Shown here: positions 1-63,451 of the stretch, in pieces
Numbering within the stretch: the first letter of the stretch is position 1
Layout of the letters: the number at the start of each line of letters is the position of its first letter
Program-made: the position numbers and the translations under genes
Origin: a virus
Virus record (IMG/VR): IMGVR_UViG_3300033512_000504
Direction: 5' to 3' (one strand)
Length of the DNA stretch: 63,451 nucleotides
Notes under the pieces: generated by a model
What the model was told of the DNA's origin: nothing
Seen by the model: only the letters and a program-made list of their open reading frames with translations
Databases searched by the model: none

Positions 1-84
1 GATGTTTTGACGTATTAAAGCGTCAATAACATTTCTGTCTTCTTGGTTCATGTGAATATTAAATTCGTATCTTTTATCTTTCAT
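1..84 (-). CDS. 5' part of small ORF (MKDKRYEFNIHMNQEDRNVIDALIRQNI...), possibly RHH-like gene inside an IS605-family element; runs off window
   Basis: Open frame from ATG at 84, downstream of the IS left-end motif at 194-237. Confidence 0.35.
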   Translation of the reverse strand, partial: MKDKRYEFNIHMNQEDRNVIDALIRQNI

Positions 85-193
85 ACCAATCTTATTCTAT
101 CTTTTTGAGAATAATCCTTTAATTATTTTGAAATATTTTTTAAGTTGATTTTGTTTTGGGAATATGTATAATGATATTAATATTTGTTGCGTC

Positions 194-237
194 GTTCGCT
201 TTCATCCCACGACTGAAGTCGTGAGCCTTCCCGCTCA
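194..237 (-). mobile_element. IS200/IS605-family left-end hairpin; element extends off the window
   Basis: Minus-strand TGAGCGGGAAGGCTCACGACTTCAGTCGTGGGATGAAAGCGAAC is near-identical to the left end of the tnpA-tnpB element at ~40788. Confidence 0.7.
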
Positions 238-444
238 CAGATCGTAAGTAAAAAGCTAAGTAGAAACTGGCATTCTAGTATCTCTACAACTCCAGACTTT
301 TTACCATCTTTCCCATCCCAATTACCGCCAACTAGAGTTACGTTCATTTCAAAGCCCTTTCTTGAATATTCAGACCAAATATATATTACATGATTTTGGA
401 AACGAATTCAAGACTTATTTTGCATCAATAATTAAAAACCTTGA

Positions 445-1149
445 TTAAGAGGCTCTGCGACTGAGAGCATCTAATTTACCAAGAATATCTTTGACTAATT
501 TTCGTTCAGAGTCGGTTCTAGCTTGAGATAATGCTTCATTAATGATATTGATGAAGTCATTTGTTGGTATTGTGATAAGTTCACCAGAATTTTTCATTTC
601 TCCCAAGATAGCAGCTTGCAATTTCAAAAGATCTTTTAATTGACCCATTAATCTTGCTGTCTCGGAACTTTTAAGTTTTTCAATCTCAGCTACGCTTTCA
701 TCTTCGGCAGGAATTACGCTATTTATGCCCATTAATCTTTCTGACAAAATAGCAAAACAAATTGATATCCTATCTAAAGTAGTAAGATTTTGTCCTGAAT
801 AACGTTTAATTCGATCAATATATTCTACCTTCTGAATTTCCCTGATGGCTCTGTCATAGTGAAATCGCATATGATTTTCAACTATGCTTTTATGTATATC
901 ATGACCCGACAACTGTTTGAAAAAAGCAGCGGTTTGTTTATAATCTTTACATGTGAGATATAGTTGTTCAACATCTTCCCGATGAGGGCTGGAACAAAGA
1001 TCACAACTTGGCTCATGCACAACCATACCGTCGCTAATATTTACACCTTGGGCAAATAATTTATCAACTTGATCGTTATTGTTCAGGATTTGTATAGTAA
1101 CATCATTATGATCGATTAAAATTGGTTCCATAGAATCTTCTAAGTCCAT
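445..1149 (-). CDS. hypothetical protein with CxxC...H..H putative zinc-binding motif
   Basis: 234 aa ORF, GGAG RBS, CDLC and HMRFH motifs. Confidence 0.6.
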   Translation of the reverse strand: MDLEDSMEPILIDHNDVTIQILNNNDQVDKLFAQGVNISDGMVVHEPSCDLCSSPHREDVEQLYLTCKDYKQTAAFFKQLSGHDIHKSIVENHMRFHYDRAIREIQKVEYIDRIKRYSGQNLTTLDRISICFAILSERLMGINSVIPAEDESVAEIEKLKSSETARLMGQLKDLLKLQAAILGEMKNSGELITIPTNDFINIINEALSQARTDSERKLVKDILGKLDALSRRAS

Positions 1150-1185
1150 GTTGTTCTCCTTGTTTGTTGCTTATATTATACAAAA

Positions 1186-1446
1186 TTATTTAGATTTTGC
1201 AATGGTTTTAGCTATGTCTGTCAACAAATAGGAAAGCGTATTTGGTCTTGAATCTAAGAGAACTGTAAGAAAGTTTTCTATCTTTTCGTCAGGAAGATTA
1301 AAGTTTTTGTCTTGAGCATACGCCTTTAATGCACTTATAACTTCTCTAGCTTCTTTTCGTTTATTAGATAAGACAATTAGATCATGCGCATTGTTGATAA
1401 GCGTTAAAACTGATCTTGTTGTTGGATTAAGTTCTTTTATTGGCAT
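1186..1446 (-). CDS. hypothetical protein
   Basis: 86 aa ORF coupled to the upstream gene. Confidence 0.55.
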   Translation of the reverse strand: MPIKELNPTTRSVLTLINNAHDLIVLSNKRKEAREVISALKAYAQDKNFNLPDEKIENFLTVLLDSRPNTLSYLLTDIAKTIAKSK

Positions 1447-1877
1447 TATGACACCCTATCTATTGAGACAATTCTTTCTGGCTCTATAGACGGATCTGCA
1501 AATATTGTAGTTTCTGCTTGTTCCCATGCTTCTTCGTCGCTTGAGGCATACACATAATGATTTATATCATAGGAACTCCATACTTTCCCATATATATCTT
1601 CAAACGAAAAACTATATTCATGCTGACCATCTAAGGACTTTACATTCTCTTTTGCCGCTTGAACATAATTAGCAGCAGCTTCTCTATTCAATCCATCAAT
1701 AACTAGTAACTCAGCACATTCGGATTCAGTTACGCCATCTTCAAGATACATACTAGCCATGTCCACCATACGATTATGTTCGTTAATGGCTGCTTGCGTT
1801 TGCTTTTTCATTTGCTTATACAAATTATCTATAAACGCTACATTATCTATATCTTTTGAAGCAGATCTTATTTTCAT
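1446..1877 (-). CDS. hypothetical protein
   Basis: 143 aa ORF in a co-directional run. Confidence 0.6.
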   Translation of the reverse strand: MKIRSASKDIDNVAFIDNLYKQMKKQTQAAINEHNRMVDMASMYLEDGVTESECAELLVIDGLNREAAANYVQAAKENVKSLDGQHEYSFSFEDIYGKVWSSYDINHYVYASSDEEAWEQAETTIFADPSIEPERIVSIDRVS

Positions 1878-1911
1878 AACCTTTATTCCGTAAAAATATC
1901 AGAAACCCTTT

Positions 1912-2757
1912 TTATTGGATAGGGCTACCGATATCTTCTTCCCCATCCGCACCATCATCTTCAGTCAATTGATTCTGTGCATATTGGGTAACTTCCTCTT
2001 TGTTAAGTGAAGTTTCTTCGGAATTAGTGGAATTCTTTTTATTAATAGACTGCTCTTGCAATTCCCATGATACACTATAATCACTATTGCCATCCAAGCT
2101 TTTATTAACCCATTTACCACCTTCAAATGATTTAACCGACATTTTCCCTGATTTTGGACTATAAACATAATCAATGGCTTCGTTGCCAGTCCATGATTTA
2201 GCTATAATTCTACCTGTCGCCTGATATGTTGTTTCTTTATTCTTACCAGCAAAAACAATTAAAATCTCTTTGCCATCTTCTTGTATCTTGGCTTGTTTTA
2301 TTTCGCCAAGTTTATAACACTGAATAGTTCTTTTTAATACCTCTTCTGCGTTCTTAATAGAATCTGGAGTATCCAAACCAGAAGCGTAACTCAATGGGTC
2401 AAAATCTTCTACATCTCCGCCAATATAAACAATACAATCTCCTAATCTGCTAATCTCGTCAGCCAAAGACTCGGATATATTGCTATTTAACTCGCATTTA
2501 CTAAATATATTAATTAAACTGTCTCTTATCTCATAAAGCGTTATTAATAATTTCTCTGATATCAAATTGCGAGGTTTTTCATTAGCTACGTCATTAGATC
2601 CTGTATCACGTTTAGATTCAACCTCGGCTACATATAGCAAAGACCCACTAAGGGAAGATTTTAGCCCTTCTGCTAACATATTGCCGGTATCAATTGGCTC
2701 TACATTTCTGTCTGAAACTAATGAAGCCAACCTTTCTTGATCAGTCATTTCTCTCAT
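1912..2757 (-). CDS. hypothetical protein with acidic C-terminus
   Basis: 281 aa ORF with AGGAG RBS. Confidence 0.6.
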   Translation of the reverse strand: MREMTDQERLASLVSDRNVEPIDTGNMLAEGLKSSLSGSLLYVAEVESKRDTGSNDVANEKPRNLISEKLLITLYEIRDSLINIFSKCELNSNISESLADEISRLGDCIVYIGGDVEDFDPLSYASGLDTPDSIKNAEEVLKRTIQCYKLGEIKQAKIQEDGKEILIVFAGKNKETTYQATGRIIAKSWTGNEAIDYVYSPKSGKMSVKSFEGGKWVNKSLDGNSDYSVSWELQEQSINKKNSTNSEETSLNKEEVTQYAQNQLTEDDGADGEEDIGSPIQ

Positions 2758-2780
2758 TGATTCTCCTTTGAATTCTTTAC

Positions 2781-3023
2781 TTAAACAATAATATTCGTTC
2801 TTAATTCTTCAATACCGCAATTAGGACATCCATTTGTAGTTAGAAGTATCGAAATTACAAATCCACAACTTTCGCATTGAACTACTTCATTGCCATAATT
2901 TGATTCATCTTGCAATGTGGAATCCAACGCTGCAACAGCTTTTTCTTGTATAGGTCTGCCAAATGGTGTTCTCTTTGAAACCATCTGCCTGTTTAAAATA
3001 GTTGTAGATTGTTCTATATTCAT
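2781..3023 (-). CDS. small zinc-ribbon protein
   Basis: CESC...CPNC motif. Confidence 0.55.
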   Translation of the reverse strand: MNIEQSTTILNRQMVSKRTPFGRPIQEKAVAALDSTLQDESNYGNEVVQCESCGFVISILLTTNGCPNCGIEELRTNIIV

Positions 3024-3093
3024 GATTATTATTTCTTGGATTATTATACATTTTCATTTTTATTATTTTAAAAAAATGTATAATGTTAGTGTT

Positions 3094-3654
3094 ATGGGTA
3101 AATATAGTCTAAATAAAAGCAGTGGTAAGAACTTTTGCGATGAGTTATGGGTCAAGTTAGTTAGATTGAATTTTAACAACAAATGCCCTATTTGTGAAGC
3201 AATGGGATTACCGCTTGATGAAAAAATGTTAAATGCTCACCATTTGATTTCAAGACGAGTATATAAATACCGTTGGGATGTTCAAAATGGAATATTAATA
3301 TGTCCAAAACATCATGAATTCGACTTGGTTCTGTCAGCTCATACCGCTCCTTGGTCATTTGAAGATTGGATAAAAACAAATAGACCTGAACAATACAATC
3401 AGTGGGTAATAAATCGTAATGACTTAGAATCCGATGGGGTTTATAAATACGAAGAGATATATCACAATCTAGAAGAGCAGTATAAAGCGAAAACTGGCGA
3501 ATATTATATGATAAAACGCATTAACATGTATCTTTTATCTAAAGACAAAGCCCAAATAATAATGGCTAAGAATATGCAAGGAAAAAGTTTAAAGGAATTA
3601 TCTTTGCAATATGATGTTACAGAAGCGACAATGAAAAACTTCCTAGGCTTATAA
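3094..3654 (+). CDS. HNH endonuclease-like protein
   Basis: CPIC...AHHLISRR...NGILICPKHH; start at ATG 3094 preferred over the upstream overlapping start. Confidence 0.75.
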   Translation: MGKYSLNKSSGKNFCDELWVKLVRLNFNNKCPICEAMGLPLDEKMLNAHHLISRRVYKYRWDVQNGILICPKHHEFDLVLSAHTAPWSFEDWIKTNRPEQYNQWVINRNDLESDGVYKYEEIYHNLEEQYKAKTGEYYMIKRINMYLLSKDKAQIIMAKNMQGKSLKELSLQYDVTEATMKNFLGL

Positions 3655-4869
3655 GTTGTTGCTAGTTAATGCTCCCACCATTTCCTGTAGATCTTGCCTA
3701 GGGTTCAATCCATACCTTATCTCTTTAAGTTTATCAAGTGCAAACAAATAGACGTTAATACAACGATCAACCAATTTAATCTTCATTTCTGGTTCTTTGT
3801 ATTCGTTAACATATGGCGTTATAATATTTTTCCTTAGAAATTGAACAGTTAAATCAGCCATAAATTGCATTGGTATTACTTCTGCTCTAGCGGCTTTCTT
3901 AGATATGTCTATTTGACGATCCTTAATTCCGCATATCTTGGTTATATATTTTATTCTATCCTCTACTTCTTTTAGACTTTCGGATTGCTTTCTTTTTTCG
4001 GTAGGTGTTAATGTGTATTGATGCCATATTGAAGAAGGATATTTACCCATTTGCATAAGAGATTGAGAAACTTCGCTCCAAGATTGTCCTTGGCTCCAAT
4101 AAGAAGCGGCAGCTAATTGCCATCTTGCCTTTCTAACCATTATATCAGCTAAAACGTTTTCGTTAATACCCATATCTAAAAACTGTTGCATCATCGTAAT
4201 AGATTTACCATAGGAACAAGTATCCAATACATTTCCAAATTTATAAATGATAGCTTCGGTTGACGATGGATAGGCGTTTTGTATTATGAAATCATTAGTT
4301 ATCGTATCTGGACATGTCAATAGTAGCTTATCTATTTCCGTCTCTAACATGCCTCGGTTTTTACCAACAATTTCCGCAAACAATAAAGCACTTTTGTCAG
4401 ATATTTCTTTTTTAGCTTTTTGGAATCGATTTTTTATAAAAGCAGAACAGTCACTATCTTGCTTGTCAGTAAAATCGCTACCATTATTTATAACTTTGTG
4501 GTCTTTGTTCTTTTTTAACTCGTTGATCCATTCTGACCATGTTTTATTAAAAGTTCCTGTCTTGGGATCAACTTTAATCTCTTCTGTTGAATCCCATATA
4601 ATAAATTTAAGTTTATCAGACGATATTGAAACCAAATCAATCAAGAAATCTCTCGTAGCTTTCTTATTCGGCAAGTCATTAATTAAAATAACCTTTTTAC
4701 TAGACAAAAAGTCCCCTTGACCGGCAGCAGATCGAATTGCATCAGGGCTATCATCAGACGCAGAGAACGTTGCCCATTTATAATCTTTATATTTGCGTTT
4801 GGCAGCATTAACATGGTTCTGTGACACGGTATGATCGCCTAAAATAATAACTGGTGATGGCATCTCCAT
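3649..4869 (-). CDS. holA: DNA polymerase III delta subunit-like clamp-loader protein
   Basis: FLSSKKVILI and LETEIDKLLL segments resemble HolA; near dnaN and dnaX. Confidence 0.7.
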   Translation of the reverse strand: MEMPSPVIILGDHTVSQNHVNAAKRKYKDYKWATFSASDDSPDAIRSAAGQGDFLSSKKVILINDLPNKKATRDFLIDLVSISSDKLKFIIWDSTEEIKVDPKTGTFNKTWSEWINELKKNKDHKVINNGSDFTDKQDSDCSAFIKNRFQKAKKEISDKSALLFAEIVGKNRGMLETEIDKLLLTCPDTITNDFIIQNAYPSSTEAIIYKFGNVLDTCSYGKSITMMQQFLDMGINENVLADIMVRKARWQLAAASYWSQGQSWSEVSQSLMQMGKYPSSIWHQYTLTPTEKRKQSESLKEVEDRIKYITKICGIKDRQIDISKKAARAEVIPMQFMADLTVQFLRKNIITPYVNEYKEPEMKIKLVDRCINVYLFALDKLKEIRYGLNPRQDLQEMVGALTSNNL

Positions 4870-4878
4870 AAATTAACC

Positions 4879-5439
4879 TCATAGATCGTTTATAATCTTT
4901 GTAACTTTAACTTCCAACTCTGCTAAACAATTATCGTTGTTTATTATATAGTCGCAAATATCTTCATTCATTTCTTGATTCAATATTCTGTTTTTCAAAG
5001 TCGTTAAACTGGTATGCGGCTCTCTTATCTGCAAACGACTTAAACTTGTTTCTAACGGACTTACAACACCTATTATCTTATCGCACATATCTTCGCATCC
5101 GACCATTGTGTACCCATCAATTACTATGCTCTTGTATCTATTCATTTTTATTTGCTTTACAAGTTCGTCATGAATAGGGGCTTTGATTATATCCGTCAAT
5201 TTAGACAACGATTCTTTACTGTTAAAAACAATATCCCCCAATAGTCTTCTATCTAGGTTCCCGTTTAAAAAGATATTATTTCCGAATGTATTTCTTAACT
5301 GTTCTTGTATCTCAGGCTTTTGTACGATTTCCTTACCTATTAAATCTAAAATGATTAAGTAAAAACCCTTTTTCTCTAAATATTTTGATACAACTGATTT
5401 TCCGCATCCAGATTTACCAATAACTCCGATAATCATCAT
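4879..5439 (-). CDS. coaE: dephospho-CoA kinase
   Basis: IIGVIGKSGCGKS P-loop, LDRRLLGDIVF, DYIINN motifs. Confidence 0.9.
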   Translation of the reverse strand: MMIIGVIGKSGCGKSVVSKYLEKKGFYLIILDLIGKEIVQKPEIQEQLRNTFGNNIFLNGNLDRRLLGDIVFNSKESLSKLTDIIKAPIHDELVKQIKMNRYKSIVIDGYTMVGCEDMCDKIIGVVSPLETSLSRLQIREPHTSLTTLKNRILNQEMNEDICDYIINNDNCLAELEVKVTKIINDL

Positions 5440-5443
5440 ACTC

Positions 5444-6391
5444 CTATGTCAATAAATATTTATCAGCAACATTATACGATTTTAACGCCCTTATTGCACT
5501 ACTTGAAATGTGATTAAATTCCTTATCGCAAAGTATTTCAATAATGTTCAACTCCGGCATAAATTCTTTCAAAAAGCAAATCTGATTTGATTCATAAAGC
5601 AGGTCATTTGCATCCCTTAATCCACGAATCAATGTAATTGGATACTGTAGACCTTTTAAAAAATCTGTCAACAAACCATTATAGTGCTCAATTTGCCTAT
5701 TTTGAATTGTTTTAGGAAGTGGCTCTTTGACACTCGTTTTTTCTGGATTCAAACCGCTTGCAATAATAACTTTATCGAATATTCTTTCAGCTTTCTCAAG
5801 TATGTTTAAATGTCCAACATGAAATGGGTTAAAACTGCCAGCGAACACACCTATTTTAGGTTCGAAATATTTCAAGTAGTTTTTATGTGATTCCGTGGCG
5901 TTAAATCTCTCTAGTATTTTCATTCGCTTTTCTTTGTATATTTTCCAATCTACAAACTGGTATTCTTTAAAAATATCTTTTTCAAACTGTACCAAATCAT
6001 CAAAACTACTATTAAATATTTCCAAATCCAACAAAATCAAATCATGACCAAGCCGCTGATATTGCCACTTATGCTCTTTAGTGCTTATAATTGCATCACA
6101 TATACTCTGCCTGTTCGGTATTGAAGACGGAACAGCATAGAGAAAACAATCTACACTTTTTTCCTCGTTGTCATTGTTTTTGGGGTTATAAACAATGTCA
6201 TGAAAAACAATTGCCAAAAACAAACTATCATCCAATATTGCTTTTTTCTCTGCAATTTCTATCATTTTCAGAATATGCTTCCAATTATGATAATACCGAT
6301 GAGGCTGATTATAAGCATCATTTATTAATTTTAGATCATCGGTTTTAACACCTATTTTCTCAAGTCGATTTAATATATCTTTAGATTCCAT
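5444..6391 (-). CDS. coaD: HD-domain / phosphopantetheine adenylyltransferase (CoaD-like) fusion
   Basis: N-terminal RYYHNWKH...FHDIVY HD motif; C-terminal FAGSFNPFHVGH, IRGLR, ISSSAIR; adjacent to coaE. Confidence 0.8.
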   Translation of the reverse strand: MESKDILNRLEKIGVKTDDLKLINDAYNQPHRYYHNWKHILKMIEIAEKKAILDDSLFLAIVFHDIVYNPKNNDNEEKSVDCFLYAVPSSIPNRQSICDAIISTKEHKWQYQRLGHDLILLDLEIFNSSFDDLVQFEKDIFKEYQFVDWKIYKEKRMKILERFNATESHKNYLKYFEPKIGVFAGSFNPFHVGHLNILEKAERIFDKVIIASGLNPEKTSVKEPLPKTIQNRQIEHYNGLLTDFLKGLQYPITLIRGLRDANDLLYESNQICFLKEFMPELNIIEILCDKEFNHISSSAIRALKSYNVADKYLLT

Positions 6392-6462
6392 AATATGCCT
6401 TTCTTTATTTTCCTATATTGTAATACTTGTTTAGAAAAAGTCAATGATAAAATGAACTATAT

Positions 6463-7014
6463 TTATTTTTTGATTGGCTTTAAGGAATTCAGGTTTTCGA
6501 CAAGCTCCGACCAGAATCCTGCTATGCAATTTTCGTTAGACTGTTCGTCCGATAAATCATCAAAATACAGCTCACCTTGTTTATGAAACGTTATCCAAAA
6601 AGCAGATTTGATTTGCGACAGATTCCAACGATTCGTATTTTCAACACTTTCATCGGTATTTATTACAGTGTCCAAAGGAAGAGGTTCAATAGGTTTAACT
6701 CCGCATACCAATTGTGCGTTTTCAAAATCGAGCATGTCAAGTACATATTCCGCCGCACTAGCATAATCTTTTGGATCAGGCTTATTGTAAACTGGAAACT
6801 CTTCAACAGTTATTTTAACATAAACAGGTGGACAATCGTCTTTGCCCCAGTCAGATTGGCTTCCTCTATCTGTATACGTTTCTTCAAGTCTCATACCAGA
6901 ATAGGCATCATTCGACTTTACTTGTGATACACCCATCCATGCCGTGTATGTTCGTATAATTTTCTGATTTGCATCTGATTCTATGTCGTCTCCAAATATC
7001 TTTTCTAACAACAT
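6463..7014 (-). CDS. hypothetical protein
   Basis: 183 aa ORF coupled to the dnaN stop. Confidence 0.55.
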   Translation of the reverse strand: MLLEKIFGDDIESDANQKIIRTYTAWMGVSQVKSNDAYSGMRLEETYTDRGSQSDWGKDDCPPVYVKITVEEFPVYNKPDPKDYASAAEYVLDMLDFENAQLVCGVKPIEPLPLDTVINTDESVENTNRWNLSQIKSAFWITFHKQGELYFDDLSDEQSNENCIAGFWSELVENLNSLKPIKK

Positions 7015-8324
7015 TAATCGTTCAAGTTGTATTTGGATCTTTCAACAGCCATCGCATAATATTCCACATTAGATTTTTCAGGACTAATGAGTTTAATGCT
7101 ATCTTTATTCTTGTCGGTTGGTACTAATACCTTAACTTCAGTACCAATAACTTTAAGAACATCTAGGAAATGTTGTACATTCCAAACTCGCTTTAAAGCT
7201 TCTTTAAGCTCAGGAACCTCAAGATTTGCAATACATGGAGATTGACCGCTTTCTGACATACCAGTAAGGGTCAACTGATTATCTTTAAAATCAAATAATA
7301 TTGCATTCTTGTTTACAATAGATACCGTATTAAGTCTACTCGTCAGAATACCAGCAGAAATTTTGCAGAGTTCATTATATTTCTTATTCAAAAACAAATC
7401 TAGTGGAGGATACTTTTCAATCATACCCTTTTCTGCCGTTGCTAATCGAACCATGAATCCCGGCTGATAAATATAAGCTCGATTCTTTGTTTCATCCCTG
7501 TAAAACTTTAGTGGAGACATGTCTGAAGACAATTTGCAAATGTTGGATAACATTTTGCAATTTATAAGCAAATTATGTTCCCACGCATTAGCCATTCCGC
7601 TTTCTTCCATTTGCTTAGATGTTATAGTGCTCTTTATACTGATATTGTCGGCATTCGGAATATGATATAGAGAGCATCTGGCACAATCTGTCGTTACCAA
7701 ATATAATTTACCATCTTTGTGTTGAAAGGATACGGTATCAAACAAATGATCGGCATCCTTGGGCATTGCAACAAAGGATACATGTTTGATTCCTTCAACC
7801 AACTGCTCCAATGGCAATTCAAATAGTGATTTGTTTTTGAAATCGTAATCTATCAGAGGAACCTGATCTGAATCATAACTATCTAATGACCATTTTGAAC
7901 CTGTTTTCGATGCGTCTTTTGAAACAATCTCCAATGTTCCTATTTTCTTTATTGAAGCTTTTGAGGAAACGTCGCTATTACCACCTGATACGCTTATTAA
8001 TTCTGGAGATTCCAAGTCTTTTGAACGTAATCCAATAACGCAATCTCCTTGACGATTAACCCACTCATATAAGTCTTTGGCTGATACCATTGCATTACCA
8101 ACTTCTTTTACCGTAGTATCTTCCGACAATGGAGAGACATATTTAGAAGCTATCAATGCAGTAGCGGACTCAAATGTAATAGAATCGTTATCTGCTTTGA
8201 TTTTAACCGATTTAATCAATCTAGATAATGTGCTTGTATCCGCCTGTGCTTCGTCTGACAGAGCAGCGAGTGCGCCACGTTTTAATGCTTCTAACAATGT
8301 GCTTTGAGATATAGTTACCTTCAT
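7014..8324 (-). CDS. dnaN: DNA polymerase III beta sliding clamp (divergent, with insertions)
   Basis: MKVTISQSTLLEAL start, LVTTDCARCS (ATDGHRL-like), three-domain length, context. Confidence 0.8.
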   Translation of the reverse strand: MKVTISQSTLLEALKRGALAALSDEAQADTSTLSRLIKSVKIKADNDSITFESATALIASKYVSPLSEDTTVKEVGNAMVSAKDLYEWVNRQGDCVIGLRSKDLESPELISVSGGNSDVSSKASIKKIGTLEIVSKDASKTGSKWSLDSYDSDQVPLIDYDFKNKSLFELPLEQLVEGIKHVSFVAMPKDADHLFDTVSFQHKDGKLYLVTTDCARCSLYHIPNADNISIKSTITSKQMEESGMANAWEHNLLINCKMLSNICKLSSDMSPLKFYRDETKNRAYIYQPGFMVRLATAEKGMIEKYPPLDLFLNKKYNELCKISAGILTSRLNTVSIVNKNAILFDFKDNQLTLTGMSESGQSPCIANLEVPELKEALKRVWNVQHFLDVLKVIGTEVKVLVPTDKNKDSIKLISPEKSNVEYYAMAVERSKYNLND

Positions 8325-8379
8325 CGTTTCTCCCTATGGTTTTTAACAGTTGTTTAAATCAAAAATATTATACAACAAA

Positions 8380-9303
8380 CTAGAGTATAAATAAAGGAAT
8401 TTCGTCTAATTTACCAATTTCTTTAAGTTTTTTAGCTTTAGTTCGTATTCTTACCAGAGCATTATCAACGGATTTGGTAGGATTGCTTTTTGATTTTTTA
8501 TCAGAAACATCATCGGCGATTTCATTATAGGAAGAACTGGTTAAATATTCATAAAGGACTTCTTGTTCAAATTCAGACAACGTATCGCAAAGACTTTTTA
8601 ATGTGACCGAATATGCTTCGCTATTCTCTGTTTGTTTATCTACTGAATGCCCTTTGTCAGGTATTATATTAGCTAATGTTTGACCATCCTCGTTATTACC
8701 ATAAGTGCTATCTAATGAAATTGCTTGATTAATAGATTGATCTTTCAATCTTGTCTTTGATGAATTCAATAACGTTATCAAATGTCGTCTTATACACATC
8801 TTTGCAAAATTCAAAAAGCTCATACCTTTACCTTGTCGGAATCCATTGATAGCTTTGAAACGCAATGCAATAAGTGCCTCTTGATAGATATCTACAGTTT
8901 GAAGACCTCGAATATACGGGAATTGTTTCAAGGCTACATTGATTAAAAATCCATGCATATATAAATGTATTTTGTCAAATAGAAGTTGACTTTTATAATG
9001 GTCTTCTGGATGTCTACGCATAGCTATTGCCATTTTATCCAATTTAGATTGAATCTGCTTTGGAGTTCCCAATAATGGCTCTTTCACCTGAGGAAGTCTA
9101 AATAATATATCTTCCACTTCAGATGACTTTTTAGAAAACGTAGCATCTTCATCTTCGTTTTCGCTATCTTCTTCGACTACATCTACCTTTATATCGATTA
9201 ATATATTTTCACATATTAATTCTTCTTTTTTGTCTTCTTCAGACTTGATTCTTTTAGCCATCCCGTAATATCTCCCTTTTTTCGGGGGGATAGGAACAGT
9301 CAA
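8380..9303 (-). CDS. RNA polymerase sigma factor, SigH-like
   Basis: DIYQEALIAL, SFLNFAKMCIRR, SYNEIA...KSVDNALVRIRTK. Confidence 0.85.
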   Translation of the reverse strand: MTVPIPPKKGRYYGMAKRIKSEEDKKEELICENILIDIKVDVVEEDSENEDEDATFSKKSSEVEDILFRLPQVKEPLLGTPKQIQSKLDKMAIAMRRHPEDHYKSQLLFDKIHLYMHGFLINVALKQFPYIRGLQTVDIYQEALIALRFKAINGFRQGKGMSFLNFAKMCIRRHLITLLNSSKTRLKDQSINQAISLDSTYGNNEDGQTLANIIPDKGHSVDKQTENSEAYSVTLKSLCDTLSEFEQEVLYEYLTSSSYNEIADDVSDKKSKSNPTKSVDNALVRIRTKAKKLKEIGKLDEIPLFIL

Positions 9304-9315
9304 TGTATTACTTTC

Positions 9316-10425
9316 TTATTTTCTTAGCAGTGCTGTGCAATGAATTAATGTTGATTCCAAAACCCACCTTTCGTTAATACTATACTCTAGCTCTTTTTTT
9401 AATGTCGAGAACTGTTTTGCCATTTTATCTAATTGACCAAGCTTGACATTCTCTCCAACCTTATTTAAAGCTTCCACCTCGTAATCTGGTAAATCCAATA
9501 ATTTACAATTACCGTTATTTGCCTTTATATGCATAATATTACGGAAAACTTCAGAAATTTCATACGCAATTTCTTTTGTATCTACATTAGACATTACCAA
9601 ATCATTTACTTGATCCATAACCAACGGAATATTGCCTGTTATCATAGCATTTACCATCTGCGAGACAATTTGCCGATCTGCCATTCCAAAATATTTTTGA
9701 ACCTGTGTATCCGTTATTTCCCGCCCAACTGCAATTGTTGCAATTTGTTCTAATGCCACAATCGCATCTCTCATACTTCCCTGACTTTTTTGGGATAATA
9801 CAAAAAGAGCACTATCTGTAATCTTTACTTTTTCTGCATCACTTATTAAACGAAGACGACCTACTATTTCCTTAGATTTAAGTCTTCTAAAATTAAAACG
9901 TTGAGACCTAGACGGGATTGTTGATATAACTTTGTCTGGATCGGTTGTGCAAAAGATAAATGTCAAATAAGGCGGCGGTTCCTCAGTAATTTTCAATAGA
10001 GCAGATACGGCACCACCAGATAGTTTATGACATTCATCAATAATATAAACTTTTCTTTTTAATTGTGATGGTCCCCAATTAGCTCCTTCAATTAAAGCAG
10101 AAACGTTTTCGACTTTACCGTTAGCCGCTCCATCCAATTCAAAAACATCCATTGCAACACCGCTTGGAATAGTCTGACAAGCCTTGCATTTGCCACATAA
10201 AACGCCGTTAACAACGTTTTCACAATTCAATAACGTAGCTAAAATTCTGGCAGAAGATGTCTTTCCACAGCCTTTGGTTCCTACAAAAAAATAAGAATTA
10301 GCAAATCTTTTTATATTTGATGCCTGTCTCAACGTTTCGACTACGCTTTCTTGGCCAACCATATCATCAATTTGAGCAGGGCGGTATTTTAAATGCCAGT
10401 TCAAGTCCATATTTCTTTTCTCCAT
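9316..10425 (-). CDS. dnaX: DNA polymerase III gamma/tau clamp-loader ATPase
   Basis: KYRP, GTKGCGKTS, CGKCKAC, IIDECH, GSMRDA. Confidence 0.95.
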   Translation of the reverse strand: MEKRNMDLNWHLKYRPAQIDDMVGQESVVETLRQASNIKRFANSYFFVGTKGCGKTSSARILATLLNCENVVNGVLCGKCKACQTIPSGVAMDVFELDGAANGKVENVSALIEGANWGPSQLKRKVYIIDECHKLSGGAVSALLKITEEPPPYLTFIFCTTDPDKVISTIPSRSQRFNFRRLKSKEIVGRLRLISDAEKVKITDSALFVLSQKSQGSMRDAIVALEQIATIAVGREITDTQVQKYFGMADRQIVSQMVNAMITGNIPLVMDQVNDLVMSNVDTKEIAYEISEVFRNIMHIKANNGNCKLLDLPDYEVEALNKVGENVKLGQLDKMAKQFSTLKKELEYSINERWVLESTLIHCTALLRK

Positions 10426-10482
10426 AGTTAGTGATTCTATTATACAACAATGTAAAATTTCTTGAAAAAATTCTTAAAAACA

Positions 10483-10920
10483 TTATACAGGATTTTTATG
10501 AGAGGCAACTTTTTTTATCTTCTTATGTATCTCGTTCTCCAATTCTTTACTATTGACATTAATCGTTTCAATTCCGTCTATTGTTTTATCATCCGAATTA
10601 CATAAAATATATGGGAATATCACGTTTTCTATAATGTCTTCTTTTTTAATATCATCTATAATTATAAGTTTTTTATCATCAGGAACAGATGCCAAAACAA
10701 GATTAATCCAATAACATTTACTGGTATTATATCCTTTTGAACGTATTTTATCAATAGTTTCTTCAGGAAATCTATTACCCGGCAATAAATACTTAGCAAT
10801 TTCGGTAGTTTTAGCAAAAATGGATGTTCTATAAAAGCCAATATCTGTAAATATCTTAGCTACTTTATTAATTTCTTCCGTGTTGTTTCTTATTAAACCA
10901 ATTATTATTTTTCTATTCAC
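10483..10920 (-). CDS. degenerate dNMP-kinase-like protein
   Basis: IIIGLI...FA...YWIN...IIIDDI pattern; P-loop not intact. Confidence 0.4.
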   Translation of the reverse strand: MNRKIIIGLIRNNTEEINKVAKIFTDIGFYRTSIFAKTTEIAKYLLPGNRFPEETIDKIRSKGYNTSKCYWINLVLASVPDDKKLIIIDDIKKEDIIENVIFPYILCNSDDKTIDGIETINVNSKELENEIHKKIKKVASHKNPV

Positions 10921-11777
10921 TATTCTCCCAAAGCCCAGTCAACGCCAACAAAAGGCAATGACGATATAATTGGACCAACAGCACTAGATCTTTCTTGCGG
11001 CTTAAATACTACATGCAGTTTCATATTTATTCCGTCGCCAGTAATTGTTATTGCAGATGAAGTTTCTACCGATTCCAAATATAACAAATCGACTCCTTTA
11101 TTATAATATTCTATAGATCCATTAACTTCTTGCATTCCAACTCGTATTTTAACAGGATCAAGTGAATATGTAATATTGCCACCAGCAGTATAAACAGGTT
11201 TACAATTATTATTAACGTTAAATGTAATAGCACGTATAGCGTCATCAGAGCCACCCAAGTCTACAGATACACTTATATCGTCCCATGTAAGTAGAACTTC
11301 TTCTTCTTCATATCTTTCATCGTATGCTCCATCAGCACAAGCTACTCCAATTATATCAGCAGATACAGTACATATATCTCCTGCCGTTGCTGTAAACGAA
11401 TATGTATTAATTTTGCAAGCACTAAAAACTCTGATTATACCGCATGTATATGCAACTGACACCTCAAAATCGTCACCTGTTCTGGCATATTCAAATAATG
11501 GATCTGCTGATAACCCCGTAATTGGATATGAAATTCCACCTTGGTAAATTTTAACACTAGGACGCATTATTTTTTTTTGGGGCTTAAGTGCAGCTGTATC
11601 TGATTTGCCAGAGAATATATCAGCACCACCGCCAGCAACACTATCCCTTAAACCAAAAATATGATCGTAAAACAACGGACTTTGTATTGCCTGCATAGAA
11701 AAATCATTGCAACGTAATTTATTACCTGCAATTGATGCAATACCCATATATCCGGGTTTAATTGTTCCTAATGCCAT
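10920..11777 (-). CDS. phage tail tube-like protein
   Basis: ACKINTYSFTATAGDICTVSADIIG and ITFNVNNN...GMQEVNGSI pattern typical of tail tube proteins. Confidence 0.6.
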   Translation of the reverse strand: MALGTIKPGYMGIASIAGNKLRCNDFSMQAIQSPLFYDHIFGLRDSVAGGGADIFSGKSDTAALKPQKKIMRPSVKIYQGGISYPITGLSADPLFEYARTGDDFEVSVAYTCGIIRVFSACKINTYSFTATAGDICTVSADIIGVACADGAYDERYEEEEVLLTWDDISVSVDLGGSDDAIRAITFNVNNNCKPVYTAGGNITYSLDPVKIRVGMQEVNGSIEYYNKGVDLLYLESVETSSAITITGDGINMKLHVVFKPQERSSAVGPIISSLPFVGVDWALGE

Positions 11778-11812
11778 ATTGTTCCGGGTTTAATTGTTTC
11801 TAATGCCATATT
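11751..11812. repeat. 30-bp direct repeat (period 32) duplicating the tail-tube start region
   Basis: TCCGGGTTTAATTGTTYCTAATGCCATATT at 11751 and 11783. Confidence 0.85.
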
Positions 11813-13874
11813 ACTCTATGCCAAGCTCATCTTCATCTTCATCTTCTGTGTTATCGTTTTTGTCGGCTTTATTGGCTTTATCGGTTTTTGCACCAGATTC
11901 TGTAAATTTGCATTTAGGATAAAGACTACATCCGAAAAAGACATTACCGTATTTTTTATTCTTTCTTTCCAATAATTGTCCGTCCCTCCCTGCTTTTTCA
12001 CATTCAGGACATATTCTTCCAGTTGATTTTGGCTTAACAGACTGTTTTACTTTGAATGTACCATCTTCACAGGCGGTATAAATGGTTTTGCAGGTAGGAT
12101 ATTGATCACAACTAAAGAAGTCGCCAAACTTACCATGTTTCTTCACAATAAAACCAGTTTCGCATTGTGCACATTTTTCTTCAGTTGTCACATCAGACTT
12201 TCTCGGTGAATCTTTATCGTTAGCTTTCACTTTTTTAATTTCTTCCTGCAATATGTTATATGTATCTTGAATAACTGATAAATATTCCTTTTTATTATCT
12301 GCAATATCTCCAAGCTGATCTTCTAATTGAGCAGTAAAATGTATATCCATGAAAAAATCTTTAAAATTAGATTGAAGGAATTCATAAACTCTCATTCCAA
12401 GGTCAGTAGCTGCTAAAGAACCTTTTGACGTTTTTGCATTGTCAACATATCCCCTTTTCTTGATCGATTCCATAATTGAAGCATATGTTGACGGTCTACC
12501 TACGCCCTCTGATTCAAGTTTTTTAACTAAACTGGCTTCATTGTATCTCGGAGGAGCTTGGGTTGTATGTTTAGAATGCTTCAAATCATTAAGCTTGAGT
12601 TTATCCTTTTTTTCGACTACAGGAAGATCATTTTCCTGAGTATTTGCATACGGATAATGCTTTGACCATCCATCAAATTTAACTGTTTGCCCTTTCGCAA
12701 CTAATTCTTTCCCACAACTTGACTTAATAGTGTATACTACTGTATCCATTACCATAGGCGTCATTTGAGAAGATATAAATCTACTTCTAATTAGTTTATA
12801 TAACTTTTTCTCGTCTGGATCTCCGATATCGTCACCACAATCTTCACAATGAGTAGGCCTAATACATTCATGGGCTTCTTGAGCTGATGATTTAGATTTC
12901 TTTTTATAAAAATTTGGCTTGGAAGGTAAATAGTCGTCGTTTAAAGATGTTTTAATTAAATTGCGTACTTCTGTCATCGCCTCTTCTGCTATATTGAATG
13001 AATCAGTTCTAATATACGTACATTTTCCACTCTCGTATAACTTTTGAGCCAGCATTGTTGTCTTTTTTACTGACCATTTGTATATTGAGGTTGCTGCCTG
13101 TAACATAGATGATGTATCAAACGGAGGATTAGGACTTGATTTTTTCTCTTTACGTTCAATATCACTGACTGAAAATTCCGCTTTTTTTAATTCAGCTAAA
13201 TCATCAAGTGATAATTTTTCGTCCAGATAACGATTATCTTTGTCTTTTGTAACAACTTTAGCCCAAAACTCGCCAGTTGATCCTGCCAATAAAGCATCAA
13301 TATACCAAAAATCAGTTGGTTTGAAATCTAATATCTCTTTTTCTTTTTCTGCCACTATTTTCAAAGCTATAGACTGTACTCTACCCGCCGATGTTCCCGC
13401 TCCTACAGAAAACCACAATAATGGAGATATCTTATAACCGACTAAACGATCCAATATCTGTCTGGCCTGTTGAGCATGAACTTGATCCATATCGATATCT
13501 CTTTTGTTTTCAATTGATTTCAAAACAGCAGATTTTGTTATAGCAGAGAATGTTGCTCGTTTACATTTAGCTTTGCATTCCTTATTAAATAAATCATAAA
13601 TATGCCACGCTATAGCCTCTCCTTCTCGGTCTTCGTCGGTTGCCAATATAATTTCATCCGCTTTTGCCGCAGCATCTTTTAAATCCTTAACAACTTGCCG
13701 TTTGTCAGGAGATACCTCGAAAGTTGGTGTAAAATTATTTTTGATGTCAATATTTATACCTTTTTTGGGAATACTACGGACATGACCTACAGAAGCTTTG
13801 ATGACATATTCGCTTCCAAGAATTTTTCTTAATGTCGCTATTTTGTTTGGACTTTCCACTATAAATAATTTCAT
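11811..13874 (-). CDS. topA: DNA topoisomerase IA
   Basis: IVESPNK, ATDEDREGEAI, SAGRVQS, TYIRTDS, QEAHECIRPT, C-terminal Zn ribbons. Confidence 0.97.
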   Translation of the reverse strand: MKLFIVESPNKIATLRKILGSEYVIKASVGHVRSIPKKGINIDIKNNFTPTFEVSPDKRQVVKDLKDAAAKADEIILATDEDREGEAIAWHIYDLFNKECKAKCKRATFSAITKSAVLKSIENKRDIDMDQVHAQQARQILDRLVGYKISPLLWFSVGAGTSAGRVQSIALKIVAEKEKEILDFKPTDFWYIDALLAGSTGEFWAKVVTKDKDNRYLDEKLSLDDLAELKKAEFSVSDIERKEKKSSPNPPFDTSSMLQAATSIYKWSVKKTTMLAQKLYESGKCTYIRTDSFNIAEEAMTEVRNLIKTSLNDDYLPSKPNFYKKKSKSSAQEAHECIRPTHCEDCGDDIGDPDEKKLYKLIRSRFISSQMTPMVMDTVVYTIKSSCGKELVAKGQTVKFDGWSKHYPYANTQENDLPVVEKKDKLKLNDLKHSKHTTQAPPRYNEASLVKKLESEGVGRPSTYASIMESIKKRGYVDNAKTSKGSLAATDLGMRVYEFLQSNFKDFFMDIHFTAQLEDQLGDIADNKKEYLSVIQDTYNILQEEIKKVKANDKDSPRKSDVTTEEKCAQCETGFIVKKHGKFGDFFSCDQYPTCKTIYTACEDGTFKVKQSVKPKSTGRICPECEKAGRDGQLLERKNKKYGNVFFGCSLYPKCKFTESGAKTDKANKADKNDNTEDEDEDELGIE

Positions 13875-13961
13875 ATATTAAACCTTTTGTTTTATTATCT
13901 GCATTTGGCTTTATTATACAGTTAAAAAGGAGGAAAATTATAATTTATTGAATAAATTACC

Positions 13962-15251
13962 ATGGATAAATATCAGTATATGTTCGATTACGCTCCAGTA
14001 TCTATTTGGGAAGAGGATTGGAGTCACGTAAAAATTCTTCTAGATGGCATTAGAGCAATTGTCAAACCAGAAGAGATAGGTTCCTATTTTACCAATAATC
14101 CTAATTTTTTAAATCAATTAGTAGGCTCAATAAAAATAACAAGAGTCAACAAAAAATGTTCAGATATATATGACGCCAACTCAAAAAACGAACTACTCGT
14201 ACAACCACTACAAAAGACATTTTCATATAATAGCTACGTAACTTTTCAAAAAGAAATGGAAGCTCTTTATAGAGGCGATTCGTTTTTCGAACATGAAACA
14301 GAGAGAACAACATTGTCAGGAAAAACAGTATATATCTATCTGAAAGTAAAACTGCCAACAACTGAACAAGAATATAATAATGTAATTGTAATTATGACAG
14401 ATTTAACAGAAGCAAAAACTATAAAAAATGACTATTTAAGAACCAAGAATACATTTTACCAAGCATTTCATAATGGTATGACGGGTATGGCGTTAATTGG
14501 AATGAATGGAAACATTATTGAAGTTAACCAATCTTTTTGTGATTTAACCCAATATAAAACCGATGAAATATTATGTAAAAACGTATCTCTTCTTTTTAAC
14601 AACATTATGGTTAAAAATGTATTTGACAACAAAATACCAAACTTTAAAACAAGCATCCTTTTAAGAAGAAAAGACGATCATGAAGTTTGGGTTCTTCTAG
14701 GATTAAGCATGGTGGTAGACGAGGTAGGATGCCCGTTATATTTTGTCGGACAAATTGTAGATATAAACAACGAAAAATTAAATTCTGATATATTTCAAAA
14801 AAACGTGGAAAAATATCAACAACTTTTAGACTCAACAAATGCTGTCTATTTAATTTTAAATCAAGAGGGATTGATAACAGACTCCTCAGACAACTTTAAC
14901 AAATTATTCAACTATAACGACAATGATATTAAAAACAAACCATTAAGAGCTTTAGTATCAACACAAAGTATTCCAGTATTTGACAAATCATGGGCGGCAA
15001 TAATTAAAGGACAAACAATTAATGCTGTCGAAATATCATTGGAAAAAGGTGTTATATTCAAATGGTTCAGCTTTAATGCCAGTATGTTTATTAATGGATG
15101 CACAAAGATTTTTGTACTTTTGACAGATATTACCGACAAAAAAAAACAAGAATTCCAAAAGATAATAAAACAAGAGAAGAAAAGGGATAAACTTAGGAAT
15201 AATATTCAAAGTTTAAGGGACACAATAGAGAAAATCAAAAATACAAGGTAA
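13962..15251 (+). CDS. multi-PAS sensor protein with no recognisable output domain
   Basis: APVSIWEEDWS, EVNQSFCDLTQY, RRKDDHEVWV...VGQIVDI, LLTDITDKK PAS/PAC motifs; ends in a coiled coil. Confidence 0.85.
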   Translation: MDKYQYMFDYAPVSIWEEDWSHVKILLDGIRAIVKPEEIGSYFTNNPNFLNQLVGSIKITRVNKKCSDIYDANSKNELLVQPLQKTFSYNSYVTFQKEMEALYRGDSFFEHETERTTLSGKTVYIYLKVKLPTTEQEYNNVIVIMTDLTEAKTIKNDYLRTKNTFYQAFHNGMTGMALIGMNGNIIEVNQSFCDLTQYKTDEILCKNVSLLFNNIMVKNVFDNKIPNFKTSILLRRKDDHEVWVLLGLSMVVDEVGCPLYFVGQIVDINNEKLNSDIFQKNVEKYQQLLDSTNAVYLILNQEGLITDSSDNFNKLFNYNDNDIKNKPLRALVSTQSIPVFDKSWAAIIKGQTINAVEISLEKGVIFKWFSFNASMFINGCTKIFVLLTDITDKKKQEFQKIIKQEKKRDKLRNNIQSLRDTIEKIKNTR

Positions 15252-15254
15252 ATT

Positions 15255-15641
15255 ATGTTCGGTATGACACAATATCTAATAATAGGGTCTTTTCTTAGTT
15301 CAGTTTCAATTAACTGGACTGTATTAATGGCTATCGTTGCATTTTGTCTTTCCGCAATGGCAACACTTATTAAAATTTTTGGATCAGATAGTAAGATAAA
15401 TGACCAAAACCTTAGAGATTCACCATATCTAAAATTCCTAGAACAAGAACTAAAAGAAAAAGATACAAAATTCAATAACATTAAAGAACTTGTTAACGAA
15501 CAACATACCGAAGTCGAAAAAATCAAGACAGAGCTTAACAATAACTCCAAAACAATGACAGAGTTAAAGCAAGATAACAGGGATTTGGTTCAAAGACTTG
15601 ACTACCTATTGAAACAATTCATGGAATACATGGAAGGGTAA
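15255..15641 (+). CDS. membrane-anchored coiled-coil protein (holin-like?)
   Basis: Hydrophobic N-terminus followed by a heptad-rich region. Confidence 0.55.
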   Translation: MFGMTQYLIIGSFLSSVSINWTVLMAIVAFCLSAMATLIKIFGSDSKINDQNLRDSPYLKFLEQELKEKDTKFNNIKELVNEQHTEVEKIKTELNNNSKTMTELKQDNRDLVQRLDYLLKQFMEYMEG

Positions 15642-15652
15642 TCAACATTCTC

Positions 15653-16378
15653 TCATACAAATTGCAATAATACGTTGTTATTATAATTTCTAGACAGCAT
15701 AAGTAAATTATTTGTTTCTACTTCTGTATACTCTTCTACCTCATATGCTATTTTAGAAAGCATCGATTTTGTTTTACGAAATGGCTGAAGAACCCATTTT
15801 GCTGAATTACCAACCAATTCGCCTATCTCTATGATTTCCGATTCGCCTACCAATGGACGATATAATGTCGTTCTAATTTCATAGCTAAATGTTTTCTCGA
15901 TGTTTGATTTGGCTTGTAAAAGTTGTAACGATTTCTTTATATTATTAATTGCCCCACTATATCCACAAACGATAGTGTCGTATTTAGCTGCTCCAGTTTT
16001 AATATCCATTGTGACGTGATCAATAAAACCTAATATTCGTTGTAATCTTTCGTATTCAAAACCGTTCGTGGATATTGAAACCATACATCCCCAAGATTTA
16101 ATAAGTTTGATTAAATTAATAACCTCTTCTGTGTTCTGTATGGTTATTTCTCCTCCGCTAATATGAACCCATCTACACTTCTCGCTAAGAACAAAATCTT
16201 TTATGTTTTCAATATTTATCTTGTTTAAATTTTCAAGATTATTAACTAGTGAACAATTCATGCAATAATCACAACAAAAATTACAACCTCCTAAAAAAAT
16301 CGATGGAGCAAAATTGTCCGGGCAAGCTTCACTTGATTTATTTAATCCATATATGACAGGTAATTTCAAACTCAACAT
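15653..16378 (-). CDS. radical SAM protein, anaerobic RNR/glycyl-radical activase family
   Basis: GCNFCCDYCMN, ISGGE, STNG, MDIK, EIRTT. Confidence 0.85.
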   Translation of the reverse strand: MLSLKLPVIYGLNKSSEACPDNFAPSIFLGGCNFCCDYCMNCSLVNNLENLNKINIENIKDFVLSEKCRWVHISGGEITIQNTEEVINLIKLIKSWGCMVSISTNGFEYERLQRILGFIDHVTMDIKTGAAKYDTIVCGYSGAINNIKKSLQLLQAKSNIEKTFSYEIRTTLYRPLVGESEIIEIGELVGNSAKWVLQPFRKTKSMLSKIAYEVEEYTEVETNNLLMLSRNYNNNVLLQFV

Positions 16379-16387
16379 ATGTCCTTT

Positions 16388-16945
16388 CTAGAATGGAACA
16401 ATTTCATAAATATCAGCAAATTGTTGTTGGTTAAAATTAGTTGATATTGAAGTCGATACTGTATCGCTACCATCCCTATAAACATAAAAACATTTATCCC
16501 TTACCGTTTTGGAGGAAATCATTGCATCATAAATTAATTTCCTATGACAATTGGCACCTCTACTGGTATTTTCCCAACAGCATAAAATATATAATCGATT
16601 TTCTGGCAATGAATTAAGCCAGTCATTTACTTCTATTTTCCTATCTTTCATTAATTGGTTAAAATCTTTAGTGTAAGAATCCCAATCTTGATCGTTTTTA
16701 TAACGCATTAAAAGCTTATATGTTGGACAGAAAAAATCCAATCGTTGAATAGCATTGAACTGAGACTTAATTTCAGTAAGTTTTTCAATTGGCGGATGAG
16801 AAAGGGCGATTGAATACACACAGTATTTATCTGTTTCTAAACGGACTCTGTATATTGAATCGTTGATATTTATTAAAAAATGTTTATTTTTCAATAAATT
16901 GTTAGCATCCCAAAAATTGGTAAAAAGAATAACGGGTTTTCCCAT
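16388..16945 (-). CDS. DUF488-like protein
   Basis: CPTYKLL...YTKDF...LCCWE...CHRKLI. Confidence 0.65.
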   Translation of the reverse strand: MGKPVILFTNFWDANNLLKNKHFLININDSIYRVRLETDKYCVYSIALSHPPIEKLTEIKSQFNAIQRLDFFCPTYKLLMRYKNDQDWDSYTKDFNQLMKDRKIEVNDWLNSLPENRLYILCCWENTSRGANCHRKLIYDAMISSKTVRDKCFYVYRDGSDTVSTSISTNFNQQQFADIYEIVPF

Positions 16946-16946
16946 A

Positions 16947-17198
16947 TTAAAGACCTTTTATAGCATTATCTATAGATTGATATGTAAACCCCTTCTTCCC
17001 ATACATAACAGTATCGCCTATAACACACCCGGGAATATCTTCAATCCCGAACTTTATTGCAACATCTATCGCTTCATCGGTATCGCTATCTATTAGTTTG
17101 ACATCTATATCTTTTTCGTATTTTGTAATAGCAACATCAATAAAAGATTTCATTCTTTGACAATCAGGACAATCATTTGCATATATAAGTAAGATCAT
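16947..17198 (-). CDS. thioredoxin/glutaredoxin-like protein
   Basis: CPDC active site, GIEDIP cis-Pro motif. Confidence 0.85.
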   Translation of the reverse strand: MILLIYANDCPDCQRMKSFIDVAITKYEKDIDVKLIDSDTDEAIDVAIKFGIEDIPGCVIGDTVMYGKKGFTYQSIDNAIKGL

Positions 17199-17500
17199 TA
17201 TACGCTCTTTAATTCGTTTTTCAATTTATTTTTATAAAAATCAATCAAATGAACGTTCTTGACATAGAATTCAATATTAAGCTCACCCATAATTTCTAAA
17301 TCTTTAACATATCGTTTTACCGCTTTCTTTAGAATTGTCAAAGCGTCTGTACCAAGAACCTTAAACATGTCAGCGATTGACGATAATTCTTTTGCACTTG
17401 GAAACCATTGTTCGTCTTTGTCTAAATTTGCACGGAAACAATCTTTTAAATCATCAAATCTATAATCACCTACAAAATCAAATAATTCTGTTTTTATCAT
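17198..17500 (-). CDS. hypothetical protein
   Basis: 100 aa, overlapping start and stop with neighbours. Confidence 0.55.
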   Translation of the reverse strand: MIKTELFDFVGDYRFDDLKDCFRANLDKDEQWFPSAKELSSIADMFKVLGTDALTILKKAVKRYVKDLEIMGELNIEFYVKNVHLIDFYKNKLKNELKSV

Positions 17501-17724
17501 TTTTCAGCTCGCTCTAAGTTAATTTCTTTACCTTGATATATTTTGTTTAACTCTGCAACATAATTATGCATTGCTTCAATAATTTCTTCTTCTGTCCTAT
17601 TCCCGAAAGTAGCAATATCTTTTCTATGTTTTTGCATAGGTTGCTGCTTACCATCTTTTTCAATAAGGTATAAAACAGATTGTGCTTCCTCTACATAAGA
17701 CGCCTTGACTAACGTTGCTCTCAT
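17497..17724 (-). CDS. hypothetical protein
   Basis: 75 aa, ATGA overlaps. Confidence 0.55.
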   Translation of the reverse strand: MRATLVKASYVEEAQSVLYLIEKDGKQQPMQKHRKDIATFGNRTEEEIIEAMHNYVAELNKIYQGKEINLERAEK

Positions 17725-18485
17725 AATTTTTCAATAATATTGGGTAGTTGGTGTTTAAAATTATCCATTATAACTTCTTTCATAATGCTGATTTGGCTTT
17801 CCATCGTTTCTCTGTCAGCAGCTAAAACCAACGTGGTTAATTGAGATAAACCAATTTTACCTTCTCCGCCATCTTCTCCAAAAATTTTAACCAACAACCA
17901 ATCATGAAATGTACGATAATTTTCTTTCTGCCTAATTCTAACACTACTAAAATCACCAACAACTTTATCAAGACCATCTAGTTTATTAAAAAGTTCATCA
18001 ATAATTGATTTTGTCAATGTGGTATCACTATTTGTTCTTTTTACAAAAGGGCATTGATTATTTAAAGGCAAATCTTCTCGCTTTAAACCGTATTTGCTAT
18101 AGGCTTTTTCAAATTTCGCCACCCTTTGTTCATATTCTTCTTCCGGCCATAACCCGAAGAGCCTACAGGATAATGGTCTGCGACTATAGACTTTACAATT
18201 TTTATTTTCTAAATCTAAAAGCATGCATGGTTTCTTTAGCGAATCCATCCCCCATTTTTCATATTCGTATTTAAAAAAATATTCAATACTTTTTACAACG
18301 AGATTGATTTTTTCTTCATTTGAAAAATTATTCCATATAAAAGTTATCAAATTCACAAATTCACAATAATTCATTTGCGGACAGCCAACCTTGCAACAAC
18401 AAAGTCTTCGGTCACATTCAGTGTTCAAATCGATTTGATTATATATTATATTTAATTTATCTTCTAATTTTTGTTTGTTTGACAT
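17721..18485 (-). CDS. YkgJ/CxxCxxCC-type Fe-S or Zn cluster protein
   Basis: C..LCCC, CMLLD...CKVYSRRPLSCRLFG. Confidence 0.8.
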   Translation of the reverse strand: MSNKQKLEDKLNIIYNQIDLNTECDRRLCCCKVGCPQMNYCEFVNLITFIWNNFSNEEKINLVVKSIEYFFKYEYEKWGMDSLKKPCMLLDLENKNCKVYSRRPLSCRLFGLWPEEEYEQRVAKFEKAYSKYGLKREDLPLNNQCPFVKRTNSDTTLTKSIIDELFNKLDGLDKVVGDFSSVRIRQKENYRTFHDWLLVKIFGEDGGEGKIGLSQLTTLVLAADRETMESQISIMKEVIMDNFKHQLPNIIEKL

Positions 18486-18492
18486 ATCATCC

Positions 18493-19839
18493 TTACTTTA
18501 ACTGTTTTATCACTAACGTCTTCTCATCTTTGGTTAATTGTTTTTGTAAAAATATAAATTTTGCTTTTAAATTATTTTCGACATATCTTTTTTTAGAAAC
18601 AATCCTTCGTAAATATTCCCTCCAAAATTTACAAGAAGAATTAAAACCTGTTATTTCAAGATATGTATTTTCATTTGGAAAATAAAAATCATACCTGCAA
18701 TATCCAAGTCCCTTATACCTTTGATTATACAAAAATATTTTTCCTTCCTGTCTGTATTTTAAATAAAAATAAGCTTCAGTCAAAGAATCGCATATAAATC
18801 CGTCCTTTAAATGTATCTTTTTGCAGAACGAACACTGATTTCCATCTACTCTTGACATAACCCGAGCAATCCATTCCCTCTTACACTTTTTGCACTTCCA
18901 CCATACATTTCTGTTGCTTCCCCAACTTACATCATACGGAGTTAGTTTACCATTTTTTATAGGATGCCACTCGCTTGACAGTCTCGGATTAAGCATCCCT
19001 AAAGATTTACACTTTTGGCATTGATAAAACCCATTGTGTCTTTTTAAAACAGACGCTATCCATTCATTATTGCATATTTTACATTTCCACCATACCCTTT
19101 TTTTAGACCCACGACTTACATCGTATGGCGTCAGTTTTCCATTTTTTGTAGGATGCCACTCCTTTGACAACTCCGTATTTTGATTTATCAAACAATTACA
19201 GAACTTACAAACATAACCGTCAATGGTACGACCTTTTACTGAACTAGTCCATTCCTTGTTACACTTTTTACATTTCCACCATACTTTTTTACCAGATCCT
19301 CGACTTATATCATATGGGCTAAGATTTCCATTTTTTGTAGGATGCCACTCCTCTAATAATTCTGGATTCATCATCCCTAAAGAGTTGCATCTGGCACATT
19401 TACTTATTTTACCACCTTGCGTTCTATTAAGAGGTGTCGATATCCATTCGTATTCGCATACAGAACACCTCCACCATATGTTTTTACCAGATCGCATACC
19501 AATATCATAAGGGGAAAGATTTCCGTTTTTTGTAGGATGCCATTCCTCAAGCAATTCTGAACTTTTCGACCCCAACGAGTTATTTTTTGATATTTTGTTT
19601 CCATTACAAAACGGACAGTCAACAGCACGAATACGATTATTTATTACCGATTCCCACTCTTGATTGCAATCACTACATATCCACCATACCTTTTTATTGC
19701 TACGAGGCTTAAAATCTTCCGGCTTATAGGGGTAATTTTTTGCATAATTCCACTGTTGTGACAACAATTCGTACTGTAATTGAATATTTTTCATGAGTAT
19801 GTATTCTAAACTACCAATAACTATCCTTCTTTTTTTCAA
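18493..19839 (-). CDS. tandem zinc-ribbon repeat protein with C-terminal PD-(D/E)xK-like nuclease (homing-endonuclease-like)
   Basis: Five EWHPTKNG-L-PYD..GS.K.VWWKC..C..EW repeats; C-terminal RYDFY...YLEI. Confidence 0.8.
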   Translation of the reverse strand: MKKRRIVIGSLEYILMKNIQLQYELLSQQWNYAKNYPYKPEDFKPRSNKKVWWICSDCNQEWESVINNRIRAVDCPFCNGNKISKNNSLGSKSSELLEEWHPTKNGNLSPYDIGMRSGKNIWWRCSVCEYEWISTPLNRTQGGKISKCARCNSLGMMNPELLEEWHPTKNGNLSPYDISRGSGKKVWWKCKKCNKEWTSSVKGRTIDGYVCKFCNCLINQNTELSKEWHPTKNGKLTPYDVSRGSKKRVWWKCKICNNEWIASVLKRHNGFYQCQKCKSLGMLNPRLSSEWHPIKNGKLTPYDVSWGSNRNVWWKCKKCKREWIARVMSRVDGNQCSFCKKIHLKDGFICDSLTEAYFYLKYRQEGKIFLYNQRYKGLGYCRYDFYFPNENTYLEITGFNSSCKFWREYLRRIVSKKRYVENNLKAKFIFLQKQLTKDEKTLVIKQLK

Positions 19840-19859
19840 AACAAAATAATTATGTTGAA

Positions 19860-22397
19860 TTATTCTATTCTTGCAATTTTACTTAGTCCAAATAGCCCAC
19901 CGCTTTTCTCAATGATAATTTTCGATTCCAACTGATCGCATATTTCTTTATCATGTGAAATAATAATTACCCTGCTGAATTTGTCTTGAAGCTTTCTTAA
20001 CATCTTCAAAACAGCATCTTTCCTGTTTTCATCAAGACATCCAAATATTTCATCGAGACAAATGATTTCTGGTTTTTGAGACGACCTTGAAAATGACAAT
20101 AGTGCCATACCTATATCAACAGCTACTCTTACAATCATCTTCTCTCCACCGCTAAGCATTTCGTAAGAATCGGCAGATCCGCCCTCAATTATCATATCTA
20201 TCTTGGATTTATCATTAATTTCCATTTCAACATTGATAGCTCCATTACTCAATATATCCAGAAACTCTTTAATATAAACATTTAGAAGTGGCAAATATTT
20301 TTTAACGATACGAGTTTGTATACCATCCAATCCATAAACTGTCTCTAACAATACATATCTGGTTAAGGTTTTGCTTTCAACTATCAATTCATTTTGTTTT
20401 TCTTTTAATTTGGAATATGTGGATTCATGATGTGTTATATCTCTATCTAAAAACCCTAATCGCTCAATGGTTTTGCTTTTGACCTCATTTATCTTTTCAA
20501 TTTGTTGATTTTTTTCATCAATTTCGTCCTTGATCTTTTTTGCAGCTTCAATCGCAGTATTGTAATCAACTTTTAATTTTGAAATCTTTTCATTTAATTC
20601 TGCTAATTGTTGATCCAGAGAAGATGTTATAGTTTTTATTTTATATAGATATTGATTGTTTTTGGTCTTCCCTTCTTCGATGCGTTTTATATTCGCATTA
20701 ATATCCTTGATCAATTCTTCGTGATTATTTTTAATATCAACGATGTTGTTCTTGATAGCATTATGTGTTGCTATTTCCCCCTTGATTGTACTTTCTAAAA
20801 CAATATCATCATCGACTTTTCGAAGATTGACTTTTTCATCAGACAAACGTTTATCAATAATATCTTTTTGCTCCGACAATTTATCAGATTTTACAACTAG
20901 CTCTGATATTTTTGCTGTCTGAGTTTCAATTTCCTGCAATATATGATTTTTGTGCACTTTGCTTTTGCATTTGTCACAAACAAAATCGTCTCCGTCTTTT
21001 ATGTTGTCAATTTGCGATTTGAGATTTTTCACTTCATTTAAGAACATGGATTTCGTAGAGGCATGTCCAGCGATTGATGATACTAACTCATCTCTTTCCA
21101 AATTACATTTCGTGATTACAGCTTTAATCTCGTCTCGCTTTAAAATTGAACCTGACAATTCATTCAACTTCTTAGACTTATCAACCTCATTAAATGAATT
21201 AATCTGTGAAGTTATATTTTCGATTTTCAACTTTAAAGAAGACAATGTTGAATTTTTAGATTTTACATCGGCTTCTAATTGTCCGATTTGCTTTTTGCTT
21301 TCGTCTAAAACTAGCTGAATGTCCGCAACTCGCTCTTTCTTTTCTTTTTCTACTGCTGCAATTTCACTTTTGACACGTGACCCATCTTCTTTTATTCTAG
21401 CTACTTTCGTAATCTCTTCGCTTTTCGATAATTGTTCAATATTTGTTTTAAGTTCTGCCACTTTAATATTACATTTGTCTATTTTTTCGCTGCCTTCAAC
21501 TTTCAAACTGTTTAACAAAGAAATAATTTCATCGGATATCGTATCGGTAAAAATCACATTATTGTTACCTGTATATTTTGAATATGTTTGACAAATCGAA
21601 TCTTTTATAAAGTCAACGTTCGCTTTGACATTTTCAACTTTTTTATCCTGCAAATTCTTTTTCTTGCGTATTAATTCCAAGCATCCAGACACTACGTTTT
21701 CCAACATTAACAGACTAATAATCATCTCTTTTTTAGTTTTGTCTGTTCCTGTCAAATACTTACCAGCATCACTTTGACCAAACATCTGACTATTTACAAA
21801 AACATCATAGTCCATAGTAATAACATCAGCAATAGCCTCTGCTGTATCGCTTTTCCTATGGCTACCTCTTTTATCTACAGATGATTCCTTAATGCAATCA
21901 AACTCTAAAATAGGTGTTGAACTTTTATGATTTTTTGAAAAACTTCTACCTCGTTTAATTCGATAAATAGATCCATTGTCTTCAAGATATTCTTCCACAT
22001 ATGATTCAGATAAATTCTCTGGATATTTACGATTTATTTTAGTAACTACCGATAATCCCGCCTTTTCAATCTTATCGTTGTTTGCCGTTTTTCTTACGAT
22101 TTTCTCATAATGGGCATAGCATATACCTTCCAAAATACTAGATTTACCGGCACCATTAGAAGAAGAGCTATCTCCATCAACTATACCGATGATTCCTATT
22201 TCTTTTTCTATACCTCTTGCTTTTGCACTTTCTATATGACCTACTGGATCGGCAGCAAACCCATTGTATATTTCATCCATCGTAGTTTTGCCATTCATCA
22301 AATCCGCTTTCTGCTGAAATGTAAGGTCAAAAACGATTGTATTGTTACTATCGCCAAATCTAAGAAAATTATGTAATTTTAAAGCGTAAACTTGCAT
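19860..22397 (-). CDS. sbcC: SbcC/Rad50-like SMC ATPase
   Basis: NGAGKSS Walker A, CDKC Zn hook, LSGGE, LDEIFGCLD, IISH. Confidence 0.93.
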   Translation of the reverse strand: MQVYALKLHNFLRFGDSNNTIVFDLTFQQKADLMNGKTTMDEIYNGFAADPVGHIESAKARGIEKEIGIIGIVDGDSSSSNGAGKSSILEGICYAHYEKIVRKTANNDKIEKAGLSVVTKINRKYPENLSESYVEEYLEDNGSIYRIKRGRSFSKNHKSSTPILEFDCIKESSVDKRGSHRKSDTAEAIADVITMDYDVFVNSQMFGQSDAGKYLTGTDKTKKEMIISLLMLENVVSGCLELIRKKKNLQDKKVENVKANVDFIKDSICQTYSKYTGNNNVIFTDTISDEIISLLNSLKVEGSEKIDKCNIKVAELKTNIEQLSKSEEITKVARIKEDGSRVKSEIAAVEKEKKERVADIQLVLDESKKQIGQLEADVKSKNSTLSSLKLKIENITSQINSFNEVDKSKKLNELSGSILKRDEIKAVITKCNLERDELVSSIAGHASTKSMFLNEVKNLKSQIDNIKDGDDFVCDKCKSKVHKNHILQEIETQTAKISELVVKSDKLSEQKDIIDKRLSDEKVNLRKVDDDIVLESTIKGEIATHNAIKNNIVDIKNNHEELIKDINANIKRIEEGKTKNNQYLYKIKTITSSLDQQLAELNEKISKLKVDYNTAIEAAKKIKDEIDEKNQQIEKINEVKSKTIERLGFLDRDITHHESTYSKLKEKQNELIVESKTLTRYVLLETVYGLDGIQTRIVKKYLPLLNVYIKEFLDILSNGAINVEMEINDKSKIDMIIEGGSADSYEMLSGGEKMIVRVAVDIGMALLSFSRSSQKPEIICLDEIFGCLDENRKDAVLKMLRKLQDKFSRVIIISHDKEICDQLESKIIIEKSGGLFGLSKIARIE

Positions 22398-23666
22398 TTA
22401 ATTTAATGTCTCCTGATATATTTCTCTGGCTATTTTTATAAGATCCTGTTGCTCATTTAAATCTGCTTCTTTCTCTACTATCAACTCTTCAACTACCTTA
22501 AGAACTAATTCGTCATTTAAGTGTCCATGCTCCAGTATATCAAGCTCAAGTCGGCTTGCATTACGAGATGTCTCAATACTTTCCTCGTCTTGAATAACAT
22601 CTTGCTCCATATATACATATACGGCATTTATCTTATGATTTATTTGTTTCTTTAAATCATCTGTTGCTGCTGAGAACGCAATCAATTTTGATTTCTTACC
22701 TTTAAATTTCAACCTTACAATCGCTCCAATATGTTTATCATAATCAAGACTATTGAATTGGTTATATATTTCATCAATATCTCCCTGTAAATCCAGCATT
22801 GGTCTGCATTTGGGATACTCGATGAATTTTGCCTTACCCATTACTTTATCAATATCACTGTCGTCGTCATAGACAATATAGCCTTTCTTTTGATCGATTT
22901 CTGAAATGTCAGTCTTCTCAATACTTCCAGTATACATTGCTATATTATTTTTTGTAGGTAAGATTTGATGTTGATGATAATCACCAAGAAATACATAATC
23001 TACATCTAACTGATCTAAATCACTGACGCCAATATCTTTGTTAGAACTGTTAACGTATTTTTTTGTTTTTTCATCTCCGTCATCATATGTTTTTAATGTA
23101 GCCCCTTTTACGCCGAAATGTCCAAAAAACATTTTTGTCATATCTTTGTATTTGGGATTATTATCGATTTTTTCTTTGTTTGAAGCCATAAAATCATCAA
23201 ACTGCTGTTTTATACTTATCTCGTTTCTCTCGACTTGCAAAGAATACGGGAAAAGCATAAAAACCTTATCTTTATATTCCATAAAAGTCGGCTCTTCTAT
23301 AATTGTTACATTATTCAACTCTAAACTTTTTACAGGCGATAAGGCATGGTGTTTCCGGCATACATCATGATTACCTACTAAAATTATAACTGGTATATTA
23401 CTTTTGACAAACTTAGTTAACTCTTTATAGAAAAATGCTCTCGACTCATTGGATGGATCATATGTATCATAAACATCTCCAGCAATGACAACTAAATCTG
23501 GCTTGATTGATTTTACGTTTTGACTTACAATATGATGAAATGATTTCATAAAATCAACAGTACGAAATGGTAATGAAGGGTAATCTTTATCCAACGTACC
23601 TTTGTACATCGATTTATTTATATGGCAGTCAGCTATGATAGTTATTTTCATTTCAATATTATACAA
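22398..23666 (-). CDS. sbcD: SbcD/Mre11-like nuclease
   Basis: ADCH, AGDVYD, GNHD, GH, LGDYH metallophosphoesterase motifs. Confidence 0.92.
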   Translation of the reverse strand: MYNIEMKITIIADCHINKSMYKGTLDKDYPSLPFRTVDFMKSFHHIVSQNVKSIKPDLVVIAGDVYDTYDPSNESRAFFYKELTKFVKSNIPVIILVGNHDVCRKHHALSPVKSLELNNVTIIEEPTFMEYKDKVFMLFPYSLQVERNEISIKQQFDDFMASNKEKIDNNPKYKDMTKMFFGHFGVKGATLKTYDDGDEKTKKYVNSSNKDIGVSDLDQLDVDYVFLGDYHQHQILPTKNNIAMYTGSIEKTDISEIDQKKGYIVYDDDSDIDKVMGKAKFIEYPKCRPMLDLQGDIDEIYNQFNSLDYDKHIGAIVRLKFKGKKSKLIAFSAATDDLKKQINHKINAVYVYMEQDVIQDEESIETSRNASRLELDILEHGHLNDELVLKVVEELIVEKEADLNEQQDLIKIAREIYQETLN

Positions 23667-23716
23667 AAAAAAAGAGGATAATCAATGTTGATTACCATCT
23701 TTTTTAATATATTTAA

Positions 23717-24466
23717 TTAATCCGTTTCATTTGTGAATGCGTAGAAGGCTATACCTGTTCTTTCGTTTTCACCCATACTGGTTACAATAAAATCATCCCA
23801 ACAATATAAATCCGGACCTCTCGTAGCCGTAAAACCTCTAGCGATTGCCAAAGCTTTACAGGCTTTACCAATACTGGCATTACCAAAACATCTTATAACA
23901 CATTCTTTGTTTTCTTCAACCGCATGTGTTATAGCTCCAGCCAATTTACGGACTCTCAAGCGTCTTTCTTCTGGATCAATATCCTTTGGATCTGCCTTGA
24001 CCATTAGTATACTTTTAACCTTGTCTAAATCAACTTCTTTTTCTTTTGGTTGAGCAAACGTACAAAAGCATATGCCTGTTAATGTACTATCTCCAATTTG
24101 TGCAGTTAGAAAGGCTGGAGAATAAGCTATTTGCAAATTATGAGTATCTGCTATATAGGATTTTGCGATTGCTAAAGCTTTGCAAGCCTTGCCAATACAT
24201 GCATTGCCAAAAGTCCTTACGTTTATTTCTCCACCAGTTCTTAAAGAATGGCTAATTGCTCCTGCTAATTTTTTAACATTTTTTTTGCGATCATCTGCAC
24301 TAATGTCAGGACTATCTGCTGCTACTTTCAGTGACGGTTTATTGTCAATCAATTCCGCTGTCTTTTCGCCAACGTTAAAATCATAATCTTCATTTGTATC
24401 TTGAATGTTTTCTGTCATGCTCGAACTCCTTTTTCCAAAATTTTCATCAATATTAATCCTATTCAC
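23717..24466 (-). CDS. protein with two tandem SpoVS (Alba-fold) domains
   Basis: Twice LKV/LMV...KLAGAI.H...FGNA.IGKACKALAIA(K/R), matching SpoVS VAGALA...AVKAVAIARGF. Confidence 0.8.
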   Translation of the reverse strand: MNRINIDENFGKRSSSMTENIQDTNEDYDFNVGEKTAELIDNKPSLKVAADSPDISADDRKKNVKKLAGAISHSLRTGGEINVRTFGNACIGKACKALAIAKSYIADTHNLQIAYSPAFLTAQIGDSTLTGICFCTFAQPKEKEVDLDKVKSILMVKADPKDIDPEERRLRVRKLAGAITHAVEENKECVIRCFGNASIGKACKALAIARGFTATRGPDLYCWDDFIVTSMGENERTGIAFYAFTNETD

Positions 24467-24516
24467 ATTAAATAAGATATGTGTTCATTATACAGAGTTC
24501 GTATATTTTCTTACAC

Positions 24517-24549
24517 AAAAAAAGGGACTTTGTGTAAAGTCCCTTTTTT
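24517..24549. terminator. intrinsic terminator (bidirectional-looking)
   Basis: AAAAAAGGGACTTT-loop-AAAGTCCCTTTTTT. Confidence 0.8.
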
Positions 24550-24572
24550 CAAATTATCTATTAATTAGATTC

Positions 24573-25457
24573 TTATCTAATATATTCTAATTTGCGTTTG
24601 TAAAAATCTTTGTTTTTACGTAATTCCCTTAACGACTTCATAAACTTGTCAGTCTCTTTAGTCTTGTTAAGTTCTACCTCATATTTTAGGCGGTTAGTCC
24701 CTTCTATTTCATAGCCTAAAAGTTTGAAATCATCATTCACATGTTCTTTGATTAAGTCGGCGACCATTTTTGTACATTTGCGATTTCCAAAACGATTCGC
24801 CTGTTCTTGGGTGATTTTCAAAGTACCTTGACGAGTCTTGTATTCTTTCATCAATGCTACCAAGCTACTCCCCTCGCCTATCTTTTTCAAAAACTCTTTA
24901 AACTGATCGTTGTCTTTCGAAAGAACATTTAATGTGTCATTAAGAATATAATCTTTGTCGTTAGAATCACTTGACGGTATTACATCTTTAAGAGTAACCT
25001 CAGATCCATCAGTGGCATTATACGAATAGTCAAGCGATAGAATCATCCCTACAGCGGGACCATTGTAGTCTTCTGGTAATCTTTTTTTAGCATGACGACT
25101 GTTTTTAATGTTTTTCAATCTGTTATCCAAGAACGTATACAGGCATGTATTAAATGCTCCTCTGCTACGAATATATTTTTCAGCGGCTTTTACAAATACT
25201 ACAGACAGATCCTCAAATAGATCTTCTACACTGAATGTCAATCCCGGATAATAATGTTTGTTTGCCCAAAATCTAATTGTCGGTATTCTTTGTTTATACA
25301 CATCTTCTAATACTTTTAAATCTCCCGTCTTTTGAAAATATTCAACATCTGCATCTTCCTTATCTCTGTCAATCACAACTGTATCGAATTCATCTTCTGA
25401 AACATCTGTAATAAACTTATTGTTTTTTGTTTTGTCGTCCAATTTGGTATCTGACAT
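24573..25457 (-). CDS. divergent RNA polymerase sigma factor
   Basis: Region-2-like EDLFEDLSVVFVKAAEKY...AFNTCLY; LSLD...TLKDVI. Confidence 0.7.
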   Translation of the reverse strand: MSDTKLDDKTKNNKFITDVSEDEFDTVVIDRDKEDADVEYFQKTGDLKVLEDVYKQRIPTIRFWANKHYYPGLTFSVEDLFEDLSVVFVKAAEKYIRSRGAFNTCLYTFLDNRLKNIKNSRHAKKRLPEDYNGPAVGMILSLDYSYNATDGSEVTLKDVIPSSDSNDKDYILNDTLNVLSKDNDQFKEFLKKIGEGSSLVALMKEYKTRQGTLKITQEQANRFGNRKCTKMVADLIKEHVNDDFKLLGYEIEGTNRLKYEVELNKTKETDKFMKSLRELRKNKDFYKRKLEYIR

Positions 25458-25467
25458 ATTTATTCCT

Positions 25468-26175
25468 TTATTTTGTTATTATCCAACACGGATTTCTATA
25501 TTCACAATTTTTACATTCTTTATTGTCATCATCGTTATAAGGTCTTACTGGAATATCTGTTTGTAAAATCTTATGTTCCATCAATTCTTTAAATTTATTT
25601 TTAATGCCATTTAATATAAGATCATGAGCTATGACATGAGACATAAAATATTCATGAGTATTTCTGTTTTCACATATTAATATTCCATGGCTAACTTCTG
25701 CCAACCACGCCGCAGCCATAACTTCTATTATTTGACGCCGCAGCCCTCCCTGTTCTTGAGCCTTGATATATTCATCAGTTTCTAATTCATCAATAATTAC
25801 TGCTCCAACATAATTTTCACATCTTATAATTGCATCAACAGTTCCTGCTATATTGTAATTTGAGTCGGCAGCTATTACAAAACTATCTATAATTTTTATA
25901 CCCAAAGAATCACTTAAGATATTTACCCATTTTTGTTTAGTGTATTTTAAACTTTGCTGTAACCAAAAAGCTTCTTCACAATCATGTTCTAAAGTACGTT
26001 CTGGTTTTAACGATCCACTTGATCTATATGCGATTCTCCTTGGACATTCCGTCAAATGTTTAATATTATATATTTCATTATTAAATTGAAAATCCCTCTT
26101 TTTTATTTCAATTTTTATACTATTTTTTATTTTAGATAAGAATTTGGTGTCTTGTTTTACAAATTTATTTTGCAT
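25468..26175 (-). CDS. Cas4/AddB-like PD-(D/E)xK protein, catalytic motif degenerate
   Basis: ECPRR, GTVDAI, CKNCEYRNPC four-Cys pattern; expected (D/E)xK is missing. Confidence 0.7.
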   Translation of the reverse strand: MQNKFVKQDTKFLSKIKNSIKIEIKKRDFQFNNEIYNIKHLTECPRRIAYRSSGSLKPERTLEHDCEEAFWLQQSLKYTKQKWVNILSDSLGIKIIDSFVIAADSNYNIAGTVDAIIRCENYVGAVIIDELETDEYIKAQEQGGLRRQIIEVMAAAWLAEVSHGILICENRNTHEYFMSHVIAHDLILNGIKNKFKELMEHKILQTDIPVRPYNDDDNKECKNCEYRNPCWIITK

Positions 26176-26974
26176 GTAATAATCCGTGGTTAAGACCTTT
26201 TGAAACCAATATTCGTATCTTTGCTATTTCTTCATCGCTCATGGTTCGTTCCATAGCCAGAAATGGTTCTAATCCATTTTTTGCTACAAATGAGGCAGGA
26301 TCTTCTCCAACTGGTAATGAGTCAATCGTAGTAATTGTATCGCAAAAAGAGTATTTGTCCAAAATAGTAGCCGCCATCATTTTTGCTTTTGTTCCTGCTT
26401 CATTTTCGTCTGAATCAAAACATAAACAAACGTTATTGCAATATCTTGCCGTTAAACCTATCTTCCTAAGAGTATAGGCAGTTCCCATCACGGCTACAAC
26501 GTTTGTTAAACCAGCTTGAAATAACATTAACGCATCAATATAACCTTCTACGATGTAAATTTTATTCGTCTTGAATATCTCTTTTCTAGCTTTGTCCAGT
26601 AGGAATAATATATTGCCTTTTTTGAAAGGATCTGGCAAATTCCACCATGGGTTGCCGGGTTCTGATGTCGGAACCCTAGTTGCAAACGCTTCTATTTTAC
26701 CGAATCCAGAATATATAGGAACGATGATCCTACCTCTTGTTTTTCGAGATAAATTCCATCGTTCGTTATGACTCTTCTCATAAGTTCCAAAGTATCTAAC
26801 TTGTTCAGGTATGGAGATCTGACTATCGCAATATCCTATTTTGTGAAATACCCAAGTACTTTCTACTAATTGTCTTTCATTCTTAAGATAATTTCTTGCT
26901 GTATCGATCTCCACACCTGAACCGTTAATTAAATTGTCATTGCAACTTTGTATAAACTCCAGCATTTGCAACAT
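26165..26974 (-). CDS. dnaG: DnaG-type primase core (TOPRIM) without N-terminal zinc-binding domain
   Basis: RIIVPI, IVEGYIDAL, VAVMGTA, CFDSDENEAG, EDPASF. Confidence 0.88.
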   Translation of the reverse strand: MLQMLEFIQSCNDNLINGSGVEIDTARNYLKNERQLVESTWVFHKIGYCDSQISIPEQVRYFGTYEKSHNERWNLSRKTRGRIIVPIYSGFGKIEAFATRVPTSEPGNPWWNLPDPFKKGNILFLLDKARKEIFKTNKIYIVEGYIDALMLFQAGLTNVVAVMGTAYTLRKIGLTARYCNNVCLCFDSDENEAGTKAKMMAATILDKYSFCDTITTIDSLPVGEDPASFVAKNGLEPFLAMERTMSDEEIAKIRILVSKGLNHGLLHAK

Positions 26975-27009
26975 AATATTTTTTCTTTCAATGCGTTGCT
27001 AAGTTCCTA

Positions 27010-28248
27010 TTACTCGTCAATATCAATCAAATCTCCATCGCCAGTATCTTGATCTGTAATTTCTGGAGCAACTTCGCTATCAACTTCTACTATTGCACCT
27101 TCCATAGGTGATACGATTAATGCAGGATTGTCTCTAATTTCAAGTATCGATGGATCAATCTTGGATTCATCATCATGTTCTTCAACATGCTTCTCGATAT
27201 AAGCTTGAAGGACTATTTGAACCAAATCATTTTTAACCAAATAGTCGGCTAATTCTACATTTGTTTTCTTTTCAGTGTCAATGTTCTTCTTAGCATCTTC
27301 AAATAATTCTTTACTAAGACGATACGTATTATCTCGAATAGATATGATTTTGAATTCTTTTGCAGCCTTACATAATTTAACAACTGGATTTCTAGCAGTC
27401 TGGTCAAAAACAATTTCAATAACGCATTCACCAAAAGGTCTAGCGGATTTATTTTTTACAAACTGAACCCAACTCTGTCTGGCAATAACTATGTCCTTTT
27501 CACCTTCTTTAACTGTAACCTTTTTGCCGGGAGTCACTTTAATTCTTTGATGACTATAAAACCGCAATGCTTTGCCACCGGGAGTTGTTTCAGGGTTTCC
27601 GAACATAATACCAACCTTGTCTCGAATCTGATTAAGAAAGACAACAGTTGTATTGGTTGTTGAACAATTAGAAACAATCTTTCTACATGCTCTAGACATA
27701 GCTCTAGCAAGTTCTGCCACCTTTTGATCTTCGATACTTCCTTCCAATTCGGCTCTTGGAATCAAAGCCGCAGTAGAGTCAATAACAATCAAACCAAACA
27801 CACCGCTTTCGCATAGTTTATCAACATATTCCAAAATGGTTTCTGCTGGTAATGGAGAACGCATAATATACAAAGAGTCTGTTTCAACTCCGTGAGAATT
27901 AGCCCAAACGGGATCATATGAGTTTTCCGCATCGACTAAACATGCAGCCATGCCTGATTTTTGTGCAGATGCGATAAGTTTAAGAGACAAATAAGATTTA
28001 CCACCAGATTCAGTTCCGAATATTTCAACCATTTTGCCCTGAGGAATGCCACCGCAAAAGCTTGCATTATCAACATCCGTATATCCGAAAGAAATTACAG
28101 GAACGTTTGCAAAATCAGCCATGGTTGGAGCCTTTACAACTACTGGAGCACCAGTATTCTTCATTGACTTTTCAATATTCCGTAGAATTGTATCTATCGA
28201 TTTAACCTTTACATTTTCATTTGAAACTACTTTTTTAGCGATTGGCAT
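27010..28248 (-). CDS. recA: RecA recombinase
   Basis: GTESGGKS, VIDSTAALIPRAELEG, NQIRDKVG, ETTPGGKALRFY. Confidence 0.97.
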   Translation of the reverse strand: MPIAKKVVSNENVKVKSIDTILRNIEKSMKNTGAPVVVKAPTMADFANVPVISFGYTDVDNASFCGGIPQGKMVEIFGTESGGKSYLSLKLIASAQKSGMAACLVDAENSYDPVWANSHGVETDSLYIMRSPLPAETILEYVDKLCESGVFGLIVIDSTAALIPRAELEGSIEDQKVAELARAMSRACRKIVSNCSTTNTTVVFLNQIRDKVGIMFGNPETTPGGKALRFYSHQRIKVTPGKKVTVKEGEKDIVIARQSWVQFVKNKSARPFGECVIEIVFDQTARNPVVKLCKAAKEFKIISIRDNTYRLSKELFEDAKKNIDTEKKTNVELADYLVKNDLVQIVLQAYIEKHVEEHDDESKIDPSILEIRDNPALIVSPMEGAIVEVDSEVAPEITDQDTGDGDLIDIDE

Positions 28249-28287
28249 AATTCTCCTTATGATCTTTATTTATAAAATTGTGAATAG

Positions 28288-28325
28288 AAAAATTGATGGA
28301 CGGTATTTCACGTCCATCAATTTTT
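28288..28325 (-). terminator. intrinsic terminator after ssb
   Basis: AAAAATTGATGGACG...CGTCCATCAATTTTT hairpin. Confidence 0.7.
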
Positions 28326-28333
28326 ATAATGTA

Positions 28334-29095
28334 TTAAAACGCAGTTTCATCGTCGTCGCCGAAAAGATCGTCCGATTCCGCTGGAGAATCAGGCATAGTC
28401 TCAGTCATATCAACTTCTTCGACTTTGCTTGCCGCCTTACCCTTTGGCTTTTCAGAATGACTATCTGAATCGGAATCCTTATCCTTGGCTTCTTCACGCT
28501 TAGGAGCGACCTTGGCTTCATCTGGAAGTGCATCCCATAGCTCTTTGATTTTTTCAATCGGAGTCGTTTTGTAGATTTCCTTCAAAGGAGCCTTGTTTGC
28601 CTTAATCATCTCGATTTCAGCCTCTGTAAACGGAGTGGGCTTAGATTTAGCAGTCGCAGAATAACTTGTCTGCAATCCACTACCTTCAACCGAAATAACC
28701 CAATCAGTTCCGTCCTTGCCAGCAGGATTAACATCGTTAACCTTGTTATATCGTGCGAACTGTTTAAAAAGACTCTTACCCTTCTCAAGAATCTTAAGTT
28801 TACCATCCGCTCTATCAATCACATGAATAGCGAAAGTTTCTCTTGGGTAAAAACCAGCTTGCCACGCAGGATCTTGATTTTTATAATCATCATGCGTAAT
28901 TACTCTCGCTGAGAACGGTGCCCAGTGACGGCGGAATTTAACATGATTCCCTACCAATCGAACTGTATTATCGCCCTGCTTAAGTTGCATAAATGGCGTT
29001 CTTTTGTTAGTACTTCCACCACCCTTTGATTTTTCATCATCCTGAAAATCATTTACCCAATCACCTACATCTGCTTGTCTTTCTGCATCACTCAT
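28334..29095 (-). CDS. phage gp32-like single-stranded DNA-binding protein
   Basis: LKQGDNTVRLV, VIDRADGKLKILE, acidic tail ending DDDETAF; next to recA. Confidence 0.7.
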   Translation of the reverse strand: MSDAERQADVGDWVNDFQDDEKSKGGGSTNKRTPFMQLKQGDNTVRLVGNHVKFRRHWAPFSARVITHDDYKNQDPAWQAGFYPRETFAIHVIDRADGKLKILEKGKSLFKQFARYNKVNDVNPAGKDGTDWVISVEGSGLQTSYSATAKSKPTPFTEAEIEMIKANKAPLKEIYKTTPIEKIKELWDALPDEAKVAPKREEAKDKDSDSDSHSEKPKGKAASKVEEVDMTETMPDSPAESDDLFGDDDETAF

Positions 29096-29218
29096 ACTGC
29101 CTCCCTTTACTGTTTGTTCTTGTTTCTACCGTTTACAACTTTGAGATTCTTTCTTCAACTAATGACAGAGTAATTATACAGTAAAATTATAAAATATTTC
29201 ATATTTATTTTATAAAAA

Positions 29219-30013
29219 TTAAAATGATAATTCTTCGGCTTCTATGCTAGCGTTACCATCTTCAACATTCTTTTCTTCATCGTCTTTATCTTCTTTATCA
29301 ACTGGATTACCAATAGATTCAAATCCATCATGTAAAGACCCCTTGTTAAAATCAAAATCAGGCAACGACCCACGACCCATATCAAACATCTTTAATTCTG
29401 ATTGAATTATAGTAATTTGTCTGGATATGGCATTGCTCTGACTATCAAGGTTTCTCAGTACATTGTCGCAAACATTATTTAATGCCTCAATCTGAGCTAA
29501 ATCCATATTAAAATCACTTAATCTGAAAGCACAATCTGCTTTTCGTTTGTCCTGACTAGACCCATCAGCAAATTTACCCCAAGCCTCAGTTAAAATACTT
29601 ACTGCTCTTTTCTTGAATGTATAACATCTAACAACCATTTGGTGTATTTCTGACAATCTATCTTTTGATGCTTGAACTTTTTGAAGCTTTAGATTTATTA
29701 ATTGCAATGTTGGCGTAGGATTTGACTCAACATTTAAATTAGCGACTTCTTCATGGATATCGTCATAATTTATCTTTGGCAATGTGGAATATATCTTCAA
29801 AAACCGCTTAACTACATCCTTAAATCCATCAGGATAATTATCTCCAACCAATATCGGCAAATCATCAGAAGAAGAATTTTCAACCTTATCAAATCCATTG
29901 CCAACAGACTCAACAATATCGGCTTTATTAAGCTCTAAATCTTCCGCACTTTCTTTAGTTGCGGAGATTGTCTTTTTATCGCTAAAAAAATCGTCGTCAA
30001 ATATATCAGCCAT
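29219..30013 (-). CDS. hypothetical helical protein (possible recombination mediator)
   Basis: 264 aa coiled-coil ORF in the recombination block. Confidence 0.5.
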   Translation of the reverse strand: MADIFDDDFFSDKKTISATKESAEDLELNKADIVESVGNGFDKVENSSSDDLPILVGDNYPDGFKDVVKRFLKIYSTLPKINYDDIHEEVANLNVESNPTPTLQLINLKLQKVQASKDRLSEIHQMVVRCYTFKKRAVSILTEAWGKFADGSSQDKRKADCAFRLSDFNMDLAQIEALNNVCDNVLRNLDSQSNAISRQITIIQSELKMFDMGRGSLPDFDFNKGSLHDGFESIGNPVDKEDKDDEEKNVEDGNASIEAEELSF

Positions 30014-30043
30014 GATTTTATACCCGATGTTATTAATTATACG

Positions 30044-30382
30044 TTAATTCGATTCGTAAACAATCAAATAATCATTTCCGCTTAAATAACATGTTTGACT
30101 AGGCATTAAAGTAAACGTCATTTCTCCAATGTCATCTCTTGAAATCTTAATGGACTTACAATTTTCAATTGATCCAGATCTGAATTGATCAATTGTAGGC
30201 GTACCAGCATGACCAGATATTTCAACCTGAACTTTAACTGATTTACCAATACTTCTTTCTGTGCATTCAACACCAAACGCCTGAATGTCATTAATTGAAG
30301 CGACTTGTGATTCAAAAGCTTTCTCAAACATAGAAACTATTTCTTCGCTGCTAACTCTACCAATGTTCATTGCTTTACTCAT
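30044..30382 (-). CDS. hypothetical protein
   Basis: 112 aa with AGGAG RBS. Confidence 0.6.
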   Translation of the reverse strand: MSKAMNIGRVSSEEIVSMFEKAFESQVASINDIQAFGVECTERSIGKSVKVQVEISGHAGTPTIDQFRSGSIENCKSIKISRDDIGEMTFTLMPSQTCYLSGNDYLIVYESN

Positions 30383-30402
30383 GTTATTCTCCTTTTTTTA
30401 TT

Positions 30403-31020
30403 TTATGCAAACAAATCGTCATCGTCATCATCAAAGAAGCCTTCGAGTTCTCCGCTAGAAGCCTTGTCTTCCGATTTAACTGATTCAACTTTTTCTACCT
30501 TAACAACTTCTTTTACAGTCTCTTTCACTACTTCTTTCACAACCTCTTTTACAGGCTCTTCTACAGTATCATCTTCAAACAAAGATTCTTCCGCTTCAAC
30601 AGCTTTTGTTTCCACTTTAGTTTCTACTTTTGCTTCTGGCTTTACGACTTCAGCCAAATTAGCTGTAGATTCGTCCTTTTTCTGCTTCTGTTCAGCAACT
30701 ACCTGTATATGCTTCTTTTCAGCACCATTAGCGATATTTGGAATAGCACTAGTAGCAAGCCATTCAGGTATAGCTTTACTAATCGACTCTTCTACTTGAA
30801 TAGCTTGATCGATACCTTTACCAAGTTTTTCAGGTATAGACTTCATACTTCTTCTAAGAGAAACAACCAAATCATTTGTAAGTTGATCTTCCTTCTCAAT
30901 ACGCTCTTTTTCAGATGAATATTCTATAGACTCTTCTGCGTACTTTGTCAACTCAATATGCTGATAATTGCCAACATTTATTCTAACACTGATACATTCG
31001 GATATTTTTCTCTGCGACAT
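30403..31020 (-). CDS. hypothetical protein with VKEV repeats and acidic tail
   Basis: 205 aa with RBS. Confidence 0.6.
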   Translation of the reverse strand: MSQRKISECISVRINVGNYQHIELTKYAEESIEYSSEKERIEKEDQLTNDLVVSLRRSMKSIPEKLGKGIDQAIQVEESISKAIPEWLATSAIPNIANGAEKKHIQVVAEQKQKKDESTANLAEVVKPEAKVETKVETKAVEAEESLFEDDTVEEPVKEVVKEVVKETVKEVVKVEKVESVKSEDKASSGELEGFFDDDDDDLFA

Positions 31021-31088
31021 ACTAACCTCTCCTTGCTTATTAATTTAACTATGAAACATTATACAACAAAATCCGTATATTTAAAATT

Positions 31089-33014
31089 TTATATTGATAA
31101 ACCTGATCCACCAAATTTTGAAAAAATAGATCCGCCACCATATTGTTCCATCTTTTCAACCTGTTTTTTCTTTTGCTTTTTCTCATTATCTACATCGTTT
31201 TTTGCGGCATCATACATCTTTAACAATGTTTCTTTACCGACATGCCAACTCTCTTGCATACACCCATTTTCAACTAAAGCCTTGAAAACTCGACTATTAA
31301 CTTTTCTAGTTTCAACGGTATGAAGAAAATCCTTTAAATCCTTAAACGGCTGATGCTCAACAATACTTTCAACAGCTTTTGAGCCAACACCATCTAAAAC
31401 TGTCAATGGAGTTCGTAGCCCATCCTTTTCAATACCAGTTGATTCGTCCATAAAAGTAGCAATACTATACTTCAATCCACTTTTATTTATGTCTGGCGAT
31501 TTTATCATTATATCCATCCGCCTTGATTCCTGCTGATATGAAGCTAATTTCTTGCCTTTGTCAGAATTATTTATTTCCGAAGACAATAAACTACACATAA
31601 ATTCCAATGGATAATAAATTTTAAGCCAAGCAGTTTGATAAGCTAACATCGCATAAGCTGCACTATGTGATTTATTAAAACCGTATCCGCCAAAATATTC
31701 AATCTGCTCAAATATTGCCTTTGATGTCTTTTCATCAATATTGGAAAACGACTTGCAACCATCATAGAAACGAGTATCTAACTGTTCCTTTTTAATTAAC
31801 TCTGGCTTTTTCTTACCAACAACCTTTCTTAAAATATCAGCTTGACCAAGAGTAAAACCAGCTAGCTTTTGCACTACTTTCATTAAATCCTCTTGGAACA
31901 CAATAATTCCGTAAGTCTGATCAAGAACTTCGCCCATCTTAGGATGCAAATATTCAATCTTTTTACGCTTATGTTTGTAATCGCTATACAAATCATGTAC
32001 CCCTGCACCAAGCGGACCGGGACGATATAAAGCATTACACACAACTAAATCATTGAATGTATCAACATGAATACTCTTTAACAACTTTGATATTCCATGG
32101 GATTCGAACTGGAATATACCTCTATTATCCATATTCTTATACCCGCCGTTAAACAAAGCAAATACCTTTTTGTCATTAGGATCTAAATTGTCAATATCGA
32201 TATCAACACCATAACGTTTTTTAACGAGATTGAGAGTTTCTTCAATTACAGTCAGCGTTTTTAAGCCAAGCATGTCAAACTTCAAAAGACCAAGCTCTTC
32301 TACTTCTGACATTGTAAATTGAGAACAAATCGCCCCTTTAGATTCTCGAACAGGAATATGGTCAACGACAGGATCTTTGCAAATTATGATTCCAGATGCA
32401 TGAACACCAGCAGAAGAAACAATATTTTCGATTCTCCTACTTGCGTCTAGTAAATCAGGATATTTTAGCATTACATTTCGAAAAGCCTCTTCATCCTTCA
32501 ATGCAGATTCGATTGTTGTGCCGGGAACTTCTGGTATTAATTTTGCAATAAAATCAGCAACATCAAGACTCTTTTTCGTCATTTCAGCCTTGATATTGGG
32601 ATTACGTTTCTGATTTAACTGATAAATATCCCAATCGCCACCAATATCAATAGCCTTTGCAGCATACCTAATCGCCGCCTTCGCCTTAAAAGAATTATAG
32701 GTTCCGATTTTACAACAATAATCAGCACCATATTTGCGATTAATGTATTCGAAAATCTCATCACGTCTAAAATAATCAAAGTCAATATCTACATCGGGCG
32801 GACTAACTCGCTCTGGATTAATAAATCTCTCAAATAACAAACCATAAAGAATAGGATCAAGCTTGGTAATACCCAAAACATATAGACATAGACTACCTGC
32901 ACCAGAATTATGAACTGATAAACCTTCTACATTATATGCACTTAAATCTGGAACCGTTAAATCGTGTACTTTCCCTTGATATATTCTTCGAGTTATTTTC
33001 TTTATTTTAGCCAT
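31089..33014 (-). CDS. dnaE: DNA polymerase III alpha, C-terminal half, preceded by a 36-aa C-intein
   Basis: MAKIKKITRR...VHDLTV...VHN|SGAGSL; ERFINPERVSPPDVDIDF, GLLKFDMLGL, GFNKSHS. Confidence 0.95.
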   Translation of the reverse strand: MAKIKKITRRIYQGKVHDLTVPDLSAYNVEGLSVHNSGAGSLCLYVLGITKLDPILYGLLFERFINPERVSPPDVDIDFDYFRRDEIFEYINRKYGADYCCKIGTYNSFKAKAAIRYAAKAIDIGGDWDIYQLNQKRNPNIKAEMTKKSLDVADFIAKLIPEVPGTTIESALKDEEAFRNVMLKYPDLLDASRRIENIVSSAGVHASGIIICKDPVVDHIPVRESKGAICSQFTMSEVEELGLLKFDMLGLKTLTVIEETLNLVKKRYGVDIDIDNLDPNDKKVFALFNGGYKNMDNRGIFQFESHGISKLLKSIHVDTFNDLVVCNALYRPGPLGAGVHDLYSDYKHKRKKIEYLHPKMGEVLDQTYGIIVFQEDLMKVVQKLAGFTLGQADILRKVVGKKKPELIKKEQLDTRFYDGCKSFSNIDEKTSKAIFEQIEYFGGYGFNKSHSAAYAMLAYQTAWLKIYYPLEFMCSLLSSEINNSDKGKKLASYQQESRRMDIMIKSPDINKSGLKYSIATFMDESTGIEKDGLRTPLTVLDGVGSKAVESIVEHQPFKDLKDFLHTVETRKVNSRVFKALVENGCMQESWHVGKETLLKMYDAAKNDVDNEKKQKKKQVEKMEQYGGGSIFSKFGGSGLSI

Positions 33015-33958
33015 TTTTTTATTTTCACCTTCAAACTTTCTGTTTTACTATTTTCGTAAAAAACAATTTCGTCATAGTACTTTCTATAAAACTCCCTTAA
33101 GTATGTTTCTCGCCTAACATAGATACCCATATTATACAAATCATTCAATCCATAAACAACATATCTACTTCCAAATTCTTTCATTCCAGCGTTAAATTTT
33201 TCATGAAAATTATTATATTCTTTTGACCCTTTTATCTCTACTATTCTAGTTTTTCCATTTGAATATTTAACAAAAAAATCTGGATAATATTTTCTTTTAC
33301 AACCATTTGGATCAACGTAACTAATACTTCCTACAAATCTTTCTATAGACTTTATCTCAACGTTTTCCCAGCAATATGTCAAAAAGCACAATTCCCAACT
33401 ACTATCAAATCTGACATTCCTAATTGTACCACTCACATACGACTTAGAACATCTTTTATCTGCGTACATCGGGTCTTCTCGCATCAACTTCAATTGAGAA
33501 TCTCTTTGTTTATTTAAAGTTTCAGGTTTGTTTTGAGCTATTTTCTGAGCATTCGAATTATTATTTAGCCATTCTTGCGAACTTGTTGCATATCTCAATG
33601 AACATTTTCTGCAAATAGGCTTTGTACCACATATTTTCCTTATTTGCATCATTTTTATCGACATTATTTCATCTAAACCACATTCTTGACATATAAACTT
33701 TACTTTCTTTTTTGTTTTAAGCGTTTCTATAAAAGGTTTAACGAGATCATAATCCCAATATTCATCATTTAATTTATCTCTAAGTATTTCTGGGTAATAC
33801 TCTTTGCGAACCGATCCACCATGACTATGTAGCTTATAACACGGCTGGCAAATCGGTTCAGATGATTTTTCCCTCCGTTTTTGTAGCACTCCAATTTGTA
33901 TATCAAAATCATTTCCGCACTCTTGGCATTTAAACACTTCTCTATTTGCATTACTCAT
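33002..33958 (-). CDS. free-standing homing endonuclease (Zn fingers plus TnsA-like PD-(D/E)xK domain) between the dnaE halves
   Basis: CQECG twice, FDSSWE, YYPDF...IVEIKG. Confidence 0.8.
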   Translation of the reverse strand: MSNANREVFKCQECGNDFDIQIGVLQKRREKSSEPICQPCYKLHSHGGSVRKEYYPEILRDKLNDEYWDYDLVKPFIETLKTKKKVKFICQECGLDEIMSIKMMQIRKICGTKPICRKCSLRYATSSQEWLNNNSNAQKIAQNKPETLNKQRDSQLKLMREDPMYADKRCSKSYVSGTIRNVRFDSSWELCFLTYCWENVEIKSIERFVGSISYVDPNGCKRKYYPDFFVKYSNGKTRIVEIKGSKEYNNFHEKFNAGMKEFGSRYVVYGLNDLYNMGIYVRRETYLREFYRKYYDEIVFYENSKTESLKVKIKKWLK

Positions 33959-34049
33959 AAGTACCTCCTTTTCTTTTATTGCTTATGAGTAATAGTTCTA
34001 TATTTTAGTCGCAACCTCCTTCTTCCTACTCCAATTAAAATAACCTACC

Positions 34050-35453
34050 TCAACCAATACCGTCTTCAATATCAAATATTTCATCGTTTTCTGTCAAATT
34101 CCCAGCCTCTACAAAAACTAAAATGCCGTTTCTTTTAACATGTATTTTGTGATCTAATGTACAAGATATCTTTCTTCCGTCTTCCGTTTCTATTTCTACT
34201 ATTTCTTCGTCAATGTCATAATCCAACAAGTTCGTAACCTCATGATATTTACCATCATACGCCAGCACTTCATCCTCAAGAGTTACATCTTTTATAGCCT
34301 TCAATCCTAGTTTGCATTGAACTTTGGTTTCAGGAATAAAACAACCACGTCCAACTCCTGTCCTAATTGATTGTTGTCTGGCGTAATTTATAACATCCCA
34401 AAGAGTAAGGAAATACCTAACAAATCCGCAACGAACAATCAATTCCATTTCCATCTTGATACGTTCTCTATATTCTGGCTTTGTAAGTAGCCCTCTAGAT
34501 TTCATGCCATCTTTGATCAACTCCTTGAGATATTTTTCCTCGGTATCAAACCCATCTGGCAAATTGAAAAACGGCAATAAATCTTTTGATGGAATTAAGA
34601 TAGCATCGTTTTCAACCTTTTCAAAAATATCCATTGTATTCGTCAATAATTCTGGAGCACTCTTATACAATTCGTACATCTCTTCGTATGGACGTATATG
34701 AAACTCGTTACCATTAAATGTGAAACGTTTTGGATTTTTTATATGGTCATGAGTCTGCATTGATAACATAATGTCATGATATTTTGAATCGCATGCCTCT
34801 GCGTAGTGAGAGTCGTTAGTGCAAACCGCCTTGATATTTAATTTCTTAGCCAATAGATATAATTTCTTGGCTATTTTACGTTCATTGTTCTCTTGCTCTT
34901 TTGCCTCTTTATTATATTTATGCATCATGATTTCTATATAAAAATCATCACCAAATATTTCCTTATACTGGTTCGCAAAATCCAATGCTCCTTTTTCATC
35001 ATCTTGTAAAACTTTTGACGGCAACTCTCCAACACAACATGCGGTCAAACATATAATACCTTCATGATACTTCTTCAATAAATCCAAATCAATCCTAGGT
35101 TTATAATATTTACCAGCAGTTTCCGCAATAGTCGATAAATTCATCAAGTTTTGAACGCCTATATGATTTTTAGCAAGCAAAACTAAATGATGACGTGGAG
35201 AATCTTTATCACGAGAACGATGATCAGAGCACATGTATACTTCATTACCCAAAATAGGTTTTATTCCAGCTTCCTTACATGCCTTTTGAAAATCATACCA
35301 TCCTCCACAAGACCCATGATCCGTAATAGCCAATGATTTAAAGCCTTTTTTAACAGCCGATGCTACCATGCTTTCAGGAGATGAAAATCCATCCAAAACA
35401 CTATAATAGCTATGATTGTGTAAATGAACAAAATCGTGGATTACTTGTTCCAT
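34050..35453 (-). CDS. dnaE: DNA polymerase III alpha, N-terminal half (PHP domain) fused to an N-intein
   Basis: FVHLHNHSYYSVLDG, AITDHG, TNDSHY; GVGRG|CFIPETKV...SCTLDHKI intein blocks A and B. Confidence 0.95.
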   Translation of the reverse strand: MEQVIHDFVHLHNHSYYSVLDGFSSPESMVASAVKKGFKSLAITDHGSCGGWYDFQKACKEAGIKPILGNEVYMCSDHRSRDKDSPRHHLVLLAKNHIGVQNLMNLSTIAETAGKYYKPRIDLDLLKKYHEGIICLTACCVGELPSKVLQDDEKGALDFANQYKEIFGDDFYIEIMMHKYNKEAKEQENNERKIAKKLYLLAKKLNIKAVCTNDSHYAEACDSKYHDIMLSMQTHDHIKNPKRFTFNGNEFHIRPYEEMYELYKSAPELLTNTMDIFEKVENDAILIPSKDLLPFFNLPDGFDTEEKYLKELIKDGMKSRGLLTKPEYRERIKMEMELIVRCGFVRYFLTLWDVINYARQQSIRTGVGRGCFIPETKVQCKLGLKAIKDVTLEDEVLAYDGKYHEVTNLLDYDIDEEIVEIETEDGRKISCTLDHKIHVKRNGILVFVEAGNLTENDEIFDIEDGIG

Positions 35454-35454
35454 G

Positions 35455-35949
35455 CTACTTTAAACTCCTCTTGAAAATCCTAGTTTCAATAGATTTTATT
35501 CTCTGATAGATTACATTATGAATAAAATCCAACAATTCATCAGCAAATACAATCCAATTATAAGTATCAATATCGACATTAGGAATACGGATATCATCAT
35601 CCAATCCTGAACTATTTGGATAATCAGACGTTTTTACATTAACATTTACACCGTCAGTCCATATATAAATAGTCCTGTCAAAACCATTCTTAGTTAGTTT
35701 AAATACACGGTACGATTCGTCACTTTGCAGCCTATCTATATTGCTGGTGATATTATCAATAATCTTGGCATCTACAAAGCATTTTAAAATCGCATGTATT
35801 CTGGTTGCCATTCGGGTTAATAAAAGTTTATGATCCGCTGTCAATTTTGATGGCATTTCACCAACCGCTTTCATAAACGCCTTATGTACCTCAGAAATAC
35901 GACTTTGAATCAATGGCAAATTCACTGTTGGCAGATTAGATGTTGACAT
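35455..35949 (-). CDS. hypothetical protein
   Basis: 164 aa, coupled to neighbours. Confidence 0.55.
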   Translation of the reverse strand: MSTSNLPTVNLPLIQSRISEVHKAFMKAVGEMPSKLTADHKLLLTRMATRIHAILKCFVDAKIIDNITSNIDRLQSDESYRVFKLTKNGFDRTIYIWTDGVNVNVKTSDYPNSSGLDDDIRIPNVDIDTYNWIVFADELLDFIHNVIYQRIKSIETRIFKRSLK

Positions 35950-36547
35950 AGCGATTAATCTCCTTTTTTACCTCTTCAAGAACATCCTGACAAGACATAC
36001 TCGTTGTATCAATAGATAATACAGTAATATTTTTAGATCTAAGATACTTTGCCAATTCATTACGATAAAGACCAATAAGCTTCTTCATCGTTTCAGCATC
36101 TTGAGTCCATTTGCATTTACCATGATCGGGATTAGAATCTCGTTCGGACAATACTCGGTTAATTAAAATATCATCATCCCCATCCAATAATATAACTAGA
36201 TCAATCTTTTCTTCTGGATGAATGGTATGTTCTAGAAAATCAACCGACAATCCCTGCAACAAACATTGATAGATATAAGTCGAAGTCCACCACCTATCAG
36301 CGACTACCACAACATCTTTATTATGGACACACCTAACATATTCATCCATTCTTGCTGCACTAAAAAGCAAAAACTGTACTCTCTTATCTATGTCTATCCA
36401 AGGATCAGTTCCACGACAAGCGGGACGCAGAATCTTGGCAAGTGGAGTTCCGTTTGGACTTGACAAGGTTTCATACCCTTCTTTTGATAATGAATTGATT
36501 AGTGACGTTTTCCCGCTACCATTTGGACCTTCCACAACTACAAACAT
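35936..36547 (-). CDS. tmk: thymidylate kinase
   Basis: VEGPNGSGKTS, LLFSAAR, ADRWWTSTYIYQ. Confidence 0.9.
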   Translation of the reverse strand: MFVVVEGPNGSGKTSLINSLSKEGYETLSSPNGTPLAKILRPACRGTDPWIDIDKRVQFLLFSAARMDEYVRCVHNKDVVVVADRWWTSTYIYQCLLQGLSVDFLEHTIHPEEKIDLVILLDGDDDILINRVLSERDSNPDHGKCKWTQDAETMKKLIGLYRNELAKYLRSKNITVLSIDTTSMSCQDVLEEVKKEINRYVNI

Positions 36548-36597
36548 TTTTGCCTCCCTTGTTTATTATTCTTTCTAAATATTATACAGAGACAAAC

Positions 36598-37455
36598 CTA
36601 ATCAGTTTTAATATTCTTTAAAATATCTACAAACGTTGAATAAAACTGCTCACTTTTGGAAGGTGATGGATTGATTTCCCATGTACTCCTGAGGCATTTC
36701 TTTTCACCAACTTGAGATTGATAAACCTTTTTAGTACAAAGATATCCAGCCTTTTGACCTTGATCAATATTGTTCCAATTTATCCCCTTTAACGTAAACA
36801 ACATTTCTTGCATATCTGAATTAGTTTTACCTTGCAATTCCTTATGAGAGAAATTAGATTGAGCTAACATATTAATGGAATTACGCAAAGCATCATTGTA
36901 ACGCCATAAGAAATAATTAGCAACATCATCCTCAGGAATATTAAAGCAACGACAATCGAATGATGGCCAAGACTCACTGTGAGTTAAATACGGTTTATCG
37001 TTTTCTTGCTGGAATTTAGTTCTTTCATCCAAATCTTCCGAAGAATCTACACTCCTGAAAAAGAGACGTTGACGCTCTAGTTCCGCCAACGAGATCAACT
37101 TGCAAAATTCTGCGGTTGCCATACTGGGAATTACCGACACAATCTTCTGAACGGAATAATCAAAATAAGCACTAGTCTTTATAGTATCATAATCGGCAAT
37201 CAAAATAGAAATTTCATCAGAATGACGTTCGGCGATTTTAGCCCCCTGAACATCCTTGCAAATTTTCTTCATGACATTATTCATGCAACCATTGAACGTT
37301 TGATCATATGGTCTTTTAAATCTTCTGCAAAAAGTGGAAAAACACTTACCATCCACTCTAACTATAACGGGGGTTCGCCTTAATAGCTGTTTTTTATTTT
37401 GATTTTCATACATTTTCATTCTATCGCCGAGAGCATCTTTCATTTTTTCCTCCAA
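36598..37455 (-). CDS. thg1: Thg1-like tRNA(His) guanylyltransferase / 3'-5' polymerase
   Basis: DRMKMYE, VRVDGKCFS, SDEISI, FDCR, YFLWR...RNSI, GINWN. Confidence 0.92.
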   Translation of the reverse strand: MEEKMKDALGDRMKMYENQNKKQLLRRTPVIVRVDGKCFSTFCRRFKRPYDQTFNGCMNNVMKKICKDVQGAKIAERHSDEISILIADYDTIKTSAYFDYSVQKIVSVIPSMATAEFCKLISLAELERQRLFFRSVDSSEDLDERTKFQQENDKPYLTHSESWPSFDCRCFNIPEDDVANYFLWRYNDALRNSINMLAQSNFSHKELQGKTNSDMQEMLFTLKGINWNNIDQGQKAGYLCTKKVYQSQVGEKKCLRSTWEINPSPSKSEQFYSTFVDILKNIKTD

Positions 37456-38264
37456 TATTTACCCACCAAAGGATATTCCCCATTTTTATTTTTGATACGT
37501 TTACCTGTTGTTCGCTCTGTAAATTGTCTTCCGCACATAATGCATAAATATTTTTGTTCTCCTCTTATCTTACCATTGCGAATTATATCTTCACCTCCGC
37601 AAAAAGCACATGCAGGGAATGTTTTAATTTCTTCAAACAATTTGTATTGATTATTTCTCCAAATAATTGCTTTCCTTTCTAATGGAAAATCACAATCAAT
37701 ACATCTTAAAAAAGATCTGCAATCTTCAGTTTTTAATAATCTTATTGTCGGATGAATCCCATCCATATATAATTTAAACTCAACATTATATAAACTATTT
37801 AATTTATTAACCAATATCTCCGTTTCTTCAAAAGAAAAAGCATGAGTCGCAAACTTAACATCAAATCTTGTCTTGTTCAATTTATCTTTTGGAGGAATTA
37901 CACATCCATCATCAGCCATCCAAATTTGCACCATTTCATTATTTAAAACTAAATCATACGGAACTTTTTTGACACCATCAATATACCATCTTTCGTGAAG
38001 TTTTGTAAAAATTATATCCGATTTACTTCGCAAACCTATTTGCCGATATGTTTTGCCAGTTCTTTTATCAAATATATCTCTTTCATAAACACCTTTGGGT
38101 GTAATATATTGTTGCAGAATGGCAGCACTCCACAATAGATATTCTTTGTCAATCAAAGCTCTATTAATTTTCAAAGACGCATTGTACGTTTGTTTTCTTC
38201 TCTCCAAAAACCCATCTCCCAACATAAAACCGTTTAATATATTATTTATTTCCATACTCCACAC
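37440..38264 (-). CDS. LAGLIDADG homing endonuclease with C-terminal Zn ribbon
   Basis: GFMLGDG and WMADDG motifs; CAFC...CIMCGRQF. Confidence 0.85.
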   Translation of the reverse strand: MWSMEINNILNGFMLGDGFLERRKQTYNASLKINRALIDKEYLLWSAAILQQYITPKGVYERDIFDKRTGKTYRQIGLRSKSDIIFTKLHERWYIDGVKKVPYDLVLNNEMVQIWMADDGCVIPPKDKLNKTRFDVKFATHAFSFEETEILVNKLNSLYNVEFKLYMDGIHPTIRLLKTEDCRSFLRCIDCDFPLERKAIIWRNNQYKLFEEIKTFPACAFCGGEDIIRNGKIRGEQKYLCIMCGRQFTERTTGKRIKNKNGEYPLVGKYWRKK

Positions 38265-38321
38265 TCCTTTTTATTGTGTGAAATATATTTCCATACAGGT
38301 CGTTTAATCTCCTCTTATTTT

Positions 38322-38588
38322 TTAGATATAATGTTTTTCTTTATTACCCAAATCCTTATAAGACATTTCCCATTCAACAGTATCAACTCTTTTTGCAATT
38401 TTATACTCGTAAAGTCCACCACAATCTATCCAAGCTTTGCAACTTTCTTTCCACTGTTCGGGAGTTTCTCCGTACTTTTGAATTAAAAAATCGCCCGTTA
38501 CTTCATCCCATTCATCCCATTTTTTCCATTGGCTGTCATACCAACGGCGAAATAAAATATAACTATGATCAGATTTAGATTCTATCAT
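38322..38588 (-). CDS. hypothetical protein
   Basis: 88 aa ORF. Confidence 0.5.
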   Translation of the reverse strand: MIESKSDHSYILFRRWYDSQWKKWDEWDEVTGDFLIQKYGETPEQWKESCKAWIDCGGLYEYKIAKRVDTVEWEMSYKDLGNKEKHYI

Positions 38589-39013
38589 TTTGGAACCTCA
38601 TTCTCCATATGCGATATAACAGCCTTATTAGGATTTTTACGCTTACGACGAGAATAAGGCTTTTTCACAATCTTATTATTAGTATTTGTAGTATTCTTCG
38701 TGTTATTGTATTTTACGGCATTCGGATCATTAACATCTCCAATATGATGTTGAAACGATTTTATTTGAAAAATAGTAATAGCTGTTGTTGGATTTATATA
38801 TACAAATCCACAATCAATAGCATCCTGAACAAATGTATCGAAGTTCTCACTATAATCAACTTTATCCAGCCATAATGTGTTTTTACCGCCGAAAGATATC
38901 AACGCTTCTTTTAATACAGAATAGCAAACATCACTTGACGGACTATTCAACTTGCAATCTTCGTAAATAATCTTGACATATTTTTCCATAAAACTCCTTA
39001 CCATATTATTCAA
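38585..39013 (-). CDS. hypothetical protein
   Basis: 142 aa ORF. Confidence 0.5.
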   Translation of the reverse strand: MNNMVRSFMEKYVKIIYEDCKLNSPSSDVCYSVLKEALISFGGKNTLWLDKVDYSENFDTFVQDAIDCGFVYINPTTAITIFQIKSFQHHIGDVNDPNAVKYNNTKNTTNTNNKIVKKPYSRRKRKNPNKAVISHMENEVPK

Positions 39014-39038
39014 TGCTAATTTTCAACATTATTATACT

Positions 39039-39764
39039 TCAAAAGACAATGATTTCAAGATATTGTTTTTTCATGTAATTTTCTATTTTAAAATTATCTA
39101 ATTCGTTTTTAAAATTAATCAAATGAGAACCTAAATGTTCATTACCCTGAATGGATCTATATAAATCCAAGTCGCCCTTCTTTATCCTATCTGACAACTC
39201 AATAACTCTTTTACCGATATAGGTTGACCCATGACATATCTCTAATTGCCGTCCTAAAACAAGCAACATTCGGTGGGTAAGAGCTTGTTGTATTGCCATT
39301 TCTTTATCATGCTCTTCAATACCGTTGTACCATACTATTTGAGATTGCGTTATAACAGCTATCTCTTTGGCAAAATTATCATCGAAATCATTTCTTAGTA
39401 ATCCGACTTTTCGATCATCTAAATTGGGCGTTGCAGATGGACGAAATAAAATATGCATTGATCTTATGTCAATATTTTCAAACTCAAACATCTTTTCATC
39501 TACCCATGACTTAAGAGATGACTGCTCAATAATTATTTTGCCTTGTAAAACACCTGAGTAACGCAAAATCCAATCAACTGTCATATTTAATGGAACGCAT
39601 AAAAATATAACATCAGATTTATTAATTCTTTCTAATGTTTCAGATTCGGTTTCTTTAATATCTACGCACCATATATCTAAAGCTTTTGGCATTACTTTTA
39701 ATAATCCGCTTAAAATAAAACTGCCAATTTCGCCTTTGTATCCTACTACCAATGGACTATTCAC
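39039..39764 (-). CDS. tyrA: prephenate dehydrogenase-like protein
   Basis: VVGYKGEIG, DVIFLCVP, SSLK, HILF, EEHDKEMAIQQALTH. Confidence 0.75.
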   Translation of the reverse strand: MNSPLVVGYKGEIGSFILSGLLKVMPKALDIWCVDIKETESETLERINKSDVIFLCVPLNMTVDWILRYSGVLQGKIIIEQSSLKSWVDEKMFEFENIDIRSMHILFRPSATPNLDDRKVGLLRNDFDDNFAKEIAVITQSQIVWYNGIEEHDKEMAIQQALTHRMLLVLGRQLEICHGSTYIGKRVIELSDRIKKGDLDLYRSIQGNEHLGSHLINFKNELDNFKIENYMKKQYLEIIVF

Positions 39765-39778
39765 GATATTTCCTTTCT

Positions 39779-40072
39779 TTATTCGTTACCTTCTGTCGGT
39801 TTGTCACTAAAAAATGGTATATTGACATCAATTTTTATGTTTAAATCACTTTCCCATGTTGGATTATACGCAAGTTCGAATCCTTCAAATTGCTTAAACA
39901 TCACCATTCCTCTCATTATTTTTCCATCTTTTTTATAAAAATCTGCGGAAAGAATCGTATAACCTTTTTTTACAGCCTCTTTGGCCATCCATTTGATTTT
40001 GTTTTGAGCGTTTTTGTATTTTTTATTAAAACTAATCAATCTATCTGGATGTTTTTTATTAAAATCTTTCAT
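39779..40072 (-). CDS. hypothetical protein
   Basis: 97 aa ORF bounded by junction repeats. Confidence 0.5.
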   Translation of the reverse strand: MKDFNKKHPDRLISFNKKYKNAQNKIKWMAKEAVKKGYTILSADFYKKDGKIMRGMVMFKQFEGFELAYNPTWESDLNIKIDVNIPFFSDKPTEGNE

Positions 40073-40630
40073 TTCGTTACCTTCTGTCGGCTTGTATCAA
40101 GTGTATACATTATTTTTCTTTGTTGTGATACTTTCTATTCACACCATTTTATACAATTTTCCGTAGTGCAAGAGGAGTGGATATGACCATTATAGTGGTC
40201 GCTTATCATGAACCATCTTTTACCCGTTATGCATATTGGACAATCAATCACACCTTCAACAAATTCATTTCCTTTTGGATGCTTTTCTCGTATAGCTTTC
40301 CTGCAAATTCTTATTTTATCCATCATGTCATTTAATTCAGCCGCTTCCTCGTCAATCAGATATGAATTACATTCTGACAAAGTTGGCGTGTTACCAAATA
40401 TCAACCCAATATCAACTAGTTCGATTTTTTTACTCCTATCTTTTTCTTTTACCTCTTCTGCCGTTTTGTCACCTTTAACTTTAGCCATTATCTCGTCAAA
40501 CATCTTTCTATCTATCAAAACAAACTCATCGAAAACGGCTAACCCTTCTTTTTGTGCGAGAAAGTCCTTAATGGTTTCTATTATCTTCATTTGCAATATC
40601 TCCTTTTTCGTTACCTTCTGTCAGTTTGTC
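39782..40630 (-). repeat. three dispersed ~24-bp repeats (ACAAxCYGACAGAAGGTAACGAA) at gene junctions
   Basis: Copies at 39782-39805, 40073-40095 and 40607-40630. Confidence 0.8.
40135..40596 (-). CDS. hypothetical protein with CPIC...H..C...C motif
   Basis: 153 aa with RBS. Confidence 0.55.
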   Translation of the reverse strand: MQMKIIETIKDFLAQKEGLAVFDEFVLIDRKMFDEIMAKVKGDKTAEEVKEKDRSKKIELVDIGLIFGNTPTLSECNSYLIDEEAAELNDMMDKIRICRKAIREKHPKGNEFVEGVIDCPICITGKRWFMISDHYNGHIHSSCTTENCIKWCE

Positions 40631-40888
40631 GTTAATTAAAAACAGAAGATGTTCATAACATTTTTTACAACAATGTAACTTGGCACATCTTTTATCCATA
40701 TCTGGTGGACTAAAAACCAATGCTCCTAGTTCGGTCTGCTCATTTTTACAAAAGTCACAATCTGGTATGTTCATTGCTTTACAATAGTGAGCGGGAAAGC
40801 CTACGAGCTTCAGTCGTAGGATGAAAGTGAACAATTTAAATATATTTTCATCTTTTTAAAATAAAAGAAGGAATTATACATCTGACTA

Positions 40889-41302
40889 TTGTATAATATA
40901 AGTATGAATAAGAGATGGACACATTCTAATAAGGCAATCTTCAATATTGGATACCACTTAATATGGTGTACAAAATATAGAAAGCAGTTGTTAACAGAAA
41001 ATATAGAAAATAGATTGAAAACTCTTTTAGAACAAAAATCAAAAGACATAAATGTTTCAATAGAAAAATTAGAAGTGCTTCCAGAGCATGTTCACTTATT
41101 CGTAAAATGTAGTCCAGTAGATTCGCCACACTTTATAGTCCAACAATTTAAAGGGTATACCTCACGAATACTCAGAAGTGAATTTAAAGAACTTAGAACA
41201 AAGATACCCACTCTTTGGACAAGAAGTTATTATTGCGAATCATGCGGACATATCAGTGAAGAAACGGTTAAAAAATATATAGAAGACCAAAAGAACAAAT
41301 GA
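40889..41302 (+). CDS. tnpA: IS200-type Y1 HUH transposase
   Basis: YHLIWCTKYR, EHVHLF, LWTRSYY, YIEDQ. Confidence 0.95.
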   Translation: MYNISMNKRWTHSNKAIFNIGYHLIWCTKYRKQLLTENIENRLKTLLEQKSKDINVSIEKLEVLPEHVHLFVKCSPVDSPHFIVQQFKGYTSRILRSEFKELRTKIPTLWTRSYYCESCGHISEETVKKYIEDQKNK

Positions 41303-42360
41303 TATTGACATACAAAATTAAACATAACAAAGATTTTTCTAGCGAACTAAACATTGCTAGAAAAATTGCCAATTATGCTGTCACAACTAAATCAAGAAGC
41401 TCAAAGGATGTAAAGCACTTTGGTCTAAAATCCCAAATGTCAAACCAAATTCTTAAAAAATATTCCAAAAATAAAAAGTGCAAAACAATCACATCTGTCA
41501 AATTAACTGTACCAAACCAAGGAGTTAAAGTCAATCAAGAAACAAGAACAATAAAAGTTCCTGTACTAAAACTAGAACTAATATATCAGTTCCCAAACAA
41601 CTTCACCAAAATAAATCAAATAGAAGTGGATAATACCTATTGTTTTGTTTCTTGTGAAGTTCCTAACGAGAAAGAAACAAAATTCAAAGATTATATAGGT
41701 ATAGATTTGAACACCACTGGTCATTGTGCTGTAATAGCCATTCCTAAATCTAATAAGGTAATAAAACTAGGTAAATCAGCCAATCATATTCACTTGAAAT
41801 ATAAAAATTTAAGAGCAAAACTTCAAAAGAAAGGAGCGAAGCATCAATTAAAGAAAATCAAGAGAAGAGAACAAAACATAATTAAGGATTTAAACCACAA
41901 GATAAGCAAGAAAATAGTTCAAGTAGCAAAACAAAACAATTGTTGTATAAAACTGGAAAAATTAACTAAAATTAGAGAGAAGAGAAACAAGAAAACGCAA
42001 CAGTCATTCAAGTATTCCTTAAATAGTTGGAGTTTCTATCAGTTGAATATGATGATAGAATACAAATCCAAGATATTAGGGAGACCAGTTGCTTATATCA
42101 ATCCTGCATATACTAGCCAAACGTGTAGTAAGTGCGGAGTTATAGGTAATCGGAATGGAAAAGAATTCAAATGTGTTAGTTGTGGACACGTTGACCATGC
42201 GGATTCAAATGCAGCATTTAATATTGCTGCATTTGAATTATTGAACAACACTGAAAGCGATGGTCATTTAGTATTAGACAGAGATAATATTAAGAGGAAC
42301 ACTGATATCCTCAGATTAGAAAGTCAAATGCGAAGTGAGAACGTAGCATTTGTTAACTAA
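41299..42360 (+). CDS. tnpB: TnpB RNA-guided nuclease
   Basis: GIDLN, LEKL, PAYTSQTCSKCG, HADSNAAFNI. Confidence 0.93.
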   Translation: MILTYKIKHNKDFSSELNIARKIANYAVTTKSRSSKDVKHFGLKSQMSNQILKKYSKNKKCKTITSVKLTVPNQGVKVNQETRTIKVPVLKLELIYQFPNNFTKINQIEVDNTYCFVSCEVPNEKETKFKDYIGIDLNTTGHCAVIAIPKSNKVIKLGKSANHIHLKYKNLRAKLQKKGAKHQLKKIKRREQNIIKDLNHKISKKIVQVAKQNNCCIKLEKLTKIREKRNKKTQQSFKYSLNSWSFYQLNMMIEYKSKILGRPVAYINPAYTSQTCSKCGVIGNRNGKEFKCVSCGHVDHADSNAAFNIAAFELLNNTESDGHLVLDRDNIKRNTDILRLESQMRSENVAFVN

Positions 42361-42647
42361 GAACCCCACGAGCTTTAGTCGTGGGAGTATGTCAGGGTTT
42401 CACCAATATCCTGCCTTGTAATCGATGGTACTCAGAACTACCAAGACAATCTTGTTCTTTTCACAGCTACCTCTAATTAGGCAGCAAGTGCGAGCGTTTC
42501 GTCACTTAGTTTTTTCAATGGATTATTTAAGAGGACAACCATCATCCTCTGCATGCAACTATACATCTAAACTAAACGTCGATGCCAATACGTCCCCATT
42601 TATAACATAATCTATTATATAACAAACAACTTCAAAAATCAACCAAA

Positions 42648-42896
42648 TTATCCGACAACTAAATCAAATCCATCAGAAGATACATTAAAGTCTCCATGAT
42701 CTATTTTCCCAAAACGCATAGAAGTTTCATACAAAATAGGCCAAACGCATTTTTGAAGCATAAAATCTTCTTTACGTCCCTCTTTTTCCATCTTAACCAA
42801 TGTCTCTGTCATAGTTGTTAATGCATTTATAGCAATATCCCTACTTAATGCATCTCCATCTACAACACCACCTAGTATTGGTATCTCTTTATACAT
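42648..42896 (-). CDS. hypothetical protein
   Basis: 82 aa overlapping the kptA stop. Confidence 0.5.
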   Translation of the reverse strand: MYKEIPILGGVVDGDALSRDIAINALTTMTETLVKMEKEGRKEDFMLQKCVWPILYETSMRFGKIDHGDFNVSSDGFDLVVG

Positions 42897-43470
42897 TTTG
42901 AGCTAATTTTGCGTTTTCGAAGTGTATATATTCAACTGGAACAGCATCAACCAGCCAAACTAAATTAGCTGTTTGATAAAAAACAAATCCGTCTTGGTGC
43001 ATTAAACCAGATTCGATCATCAAAACGTGAGGTGTGCCATGACGAGCACCAACTTGACTCGCTGTAGCATAATCTTTTGATAAATGAACATGATGCCTAT
43101 TACGTTTATCAAGTCCATTTACCTGTATAGAAGAAACGAATTTAGTTGCCGTTCCGTGATATAAATATTGGGGAGGTATTTGTGGAGTATATGCCAAATC
43201 AACAGAAACAGAATGCCCTTGTCTAGCACGAATTGACCAACCATCGTCACTATACTCGAATCTCTGCTTTTCGTTAGTAGTGACAATTTCATCCAATAAC
43301 TCTCTTGTCAATGGTACTAAACCTTTATCCTTCTGATAGATAGCGGCATTATCTATAAATGTGCTAACGTCCACCCACCCCTCTTTATCCAAGTTTATAC
43401 CAATGGTTTCTGGTTTATGTCTCAGAACCATCGATATAAACTTGCTCATTCCTATTAATTCTTTTTTCAT
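42889..43470 (-). CDS. kptA: RNA 2'-phosphotransferase (Tpt1/KptA)
   Basis: SMVLRHKP, KQRF, IRARQGHS, LYHGT, RHHVHLS. Confidence 0.95.
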   Translation of the reverse strand: MKKELIGMSKFISMVLRHKPETIGINLDKEGWVDVSTFIDNAAIYQKDKGLVPLTRELLDEIVTTNEKQRFEYSDDGWSIRARQGHSVSVDLAYTPQIPPQYLYHGTATKFVSSIQVNGLDKRNRHHVHLSKDYATASQVGARHGTPHVLMIESGLMHQDGFVFYQTANLVWLVDAVPVEYIHFENAKLAQNV

Positions 43471-43471
43471 A

Positions 43472-44782
43472 TGTTGTTGAGCGGAAACCCCGACATCTTC
43501 AGTGTCGTGGGTTAGCGAAACTCATTTCCTTTCTTTAGTTTTCTATAGTATACATATATTTTAACAAAAATCAATAAAAAAAGAAGGGAAATACTAAATA
43601 GTTATAGAAGTAGGTTAATATATGAAATTAATTCAAACAGCTAAACTAGTTATAGATTGCTCACCATCTGAGTTCAAATCTACTATTCATGCTTATACTA
43701 ATGCTTTTAATCATGTTTGTCAAGTAGGATTTGACTCCAAGGATACCAATGGCGTTTCCCTACATCATAAAACTTACAACGAATGCAGGAAAGCACTTCC
43801 ATCTCAATTATCCATATCTGCCAGAACCAAAGCTACAGAAACGCTTAAGTCAGTTAAAGCTATAATCAACAAAGGCAAAAAAGCAACCTGTCCTAAATCA
43901 AAACAAACCGCTATTCGCTATGACGTTAATTCTTATTCTCTTTGGCTTAACAAAAATCTAATTTCGATATCAACAATTAACGGGAGAAAGAAATTCAATC
44001 TAATTATTCCTGAATACTTTAAACAATATCTTACTTGGAAATATACTACAGCAGATCTTTTCGTTAAAAACAACAAGGTGTTTATTCATGTTGTTTTTGA
44101 AAAGGAAACGGCAGATATTTCTTCAAATGATAACTTTGTTGGTATTGATCGTGGTATTAACAAAATAGCAGTTACATCTCAAAACAAATTTTATGATGGA
44201 AAGAAAATAAAATCTATTTCTCGTCGGTATGAGAAAATCAGAAGTATGCTTCAATCGAAAAAGCATTCTGGCAAAAGACACCTTAAGAAAATAAAATCTA
44301 AGGAACAACGGTTTCGTCGGGATGTCAATCATACAGTCACTAAACAAATAGTGAATTCGATTGATTCTGGTAGCACAATAATCCTTGAAAAACTTACAGG
44401 AATTAGAAATGCTAAAGCACGAAAAGAACAAAGAAAAGAATTGAACAAATGGAATTTCTTTCAATTTGAACAGTTCTTGAAATACAAAGCAATGGCTAAG
44501 GGTATTAAGGTTGAATACACTCCTGCACAATATACAAGTCAGAAATGCAGTAATTGTGGGATTATTTTAAAGTCAAACCGAAAATCTCAAGCTGTTTATA
44601 AGTGCAGTAAGTGTTCTTTCTGTTTGAATGCAGACTTAAATGCATCCAGAAACATACGAAAAAATTACTTGGACGCTATAAGCAATCCAAGTGGGGCTTC
44701 AGTCAATAAGCCTAATGCTCCTAGTACTCTTTTAGAGATAGTCGAGCAAGCCCAACCATCTTTAGTGGTTGGGTAGTTGACA
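43472..44782 (+). mobile_element. tnpB-only (IS1341-like) element
   Basis: Left TGAGCGGAAACCCCGACATCTTCAGTGTCGTGGG and right CCCAACCATCTTTAGTGGTTGGG hairpins flank tnpB; boundaries approximate. Confidence 0.8.
43622..44776 (+). CDS. tnpB: TnpB RNA-guided nuclease
   Basis: GIDRG, ILEKL, YTSQKCSNCG, NADLNASRNI. Confidence 0.93.
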   Translation: MKLIQTAKLVIDCSPSEFKSTIHAYTNAFNHVCQVGFDSKDTNGVSLHHKTYNECRKALPSQLSISARTKATETLKSVKAIINKGKKATCPKSKQTAIRYDVNSYSLWLNKNLISISTINGRKKFNLIIPEYFKQYLTWKYTTADLFVKNNKVFIHVVFEKETADISSNDNFVGIDRGINKIAVTSQNKFYDGKKIKSISRRYEKIRSMLQSKKHSGKRHLKKIKSKEQRFRRDVNHTVTKQIVNSIDSGSTIILEKLTGIRNAKARKEQRKELNKWNFFQFEQFLKYKAMAKGIKVEYTPAQYTSQKCSNCGIILKSNRKSQAVYKCSKCSFCLNADLNASRNIRKNYLDAISNPSGASVNKPNAPSTLLEIVEQAQPSLVVG

Positions 44783-44784
44783 TT

Positions 44785-45286
44785 TTAGACATCATCAGGA
44801 TCGTCGCCTTCATCCATCGCTTCCAATTCCGCCAATCCCGGTCTAAGTTCAAGATCAAATTCAAAACCATCTCGCTCCCAATTAACGCCTAATGCCTTGT
44901 ACATAATCTTAAATCCCGAACAATCAGCGGAATTCTTTGTTTCAACATCAGGTGTTATTTCAAAAAGATGAGATGCCAAAACAGCCGCTTTGGTAGCATT
45001 ACTCCAACGATTATAATCAGACCAAAAAACCTCAATTATATATCGCTCTTGAATGTTGTTTTCCTGAAAGATGGCTTGCTCAACACCATTTACATTCCTC
45101 ATTCGAGACCAAATAGGCTGTTTTGCTTGCTACCGCTTTCTCAGACCTCTCGATATTATCAACACCCATTACTGCAATCGATGCTGGAGTAACCGCCCAA
45201 AAAGCCTTTGGATGCTTTTCACAAATCTTAGTGATCATTTCCGAAGCTTCTGCTACTCTACTATATGCTCTTGTTTTACGACCCAT
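44785..45286 (-). pseudogene. probable single gene (putative phage metallopeptidase-like) split by a 1-nt frameshift near 45121
   Basis: ORFs 45080-45286 and 44785-45102 join if one A is removed from AGCAAAACAGCC (..VASKQPIWSRMRN..). Confidence 0.5.
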
Positions 45287-45339
45287 GTTCTCCTCCTTGT
45301 TGTTTATCCTTGTTCAACGTTCAATAATTAATTATACAA

Positions 45340-45612
45340 CTATGTCTTGAAACATTTCATTAATGGCATCAATAATTTAGCTTGACTTGGAGTTACGACT
45401 AACGATGCAGGAACGCCGCCAGCTTGTGAGTTTTGCAATGTTACCATTCCGCTATCAGTAATAGCAAATACTTTCCAAATCTTATTGCTCATCGAAACGA
45501 AATCGCCCTCTTTTAATGCCCTGAATGATTCTTTAGATTTTGGCTTATTTTTCCCAATCAACTTTGACGATAACTTGCCAAACCTATTATCTTTAATCAT
45601 AAAATCTTTCAT
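45340..45612 (-). CDS. hypothetical protein
   Basis: 90 aa ORF. Confidence 0.45.
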   Translation of the reverse strand: MKDFMIKDNRFGKLSSKLIGKNKPKSKESFRALKEGDFVSMSNKIWKVFAITDSGMVTLQNSQAGGVPASLVVTPSQAKLLMPLMKCFKT

Positions 45613-45658
45613 TGTTGAACTATTATAATCGAAAAAAACAATTTTGCAATGAAAATAT

Positions 45659-45734
45659 TGGAGCCAATTGTCGGCTTCGAACCGACGACCTATAGTTTAC
45701 GAAACTATTGCTCTACCAACTGAGCTAAACTGGC
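45659..45734 (-). tRNA. tRNA-Thr(CGT)
   Basis: Cloverleaf, anticodon arm ATAGT-TTCGTAA-ACTAT, CCA encoded. Confidence 0.92.
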
Positions 45735-45811
45735 AAATACACAACGGTGCATTCGCTATTCTCGAATTACGAATTGTAGTGCGACTACAACATTGCACCT
45801 GCATTACAAAA

Positions 45812-45931
45812 TGGAGCCAAAGTCGGGAGTCGAACCCGATACAGTAGCGAACCGTGTCACCGTAGCACTTTATGAACCATCCGTCCCGTCAAATGGAACG
45901 AAGGAGAATCGAACTCCAAAGCATCTTTGGC
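45812..45931 (-). ncRNA. tRNA-like RNA with two T-arms and a nested, permuted acceptor helix
   Basis: GCCAAAG/CTTTGGC-T-CCA outer stem; T-arms GGAG-TTCGATT-CTCC and TCGGG-TTCGACT-CCCGA; no anticodon arm. Confidence 0.7.
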
Positions 45932-45937
45932 AAAATC

Positions 45938-46013
45938 TGGAGCCAGTTGACGGCTTCGAACCGACGACCTATAGTTTACAAAACTATTGCTCTACCAACT
46001 GAGCTAAACTGGC
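45938..46013 (-). tRNA. tRNA-Thr(TGT)
   Basis: Near-copy of Thr(CGT), loop TTTGTAA, CCA. Confidence 0.9.
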
Positions 46014-46020
46014 AAATATT

Positions 46021-46488
46021 CTATCCTTTCAATATTTTTATCGTTTCATCAACATGTTCTGCTAACAATCCGCCATTTTCAAATGACGTTTGAACTAAAT
46101 GATCCATTAAATGACACATATCGTCGTCATCATCTAATATTACAAACCTTTCTACTTCAGGATGATTAGTTAGCCACAATTGTATTTCATCTCCTCTGTT
46201 TTCAAATCCATCCTCTACTCTCTCATTATCCAAAACCGTTCTTTCAACAACAGGATTACCTATAAAGCCCTGTTCCCTAAGTAATGCATTTATGTCAATC
46301 TGCTTCTTTGCCTCAGCGTATCTCCAAGAAGATGAAAGTACAATCGTTAAATCATCAACATTCTCTACAATTCGATTCAATCTAGCAACTAACAAAGGGT
46401 CAATAACCCAACAAGAATGATTTGTTCCTTTCCCAAAAGAACTAGTGCAATTTAATACTCCATCGATGTCTAAAAATATAACATTCAT
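46021..46488 (-). CDS. HAD phosphatase, Swiss-army-knife RNA-repair-like family
   Basis: FLDIDGVLN, VLSSSWR, RGDEIQLWL, FVILDD. Confidence 0.85.
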   Translation of the reverse strand: MNVIFLDIDGVLNCTSSFGKGTNHSCWVIDPLLVARLNRIVENVDDLTIVLSSSWRYAEAKKQIDINALLREQGFIGNPVVERTVLDNERVEDGFENRGDEIQLWLTNHPEVERFVILDDDDDMCHLMDHLVQTSFENGGLLAEHVDETIKILKG

Positions 46489-46504
46489 TTTTTCCTTTAT
46501 ATTA

Positions 46505-46589
46505 TGGATCCGGTTGAGGGAATCGAACCTCCAGTAACTTTCGTTGCCGCATTACAAGTGCGGTGCTTTAGCCATTCAGCCAAACCGGC
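46505..46589 (-). tRNA. atypical tRNA-Thr(TGT) with long variable arm
   Basis: CCGCA-CTTGTAA-TGCGG arm, variable hairpin AAC-GAAA-GTT, G1:A72 mismatch, CCA. Confidence 0.75.
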
Positions 46590-46591
46590 AT

Positions 46592-46783
46592 TTAAAAAAT
46601 TTTTACTACCTTATTTAATTTTACATCATTGTTTTGTTTAACACATGACCCGTCAAAATGTTCCATATTAACCCTTCTTCTATCTAGTTTTTTATTACAA
46701 AATGAGCACTTCTCAATAGGACTTTGATAATAAACTTTCTTAACTTCTCCGTCTATCAATTCCAACGAATAATTACCACTCAT
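46592..46783 (-). CDS. small hypothetical protein (CxxC)
   Basis: True start likely MSGNYSL after AGGAG; the longer ORF overlaps tRNAs. Confidence 0.45.
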   Translation of the reverse strand: MSGNYSLELIDGEVKKVYYQSPIEKCSFCNKKLDRRRVNMEHFDGSCVKQNNDVKLNKVVKIF

Positions 46784-46800
46784 TTCATCTCCTTTAAAAA

Positions 46801-46877
46801 TGGTAGGAGTCATGGGATTCGAACCCATAAGACCCCAGATTAAGAGTCTGGTGCTTTGCCAAATAAGCTTCACTCCC
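46801..46877 (-). tRNA. tRNA-Lys(CTT)
   Basis: CCAGA-CTCTTAA-TCTGG, T-arm ATGGG-TTCGAAT-CCCAT, CCA. Confidence 0.88.
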
Positions 46878-46886
46878 AACAAAAAT

Positions 46887-46964
46887 TGGTAGGTGGTGAG
46901 GGACTCGAACCCCCGATAATGCCTGCGTGTAAAGCAGGTGCTGTTGCCGCTGAGCCAACCACCC
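46887..46964 (-). tRNA. tRNA-Val(TAC)
   Basis: CCTGC-TTTACAC-GCAGG, CCA. Confidence 0.88.
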
Positions 46965-47011
46965 ATTATATCATAATTTATTCCTTCTTATCTTATCATT
47001 TCCTTTTAAAA

Positions 47012-47086
47012 TGGTAGGTCGCCTGTGACTTGAACACAGTTCCGTAGATTAAAAGTCTACTGCTTCACCGTAAAAGCTTGCAACCC
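47012..47086 (-). tRNA. tRNA-Lys(TTT)
   Basis: GTAGA-CTTTTAA-TCTAC, CCA. Confidence 0.88.
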
Positions 47087-47088
47087 AT

Positions 47089-47124
47089 AAAGTCTAGTGC
47101 TGCTACCAACTGAGCTACATACCC
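47089..47124 (-). pseudogene. 5' half of a tRNA (Lys-like) ending in the anticodon loop
   Basis: GGGTATG-TAGCTCAGTTGGTAGCAGC-A-CTAGA-CTTT, then directly the next tRNA. Confidence 0.75.
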
Positions 47125-47161
47125 ATTTTTCTATTCTGTCTTCAAAAGACCTATATGCAAT

Positions 47162-47197
47162 AAAAAAGCCCGAAGTTATAATTAACTCCGGGCTTTT
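47162..47197 (-). terminator. attenuator terminator upstream of the Lys/Val/Thr tRNA cluster
   Basis: AAAAGCCCGGAGTTA-ATTA-TAACTTCGGGCTTTTTT. Confidence 0.9.
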
Positions 47198-47219
47198 CTT
47201 TAATCTGTCTTATGTAGGT

Positions 47220-47303
47220 TTACTTAACAAGACAAATCAAACCCGGGGCAGTCGTTTTGACTACCTTTACGGTTTTAGTTGTTTTTGTTTTGTAAGCGTA
47301 CAT
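47220..47303 (-). CDS. attenuator leader peptide MYAYKTKTTKTVKVVKTTAPGLICLVK
   Basis: 14 consecutive Lys/Thr/Val codons; 3' end overlaps the antiterminator strand. Confidence 0.85.
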   Translation of the reverse strand: MYAYKTKTTKTVKVVKTTAPGLICLVK

Positions 47304-47351
47304 TTTATTTTCTTTCTTTAATCGTGACCTATCTTTTAATTGTTCGAGATT

Positions 47352-47379
47352 AGTATATCTTATTCCTTTAAAAAATCAA
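47352..47379 (-). promoter_or_regulatory. promoter TTGATT-N16-TATACT
   Basis: Same spacing as the other copies in the window. Confidence 0.7.
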
Positions 47380-47388
47380 GACTTATTT

Positions 47389-48795
47389 TTAATCTTTAAT
47401 TTTTTGCAAATAATATTCATTAATTATAATCTGATTGTTAACATCGTTTGGTGTAAAACGCTTAGATATAATAACGATAGAATTTGGTTCGATATTGTAA
47501 TTATGAAAAATTGGCATATCGCTATTTAAAACTTTCATATTGCCAACAATACCGAATAATTGTCTTTCTATTGAGCTTGCTCCTTTACATGCCTCTTGAG
47601 TTAGAAGAAGCTTTATAGAATTTTTCCCTCCAACTATATAATGCATAAATGGCTCTAGTACATTTATTTTGTAATTTAAGTCAACTATAGAACGAGCAGC
47701 ATACGTAGATCTTCTATCTAGCAACGATCTGTATTTCCCGTATTTGATATTGAATTCATTAAATGTATGTGGCATATACTCTGTTCGATATATTGAATGG
47801 ATATAATCTGACGGTGGAATCCTGATATCTCCATCAAATATAATATCATCTCCACATATTTGCATTTCAGGAATGTCGTAACGTTGAGAATCTTGTATCT
47901 CTTGAATAATTTTATCGACTTTTAAAACAACATTATTGATCATTAATGAATTTTGAGCCACAACATCAGTATGGAAGCGTCTACATAGGGTGACATATTC
48001 AATTGCCATTCTAGCTTCTGCCGATGACATGTAATAAAACGGTTTGGCGTCCTTGATTGAATATAACGCAACTACATTCATCTGTTTTTGCATAGTGAAT
48101 TTATTATCTTTAGAGAACTGTTTCGCAAAATCTAACTCATTTTCTGAACAAAACATTTTTTTATCATGCGTATCTGGAATAAGACCTTGTAATCCAGACG
48201 ATTGTTCTAATTTTGAATTCAAATCGTTATTGTCGTCTAAAGTTATTGAATAACTGTAATTGGAAGATCCAAAACGAGCTGCTAAATTTTCCGCTTCTTC
48301 GGTATCTAATATAGGAGACTCATTCGGTGTTGCCTCTTCATGTACATGGTTATTTAATACCTTTATAATTGGTCCTCTAACCTCAGGTATGCCATTGACA
48401 TATTGCACGTTGGAATTTTTAAATACATGATCTTTTGCTAAGAATTTGTTGTCAAGACATTCTGTATCAATGCCCTCTTTCTTCAAATCGTCAATAGCTT
48501 CGTATACGCTATCTTTGATTATCAAATCGTCATCATGTTCTTCACATAATTTATTGGCTAGACTTAAATAGTCTTTAATATCAGGACTTTCGGAATCACA
48601 TTGATCAGTATCGATAAGTGATTCGAAAAGTTCATCCTTGTTTACTATATTATTTAGTAATTTTTCGGCTTCGCTATCTCCAATTGAAAAAATCTCTTCT
48701 TTTGATTGTGTTTCAGTTGGTTCTTGATTTTGTTCTTGAGAGACTGTATTATCGATCTCATGAGACATTTCTTGTGTGGTCGTTTCCTCTTTCAT
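47389..48795 (-). CDS. hypothetical protein, acidic N-terminus
   Basis: 468 aa with AGGAG RBS. Confidence 0.6.
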   Translation of the reverse strand: MKEETTTQEMSHEIDNTVSQEQNQEPTETQSKEEIFSIGDSEAEKLLNNIVNKDELFESLIDTDQCDSESPDIKDYLSLANKLCEEHDDDLIIKDSVYEAIDDLKKEGIDTECLDNKFLAKDHVFKNSNVQYVNGIPEVRGPIIKVLNNHVHEEATPNESPILDTEEAENLAARFGSSNYSYSITLDDNNDLNSKLEQSSGLQGLIPDTHDKKMFCSENELDFAKQFSKDNKFTMQKQMNVVALYSIKDAKPFYYMSSAEARMAIEYVTLCRRFHTDVVAQNSLMINNVVLKVDKIIQEIQDSQRYDIPEMQICGDDIIFDGDIRIPPSDYIHSIYRTEYMPHTFNEFNIKYGKYRSLLDRRSTYAARSIVDLNYKINVLEPFMHYIVGGKNSIKLLLTQEACKGASSIERQLFGIVGNMKVLNSDMPIFHNYNIEPNSIVIISKRFTPNDVNNQIIINEYYLQKIKD

Positions 48796-48949
48796 TGATA
48801 CACTCCTTTTGTGATAAAGTAAATTGTTTTAGCTTCTCTGCCGTTCAAGCAGGTAAATACAATAAAAGTGGAATTTTAATTTCCCACAATCACATTATAC
48901 ATATATTTTTAAAAATTTAAAATATATTTTACAGAGCGAAATAGAAAAA

Positions 48950-49435
48950 TCAATCGAATAATGGCAGGGGCGGATAACCAAAATGAGGATGATCATTTAT
49001 CCATTTAGAATAGGCTTTTAAATGCTTTGATATATCTTCGCCTTTTTCAAGAACTGGCATGGGTGGGTTAGGATACGGTTCCCACGACTCGATATTATAT
49101 CCATCGCCTAAACTTACGAGTTGTTTTTTCCACTTTAGTCCATCCACTTCAACAATATCACCTAGAATAAAATCCCCTATAATATCTTTCAAAAACGCAG
49201 ACATTTTTTCACCATTATACAGCAAATAGCCATACTGACCTTCTTTTGGCGTGAATGCATCAATGCTAAATGACTTTTTGACAACCGTACCGTATGGAGT
49301 AGTTTTGAGTCCAGATGTCACTGTATAATTTGTGATTGATGCGGATTCGACATTATCGATGGATGTTAACGTCAAAATAACAATTAAAATAGCCGATATA
49401 AACAATCCAGCTTTCAACAGTTTGTTTGATTTCAT
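48950..49435 (-). CDS. secreted or membrane-anchored hypothetical protein
   Basis: Signal-peptide-like N-terminus, AGGAGG RBS. Confidence 0.6.
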   Translation of the reverse strand: MKSNKLLKAGLFISAILIVILTLTSIDNVESASITNYTVTSGLKTTPYGTVVKKSFSIDAFTPKEGQYGYLLYNGEKMSAFLKDIIGDFILGDIVEVDGLKWKKQLVSLGDGYNIESWEPYPNPPMPVLEKGEDISKHLKAYSKWINDHPHFGYPPLPLFD

Positions 49436-49496
49436 TTTTTCCTCCTTGTGTTAAGCATTATCTACCTTTATTATACCTTTGCCATACATGTTTTGT

Positions 49497-50105
49497 TTAG
49501 AACTTTTTAATCATAAGATGTTTGTCAAAATACATATTGGTTTTAATACCATTCTCGACGAATTGAGATATTACAATAGACGCCATGCCTGTTAAAGACA
49601 TAATAAACGGACGAGCAATTGACATTTCGCAAACATCTATTTCTGAATCGGATTTAGATGTAGTCATTGGCTCATAAATTTCATTCCAAGCGGCTTCTCC
49701 AGTCAAAAGAGCACTAAACCCTACATGCAAAACATTATATTTCTTTCCTAATTTCAAAAACAAATTTCGAGAATCGGCGTTATCAAATGCGTCAACGATC
49801 AAAGTGGAATCAGGATCTTTGACAATGTTCTTAATATCTTCAACAGACATTAATTTAGCATTTACAACGTCAATACGCTTCTGCTTATTTGTTTGAGCAA
49901 TCCTTTGTAACGCCTGAGTCTTAGGACGATTAAGATCTGCTTTTGTATAAGGTTGAGTGCCGGGGCTGATATTGCGATCTTCAATTGTATCAAAATCAAC
50001 TACGGTAAATTTAAAGTCTGGATAGGCATAAAGCAAATTCATAAAAACATTTGCACCAGCGGCTCCAATTCCACATATTACGATATTATCAATTGTTTTT
50101 TTCAT
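49497..50105 (-). CDS. ThiF/MoeB/E1-like ubiquitin-activating enzyme
   Basis: ICGIGAAG, VVDFDTIEDRN, KTQAL, VDAFDNADSR, DVCE. Confidence 0.9.
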   Translation of the reverse strand: MKKTIDNIVICGIGAAGANVFMNLLYAYPDFKFTVVDFDTIEDRNISPGTQPYTKADLNRPKTQALQRIAQTNKQKRIDVVNAKLMSVEDIKNIVKDPDSTLIVDAFDNADSRNLFLKLGKKYNVLHVGFSALLTGEAAWNEIYEPMTTSKSDSEIDVCEMSIARPFIMSLTGMASIVISQFVENGIKTNMYFDKHLMIKKF

Positions 50106-50107
50106 AA

Positions 50108-50383
50108 TTAAACTCCAAATATATCCTTTACATTAGAATCTGTACCAACATCTTTAAAACAATTTCTCTGCCTATCCCAATGCCTGTGATCATAAATACT
50201 AAACTCAAAAGAATAACGCCATATTGAAATATAAAAATGGCAACCAGCATGATCTGTTTTTCGAGTCCAAGATGCACATGAATTATAAAATGTGGTAACG
50301 GAATAGATGTTTTTGCGAATACTAATTTCCAAAAATTTGTGCTCAGTCAACTTTATATTTTTATCCATTTTTACTATCTCCAA
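50108..50383 (-). CDS. hypothetical protein
   Basis: 91 aa, WTRKTDHAG...YDHRHWD. Confidence 0.55.
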   Translation of the reverse strand: MEIVKMDKNIKLTEHKFLEISIRKNIYSVTTFYNSCASWTRKTDHAGCHFYISIWRYSFEFSIYDHRHWDRQRNCFKDVGTDSNVKDIFGV

Positions 50384-50666
50384 ACAATATTTCAGGTATT
50401 ACATCTTCCAATTCTATCCAGCCATCAAATTTATCCATGTTGCAACAATAATAAGCTGTATTACTTATAGTCCATTCACATCCGTTAAAACGTGGATATT
50501 TTATATTCTCATTATTTTTGCTTGAATAGGCAAGTACAGAATTAATATAGCCACATTTATAAATTTGTTCTGGCTTTTCAATATTCAAGTCAAATTTTGA
50601 AGGAAACGATATCCATCCATAAAACTGATTCCTATTGGTATTATAAAATTCTGAATATGTTACCAC
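50361..50666 (-). CDS. hypothetical protein
   Basis: 101 aa ORF. Confidence 0.45.
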   Translation of the reverse strand: MVTYSEFYNTNRNQFYGWISFPSKFDLNIEKPEQIYKCGYINSVLAYSSKNNENIKYPRFNGCEWTISNTAYYCCNMDKFDGWIELEDVIPEILFGDSKNG

Positions 50667-50766
50667 CCATACAGGAATATAATCGTTATCTACACAATAG
50701 ATAGAATTACTATGGAGAGCCAGAATGTTGCCTTCGACAGTACACTATCCAGTATCTAACATGTTT

Positions 50767-51441
50767 TTACAGATTGTCATCAAGGCGACCTTTCGTTTCA
50801 ATAAACTTTTTAAGAATCAAATTTGCACCATAATTAATAAGAGCCTGTTTATCATTGACAATTTTCGATCTGGCTATTTCTAGTAATCCTTCTATCAAAT
50901 CATAATCCAATTCTACGGATATCTCTTTCATAATTACAGTTTTTGAATCGTCTAAATCGTCTAGATCTTCTGACTCAGTATTACTACTAAAACAAGCCGG
51001 ACATTGTGTATTACCAGTTGGCTCGTATTTAGCTCCACAATCTAAACAAATCCAAGGATCGACAACGACATGATTAGATTCTTTTACTTCTATTGGCAAA
51101 GAATTGTCATCACCAAACAGTTCTTCCTCTAGACTACCAAGGGTAGCATTATGAAGACATTGAATATGCATTGGTGTACCTCGTTTAGTTGTTTTTACGT
51201 TTTTATCGCTTATTTTACAAAAACAACAAACTGGTTCATTATTTTTTGACGCCTTATAATTGGCATAATCTCTTTCGATAATATCCAACAGTTTATCCAT
51301 AACTTTACGTCTTGCATTGTCTGATAAATATCTAAACCACATATCTGGAGATTGATTTTCTGGGCAACCTAGTTCCGCCAAGTTCTCACAAAAATCTAAA
51401 ATAACGTCCGACATCAAATCTTCAATAGCAACTGTCTTCAT
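50767..51441 (-). CDS. hypothetical protein with zinc-ribbon motifs
   Basis: CCFC and CLDC...CPAC. Confidence 0.55.
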   Translation of the reverse strand: MKTVAIEDLMSDVILDFCENLAELGCPENQSPDMWFRYLSDNARRKVMDKLLDIIERDYANYKASKNNEPVCCFCKISDKNVKTTKRGTPMHIQCLHNATLGSLEEELFGDDNSLPIEVKESNHVVVDPWICLDCGAKYEPTGNTQCPACFSSNTESEDLDDLDDSKTVIMKEISVELDYDLIEGLLEIARSKIVNDKQALINYGANLILKKFIETKGRLDDNL

Positions 51442-51555
51442 AATTAACTCCTCAAATTACATTCCAAATATTTTTCCTGTCTTCTAACTCGATACTTTCT
51501 AATATACCATTTTCTTCTTCGGAAATCAAGAACAAACTGTCAAAATTGATAGTTT

Positions 51556-51882
51556 TTAATTGAAAAGGATCAATATACCATTTGCCGACTTTGTAATCTG
51601 CATATCCAACAGTATTTTTTGACGATATATTTTTACATTGGATTTACAATTTGAGCGATATTCGTCATAGAAAAATGCGTCATTACCGACTCTATGCATT
51701 TGATTATTTGGTATAGAAATGTTATTTAAGCACATCTGGTCGTCGTTGAATTCTACATACGTACCTCTGCCGCCAATAACCAATCTAGAAAACCCATGTA
51801 AAATTTCTAATCCAGAAAATGTATAAAATATTGCATTGATATCTCCGCTTAAAGGAAGTCTAAATGTTCTTTTGTAGTTCAT
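51556..51882 (-). CDS. hypothetical phage protein, probably frameshifted at an A6 run near 51615
   Basis: RLVIGGRGTYVEF; the alternative frame continues TVGYADYKVGKWYIDP. Confidence 0.5.
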   Translation of the reverse strand: MNYKRTFRLPLSGDINAIFYTFSGLEILHGFSRLVIGGRGTYVEFNDDQMCLNNISIPNNQMHRVGNDAFFYDEYRSNCKSNVKIYRQKILLDMQITKSANGILILFN

Positions 51883-51918
51883 TCTATAAATGCTGTTTGT
51901 AGTTCATTCTATAAAGTT

Positions 51919-51950
51919 TAAAGGACGCAACTGTTAAGTCACGTCCTTTA
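51919..51950 (-). terminator. hairpin closing the ncRNA array (possible terminator)
   Basis: TAAAGGACG...CGTCCTTTA inverted repeat; weak U-tract. Confidence 0.5.
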
Positions 51951-52052
51951 TTTGGGCATACATTTAATAGATAAGATATGCCAGCCTATCAGGGGGATGA
52001 CTGTTCGTCATGTCCCACCCCGCCAGTCTATTTTGGTAAACAGACAAAAAAG

Positions 52053-52188
52053 ATATCGTAATCCAAGTTGGCAATACTTTATTTGGTGCATAATGAGGGA
52101 ATTGAACCCTCAACGTTTTGATTAATATTCAAATGATCTACCATTGATCTAATTTTGCTTGTGAGTACTATCTGAGGGATTACGATAT
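52053..52188 (-). ncRNA. Y-RNA-like ncRNA B1: closing stem enclosing a tRNA-like cloverleaf
   Basis: 12-bp ATATCGTAATCC/GGATTACGATAT stem; inner D, anticodon-like and T arms with CCA (52084-52158). Confidence 0.7.
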
Positions 52189-52210
52189 TAAATTATAAAA
52201 GAGCGGAAAA

Positions 52211-52336
52211 GACTTGGAGAGGAATGTCTACCTCTCGCCAACCTCTGCAAATCCTGAGAAGGAGCTTTATCGGTTCTACCAGCAGTTGAAGGCTTCATTC
52301 ATTGTCGTCTCGGTTACTAACAATGAGCCACAAGTC
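52211..52336 (-). ncRNA. structured ncRNA C (multi-hairpin)
   Basis: GACTTG/CAAGTC closing stem, GAGAGG/CCTCTC and CATTGT/ACAATG hairpins, GC-rich relative to background. Confidence 0.5.
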
Positions 52337-52341
52337 AAAAA

Positions 52342-52465
52342 AATAACGACCCAAGTTTGCAATACTGTATTATAGTGCGAAGGATTTGAACCTTCTCATT
52401 ATCCTTAGAAGGGATATGTTCAACCAAATGAACTTGCTTGTAAGTACTTCATAAGGGGTCGTATT
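52342..52465 (-). ncRNA. Y-RNA-like ncRNA B2: closing stem enclosing D, anticodon(TCT) and T arms
   Basis: ACGACCC/GGGTCGT stem; shares GTACT(T/C)ACAAGCAA and AGTATTGC.AACTT with B1. Confidence 0.7.
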
Positions 52466-52487
52466 AAATTATAAAAGAGCGAAAAAA

Positions 52488-52625
52488 TGGTGGGAAGAGA
52501 AGGACTCGAACCTCCAATTGCTTGTAAGCGTTTAAATAGGCAATTGATTTCTCAATTGAAGTAGTAATCGCATTTTTTGTTTAGTGTTTAATTGACTAAT
52601 GCCTTTACCATTTGGCTATCTTCCC
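52488..52625 (-). ncRNA. tRNA-like RNA A1 (138 nt) with ~65-nt insertion at the variable arm
   Basis: Acceptor GGGAAGA/TCTTCCC-A-CCA, D arm, T loop TTCGAGT. Confidence 0.8.
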
Positions 52626-52632
52626 AAAAAAG

Positions 52633-52770
52633 TGGCGGAGAGAGAAGGACTCGAACCTCCAATTGCTTGTAAGCGTTTAAATAGGCAATTGATTTCTCAA
52701 TTGAAGTAGTAATCGCATTTTTTGTTTAGTGTTTAATTGACTAATGCCTTTACCATTTGGCTATCTCTCC
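52633..52770 (-). ncRNA. tRNA-like RNA A2 (138 nt), tandem copy of A1
   Basis: Identical to A1 except compensatory acceptor GGAGAGA/TCTCTCC and discriminator G. Confidence 0.8.
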
Positions 52771-52808
52771 ATAATAAAATTCTCAAAGATCGTTTTTGTT
52801 ACATTATC

Positions 52809-52836
52809 ATTATAACAAATGTCAAGAAAAAATCAA
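52809..52836 (-). promoter_or_regulatory. promoter TTGATT-N16-TATAAT for the ncRNA array (second copy at 52902-52929)
   Basis: Motif shared with the attenuator and TROVE operon promoters. Confidence 0.7.
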
Positions 52837-52935
52837 GTATTATTTTTAAAATACTTTTGAGCAACTTGACTCGCATCTACTCTGCTTTGCTCAACATCAT
52901 CATTATACAACAAAAAAATAATAAATCAAGTAATT

Positions 52936-53409
52936 TCAAACAATTAATTTCAAATCGTTAATTTGCTCATCTCGAAAAACCTTACACCATTTAAAACGAC
53001 GAGAAAATCCTACACCTTCTTTAACAACATAAACGGCACATGACAAACCCGCTACCTCAATTTCAACTCCAACCACAATATATCTTTTACCTTTATATAC
53101 AACGATATCGCCCTCTTGAACATTATATTGATATAGTAATTCATGTTCTTTTGTTATTTGTGTTTTAGGATACACCAAAACCCCCTTGATATTCGATAAG
53201 CCGTTATGTGTTGCAATCATAGACGTAAACATAGATTCATGATCTCTAGATTCATCAACCATATATTTAAGTTCTTCTAACAATGTTTCTGCATCATCCG
53301 AATCCAAATGTAAATATCCGTTTTGCTTATTTACTTTTGCTTTGATATGTAACATTTTTAAAATCTCCTTATTTAACTGTTCTTGTCTTATGTATATACG
53401 ATCCATCAT
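52936..53409 (-). CDS. hypothetical protein
   Basis: 157 aa, overlaps the upstream gene. Confidence 0.5.
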   Translation of the reverse strand: MMDRIYIRQEQLNKEILKMLHIKAKVNKQNGYLHLDSDDAETLLEELKYMVDESRDHESMFTSMIATHNGLSNIKGVLVYPKTQITKEHELLYQYNVQEGDIVVYKGKRYIVVGVEIEVAGLSCAVYVVKEGVGFSRRFKWCKVFRDEQINDLKLIV

Positions 53410-54193
53410 TACTATAATCGCTTAATACATTTACCAAAGAACGTGCAGATTGAGTTCCGTCCCAATTAGATACACAAAACCCTGCTTCTTTTACTCTGAA
53501 ATCATTATCTAATTGAGTATTAATCGTTTCTCCATCAAGTTTCCATTGAACTTCAAATCCACGATTATTTTTCTTTACAAAATCAACAGTTGCTCCACCT
53601 TCAGACATAATTTGACGAATAATATTTTCTGGCTGGCTTAAAGCTTTTCGTAATTCCTCTTGCTTTCTCTCAATTGAATGGAAAGCATAAACGACTCGCA
53701 TTGGTGGAGTTACGCCTTTTATTTTTTCTATGGTCTGTTTGTTATCAAAAGCCAATTTCAAATCCAATAAAGGATATGCGTTTTGACCATAAACGATTTG
53801 TAAAAAATAGCAATTGCCATTCAACATGGCTACCTCTATCTCTTCAAATTCATCACAAACGCAATCTTTAACCTTGATAGGTATGTTAGTAAAATTGACA
53901 GGGTTTTCTGGCACAAAAGCGTCATGAAAAGAAATTCCCCTTAAAACTTTAACTTTGGAAGATTTACTAAAATAGGTTCTAGCGTCACTAATATTTGCCG
54001 GTTGAATAGTGGACATAAAATCATCCGACTCCATGTCAATACGATATATACCATTAGCAATATTATAATGAATTTGTCGAATCATCCTGTTAGAATGCCA
54101 CACCTTGTCAATAACGATTCCGTATATTAAATTCACAATTTCAAATCCATTTCTTTTAAAGCTAATTCCATATCGATAACATCTTGGGGACAA
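53369..54193 (-). CDS. Cys-containing protein of the Ubl-JAB-vWA operon (candidate E2-like carrier); true start probably downstream (MSTIQPA)
   Basis: C-terminal VQW...EAGFCVS..D...SLVNV; position directly after JAB. Confidence 0.55.
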   Translation of the reverse strand: MSPRCYRYGISFKRNGFEIVNLIYGIVIDKVWHSNRMIRQIHYNIANGIYRIDMESDDFMSTIQPANISDARTYFSKSSKVKVLRGISFHDAFVPENPVNFTNIPIKVKDCVCDEFEEIEVAMLNGNCYFLQIVYGQNAYPLLDLKLAFDNKQTIEKIKGVTPPMRVVYAFHSIERKQEELRKALSQPENIIRQIMSEGGATVDFVKKNNRGFEVQWKLDGETINTQLDNDFRVKEAGFCVSNWDGTQSARSLVNVLSDYSNDGSYIHKTRTVK

Positions 54194-54711
54194 AGATTTG
54201 TTACTTTAGACATACCATAAAGTATCCCTGTTACAATCTGCCAATCCATTTTATGACTTGCAACAGGAGAAGACATTATGTCAGAAACAACAATCTTTCG
54301 ACTCTCATCTCGATCAACAATATAATGAGATAAAATTCCTTCTAATCCATTACGAGTATGACACTGTGTAATTATCGAAAAATTAACAGGAACACCCAAA
54401 GCCATTCTCCAACCCTGACACATATTTAAATCTGTTGGAGACATGACAGAATAACCCATCGGATGAGTATGTAACATTAAAACTTTGCTCGGTTTAATAT
54501 CTTGAGATTTTATAAAACCCCAAATCTTATCCCAGTCAAAATCAACGGCTCCACCACAACCCTCTGTCCTTATTAATCCATCATCGGTTTCATGAATAAG
54601 CCCAGTAGTAATAGAGATACAGCCATGTTCAGGTGTAATAAAGCAAGATACCTCCTGATTAAAATTCAGAGAGATATCCCCATAATTCTTAAGTGATTGA
54701 CTTACATTCAT
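54133..54711 (-). CDS. JAB/MPN+ metalloprotease (deubiquitinase-like)
   Basis: E...HTHP...SPTD JAMM motif. Confidence 0.85.
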   Translation of the reverse strand: MNVSQSLKNYGDISLNFNQEVSCFITPEHGCISITTGLIHETDDGLIRTEGCGGAVDFDWDKIWGFIKSQDIKPSKVLMLHTHPMGYSVMSPTDLNMCQGWRMALGVPVNFSIITQCHTRNGLEGILSHYIVDRDESRKIVVSDIMSSPVASHKMDWQIVTGILYGMSKVTNLCPQDVIDMELALKEMDLKL

Positions 54712-54889
54712 TGTTTTGATTCTTACATTCGTTAATGAAAATTTTTCTCATTGTCTGTTCAGTTATTAAAATATCGCCGCTTACATTTGAGCAAGTTTTA
54801 ATTTCAACTGGTCTTATTGAAAAGCCAATCTATTTAAGTTGTCTTATGAAGCGGTTCGATACTTTAATTGTTGGAAAAACGATCATCAA

Positions 54890-56497
54890 TTACTTCTTGA
54901 CCGTATCCCACCATTTTGGCAATGTAGGAAGAGGAGTATCCATAATCTCGTCAACAAGAGCTACCTCACCTTTAACTGCCGTTGCTACCGCCTGAGGAAT
55001 CAAGGCAGATTCCTTAAGTGCCTCTGGCTTCATAATAGCAACTGGAATACCAGCCTTGTTAAGACCGTCTTCCAACTGACCCTTGTATTGAGCATTGCGG
55101 TTTGCACTAAAGTCAATAATAACAGCGGCTCTCGGTTTCGCAACACTAGGATTATCCGTATGATATTTATTAATACGTGTTACAATACTACCAACATTAT
55201 GTCCCTGATCCGTAATATAAATATCAACTTCTGCACCTTGTTTGCGAGCTTCATTGTAAAGAGCGATACAATCCGTTGACCCACCAGCCCTAACACCATA
55301 AAGAGATTTGTAAAAATCTTCCTTAGTAAAGGACTTCGGCAATGCCAACTGAGTACCCCTGTTGCTAAACAATCCCCAACCAAAGTTGCTAACAGGATTA
55401 TCTACGCACTCTGCAATTGTCGCAGCATTGTCCATAGCAAACTGAATTGCGTTTTGCATAGAACCGCTAGAATCAATGTGAAGGAAAATCTTTCCAAGAC
55501 CCGCTGCCTTTGCCGCCTTCTTGCGAACATCAGAACGAATCTTTGACATTTCTTTCTTGTCCTCTTCGTCTGCATTCCTAGTAAGCGTATCAATACGATC
55601 AACTGCCGTAGTAGATTCTGCAACCTTACTGTTAAAAAGACTCTTAATGCTCTTCACATCGAGATATCCGTTCTTGGCAAACCAATTGTACAAAATAATG
55701 GATTGATTTCCTGTGCAACCAGACAAAAGAGCCTTGGCAACATTCGCTGTAATTTTCTCCTTTGGAATAACAGACAAAGCAACCGTTGGAGACAATTTGC
55801 TCTCCGACAACTTCTGAGCGATTTCCTGAGATGTCATATTAGCGAAATCTGGCAAATTCTCCATTTTTGAAATGTCAGGTCCGCCAAACTTCTGCTTCCA
55901 TCTTAAAACAGCTGCCGCCTCTGGAATAGGTGAAGTCCTTGTCAAGCGATAAAGCTGCTGCATCTTTTTAGCTAAACCACTTCTTTTCATTCCACGAATA
56001 GAATCAATGTTGCTTTCACGGAATCCGATATATTTACGGAAGGCTGTTTTCAAACCTGTCGCAAAATGACAAGAATCATTAAGTTTTCCCTTTACTGCAA
56101 ATTTCTTATGAGCCAACTCCAATACTCTTAATGCCAAATGCGGATCAAGTTTCTGCAATACGGCATAGCTAACCTCACGATAGTTAGGCTTACACTGTTT
56201 TGCACCCTTGAAAAAAGGAGTTCCATTACCATCATTTAACGAATTGAAGAAAACGGAAACGACCTTCAAATCTTTCGACTCCTGATTAGCCGCATATGCC
56301 GTCAAATGAGCCATAAACATAGGATCATTAATAGCAACATCTGCAAAAACATTCGCCACTGCCAAGAACTTATCTTCCTGAAGTTTACCTTTAGAATACA
56401 AGTGAGTACATGCGGCGGACAACATTTTGAAAATTGCCAACCTCTTTTCATCCGAATATTCACCGAGTGCTGCGTTGCTAATTGTATCTGTGTTCAT
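54890..56497 (-). CDS. Ro60/TROVE-like protein with C-terminal vWA domain
   Basis: Helical N-terminus (DPMFMAHL, LYRLTRTSP); MIDAS IDSSGSM, GGSTD, YITDQGHN; Ro60-like length. Confidence 0.75.
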   Translation of the reverse strand: MNTDTISNAALGEYSDEKRLAIFKMLSAACTHLYSKGKLQEDKFLAVANVFADVAINDPMFMAHLTAYAANQESKDLKVVSVFFNSLNDGNGTPFFKGAKQCKPNYREVSYAVLQKLDPHLALRVLELAHKKFAVKGKLNDSCHFATGLKTAFRKYIGFRESNIDSIRGMKRSGLAKKMQQLYRLTRTSPIPEAAAVLRWKQKFGGPDISKMENLPDFANMTSQEIAQKLSESKLSPTVALSVIPKEKITANVAKALLSGCTGNQSIILYNWFAKNGYLDVKSIKSLFNSKVAESTTAVDRIDTLTRNADEEDKKEMSKIRSDVRKKAAKAAGLGKIFLHIDSSGSMQNAIQFAMDNAATIAECVDNPVSNFGWGLFSNRGTQLALPKSFTKEDFYKSLYGVRAGGSTDCIALYNEARKQGAEVDIYITDQGHNVGSIVTRINKYHTDNPSVAKPRAAVIIDFSANRNAQYKGQLEDGLNKAGIPVAIMKPEALKESALIPQAVATAVKGEVALVDEIMDTPLPTLPKWWDTVKK

Positions 56498-56540
56498 TTT
56501 GATTTCCTTTCTACTATGTTTTTTAAATCTATTATATCTA

Positions 56541-56819
56541 TCAGCCAGCTACAGGCTTAGGATAAACATAAATTGTATTCGAGTTCATGGCTTTTCTAAC
56601 TGTATAGGTAAAATCACCATAGGCGTCCTGATACCCGTCACGAGTTCCTTCCGCTTCCTCGATGATTCCAGCAACAGCCGTCAAAATATCACGAGAAGAA
56701 GAATCCATATTGACATTCAACGCTTCCATTGGTGTTGCAATATCACGACCATCCAAAGTTACAATAACCTCGTTACGAATCGCCTCTGTAACAACTACCT
56801 GATCAATTGCTTCTGCCAT
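56541..56819 (-). CDS. ubiquitin-like (beta-grasp) protein
   Basis: 92 aa ending IYVYPKPVAG with C-terminal Gly; heads the operon containing JAB. Confidence 0.65.
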   Translation of the reverse strand: MAEAIDQVVVTEAIRNEVIVTLDGRDIATPMEALNVNMDSSSRDILTAVAGIIEEAEGTRDGYQDAYGDFTYTVRKAMNSNTIYVYPKPVAG

Positions 56820-56863
56820 AATTACCTCTCTTTGTTTTGTTTCTTGTTAAATCCAATGTTCCT

Positions 56864-56891
56864 AGTATATGAAATAATAAAAATAAATCAA
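56864..56891 (-). promoter_or_regulatory. promoter TTGATT-N16-TATACT for the Ubl-TROVE-JAB operon
   Basis: Matches the recurring motif. Confidence 0.7.
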
Positions 56892-56899
56892 GTTATTTT

Positions 56900-57259
56900 T
56901 TAAACAGATTCCAATTTTCTTTTTTCCAACCGCTCTTTAAATGATTCTTCAGATTTAGTACAATTACCACATCCCTTATCCTTCATGACTTGAATCGCAT
57001 CATTAAAAAGATCGAAATAATCAATCTCTGTCGTCTTTCCATTATCCATTATATCTATTAACGAGTTTAAAACAAGTAATCTTTTTTGTCTTATCTTTTT
57101 TGCCAATTCAGGAGAGGCTTCAATACATTCCTCTGATGCTTCTGCAAGATGACCTATAACCCCTAGAATATGTTCTGGATATCCTTGATTAACTTCCCCC
57201 TCCATTACATATGCTTGAGCTATATGTTTTATTGTGCAATGTAGACAAAATTTTCTCAT
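56900..57259 (-). CDS. hypothetical protein (CLHC...H)
   Basis: 119 aa ORF. Confidence 0.55.
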   Translation of the reverse strand: MRKFCLHCTIKHIAQAYVMEGEVNQGYPEHILGVIGHLAEASEECIEASPELAKKIRQKRLLVLNSLIDIMDNGKTTEIDYFDLFNDAIQVMKDKGCGNCTKSEESFKERLEKRKLESV

Positions 57260-57771
57260 TATACTCCTTTACTGCTGAAACCTAAAATACTACTACAATC
57301 AAAATTTGAACCTTCGCCCACCCATAATAAATCATAATATTTATTGTTTGGAACTTTTAATACGGATTTGATCCAATTGCATTTTATAGGACGATGCTTT
57401 TCATCAACTGAATAGTATTGATAATCTCCAATTTGGACTTTTACCATATCTTTCCCGAATCTCAATCCATATCTTTTTAAAAGATTTATGTCATCATCCC
57501 AATCCATTCCAGAATGAGCTGCAACAAAATCATCTGTATTAGAATTGATCCAAGTAACTATACCGTTGGAAAGATAAACACGTCTTCCATCATTAATCAT
57601 GTACGGTGAATTATAAACCTTGTAAGAAATACATTTAACTTGACTTCTAGAATCAATTTCTTCACATATTAAATTTGACGTATTAATTATCTTAATGTCA
57701 AATGGTACATTATACTTAGACAATGATTTATTCAGAATTAAAATAGTATTATGAAAAACTGGAGTAATCAT
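57259..57771 (-). CDS. hypothetical protein
   Basis: 170 aa ORF, coupled. Confidence 0.55.
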   Translation of the reverse strand: MITPVFHNTILILNKSLSKYNVPFDIKIINTSNLICEEIDSRSQVKCISYKVYNSPYMINDGRRVYLSNGIVTWINSNTDDFVAAHSGMDWDDDINLLKRYGLRFGKDMVKVQIGDYQYYSVDEKHRPIKCNWIKSVLKVPNNKYYDLLWVGEGSNFDCSSILGFSSKGV

Positions 57772-58004
57772 TACATATCTTCAAATATTTTTTGCCAATA
57801 CTCGCTATTAGATATTGATTGCAGTAATCGATTTCTTGGAATTATAAAACTAGAAACGTCATCTTGAGCTATAATGAACCAATCATTTACTTCAATAATG
57901 TCTACTTCAAATGGTTTTGTCAATATAACCCAATTAAGTGCGTCATTGTCTCGTTTTATTTCTGTTACGCAAAGAGCTTTTTCTATATAGAAGTGTGCAT
58001 GCAT
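57771..58004 (-). CDS. hypothetical protein
   Basis: 77 aa ORF, coupled. Confidence 0.45.
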   Translation of the reverse strand: MHAHFYIEKALCVTEIKRDNDALNWVILTKPFEVDIIEVNDWFIIAQDDVSSFIIPRNRLLQSISNSEYWQKIFEDM

Positions 58005-58353
58005 ATTAGTTAAATGACATTACCAAACTTGTATTTTCCATTTAGGCAACGTTTTCAAAAATGCAGAATAATCCTCTTTCACTCTATAAACAATTGCAAC
58101 CTCTTCTCCATCAAGACAAGATTCTGTAATAACTATCTTATCTCCATATTTTTCATCCTTAGCCTTCTCAAATTGGTCAACAGATGCCATTTTAACATGC
58201 TTATAGAAAATTCCATTAGCCCACTTGTTCGTTAATTCATCATCTTGCTATTTTAGATATCCAGCCAAAGAAGCATGAGCAGCTCCAACAACAGCATATT
58301 GCGGATCAACGCCAGCTTTAATAATAATCAACATAAATGGCTTCGTATCCATA

Positions 58354-58785
58354 TTAAATACATAAGGTTTGCTTAATATTCTCCAACGCACTTGCTGTTC
58401 TTGCATCTTCGCTCATAAGGTTTTTCAACTTTGCAACAGCATCGTCCAATTTGGTTTTCTTCTGGTTATATTCAATGATATCCTTACGAAGTCGAAAATC
58501 TTCTTCCCATTCATCGCAAGTATATCCGTTCCACTTGAATTTATCATTTGGAATACCTAACTTGGCACATGCTTTTGAATAATAATCCTCCTGCATCATT
58601 AAAAATGCCAACGCCTCTGCCATCTTTCCATATTCCTGAATAGTATTTATATTGAAAAACGTTTCCGCATCTTTCTTGAAAAGACCGTTAGTTACCAAAA
58701 CACTTCTCGGCTTGTTTCCAAGAGAAGTTTTTTGAGCTTCAATCTTTTCCATTAACTCTTTAATCACCATATCATTATTCTGCAT
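58354..58785 (-). CDS. hypothetical coiled-coil protein
   Basis: 143 aa with AGGAGG RBS. Confidence 0.6.
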   Translation of the reverse strand: MQNNDMVIKELMEKIEAQKTSLGNKPRSVLVTNGLFKKDAETFFNINTIQEYGKMAEALAFLMMQEDYYSKACAKLGIPNDKFKWNGYTCDEWEEDFRLRKDIIEYNQKKTKLDDAVAKLKNLMSEDARTASALENIKQTLCI

Positions 58786-59036
58786 ATCAAACCTCCTAAT
58801 AACTTAATTTATACTCCGAACCATTTTTAAAAACAACATACGCATCTTTTATAATTGCATCAATATCTTCTTTTTTGAGATTTTCGTGGTAATACACATT
58901 ACTTGAATTTTCAATATTTGTATATTTAATGACATTTCCATCTAACGATATTCGATCATGCAATATCTCCTTTGTTTAAAGGCATGATTAATTATACAAA
59001 TTTCGGATTGATATTTCAACAATTATATTGAAAAAA

Positions 59037-59112
59037 TGGAGCATCAGATGGGACTCGAACCCACAACAACAACCTCGGCAAGGTCGTACTCTTCCAATTG
59101 AGTTACTGATGC
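59037..59112 (-). tRNA. tRNA-Gly(GCC)
   Basis: CGACC-TTGCCGA-GGTTG, U73, CCA. Confidence 0.9.
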
Positions 59113-59117
59113 AAAAA

Positions 59118-59146
59118 TGGTAGGGGCGGGTGGAGTTGAACCACCT
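59118..59146 (-). pseudogene. 3' tRNA fragment (T arm, acceptor strand, CCA) abutting the HNH gene stop
   Basis: GGTGG-TTCAACT-CCACC-CGCCCCT-ACCA; no 5' half found upstream. Confidence 0.7.
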
Positions 59147-59495
59147 AGTCAGTATTTTTCCAATGCTCTTTACGATGACAATTAGAACATAAAACCGCAC
59201 ATTTGTCAATCTCTTTTTTGATTCTATCCCATCCCCATCCTTTACTAATAACTTTGCTTATGATAACTTCTTTTTTAGATGGATCTTTATGATGAAAATC
59301 CATACATGAAGGATGATTCTCTCCACAACGTTCACATTTTATATTCTTTTTATAATCTGTTAGTTTATCGGACAATACACGGAGACGATTCCTTGTTTTA
59401 GTATATTGTTTATTCTTATTGCTTAGATACCATTTCTTCTGATATTCTCTATTATGTTGTTTCCATTCTGGCGATGTTCTATCTACTGTTGGCAT
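59145..59495 (-). CDS. HNH endonuclease inserted in the tRNA cluster
   Basis: CERCG...MDFHHKDP...KCAVLCSNCHRKEH. Confidence 0.88.
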   Translation of the reverse strand: MPTVDRTSPEWKQHNREYQKKWYLSNKNKQYTKTRNRLRVLSDKLTDYKKNIKCERCGENHPSCMDFHHKDPSKKEVIISKVISKGWGWDRIKKEIDKCAVLCSNCHRKEHWKNTD

Positions 59496-59568
59496 TTATT
59501 TACTCCTTTTTAGATATTTATTCTAAAAGAAGTCTTATAAACCCTTTTTGTTTTTATAATATTAAAAA

Positions 59569-59645
59569 TGGTGGGCGTGACCCGATTTGAACGGATGACT
59601 TCCAACTTATAAGGATGGCGCTCTAACCAACTGAGCTACACGCCC
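59569..59645 (-). tRNA. tRNA-Ile(TAT)
   Basis: CCATC-CTTATAA-GTTGG, A73, CCA. Confidence 0.85.
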
Positions 59646-59886
59646 AAAACGTTTTCAGTGGTTATTTATTAAACGCACACTTAGATCCATGAATTGAAAA
59701 TCTAGCAAAAGAAACTATAAAAGATCAATATTTAAATCGTTAATTGTTAAATCGTTTTCTACTATCTATAAACAATATTTTTAACAGAACATACATCAAT
59801 TGTTAAGTACATTCCGCTTTTTATTCTCAATTATATCCTGCCTATTTCTAGGTCTTAACAGATACAGTCTGGTCTTCAATAAATTT

Positions 59887-59963
59887 TGGAGCGGCATACC
59901 AGATTCGAACTGGTACAGTCAGTTTGGAAGACTGAAATGCTAACCGTTAAACATCAATACCGC
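59887..59963 (-). tRNA. tRNA-Gly(TCC)
   Basis: TCAGT-CTTCCAA-ACTGA, U73, CCA. Confidence 0.9.
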
Positions 59964-59984
59964 TTTAAACTAAAACTCCTTGCT

Positions 59985-60233
59985 TTAAAATACAAACTTC
60001 TTTAACAAATCCATATACTTATACTCTTTCACTAATTCAGTTAATCTTGGGTCTTTCATAGTGTTACGCAATCTACGAACGGATATTTTGAACGAGTCGT
60101 CGCATTCCAGACATTTTATACCAACATCTTCTTTGGTATTGTCTGGCGAAAACCTCTTGGAACCACTACATTCGTGATTCAACGCCTGTCCCAACATTTC
60201 GTATACTGTCAAACATGTATTAACTTTCTTCAT
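59985..60233 (-). CDS. hypothetical protein
   Basis: 82 aa with GAGG RBS. Confidence 0.5.
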   Translation of the reverse strand: MKKVNTCLTVYEMLGQALNHECSGSKRFSPDNTKEDVGIKCLECDDSFKISVRRLRNTMKDPRLTELVKEYKYMDLLKKFVF

Positions 60234-60260
60234 TCTATCCTCTTCTATTCTCTTTAATTA

Positions 60261-60336
60261 TGGTGGAGGCGAGGGGAGTCGAACCCCTGACCTGATGCTT
60301 GCAAAGCACCCGCTCTACCAACTGAGCTACGCCCCC
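60261..60336 (-). tRNA. tRNA-Ala(TGC)
   Basis: G3:U70 pair, GGTGC-TTTGCAA-GCATC, CCA. Confidence 0.93.
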
Positions 60337-60569
60337 ATATTCAAATCTATTTCTTCGTTTTCCTTATCTATCCAATCTGGCAAATTTTTCATCCATTTCA
60401 AAACGTGTCTCAACAACCATCTGTCTCCTTCCCAATCCATCCATAGCTGATATAAACCATCCCAATCCAAACCGTTCTCGTATCTCTGCTCATACTCACT
60501 AGTTATTAAATCAAATTGATGTTTACCATGTTTAAGGACGAAGAAATAAGGATCGAGTTTGTTAGACAT
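60327..60569 (-). CDS. hypothetical protein; stop lies inside the tRNA-Ala 5' end
   Basis: 80 aa ORF. Confidence 0.45.
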   Translation of the reverse strand: MSNKLDPYFFVLKHGKHQFDLITSEYEQRYENGLDWDGLYQLWMDWEGDRWLLRHVLKWMKNLPDWIDKENEEIDLNMGA

Positions 60570-60790
60570 CCATCTTTCGCATTTATATAGTCCTTGCGTT
60601 TGATACTCATAAAATTGTTTCCTTCCTATTTCATTCGGTTCCGCCTTTGTTTTAGAAAAGACAGAACCGTTTATGCTCCCAGCAATTCAAAACACCTCAG
60701 GAAAACCATTTCGTTCTTTACGACATTCGTGTTTTTCCTTTTTTGACTCTTTTTCCTTCCCATTATATCATCTCCTTAAATTTTTACAAT

Positions 60791-60823
60791 AAAAAAGCTC
60801 GCAACATTTAAGTTACGAGCTTT
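60791..60823 (-). terminator. attenuator terminator upstream of the Ala/Gly/Ile tRNA cluster
   Basis: AAAGCTCGTAAC-loop-GTTGCGAGCTTTTTT. Confidence 0.9.
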
Positions 60824-60845
60824 CTTTAAACTGTCTAGTACTGTT

Positions 60846-60920
60846 TTAGACAGAGAAAGCCCGTAGCATGGCTCCTGCGCCTGCTATCGTTATTGCTATC
60901 TCTGTTCCGTTTATATACAT
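60846..60920 (-). CDS. attenuator leader peptide MYINGTEIAITIAGAGAMLRAFSV
   Basis: AAGGA RBS; 4 ATA, 3 GCA, 2 GGA, GGC, GCC control codons; 3' end is the antiterminator strand. Confidence 0.85.
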   Translation of the reverse strand: MYINGTEIAITIAGAGAMLRAFSV

Positions 60921-60985
60921 GACTAATTCCTTTTTATACCTGTTCTTTGCGATTAATACTTTGACCTTTAATTATTTTCAAATAC

Positions 60986-61013
60986 ATTATACATTAATAT
61001 TTTTGAAAATCAA
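60986..61013 (-). promoter_or_regulatory. promoter TTGATT-N16-TATAAT
   Basis: Recurring motif, ~65 nt upstream of the leader ATG. Confidence 0.7.
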
Positions 61014-61021
61014 GATCTTTT

Positions 61022-61327
61022 TTAATCCATAAGATCGGTCATGAAATTTTTCTTTGTCAAATCTTCTTTATTGCGTTGTGACCGATGCTCTAATCTTGCG
61101 ATTTCCTTATCTGTCAATAACCAACAACGTTCATTTTTGCCGTTTTTATCTTCTACCCATAATGCAGTATATTGTCTTGATTCGTTTGAAAACTTTTTAC
61201 GGTCAGCGTTCCAAACTCTGATTAATCTTCCTGCTACAACTTTATCCTTGTCGATTGATGCCTTGTCTACTTTTGCCATTTTATTTTCTCCTTTGTTATA
61301 ATAAACGCAATCCCTTTGGTTTATCAT
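61022..61327 (-). CDS. hypothetical protein (likely start MAKVDK at 61279)
   Basis: AGGAG RBS before the internal ATG. Confidence 0.55.
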   Translation of the reverse strand: MINQRDCVYYNKGENKMAKVDKASIDKDKVVAGRLIRVWNADRKKFSNESRQYTALWVEDKNGKNERCWLLTDKEIARLEHRSQRNKEDLTKKNFMTDLMD

Positions 61328-61763
61328 TGTTAATTTGTTCCGCCTGTCTATCTAGTTCTTCTACTGTAATAACATGCTCATCTACTTCTAGCATTTTTTG
61401 TTCTTCTTCGTCAAACGCTCCCTCTTCTTGTGGTTCTATTTTGGAAAGATCTAACATTCTTATATCAGGTACATTAACTCCGCCACGTTTTATCATCCCT
61501 TTAGATGGACGATCTATATTGACAGTAGAAGCTTTTACTTCTCTACGATGGTCATTTACGGTCTCATAAAAATAAGTTAATTTATTCAACAGATACCAAT
61601 GACCGCCATGCCATTCGTGAAAATCTGCCAAATCACCTTCTGAATCAATTTTGTTACCGAAGAAAAGATATTCTTTTACTCCAGAATGTTCTATTTCAGA
61701 CAAACCTTTCGCTTTATACATTTCTATTTCTTCTTCTGTCTCTGGAATCAATTTAATAATCAT
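61296..61763 (-). CDS. hypothetical protein
   Basis: 155 aa with RBS. Confidence 0.6.
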   Translation of the reverse strand: MIIKLIPETEEEIEMYKAKGLSEIEHSGVKEYLFFGNKIDSEGDLADFHEWHGGHWYLLNKLTYFYETVNDHRREVKASTVNIDRPSKGMIKRGGVNVPDIRMLDLSKIEPQEEGAFDEEEQKMLEVDEHVITVEELDRQAEQINNDKPKGLRLL

Positions 61764-61787
61764 TGTGTACTCCTTTTTTAATCAACA

Positions 61788-62333
61788 TTACAGCGTCGAG
61801 ATTTCTTCCATTACTTTTAAGTTAGTTATTATAGCATCCAAAACAGCTCTCCCATGAAGTCCGTGTTGATAATCATTTAACATTGTGACAAGAATTTCAG
61901 CAGATCCTGACAACGCCAATAAATTCAATCGAGCTTGTTCTATACGGTCTTGTTTATATTTTTGATTTAATTCTTTTTCTTTTAAAGCACGTTCTGCAAT
62001 TCGATGGGCTTCTTCATCACTTCGCAAACGGGATTGTTGAAGCATCTGATAACTTGCTACATAATCTTTTTCAGCCGACCCGCAACAACATTTTCCGCCG
62101 CAACCACCAATATCGTCGCCATTATCACCATTATCACCATTATAACTACCTAATGATTCGTCTGTCACGGCTGTCGTTTGGCTAAATTCCTCAGCCGCCT
62201 GTTCTCTCGTAATTCGTTCAGAACGCCCTAGGATAGAGGTTTGAATTTTTTCCAGAACTCTTGTAACATCAGCCGAAAATACTGGCGGCGTTTCATCAGC
62301 CATTGGGTATTTTTCTTCGTTATTTGTGTCCAT
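61788..62333 (-). CDS. hypothetical protein
   Basis: 181 aa, GCGGKCCCG segment. Confidence 0.55.
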   Translation of the reverse strand: MDTNNEEKYPMADETPPVFSADVTRVLEKIQTSILGRSERITREQAAEEFSQTTAVTDESLGSYNGDNGDNGDDIGGCGGKCCCGSAEKDYVASYQMLQQSRLRSDEEAHRIAERALKEKELNQKYKQDRIEQARLNLLALSGSAEILVTMLNDYQHGLHGRAVLDAIITNLKVMEEISTL

Positions 62334-62335
62334 AA

Positions 62336-63241
62336 TTACTCCAATTTTAATTTCTCTGTCATTATTTGAAAAAATGTTTTTGGTATTGCTTCCATAGAGG
62401 CATTATTAAGATACCATTCATACGCATTCTTTTCAATTTCATCAACATTATACAATTTATCGATAGAATTGATATCTGTTTTTTCATCTATTAAAATGTA
62501 ATGCTTACCTTTTATCAACGGATTATAATAATTAGGCTCATAATCCAACAACAAGGGTTTTCGCATAATCATATAATCTATTTCTCGACGATTTTTGCAA
62601 TCTGTCAGTTTTGTAGATCGACCACGTAAAACTATACCATATTTACTTGTTTCCATCTTTTTAAGATAATCTTCATCGCTAAGAGGTCTTCCACTACGAA
62701 ACGCCTGATCACTATCTATACATTCAATACCTTGCTGTGGTAACGCTTTGATCATCCCATGACGACACTTCCATGGCTTTCCGCAAAAGAATCCAAGTTG
62801 CTTTATTTCAAATTGCTCTGGCTTAACGTAATTAAACATCAACCTACTAGGAAAAAATGTCCATGGAACAAATTTATTCCAGTAAATTTTTTTATCTTCA
62901 ACGCTTACTGGCTTCATAATACCTTTTCGATTGCAATAATTATTATATGTATTGAAATCGCACGGACTATGTTGAACTTTAATTATCAAATCAAAATTGG
63001 AATTATAAATCTCCATTGAGTGAGATGGAGTTGGATATTCCCATAAATCCAAATAGACCTTTTTATCATTGCAATATATAATTGTTGCTCGATCCCCTCG
63101 CATTGTTGAAATAGATTCTGTATGATGAGATATTTCAAAAATGTCGCTATTAGCCAACCCTCCCAATAAATCTCGCATGCCCAATGTAGATCCCGTACTT
63201 CTTAATGTATTGGAATTTAATTTTAATTTAAGTTTTTCCAT
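62336..63241 (-). CDS. glycosyltransferase-like protein (GT-B C-terminal domain)
   Basis: FFCGK, YLKKMETSKYGI...NRREID, GKHYI, IEKNAYEWY. Confidence 0.6.
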   Translation of the reverse strand: MEKLKLKLNSNTLRSTGSTLGMRDLLGGLANSDIFEISHHTESISTMRGDRATIIYCNDKKVYLDLWEYPTPSHSMEIYNSNFDLIIKVQHSPCDFNTYNNYCNRKGIMKPVSVEDKKIYWNKFVPWTFFPSRLMFNYVKPEQFEIKQLGFFCGKPWKCRHGMIKALPQQGIECIDSDQAFRSGRPLSDEDYLKKMETSKYGIVLRGRSTKLTDCKNRREIDYMIMRKPLLLDYEPNYYNPLIKGKHYILIDEKTDINSIDKLYNVDEIEKNAYEWYLNNASMEAIPKTFFQIMTEKLKLE

Positions 63242-63451
63242 ACTATGCCTTAATTACCATCATCGGGAATTGTTATGTTTATAGGTGGGTTGTTTGAAGG
63301 GTTGTTTGAAGATCCGCTCATTACAGCTCCACAAGGTAAACCTCTTATTATTCTTCTGGATTCAATAGATGGCTGTTCCACTTTAACTATTTTCTTTTCT
63401 ATTGGTTTTATTACCTCAGCCGCTGTAATACTAACTGGTATATTTTTTGTT

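Follow-up and report, generated by a model that had tools for sequence, protein, structure and literature searches.

A predicted leader-peptide attenuator ahead of a Lys/Val/Thr tRNA gene block in an uncultured large phage

Why phages carry tRNA genes has long been debated, and the locus described here poses the question in a narrow form: what is the role of a short reading frame with a run of Lys, Thr and Val codons that separates a promoter from a block of Lys, Val and Thr tRNA genes? The locus lies within the window, i.e. the complete stretch of 63,451 nt analysed here (IMG/VR record IMGVR_UViG_3300033512_000504, an uncultured large phage). With a probability of about 0.87, we consider it to be a ribosome-read transcription attenuator that governs the phage Lys/Val/Thr tRNA genes in response to slow decoding of Lys, Thr or Val codons. 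The layout of promoter, ORF, terminator and tRNA genes reported in the first-pass annotation was confirmed: the promoter coordinates hold, the previously unlisted 27-codon ORF is present at 47303-47220, and its codons 5-18 read exactly as quoted, exclusively Lys, Thr and Val. The leader comprises the following features:

47352-47379, minus strand: sigma-70-type promoter candidate (promoter-like match 9/12)
47220-47303, minus strand: Lys/Thr/Val leader ORF, 27 codons, MYAYKTKTTKTVKVVKTTAPGLICLVK, with a weak Shine-Dalgarno sequence
47250-47291, minus strand: control tract, codons 5-18, only Lys (5), Thr (6) and Val (3)
47241-47246, minus strand: antiterminator 5' arm (codons 20-21), predicted to pair with 47193-47188
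47200-47240, minus strand: 14-bp hairpin (47240-47227 : 47213-47200) spanning the stop codon, from folding
47158-47199, minus strand: predicted intrinsic terminator, 17-bp stem (47199-47183 : 47178-47162) followed by a U tract

The promoter form TTGATT-16/17-TATAAT/TATACT occurs at nine places on the minus strand of the window, including the promoter candidates of both leaders described below. The 5' region of the ORF is A-rich and unstructured, and its Shine-Dalgarno pairing amounts to +0.2 kcal/mol, with 13% of 52 genes in the window equally weak or weaker. The control tract is the sole instance of 14 consecutive Lys, Thr or Val codons across the six frames of the window, and in the 668 short ORFs no other run restricted to three amino acids is as long (runner-up, 11); a six-frame search yielded one further 14-codon run of three amino acids, a Ser-rich stretch on the plus strand. 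Contig pieces from run X1, which may represent the source sample, span 47067-47558 with 0 differences.

The tRNA genes named in the first-pass annotation, Lys(TTT), Val(TAC), Lys(CTT), Thr(TGT) twice and Thr(CGT), were all recovered behind the leader, although the block is not made of tRNAs alone:

47087-47124, minus strand: 5' fragment of a tRNA-Lys gene (acceptor arm and D arm, ending near the anticodon)
47012-47086, minus strand: tRNA-Lys(TTT)
46965-46973, minus strand: extended -10-like motif just before tRNA-Val, a possible internal promoter
46887-46964, minus strand: tRNA-Val(TAC)
46801-46877, minus strand: tRNA-Lys(CTT)
46592-46783, minus strand: 63-aa ORF with two Cys and one His
46505-46589, minus strand: tRNA-Thr(TGT), long form
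46021-46488, minus strand: HAD_SAK_2 (PF18143, HAD domain in Swiss Army Knife RNA repair proteins; E 8.6e-27, above cut-off)
45938-46013, minus strand: tRNA-Thr(TGT)
45812-45931, minus strand: tRNA-like element with an acceptor-like stem, a CCA end and two T-arm-like motifs (no tRNA call)
45659-45734, minus strand: tRNA-Thr(CGT), the last gene of the block
45622-45649, minus strand: promoter candidate for the next gene (10/12), the likely end of the block

The non-tRNA content consists of the tRNA-Lys fragment, which directly precedes tRNA-Lys(TTT), the 63-aa ORF, the HAD RNA-repair-type gene and the tRNA-like element; a Tpt1/KptA gene lies about 2 kb beyond the block. Extended -10-like motifs number nine on the whole minus strand. 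The one at 46973 could allow the later tRNA genes to bypass control, and a transcript starting 6-8 nt past it would begin inside tRNA-Val.

Leader and block correspond in their amino acids. Lys, Thr and Val account for 13 of the 16 sensing codons against a background of 0.20 (binomial 3e-7) and form the best of 1140 three-amino-acid sets. This match holds at the amino-acid level only: exact isoacceptors exist for 10 of the 14 control codons, no better than chance (P = 0.48), the remaining 4/14 (ACT twice, ACC and GTC) being without an exact anticodon in the block. A second unit, with an Ile/Ala/Gly leader, was located at 60.9 kb:

60986-61013, minus strand: promoter candidate, 10/12
60846-60920, minus strand: Ile/Ala/Gly leader ORF, 24 codons, MYINGTEIAITIAGAGAMLRAFSV
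60791-60863, minus strand: antiterminator arm (60863-60854) and terminator (60827-60791), conserved in the metagenome homologs L014 and L017
59037-60336, minus strand: tRNA-Ala(TGC), Gly(TCC), Ile(TAT) and Gly(GCC) with interspersed ORFs

The two units match reciprocally. The Lys/Thr/Val leader fits its own block in 13/16 codons and the other block in 1/16, the Ile/Ala/Gly leader its own in 11/16 and the other in 2/16; besides the value of 3e-7, a further binomial tail of 1.5e-5 was obtained for this matching. The second leader is also matched at the isoacceptor level (10/11 exact, P = 0.0004). For the third tRNA group of the window (52.1-52.8 kb), no leader of this type was found.

Folding supports the mutual exclusivity of antiterminator and U-tailed terminator that had been proposed for the Lys/Thr/Val leader. 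The pairing of the 3' end of the ORF, previously given as 15 bp, exists with 14 bp; the resulting hairpin is the predicted scaffold of the antiterminator and a possible pause hairpin. The antiterminator (ddG = -8.7 kcal/mol) was equally good in 2/300 shuffles, and the leader as a whole folds with z = -5.1, equalled by 0/200 shuffles. When our own detector was applied to the window, the terminators of the Lys/Thr/Val leader (-20.7 kcal/mol) and the second leader (-18.3 kcal/mol) ranked first among the ORF-linked ones it listed; a stock terminator scan of the window did not detect the former. In nascent-RNA folding, the probability that the terminator arm is sequestered is 0.98 with a ribosome at codons 1-17 and 0.01 from codon 18, i.e. 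the antiterminator persists while the ribosome resides in the tract and is lost at codon 17-18; for ribosome footprints of 16-6 nt the last permissive codon is 14-18. Without a ribosome, the probability of the antiterminator is 1.00 for the Lys/Thr/Val leader, 0.86 for the second leader, 0.13 for L014 and 0.92 for L017. The untranslated Lys/Thr/Val leader is accordingly predicted to read through, and a general block of translation would therefore likely open the switch too. A protector (1:2) helix as in trp is absent from the folded Lys/Thr/Val leader. At equilibrium, the terminator wins in the full-length RNA at every ribosome position and no switch appears, and hence the switch must be kinetic. 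Such equilibrium folding was rejected as a test of the switch because attenuation is decided before the 3' arm of the terminator emerges.

In the proposed mechanism, the Lys/Val/Thr tRNA genes would be transcribed only when translation of Lys, Thr or Val codons is slow. While a ribosome is stalled no further than codon 16-17, 47246-47241 would stay free to pair with the 5' arm of the terminator, resulting in read-through, and a ribosome past codon 17-18 would cover this arm, so that the terminator forms after about 185 nt. The resulting tRNAs would in turn be used to translate the leader and thereby close it, which would amount to negative feedback by functional tRNA on its own supply, and separate loops would serve the Lys/Thr/Val block and the Ile/Ala/Gly block. 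The switch would open whenever usable tRNA is lost, whether host or phage nucleases cut it, infection dilutes it or charging is poor. As in classical attenuators, a short ORF lies between promoter and genes, its control codons are clustered and correspond, at the amino-acid level, to what the downstream genes do, and a terminator follows shortly after; in the folding model, antiterminator and terminator exclude each other depending on the ribosome position. The first-pass reading as a trp/thr/ilv-type attenuator is thus supported by the switch position, the shuffle control, the second reciprocally matched unit and the homologs of that unit; a protector helix does not carry over.

These homologs were reached through an 85-aa neighbour protein, which led to 25 loci, four of them with tRNA genes (4/25); in the IMG/VR records behind these loci, tRNAs occur in 2/10. 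Leaders are present in three of the four tRNA-bearing loci (L007, L014 and L017); in L019, whose contig begins inside the tRNA array, no leader is visible. A further locus, L016, carries a leader identical to that of L017 on a contig that ends after the terminator. L014 and L017 retain the ORF, tract, antiterminator and terminator of the second leader, and none of 150 shuffles was as good as either antiterminator. In L017, two terminator pairs are altered on both sides and the antiterminator remains paired; the family, with three distinct sequences, shows two compensatory pairs in the terminator core, and a candidate protector helix is conserved in it. The L014 leader is followed by tRNAs for Ala, Gly, Gly, CAT and Ile(TAT), and one intact tRNA (Ala) was called in the 9.2 kb of L017 with its Ile/Ala/Gly leader. 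A 17-mer of the second leader had one match in viral contigs, rejected for its unrelated context without tRNA; the A1 search of genome contigs gave none.

For the Lys/Thr/Val leader, no homologs were recovered via flanking proteins in viral contigs, nor via flanking-protein alignment in viral and genome contigs, and a shared-motif scan gave 0 matches. A first codon-pattern scan returned 11 loci, none a leader, and further scans 67 loci, of which 33 lay in short frames, one had a tRNA and none had the layout; blastn against phage records gave only 12 short chance-level matches. The helices of this leader therefore have no covariation support. No close cultured relative of the phage was found. 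In run X2, one contig (depth 3.6) contains the control tract (from 47248 on) linked to a diverged tRNA-Val and may be the leader of a relative.

Matched leaders were also found in other large phages: besides L014 and L017, cases occur in G004, L007 and LR756511. The two leaders of G004 match their own tRNA blocks in 16/19 and 22/23 codons and the other block in 3/19 and 2/23, respectively; the sets comprise ten amino acids, and the leaders cover 21 of its 23 tRNA genes. G004 and its kin do not belong to the close relatives of the studied phage and are therefore counted as separate cases. In L007, a Cys leader with a predicted switch at codon 15-16 precedes tRNA-Cys, and in LR756511 a Ser/Leu/Tyr-rich leader lies ahead of 11 Ser/Leu/Tyr tRNAs. 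Candidate leaders were detected in the cultured phages S-PM2 (starting at record position 118368) and KVP40 (178917); our detector found none in crAss001, before the T5 tRNAs or before the second tRNA group of S-PM2. We lean towards the view that several large-phage lineages split their tRNA genes into blocks, each under a leader written in its own codons, and that these act as self-closing decoding gauges which would detect, among other things, tRNA-cutting defences and answer with replacement tRNAs and an RNA-repair enzyme. On this view, the ribosome would be the means by which tRNA genes control, codon by codon, how much of their own product is made.

A narrower form of the attenuator reading, whose nuclease trigger was suggested in the first-pass annotation and is plausible, assigns the element specifically to counter-defence: replacement tRNAs would be supplied in response to cleavage of tRNA-Lys, -Thr or -Val by host anticodon nucleases. 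We regard this restriction as possible and rather doubtful. In one report, T5/SP15 tRNA-Tyr counters retron Eco7 in a promoter-dependent manner and phage tRNA-Lys rescues the phage from PrrC170 (PMC11555353). The HAD gene within the block and the nearby Tpt1/KptA gene are in line with it, and the match of the second leader to the very anticodons of the tRNAs that follow it suggests that the supply of tRNA is sensed and not that of amino acids. The Lys/Thr/Val leader, however, lacks isoacceptor tuning, and the near-complete coverage of tRNA genes in G004 is easier to reconcile with general homeostasis than with a response to a single nuclease.

That missing isoacceptor bias would suit an attenuator whose main input is amino-acid starvation, sensed as uncharged tRNA in the manner of the thr and ilv leaders, with the tRNA block as a starvation response. 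The layout is that of biosynthetic attenuators, a weak Rfam Thr_leader match exists, and a stalled ribosome cannot distinguish uncharged from missing tRNA. Yet tRNAs supply no amino acids, and the Ile/Ala/Gly and ten-amino-acid sets follow the content of the tRNA blocks, not a pathway, which makes this reading unlikely. Still less probable is a vestigial or bypassed element, with poor translation of the ORF, a default antiterminator or internal promoters making most of the tRNA. The weak Shine-Dalgarno sequence, the default antiterminator, the motif at 46973, the broken tRNA fragment, the tRNA-like remnant and the failure to recover a leader homolog would fit decay, but nothing in the ORF, the 14-codon tract, the two helices or the terminator is broken or out of register, the leaders of L007 and G004 likewise lack Shine-Dalgarno pairing, and a start from the motif would fall within tRNA-Val. 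Finally, the element might sense translation coupling in general, or be the gene of a small RNA or a peptide, its codon match being coincidental. Read-through of the untranslated leader would suit this reading, which is scarcely credible given the reciprocal sets of three amino acids here and ten in G004, both binomial tails and the lack of any Rfam family at gathering level.

No description of leader-peptide attenuation of tRNA genes was found in the literature searched. If the attenuator reading is true, ribosome-mediated attenuation would reach beyond enzyme genes to tRNA genes, whose product closes its own switch, and beyond cells to viruses. A leader in the codons of its own block would reveal the particular tRNA shortage that the phage is equipped to sense, and sequence alone would show which host tRNAs run short during infection. 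With the candidates in S-PM2 and KVP40, the idea could be tested in cultured phages in place of the uncultured one.

Among known systems, the multivalent attenuators of enterobacterial amino-acid operons (thrL and the ilv leaders, with trpL and pheL as the type) share with the phage leaders a short ORF carrying consecutive control codons, the antiterminator competing with a U-tailed terminator and the predicted switch at the end of the codon run. In contrast, the phage leaders precede tRNA genes, whose products would in turn translate the leader; the choice of amino acids mirrors the tRNA block, and the Lys/Thr/Val leader has no protector helix. Its match to Rfam Thr_leader (RF00506; 31 bits, E 0.0024) is below the gathering cut-off of 55, and it precedes tRNA genes instead of threonine biosynthesis genes. 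The pheST attenuator of E. coli (pheM leader) likewise feeds back on the translation apparatus through leader-peptide attenuation, but controls a cellular synthetase and one amino acid, as opposed to viral tRNA genes and three amino acids. T-box riboswitches also report tRNA status by a terminator/antiterminator switch; they bind tRNA directly and have no ORF, and at the Rfam gathering level the window contains tRNA matches only and no T-box. For pheL, the attenuation mechanism is described in PMC3082878. The trn operon of Anabaena PCC 7120 is a tRNA array induced when translation is impaired (PMC8421152), but is controlled by the TrcR repressor (PMC10272220) and is not codon-specific; the words 'attenuat' and 'leader' do not occur (0 occurrences) in PMC8421152. 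Anti-defence phage tRNAs resemble our case in that tRNA-Lys replaces cut host tRNA and the expression level matters; in that work, where 'attenuat' has 0 occurrences, high output is instead given by a strong promoter (PMC11555353).

The window belongs to a phage contig of 129,663 bases, and the sequencing run that matched it best was a microbial mat metagenome. By gene content this is a large phage, encoding DNA polymerase III alpha, a clamp and its loader, RecA, SbcC, topoisomerase I as well as a tail tube protein; a search for a close cultured relative found none. The DNA polymerase III alpha gene (31089-35453, minus strand) is split by an intein-HNH region and consists of two ORFs that flank both an intein fragment and a separate ORF. 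A set resembling a ubiquitin-like conjugation system occupies 53369-56819 and 49497-50105 (minus strand). Its members are a 535-aa protein that carries a vWA-like motif but matches no Pfam family, one small protein, the JAB-like ORF at 54133-54711, and ThiF; ThiF was matched by domain search, the other members were recognized by eye. Two TnpB-like ORFs, also identified by eye, lie on the opposite strand (41299-42360 and 43622-44776, plus) on either side of a Tpt1/KptA gene.

The first-pass annotation had placed a promoter, a 27-codon ORF and a terminator ahead of the tRNA-Lys/Val/Thr genes, and all three were located:

47379-47352, minus strand: promoter-like site upstream of the Lys/Thr/Val leader ORF
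47303-47220, minus strand: leader ORF of 27 codons (the first leader), codons 5-18 exclusively Lys, Thr and Val
After the leader ORF, minus strand: predicted 14-bp hairpin, then predicted 17-bp U-tailed terminator

As had been claimed, codons 5-18 encode only Lys, Thr and Val, and no other 14-codon stretch in the six frames of the window does so; this tract is also the longest three-amino-acid run among its 668 short ORFs. Out of 1140 possible three-amino-acid sets, Lys/Thr/Val fits the first leader best and is likewise the set of the six tRNA genes behind it: Lys(TTT), Val(TAC), Lys(CTT), Thr(TGT) twice and Thr(CGT). The tRNA set downstream was thus described correctly, whereas the block is not purely tRNA, as it additionally contains the 5' fragment of a tRNA, a 63-aa ORF, an RNA-repair-type gene (HAD_SAK_2) and a tRNA-like element. 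The latter (45812-45931, minus strand) has an outer acceptor-like stem with CCA and an inner T-arm and 3' end followed by the matching 5' arm, arranged as though permuted or nested. Two features weaken an attenuator reading: the Shine-Dalgarno sequence of the first leader is poor (as weak or weaker in only 13% of 52 window genes), and an extended -10-like motif occurs at 46973 within the tRNA block region.

In folding of the complete leader RNA, the terminator was favoured in every case. A nascent-RNA model was considered separately, with the RNA truncated ahead of the terminator's 3' arm and the A site of a ribosome with a 10-nt footprint moved codon by codon. Here, the terminator 5' arm was sequestered with P 0.98 at codons 1-17 and P 0.01 from codon 18 onward. 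Folding with and without the ribosome-covered segment, as the first-pass annotation had proposed, hence predicts a switch at codon 17/18 on nascent but not on finished RNA. Footprints of 6-16 nt shifted the last permissive codon from 18 to 14, so the predicted switch sits at the end of the Lys/Thr/Val tract. The sequestration energy of -8.7 kcal/mol was equalled by 2 of 300 dinucleotide shuffles, and 11 of 300 reached the leader's value on the probability measure. Even with no ribosome present, the antiterminator is predicted to form (P 1.00); the first leader thus lacks a protector of the trp type and would default to read-through.

A second unit has the same layout:

60770-61013, minus strand: leader region of the second putative attenuator
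60920-60846, minus strand: second leader ORF of 24 codons
59037-60336, minus strand: tRNA-Ala(TGC), Gly(TCC), Ile(TAT) and Gly(GCC) behind the second leader

The attenuator reading was controlled by a shuffle test, an isoacceptor test (synonymous resampling) and a swap of each leader against the other block. The sensing region of the first leader contains 13/16 Lys/Thr/Val versus 1/16 Ile/Ala/Gly codons, that of the second 11/16 Ile/Ala/Gly versus 2/16 Lys/Thr/Val. With such small, reciprocal three-amino-acid sets, a coincidental match is unlikely. Exact codon-anticodon matching exceeded resampling in the second leader (10/11 control codons including four ATA, P 0.0004) and was at chance level in the first (10/14, P 0.48). 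At 59118-59495 (minus strand), an ORF for an HNH endonuclease precedes the orphan 3' half of a tRNA.

Through a small neighbour protein, relatives were located at 25 loci, 13 of them viral and 12 from metagenomes. In L014, L017 and L016 the second leader has homologs, identical between L017 and L016. L014 and L017 retain the ORF, the Ile/Ala/Gly tract, the terminator and an invariant 20-base block containing the antiterminator arm; in L017 two terminator pairs are altered on both sides while 8/8 antiterminator pairs remain possible. With three distinct sequences, these apparently compensatory changes are supportive, though not strong evidence. Behind the L014 leader lie tRNA-Ala, Gly, Gly, a CAT tRNA (possibly Ile2) and Ile(TAT); L017 has one intact tRNA only, Ala. 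In L014 (13733-14375), an Ala-like tRNA appears interrupted by an HNH-like ORF. Neighbour-protein, motif, codon-pattern and sequence searches of viral, genome and phage sequences recovered no homolog of the first leader.

Putative leaders with matching codons ahead of tRNA clusters, which the first-pass annotation proposed to look for in related phage genomes, were found in L014 and also in G004, L007 and LR756511. Phage G004, not a close relative, carries two leaders (L027, 9396-12991), each ahead of a block of tRNAs for ten amino acids; own versus other block they match 16/19 versus 3/19 and 22/23 versus 2/23, counts that depend on cut-off codons of our choice (an alternative cut gives 18/21 and 23/24 on the own block). 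Its Leu/Arg tRNA pair has no convincing leader in front. In another lineage (L007, 9612-9829), a Cys-rich leader and a terminator precede a lone tRNA-Cys, with the switch predicted after the third Cys. Five named records were checked with our leader detector: LR756511, S-PM2, KVP40, crAss001 and T5. LR756511, a phage record of 595 kb, has a GTG-start Ser/Leu/Tyr-rich leader ahead of 11 Ser/Leu/Tyr tRNAs (L050, record position 437701, minus strand) and, as second candidate, a 35-codon mixed leader ahead of a large tRNA block (L051). S-PM2 (L046, 3369-3530; record position 118368, without CDS annotation there) and KVP40 (L048, record position 178917, minus strand) both cultured phages, each have one candidate leader ORF and terminator ahead of the main tRNA array, where the codon match proves little since the blocks span 13 or more amino acids. 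The detector found no leader in crAss001 and T5.

In the window itself, no such leader was found for a third tRNA group (52.1-52.8 kb), which has a promoter immediately in front. It includes two near-identical tRNA-Leu(TAA) genes (52488-52625 and 52633-52770, minus strand) with the same 58-base anticodon-loop insert, a length insufficient for a group I intron. Two tRNA-like bodies (52058-52175 and 52352-52452, minus strand) have anticodons ATT and TCT, poor acceptor stems and similar flanking motifs.

We consider it very probable (roughly 0.87) that the first leader is an attenuator in a negative feedback loop on its tRNA genes. Slow decoding of the Lys/Thr/Val tract would let transcription continue into these genes, and the resulting tRNAs would speed up decoding and close the switch. 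As trigger, a broader homeostasis of tRNA supply is argued for by the leaders over most of the G004 tRNA set, which count against a narrow counter-defence. Counter-defence against tRNA-cutting host systems may nevertheless be involved, as the repair-type gene inside the Lys/Val/Thr block and the rescue from PrrC170 by a phage tRNA-Lys, as outlined in PMC11555353, are both consistent with it.

Known systems for comparison are the thrL, ilv and trpL leaders, pheM and T-boxes. The arrangement of leader and tRNA genes is confirmed, and its interpretation as an attenuator is supported by the predicted switch at the tract end and the reciprocal second unit. Leader-peptide attenuation of tRNA genes was not found described in the literature searched, judged mostly by titles and the beginnings of abstracts, and an older mention in comparative genomics may exist. 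The first leader scores 31 bits against a cut-off of 55 for the Rfam family Thr_leader and is thus not a member. Its predicted mode of action is that of the multivalent leaders known from amino-acid operons; for pheL, the attenuation mechanism is outlined in PMC3082878. In contrast, the Anabaena trn operon is presented in PMC8421152 and PMC10272220 as stress-induced and repressor-controlled, whereas leader-peptide attenuation is predicted for the phage.

Follow-up and report, generated by a model that had tools for sequence, protein, structure and literature searches.

A candidate leader-peptide attenuator ahead of genes for tRNA-Ala, tRNA-Gly and tRNA-Ile(UAU) in a likely giant phage

A short leader ORF with a terminator hairpin precedes a cluster of Ala, Gly and Ile tRNA genes in the window, as we call the whole stretch of 63,451 nucleotides analysed here (IMG/VR record IMGVR_UViG_3300033512_000504). 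We interpret this element as a transcription attenuator governed by the ribosome, in what is likely a giant phage: slow decoding of the Ala, Gly and AUA codons of the leader would permit read-through into the downstream genes for tRNA-Ala, tRNA-Gly and tRNA-Ile(UAU). We give this reading a probability of roughly 80 %. The sequence itself displays an ORF end complementary to the 5′ arm of the terminator, control codons matching the cargo, and a layout conserved with compensatory changes. The leader, switch and tRNA parts all lie on the minus strand, at the coordinates given in an earlier sequence-only reading of this DNA.

The leader ORF (60846-60920, minus strand) has 24 codons, of which codons 2-18 make up the control region, and its translation is MYINGTEIAITIAGAGAMLRAFSV*. 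A Shine-Dalgarno-like AAGGA (60928-60932) is located 7 nt upstream of the ATG, and a promoter-like site, TTGATT-16 nt-TATAAT (60986-61013), lies within a TCTTGATTTT motif; the promoter, AAGGA and ORF proposed from the letters alone were all recovered in place. Sites of the TTGATT-16-TATAAT type barely exceed the chance level in the region (105 vs 82 ± 9 in shuffles), so the call of this candidate promoter relies mainly on the TCTTGATTTT motif, which precedes both leaders of the window and also those of G001 and L022. The motif itself shows no enrichment in the window (27 against 22.6, one mismatch allowed). The promoter-like site, the Shine-Dalgarno-like motif and the ORF stand in the proper order and the ORF is retained in five orthologues, as expected of a putatively translated leader. 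The window leader is covered letter for letter by contigs from two DNA runs of separate studies, one of the runs possibly being the source sample, and its sequence is genuine.

The 5′ strand of the antiterminator corresponds to codons 19-22 of the ORF (60854-60865) and pairs over 12 bp, including one G-U, with the 5′ arm of the terminator (60814-60825), which is the switch strand common to both helices. An inner helix, CUGUCUA/UAGACAG (60831-60853), prolongs the antiterminator and has the stop codon at its top. This arrangement, already drawn in the sequence-only reading, was borne out by folding, with −22.6 kcal/mol for the antiterminator and −19.8 kcal/mol for the intrinsic terminator, a hairpin at 60826-60791 which together with its U6-AUUG tail spans 60787-60826. 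Folding and covariation (n = 5) agree on an antiterminator and an intrinsic terminator that share one strand and exclude each other. The 191-nt region folds with a z-score of −5.6, and none of 200 shuffles was equally stable. The window's Ile/Gly/Ala (I/G/A) terminator was not listed by a simple terminator scan.

A paralogous module is present at 47156-47381 of the window, also on the minus strand. It comprises the promoter motif, a leader reading MYAYKTKTTKTVKVVKTTAPGLICLVK (47220-47303), an antiterminator and a terminator, and precedes Lys/Val/Lys/Thr/Thr/Thr tRNAs (45659-47086). The two modules can be aligned from promoter to terminator with a score of 183, compared with 124 ± 9 and a maximum of 152 in 300 shuffles. 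Judged from this alignment, the two leaders are paralogues, homologous copies of one module, and the earlier description of the I/G/A element as a second, independent attenuator has to be given up: the Met-Tyr start and the terminator end common to both leaders are due to common descent. The real replication lies in divergent orthologues and re-coded paralogues. Orthologous I/G/A leaders were found ahead of the same tRNA set in G001, the closest relative of the window (an IMG/VR record, CheckV 87 % at 161 kb), and in the loci L022, L023 and L036, giving five leaders together with the window and a mean column identity of 61 %. Further modules were sought in G001, as a stand-in for the whole genome of the window's phage, and we identified five there, I/G/A, K/T/V, N/Q, H/I/E/P and F, in each of which the leader is enriched for the cognate cargo; the N/Q, H/I/E/P and F modules are leader/tRNA pairs of the kind that the sequence-only reading had predicted. 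It appears that this lineage duplicated one promoter-leader-terminator module several times and recoded the control region of each copy to suit its group of tRNAs.

Both helices of the I/G/A leaders carry compensatory changes among the relatives. In the antiterminator core of the five leaders, 90 % of cells are paired and four of eight pairs changed on both sides; the covariation score was matched by 4 of 500 shuffles, and the count of double-changed pairs alone by 34 of 500. The terminator is 97.5 % paired, again with 4/8 pairs double-changed, and its covariation score was matched by 2 of 500 shuffles. Duplexes between the ORF and its cognate arm average −14.4 kcal/mol against −8.0 kcal/mol for non-cognate combinations, a result as good as which did not occur in 100,000 permutations, and the cognate duplex ranks top of its own row in only 8 of 13 leaders. 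Among 15 strong hairpin-plus-U strands of the window and G001, the seven lying before tRNAs all have a leader and an alternative duplex ratio of 0.59-1.20; six of the eight non-tRNA strands have a ratio of 0.20-0.36 and the other two are strong (0.65 and 0.88). For the window leader, pairing at least as strong as observed arose in 39 of 150 synonymous recodings and in 2 of 150 codon shuffles. The same two nulls gave low counts, out of 150, for L022 (5 and 0) and L023 (9 and 4), and were not significant for L036 (55 and 61), G001 (33 and 21) and the K/T/V leader of the window (105 and 38). The synonymous-recoding null is weak and counts against the attenuator. Short ORFs before hairpins are common, and our scanner listed many unrelated ones, as would be expected if the arrangement were a coincidence or an assembly artefact. 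This is hardly credible for a leader that is unchanged in contigs of two studies, has orthologues, and combines conservation, covariation and cargo match across seven contigs.

The switch was modelled in silico as ribosome snapshots with an assumed footprint of the A-site codon plus 9 nt. In the window leader the antiterminator is present in snapshots with the ribosome at codons 1-16 and gone by codon 18, and the pairing of the terminator arm with the ORF, 0.7-0.8 for ribosome positions from codon 1 to codon 15, has fallen to about 0 once codon 18 is reached. The pairing is lost once the ribosome clears the control region in all 13 leaders, at codon 13-19 (codon 28 in L070). According to this model, as long as the ribosome is stalled no further than codon 16, the ORF end would be available to sequester the 5′ arm of the terminator, and transcription would read through. 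Once beyond codon 18, the ribosome would cover the ORF end, so that the terminator could form. The leader would be translated and its translation coupled to transcription, and the newly made tRNAs would relieve the stall and close a negative feedback loop. At equilibrium the terminator is favoured at every ribosome position in the window leader, and switching should therefore depend on co-transcriptional kinetics, which are modelled as snapshots only.

In the ribosome-free state, a 1:2 helix of the pause or anti-antiterminator type is predicted for the window leader and is missing from the minimum-energy snapshot of the other 12. This snapshot is already the antiterminator in 12 of the 13 leaders, the exception being the window leader, in which a helix competes (ensemble pairing 0.44). 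Such a default is what one would expect of a general gauge of translation health, in which any stall or failed ribosome loading leads to read-through and the codon match tunes sensitivity only; the L070 leader, containing all 20 amino acids, and the whiB7 uORF, which according to the accessible text of PMC10274678 reacts to many starvations, point in the same direction. However, a gauge of this kind requires neither several modules per genome whose non-overlapping codon sets fit non-overlapping sets of tRNAs, as the five modules of G001 do, nor a separation of AUA from AUU and AUC (AUY), and we regard it as unlikely.

All four Ile codons of the window leader are ATA, Ala is encoded by GCA (three times), GCC and GCT, and Gly by GGA (twice) and GGC, in agreement with the sequence-only reading. 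Ile, Ala and Gly take up 11 of the 17 codons of the control region (p 3.5e-5); the remaining six (Tyr, Asn, two Thr, Glu and Met) have no tRNA in the Ala/Gly/Ile cluster. In every one of the 12 modules whose cargo is defined, the control region is enriched in the cargo amino acids (binomial p between 1.8e-3 and 4e-9), and all 48 non-cognate leader/cargo comparisons gave p of at least 0.09. The proposal of a modular design whose leader codons co-vary with tRNA content is thus upheld by the 12/12 match and the five modules of G001.

The claim of a match at the codon-anticodon level stands for Ile and fails for Gly and Ala. In the I/G/A control regions Ile is encoded by ATA in 21 of 21 cases, against one of five in the H/I/E/P leader located before tRNA-Ile(GAU) (Fisher p 3e-4, the codons not being independent), and the background ATA usage of the window is 38 %. 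RNA pairing was ruled out as the cause of this bias, as only 2 of the 21 ATA third positions are paired, and so was A-richness, as four-fold codons end in A in 22 of 48 cases. In the five orthologous control regions Gly is encoded by GGA (9), GGT (6), GGC (3) and GGG (3) and Ala by GCA (11), GCC (6), GCG (4) and GCT (1); all four synonymous codons occur for each of Gly, Ala, Thr and Val in the leaders examined. The control codons are isoacceptor-specific for Ile only (AUA vs AUY). Since GGT is read by the Gly(GCC) tRNA of the same cluster, a GGA-to-GGT change would not discriminate.

Since AUA codons and AUU/AUC codons are allotted to separate modules, and each module stands ahead of the tRNA-Ile that decodes its Ile codons, the quantity sensed would be usable tRNA rather than the free amino acid. 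A classical multivalent attenuator responding to Ile/Ala/Gly starvation would instead sense amino-acid supply and not tRNA loss, and its tRNA cargo would be incidental. The use of all four codons for Gly, Ala, Thr and Val agrees with this, as do the sub-threshold scores of both window leaders with Rfam Thr_leader RF00506 (25.1 bits for the I/G/A leader and 31 bits for its paralogue, threshold 55). Moreover, according to the accessible text of PMC1183508, a codon stall alone cannot separate lack of an amino acid from lack of tRNA. Selective isoacceptor charging, described in the same text, could in the present case make AUA the more sensitive codon. Yet Ile starvation makes separate AUA and AUY modules needless, and extra tRNA does not raise the supply of any amino acid. 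Nor did we identify a biosynthetic gene in the cluster of the window, which consists of tRNAs, an HNH gene and small ORFs. We consider a starvation response quite unlikely.

The cargo was confirmed by ARAGORN and Rfam as tRNA-Ala(UGC) (60261-60336), tRNA-Gly(UCC) (59887-59963), tRNA-Ile(UAU) (59569-59645) and, as the final gene of the cluster, tRNA-Gly(GCC) (59037-59112), in line with the sequence-only reading. Passenger ORFs, likewise on the minus strand, include a 30-aa ORF (60671-60763) and a 119-codon open frame (60327-60686) that gives 80 aa when read from its first ATG, both without a Pfam match, and an 82-aa Cys-containing ORF (59985-60233) with sub-threshold Pfam matches only; the stretch of the 30-aa ORF is 91 % identical in G001. 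An HNH endonuclease gene (59145-59495, minus strand; PHROG 3106, E 6e-27) is followed by what we read by eye as an orphan tRNA 3′ half (about 59113-59145). The gene directly 3′ of the terminator varies, being small ORFs in the window and G001 and another ORF in L022, while the tRNA set is constant; in L017, L023, L035 and L036 a tRNA follows directly. The Ile(UAU) gene of G001 looks scrambled, though the G001 leader retains four ATA codons, and that of L022 was found by relaxed ARAGORN only and not by Rfam. A 'Phe' tRNA of L017, a low-score call lacking Rfam confirmation, was dropped.

Promoter-like sites occur within this cluster, one of the extended −10 type directly after the terminator (60789-60762), missing in G001, and a second at 59858-59830; a motif scan placed another beyond the last tRNA (59019-58991, minus strand). 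If the two internal sites were active, the tRNAs could be made from promoters of their own, and the leader could encode a small functional peptide followed by an ordinary terminator. The leader peptide is indeed hydrophobic and rich in Gly and Ala, and the equilibrium fold is always the terminator. Selection on a peptide, however, cannot fix a synonymous codon (21/21 ATA), and the paralogues encode unrelated peptides with an identical RNA layout. Furthermore, we found no TCTTGATTTT-type site on the minus strand between the terminator and the last tRNA, and in L017 the first tRNA starts about 10 nt past the terminator U run, which leaves no space for a promoter. This explanation is therefore very improbable.

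In all, 76 loci were scanned, 41 of which had tRNA calls. The scanner, which requires an ATG start and a strong hairpin (cut-off −12), found cargo-matched leaders in L017, L022, L023 and L035, and the one in L036, with a terminator of −11.8, was found by eye. L018 has the identical tRNA set, but the locus begins 58 nt ahead of the first tRNA, and the Asp/Trp/Arg cluster of G001 is truncated by the contig end. No cargo-matched leader was recovered in the more distant G002, G003, G005, L046/L047, L058, L060 and L065, where the scanner may have missed leaders lacking an ATG start or a strong hairpin. The module motif common to the leaders had no match in the viral contigs searched. Two leader patterns matched G001 and, respectively, one and eight other loci, which were read as chance, having no leader or cognate tRNAs. 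A search of genome contigs returned a single 1.6-kb locus, and GenBank phages showed, among the matches listed, tRNAs and the HNH gene only; none of these searches yielded a new leader. The search for relatives of an upstream 85-aa protein and the PDB sequence search with a 535-aa neighbour protein gave no match. The window contains genes of phage type (DnaE, clamp, clamp loader, primase, RecA, sigma factor, a tail-tube match and homing endonucleases), no capsid or terminase match being found among its 63 proteins or in a scan of 37 of the 41 long ORFs of G001, and it likely belongs to a giant phage. The tmRNA tag of G001 gave us no clue to the host.

Leader-peptide attenuators are represented in E. 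coli by thrL, ilvL of ilvGMEDA, trpL, hisL, pheL, leuL and pheM before pheST. The T-box riboswitch binds tRNA directly without a ribosome and combines charging-dependent antitermination with codon specificity. The same combination is proposed here, but the window element is an ORF, and no T-box Rfam match was found in the window, either at gathering threshold or at E <= 5; no Rfam leader family reached its gathering threshold in the window either. With amino-acid operon attenuators (mechanism as in the accessible text of PMC1183508) the phage leaders share a short ORF, clustered control codons, an antiterminator overlapping the ORF end, a competing terminator and predicted stall-dependent read-through. 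They differ in that their cargo is tRNA genes and not enzymes or synthetases, in their phage-like genome with several re-coded copies and two separated Ile isoacceptors, and in the ribosome-free 1:2 helix, predicted in only one of 13. In mycobacterial whiB7, as far as the accessible text of PMC10274678 goes, uORF stalling leads to antitermination, the make-up of the uORF determines the signal, lowering the level of tRNAs or synthetases by knock-down activates the system, and the system is part of a feedback loop involving alanine. The modules proposed here resemble it in stalling, composition-defined signal and feedback, but the whiB7 uORF, described there at one locus of a bacterial chromosome, controls a transcription factor and no tRNA cargo.

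Phage tRNAs counter tRNA-cleaving host defences (van den Berg 2023, PMC10264068), and the PARIS defence is neutralised by a viral tRNA (PMC11464382, PMC12409363). Replacement of lost host tRNAs would likewise be the rationale for the window cargo, whose link to host defence we infer from these cases; the on-demand control proposed here is described in none of the accessible text of the three reports. Decoding of AUA by a UAU anticodon that is unmodified, and so does not need lysidine, is possible in tRNA-Ile of Mycoplasma mobile (PMC3575796) and in a B. subtilis tilS-suppressor tRNA (PMC3919564); for the phage tRNA-Ile(UAU), charging and AUA/AUG discrimination would hinge on the host IleRS and ribosome. 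As E. coli IleRS charges a UAU tRNA poorly (PMC3575796), the resupply step would depend on the host.

The reason for tRNA genes in phages has been open for more than 50 years, according to the accessible text of PMC10264068. The main ideas on phage tRNAs are codon compensation and evasion of tRNA-cleaving defences. We found no publication on attenuators controlling tRNA genes in the literature listings searched, which include few subscription papers. We tentatively suggest, at slightly less than even odds, that a bank of duplicated and re-coded sensors splits the code (AUA/Ala/Gly; Lys/Thr/Val; His/AUY/Glu/Pro; Asn/Gln; Phe), each detecting the loss of specific tRNAs, down to one Ile isoacceptor, and inducing only the matching replacements as a counter to host tRNA destruction. 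The split between AUA and AUY offers a clean synonymous-codon test, and the modules could act as genetically encoded reporters of tRNA-nuclease activity. If the attenuator is real, leaders gating tRNA genes on the speed of their own codons would mean that the phage treats tRNAs as on-demand replacements, and the leaders would name the tRNAs failing during infection. Attenuation would then reach beyond enzymes and control the molecules of decoding as well, in a closed feedback loop.

We recovered the whole layout that the sequence-only reading had described for the Ile/Gly/Ala (I/G/A) leader: a promoter-like site, AAGGA, a 24-codon ORF with four ATA codons (60920-60846, minus strand), a 12-bp pairing of the ORF end with the terminator 5' arm around an inner helix, and the terminator (60826-60787). 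The tRNAs Ala(UGC), Gly(UCC), Ile(UAU) and Gly(GCC) were also present in the cluster behind it (60336-59037). We consider it probable (roughly 80%) that these Ala/Gly/Ile(UAU) tRNA genes are controlled by ribosome-mediated attenuation through slow reading of the Ala, Gly and AUA codons of the leader. RNA polymerase would initiate near 60980 and a ribosome, presumably coupled to it, would load onto the leader. With rapid reading of the Ala, Gly and AUA codons, the ribosome would cover the ORF end and transcription would end near 60790; with slow reading, the antiterminator would form and the tRNAs would be transcribed. The newly made tRNAs would relieve the stall.

The leader region folds more stably than its shuffles (z -5.6), and its sequence was letter-identical in contigs of two studies. 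Because the equilibrium fold contains the terminator at every ribosome position, the switch was examined by folding the transcript before the terminator 3' arm is synthesised, using snapshots with an assumed ribosome footprint and no kinetic simulation. As long as the ribosome sits at codons 1-16, the ORF end is paired to the terminator 5' arm, and this pairing is lost by codon 18; the control codons, i.e. those tied to the cargo, lie in codons 3-17, where stalling is predicted to cause read-through. Ribosome-free snapshots gave the antiterminator in 12 of 13 leaders, so most leaders would also switch on if translation failed entirely; in the ribosome-free window leader a competing helix folds. 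In this genome, a promoter-like site directly downstream of the window terminator could circumvent the switch; the site is lacking in G001, the closest relative found (an IMG/VR record of 161 kb with a ThiF-family neighbour protein 79% identical).

Further leader/tRNA pairs for other amino acids had been predicted, and G001 supplies them. It contains five complete modules. MFFINQQNNQQNQN... stands in front of Asn/Gln/Asn tRNAs, MKMNINTIHIPEHIEIPEP... in front of His/Ile(GAU)/Glu/Pro (for Pro, the anticodon was taken by eye from the Rfam match), MNTKQNIFSFFSF... in front of Phe, MNMNKQIIGIGIAGACGGAA... in front of Ala/Gly and MYIKTKTVEKATVFKKT... in front of Lys/Val/Thr. Related loci were gathered via a conserved 535-aa neighbour protein (77 loci, 76 scanned, one being a G001 duplicate); tRNAs were called in 41 of the 76, and the set contributes three more I/G/A leaders (L022, L023, L036) and two more Lys/Thr/Val (K/T/V) leaders (L017, L035). 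No cargo-matched leader was seen in the more distant records scanned, except in L070 (contig Ga0315294_10000059; 3879-3980, plus strand), whose leader MKMITRHDLNQSCLFPSTKEGNPAVYWEFDIFR includes every one of the 20 amino acids (chance expectation about 7e-4 at that length) and has at its end a 13-14 bp antiterminator strand, followed by a terminator and a tRNA cluster. This is likely a pan-codon version. Two other distant relatives (L015:11506-11595 and L060:6387-6494) have short ORFs, possibly mixed-codon leaders, that use about 17 different amino acids each and precede strong terminators upstream of large tRNA arrays.

The claim that control codons track the tRNA cargo was borne out. Cargo amino acids are enriched in the control region in all 12 modules with defined cargo (p 1.8e-3 to 4e-9), although the fair count is five classes and not twelve modules, as cargo classes were fixed after data inspection and orthologues are non-independent; all 48 non-cognate comparisons gave p >= 0.09. 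Isoleucine in the I/G/A control regions is encoded by ATA in 21 of 21 cases, at positions that vary between leaders. ATA accounts for 1 of 5 Ile codons in the leader that precedes tRNA-Ile(GAU) (Fisher p 3e-4) and for a background share of 38% in window genes. The third positions of these 21 ATA codons are base-paired in just 2 cases, and 22 of 48 four-fold codons in the I/G/A control regions end in A. For Gly, Ala, Thr and Val, all four codons occur in the leaders, hence their match is at the amino acid level, and the proposed codon-anticodon correspondence holds for Ile but not for Gly and Ala. Four-codon use agrees with the presence of two Gly tRNAs and of U34 tRNAs, which may decode entire codon boxes. 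A weak spot for the isoacceptor match is G001, whose I/G/A leader retains four ATA codons while the Ile(UAU)-like gene (G001:C1:47938-48022, L001:2496-2580) has, by our own reading, its anticodon and variable arms inside the D-arm in scrambled order, as a pseudogene, a mis-assembly or a permuted tRNA.

Across the five I/G/A leaders, aligned with the L036 antiterminator strand shifted by one column, the antiterminator shows double changes in 4 of 8 pairs, with a covariation score matched by 4 of 500 shuffles and a pair count alone matched by 34; the terminator also has 4 of 8, matched by 2 of 500. The ORF/arm duplex averages -14.4 for cognate and -8.0 for non-cognate combinations, but the cognate one tops its row in just 8 of 13 leaders. 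The window and G001 together have 15 strong terminator-like strands. The seven that precede tRNAs each come with a leader and a strong alternative duplex; a strong duplex also occurs at 2 of the 8 others. Recoding nulls gave mixed results. Synonymous recoding matched the pairing of the window leader in 39 of 150 trials and codon shuffling in 2 of 150; counts were low for L022 and L023 and not significant for G001, L036 and the K/T/V leader of the window (module at 47156-47381, minus strand).

We read the window as part of a probable large uncultured phage. Its products include DnaE, clamp, clamp loader, primase, RecA and SbcCD, along with a sigma factor, a tail-tube-like protein, Thg1, Tpt1 and homing endonucleases; almost all genes lie on the minus strand, and G+C is 31-38%. 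No capsid or terminase was identified among the 63 window proteins and the 37 of 41 long G001 ORFs scanned. The best DNA matches were microbial-mat metagenomes. DnaE is split into two ORFs with an intein fragment (31089-35453, minus strand), an endonuclease-like ORF (33002-33958) sitting between the halves. Protein annotation also gave two IS605/TnpB-like genes (41299-42360 and 43622-44776, plus strand); a tandem SpoVS-domain protein (23717-24466, minus strand) and a multi-PAS protein (13962-15251, plus strand) are present too. G001 carries a tmRNA (L005:17314-17673, Rfam 66 bits) with a tag frame ending ...LKLAA.

Past the terminator (60327-60763, minus strand), a 30-aa ORF overlaps a 119-codon frame, and by eye the differences from G001 look synonymous in one frame at first and in the other frame further on. 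The longer frame lacks ATG/GTG/TTG over its first 39 codons and may start at ATT after GAGGTG, at ATA overlapping the TAA stop, or by frameshift entry. The passenger ORFs behind the terminator (59985-60763 and G001:C1:46776-47621) are 87-91% identical, against about 68-81% for most adjoining genes, and, unlike them, the I/G/A leader and tRNA-Ala differ between the two genomes; the cassette interior was likely exchanged recently. An orphan tRNA 3' half immediately follows the HNH gene (59113-59145) and a 5' half is joined to tRNA-Lys(UUU) (47087-47123, both minus strand); the two halves may be traces left where a homing endonuclease was inserted or lost. A multi-hairpin tRNA-like element in the Lys/Val/Thr cluster (about 45810-45945, minus strand; 96% identical to G001:C1:63258-63394) received no tRNA call by default ARAGORN or Rfam.

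The 535-aa protein (54890-56497, minus strand) has no Pfam/PHROG match but resembles TROVE/Ro60 clusters by language-model features (0.93-0.96), with a structure model at pLDDT 83. Downstream of its gene lies an array of odd tRNA-like RNAs (52084-52770, minus strand), two with 58-nt inserts, with a repeated TTACAAGCA motif and promoter-like sites immediately upstream but no leader ORF. Relatives have comparable arrays. These RNAs may be Y RNA-like.

The attenuation mechanism itself is already known. The operation of the window element would resemble that of multivalent attenuators of the thrL/ilvL type and of the whiB7 uORF (PMC10274678). It belongs to no Rfam leader family (Thr_leader 25 bits, threshold 55), and a T-box was ruled out by the Rfam scan of the window. 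As far as the literature searched shows, with subscription journals largely outside it, tRNA genes had not been described as the cargo of such an attenuator, nor had a phage-type setting, multiple re-coded copies or the resolution of isoacceptors.

According to PMC1183508, codon stalling alone cannot separate lack of an amino acid from lack of a tRNA; the AUA/AUY split between modules points to the tRNA species as the monitored item. Slow reading could be caused by host nucleases (PMC10264068; cf. also PARIS), by lysidine loss, or by plain infection demand. The neighbours Tpt1, Thg1, a HAD RNA-repair domain and the TROVE/Ro60-like protein fit an RNA-damage theme without proving it. The host would decide whether the UAU tRNA is functional: a tRNA of this kind is a poor substrate for charging by E. 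coli IleRS (PMC3575796), while a B. subtilis UAU suppressor tRNA decodes AUA and seldom misreads AUG (PMC3919564).

Both modules of the window align with each other end to end, from the TCTTGATTTT promoter motif through the terminator tail, with a score of 183 (300 shuffles 124±9, maximum 152). Judging from this alignment, a single module was copied and its control codons were rewritten. The proposal of a second, independent attenuator therefore does not hold, and the argument that replication makes chance unlikely fails as it was put. Of the suggested modular sensor-plus-resupply system, the modular attenuator with cargo-tracking codons is supported, while independence and the isoacceptor match for Gly and Ala are not. 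Duplication and recoding of one module is a more informative picture than independent replication.
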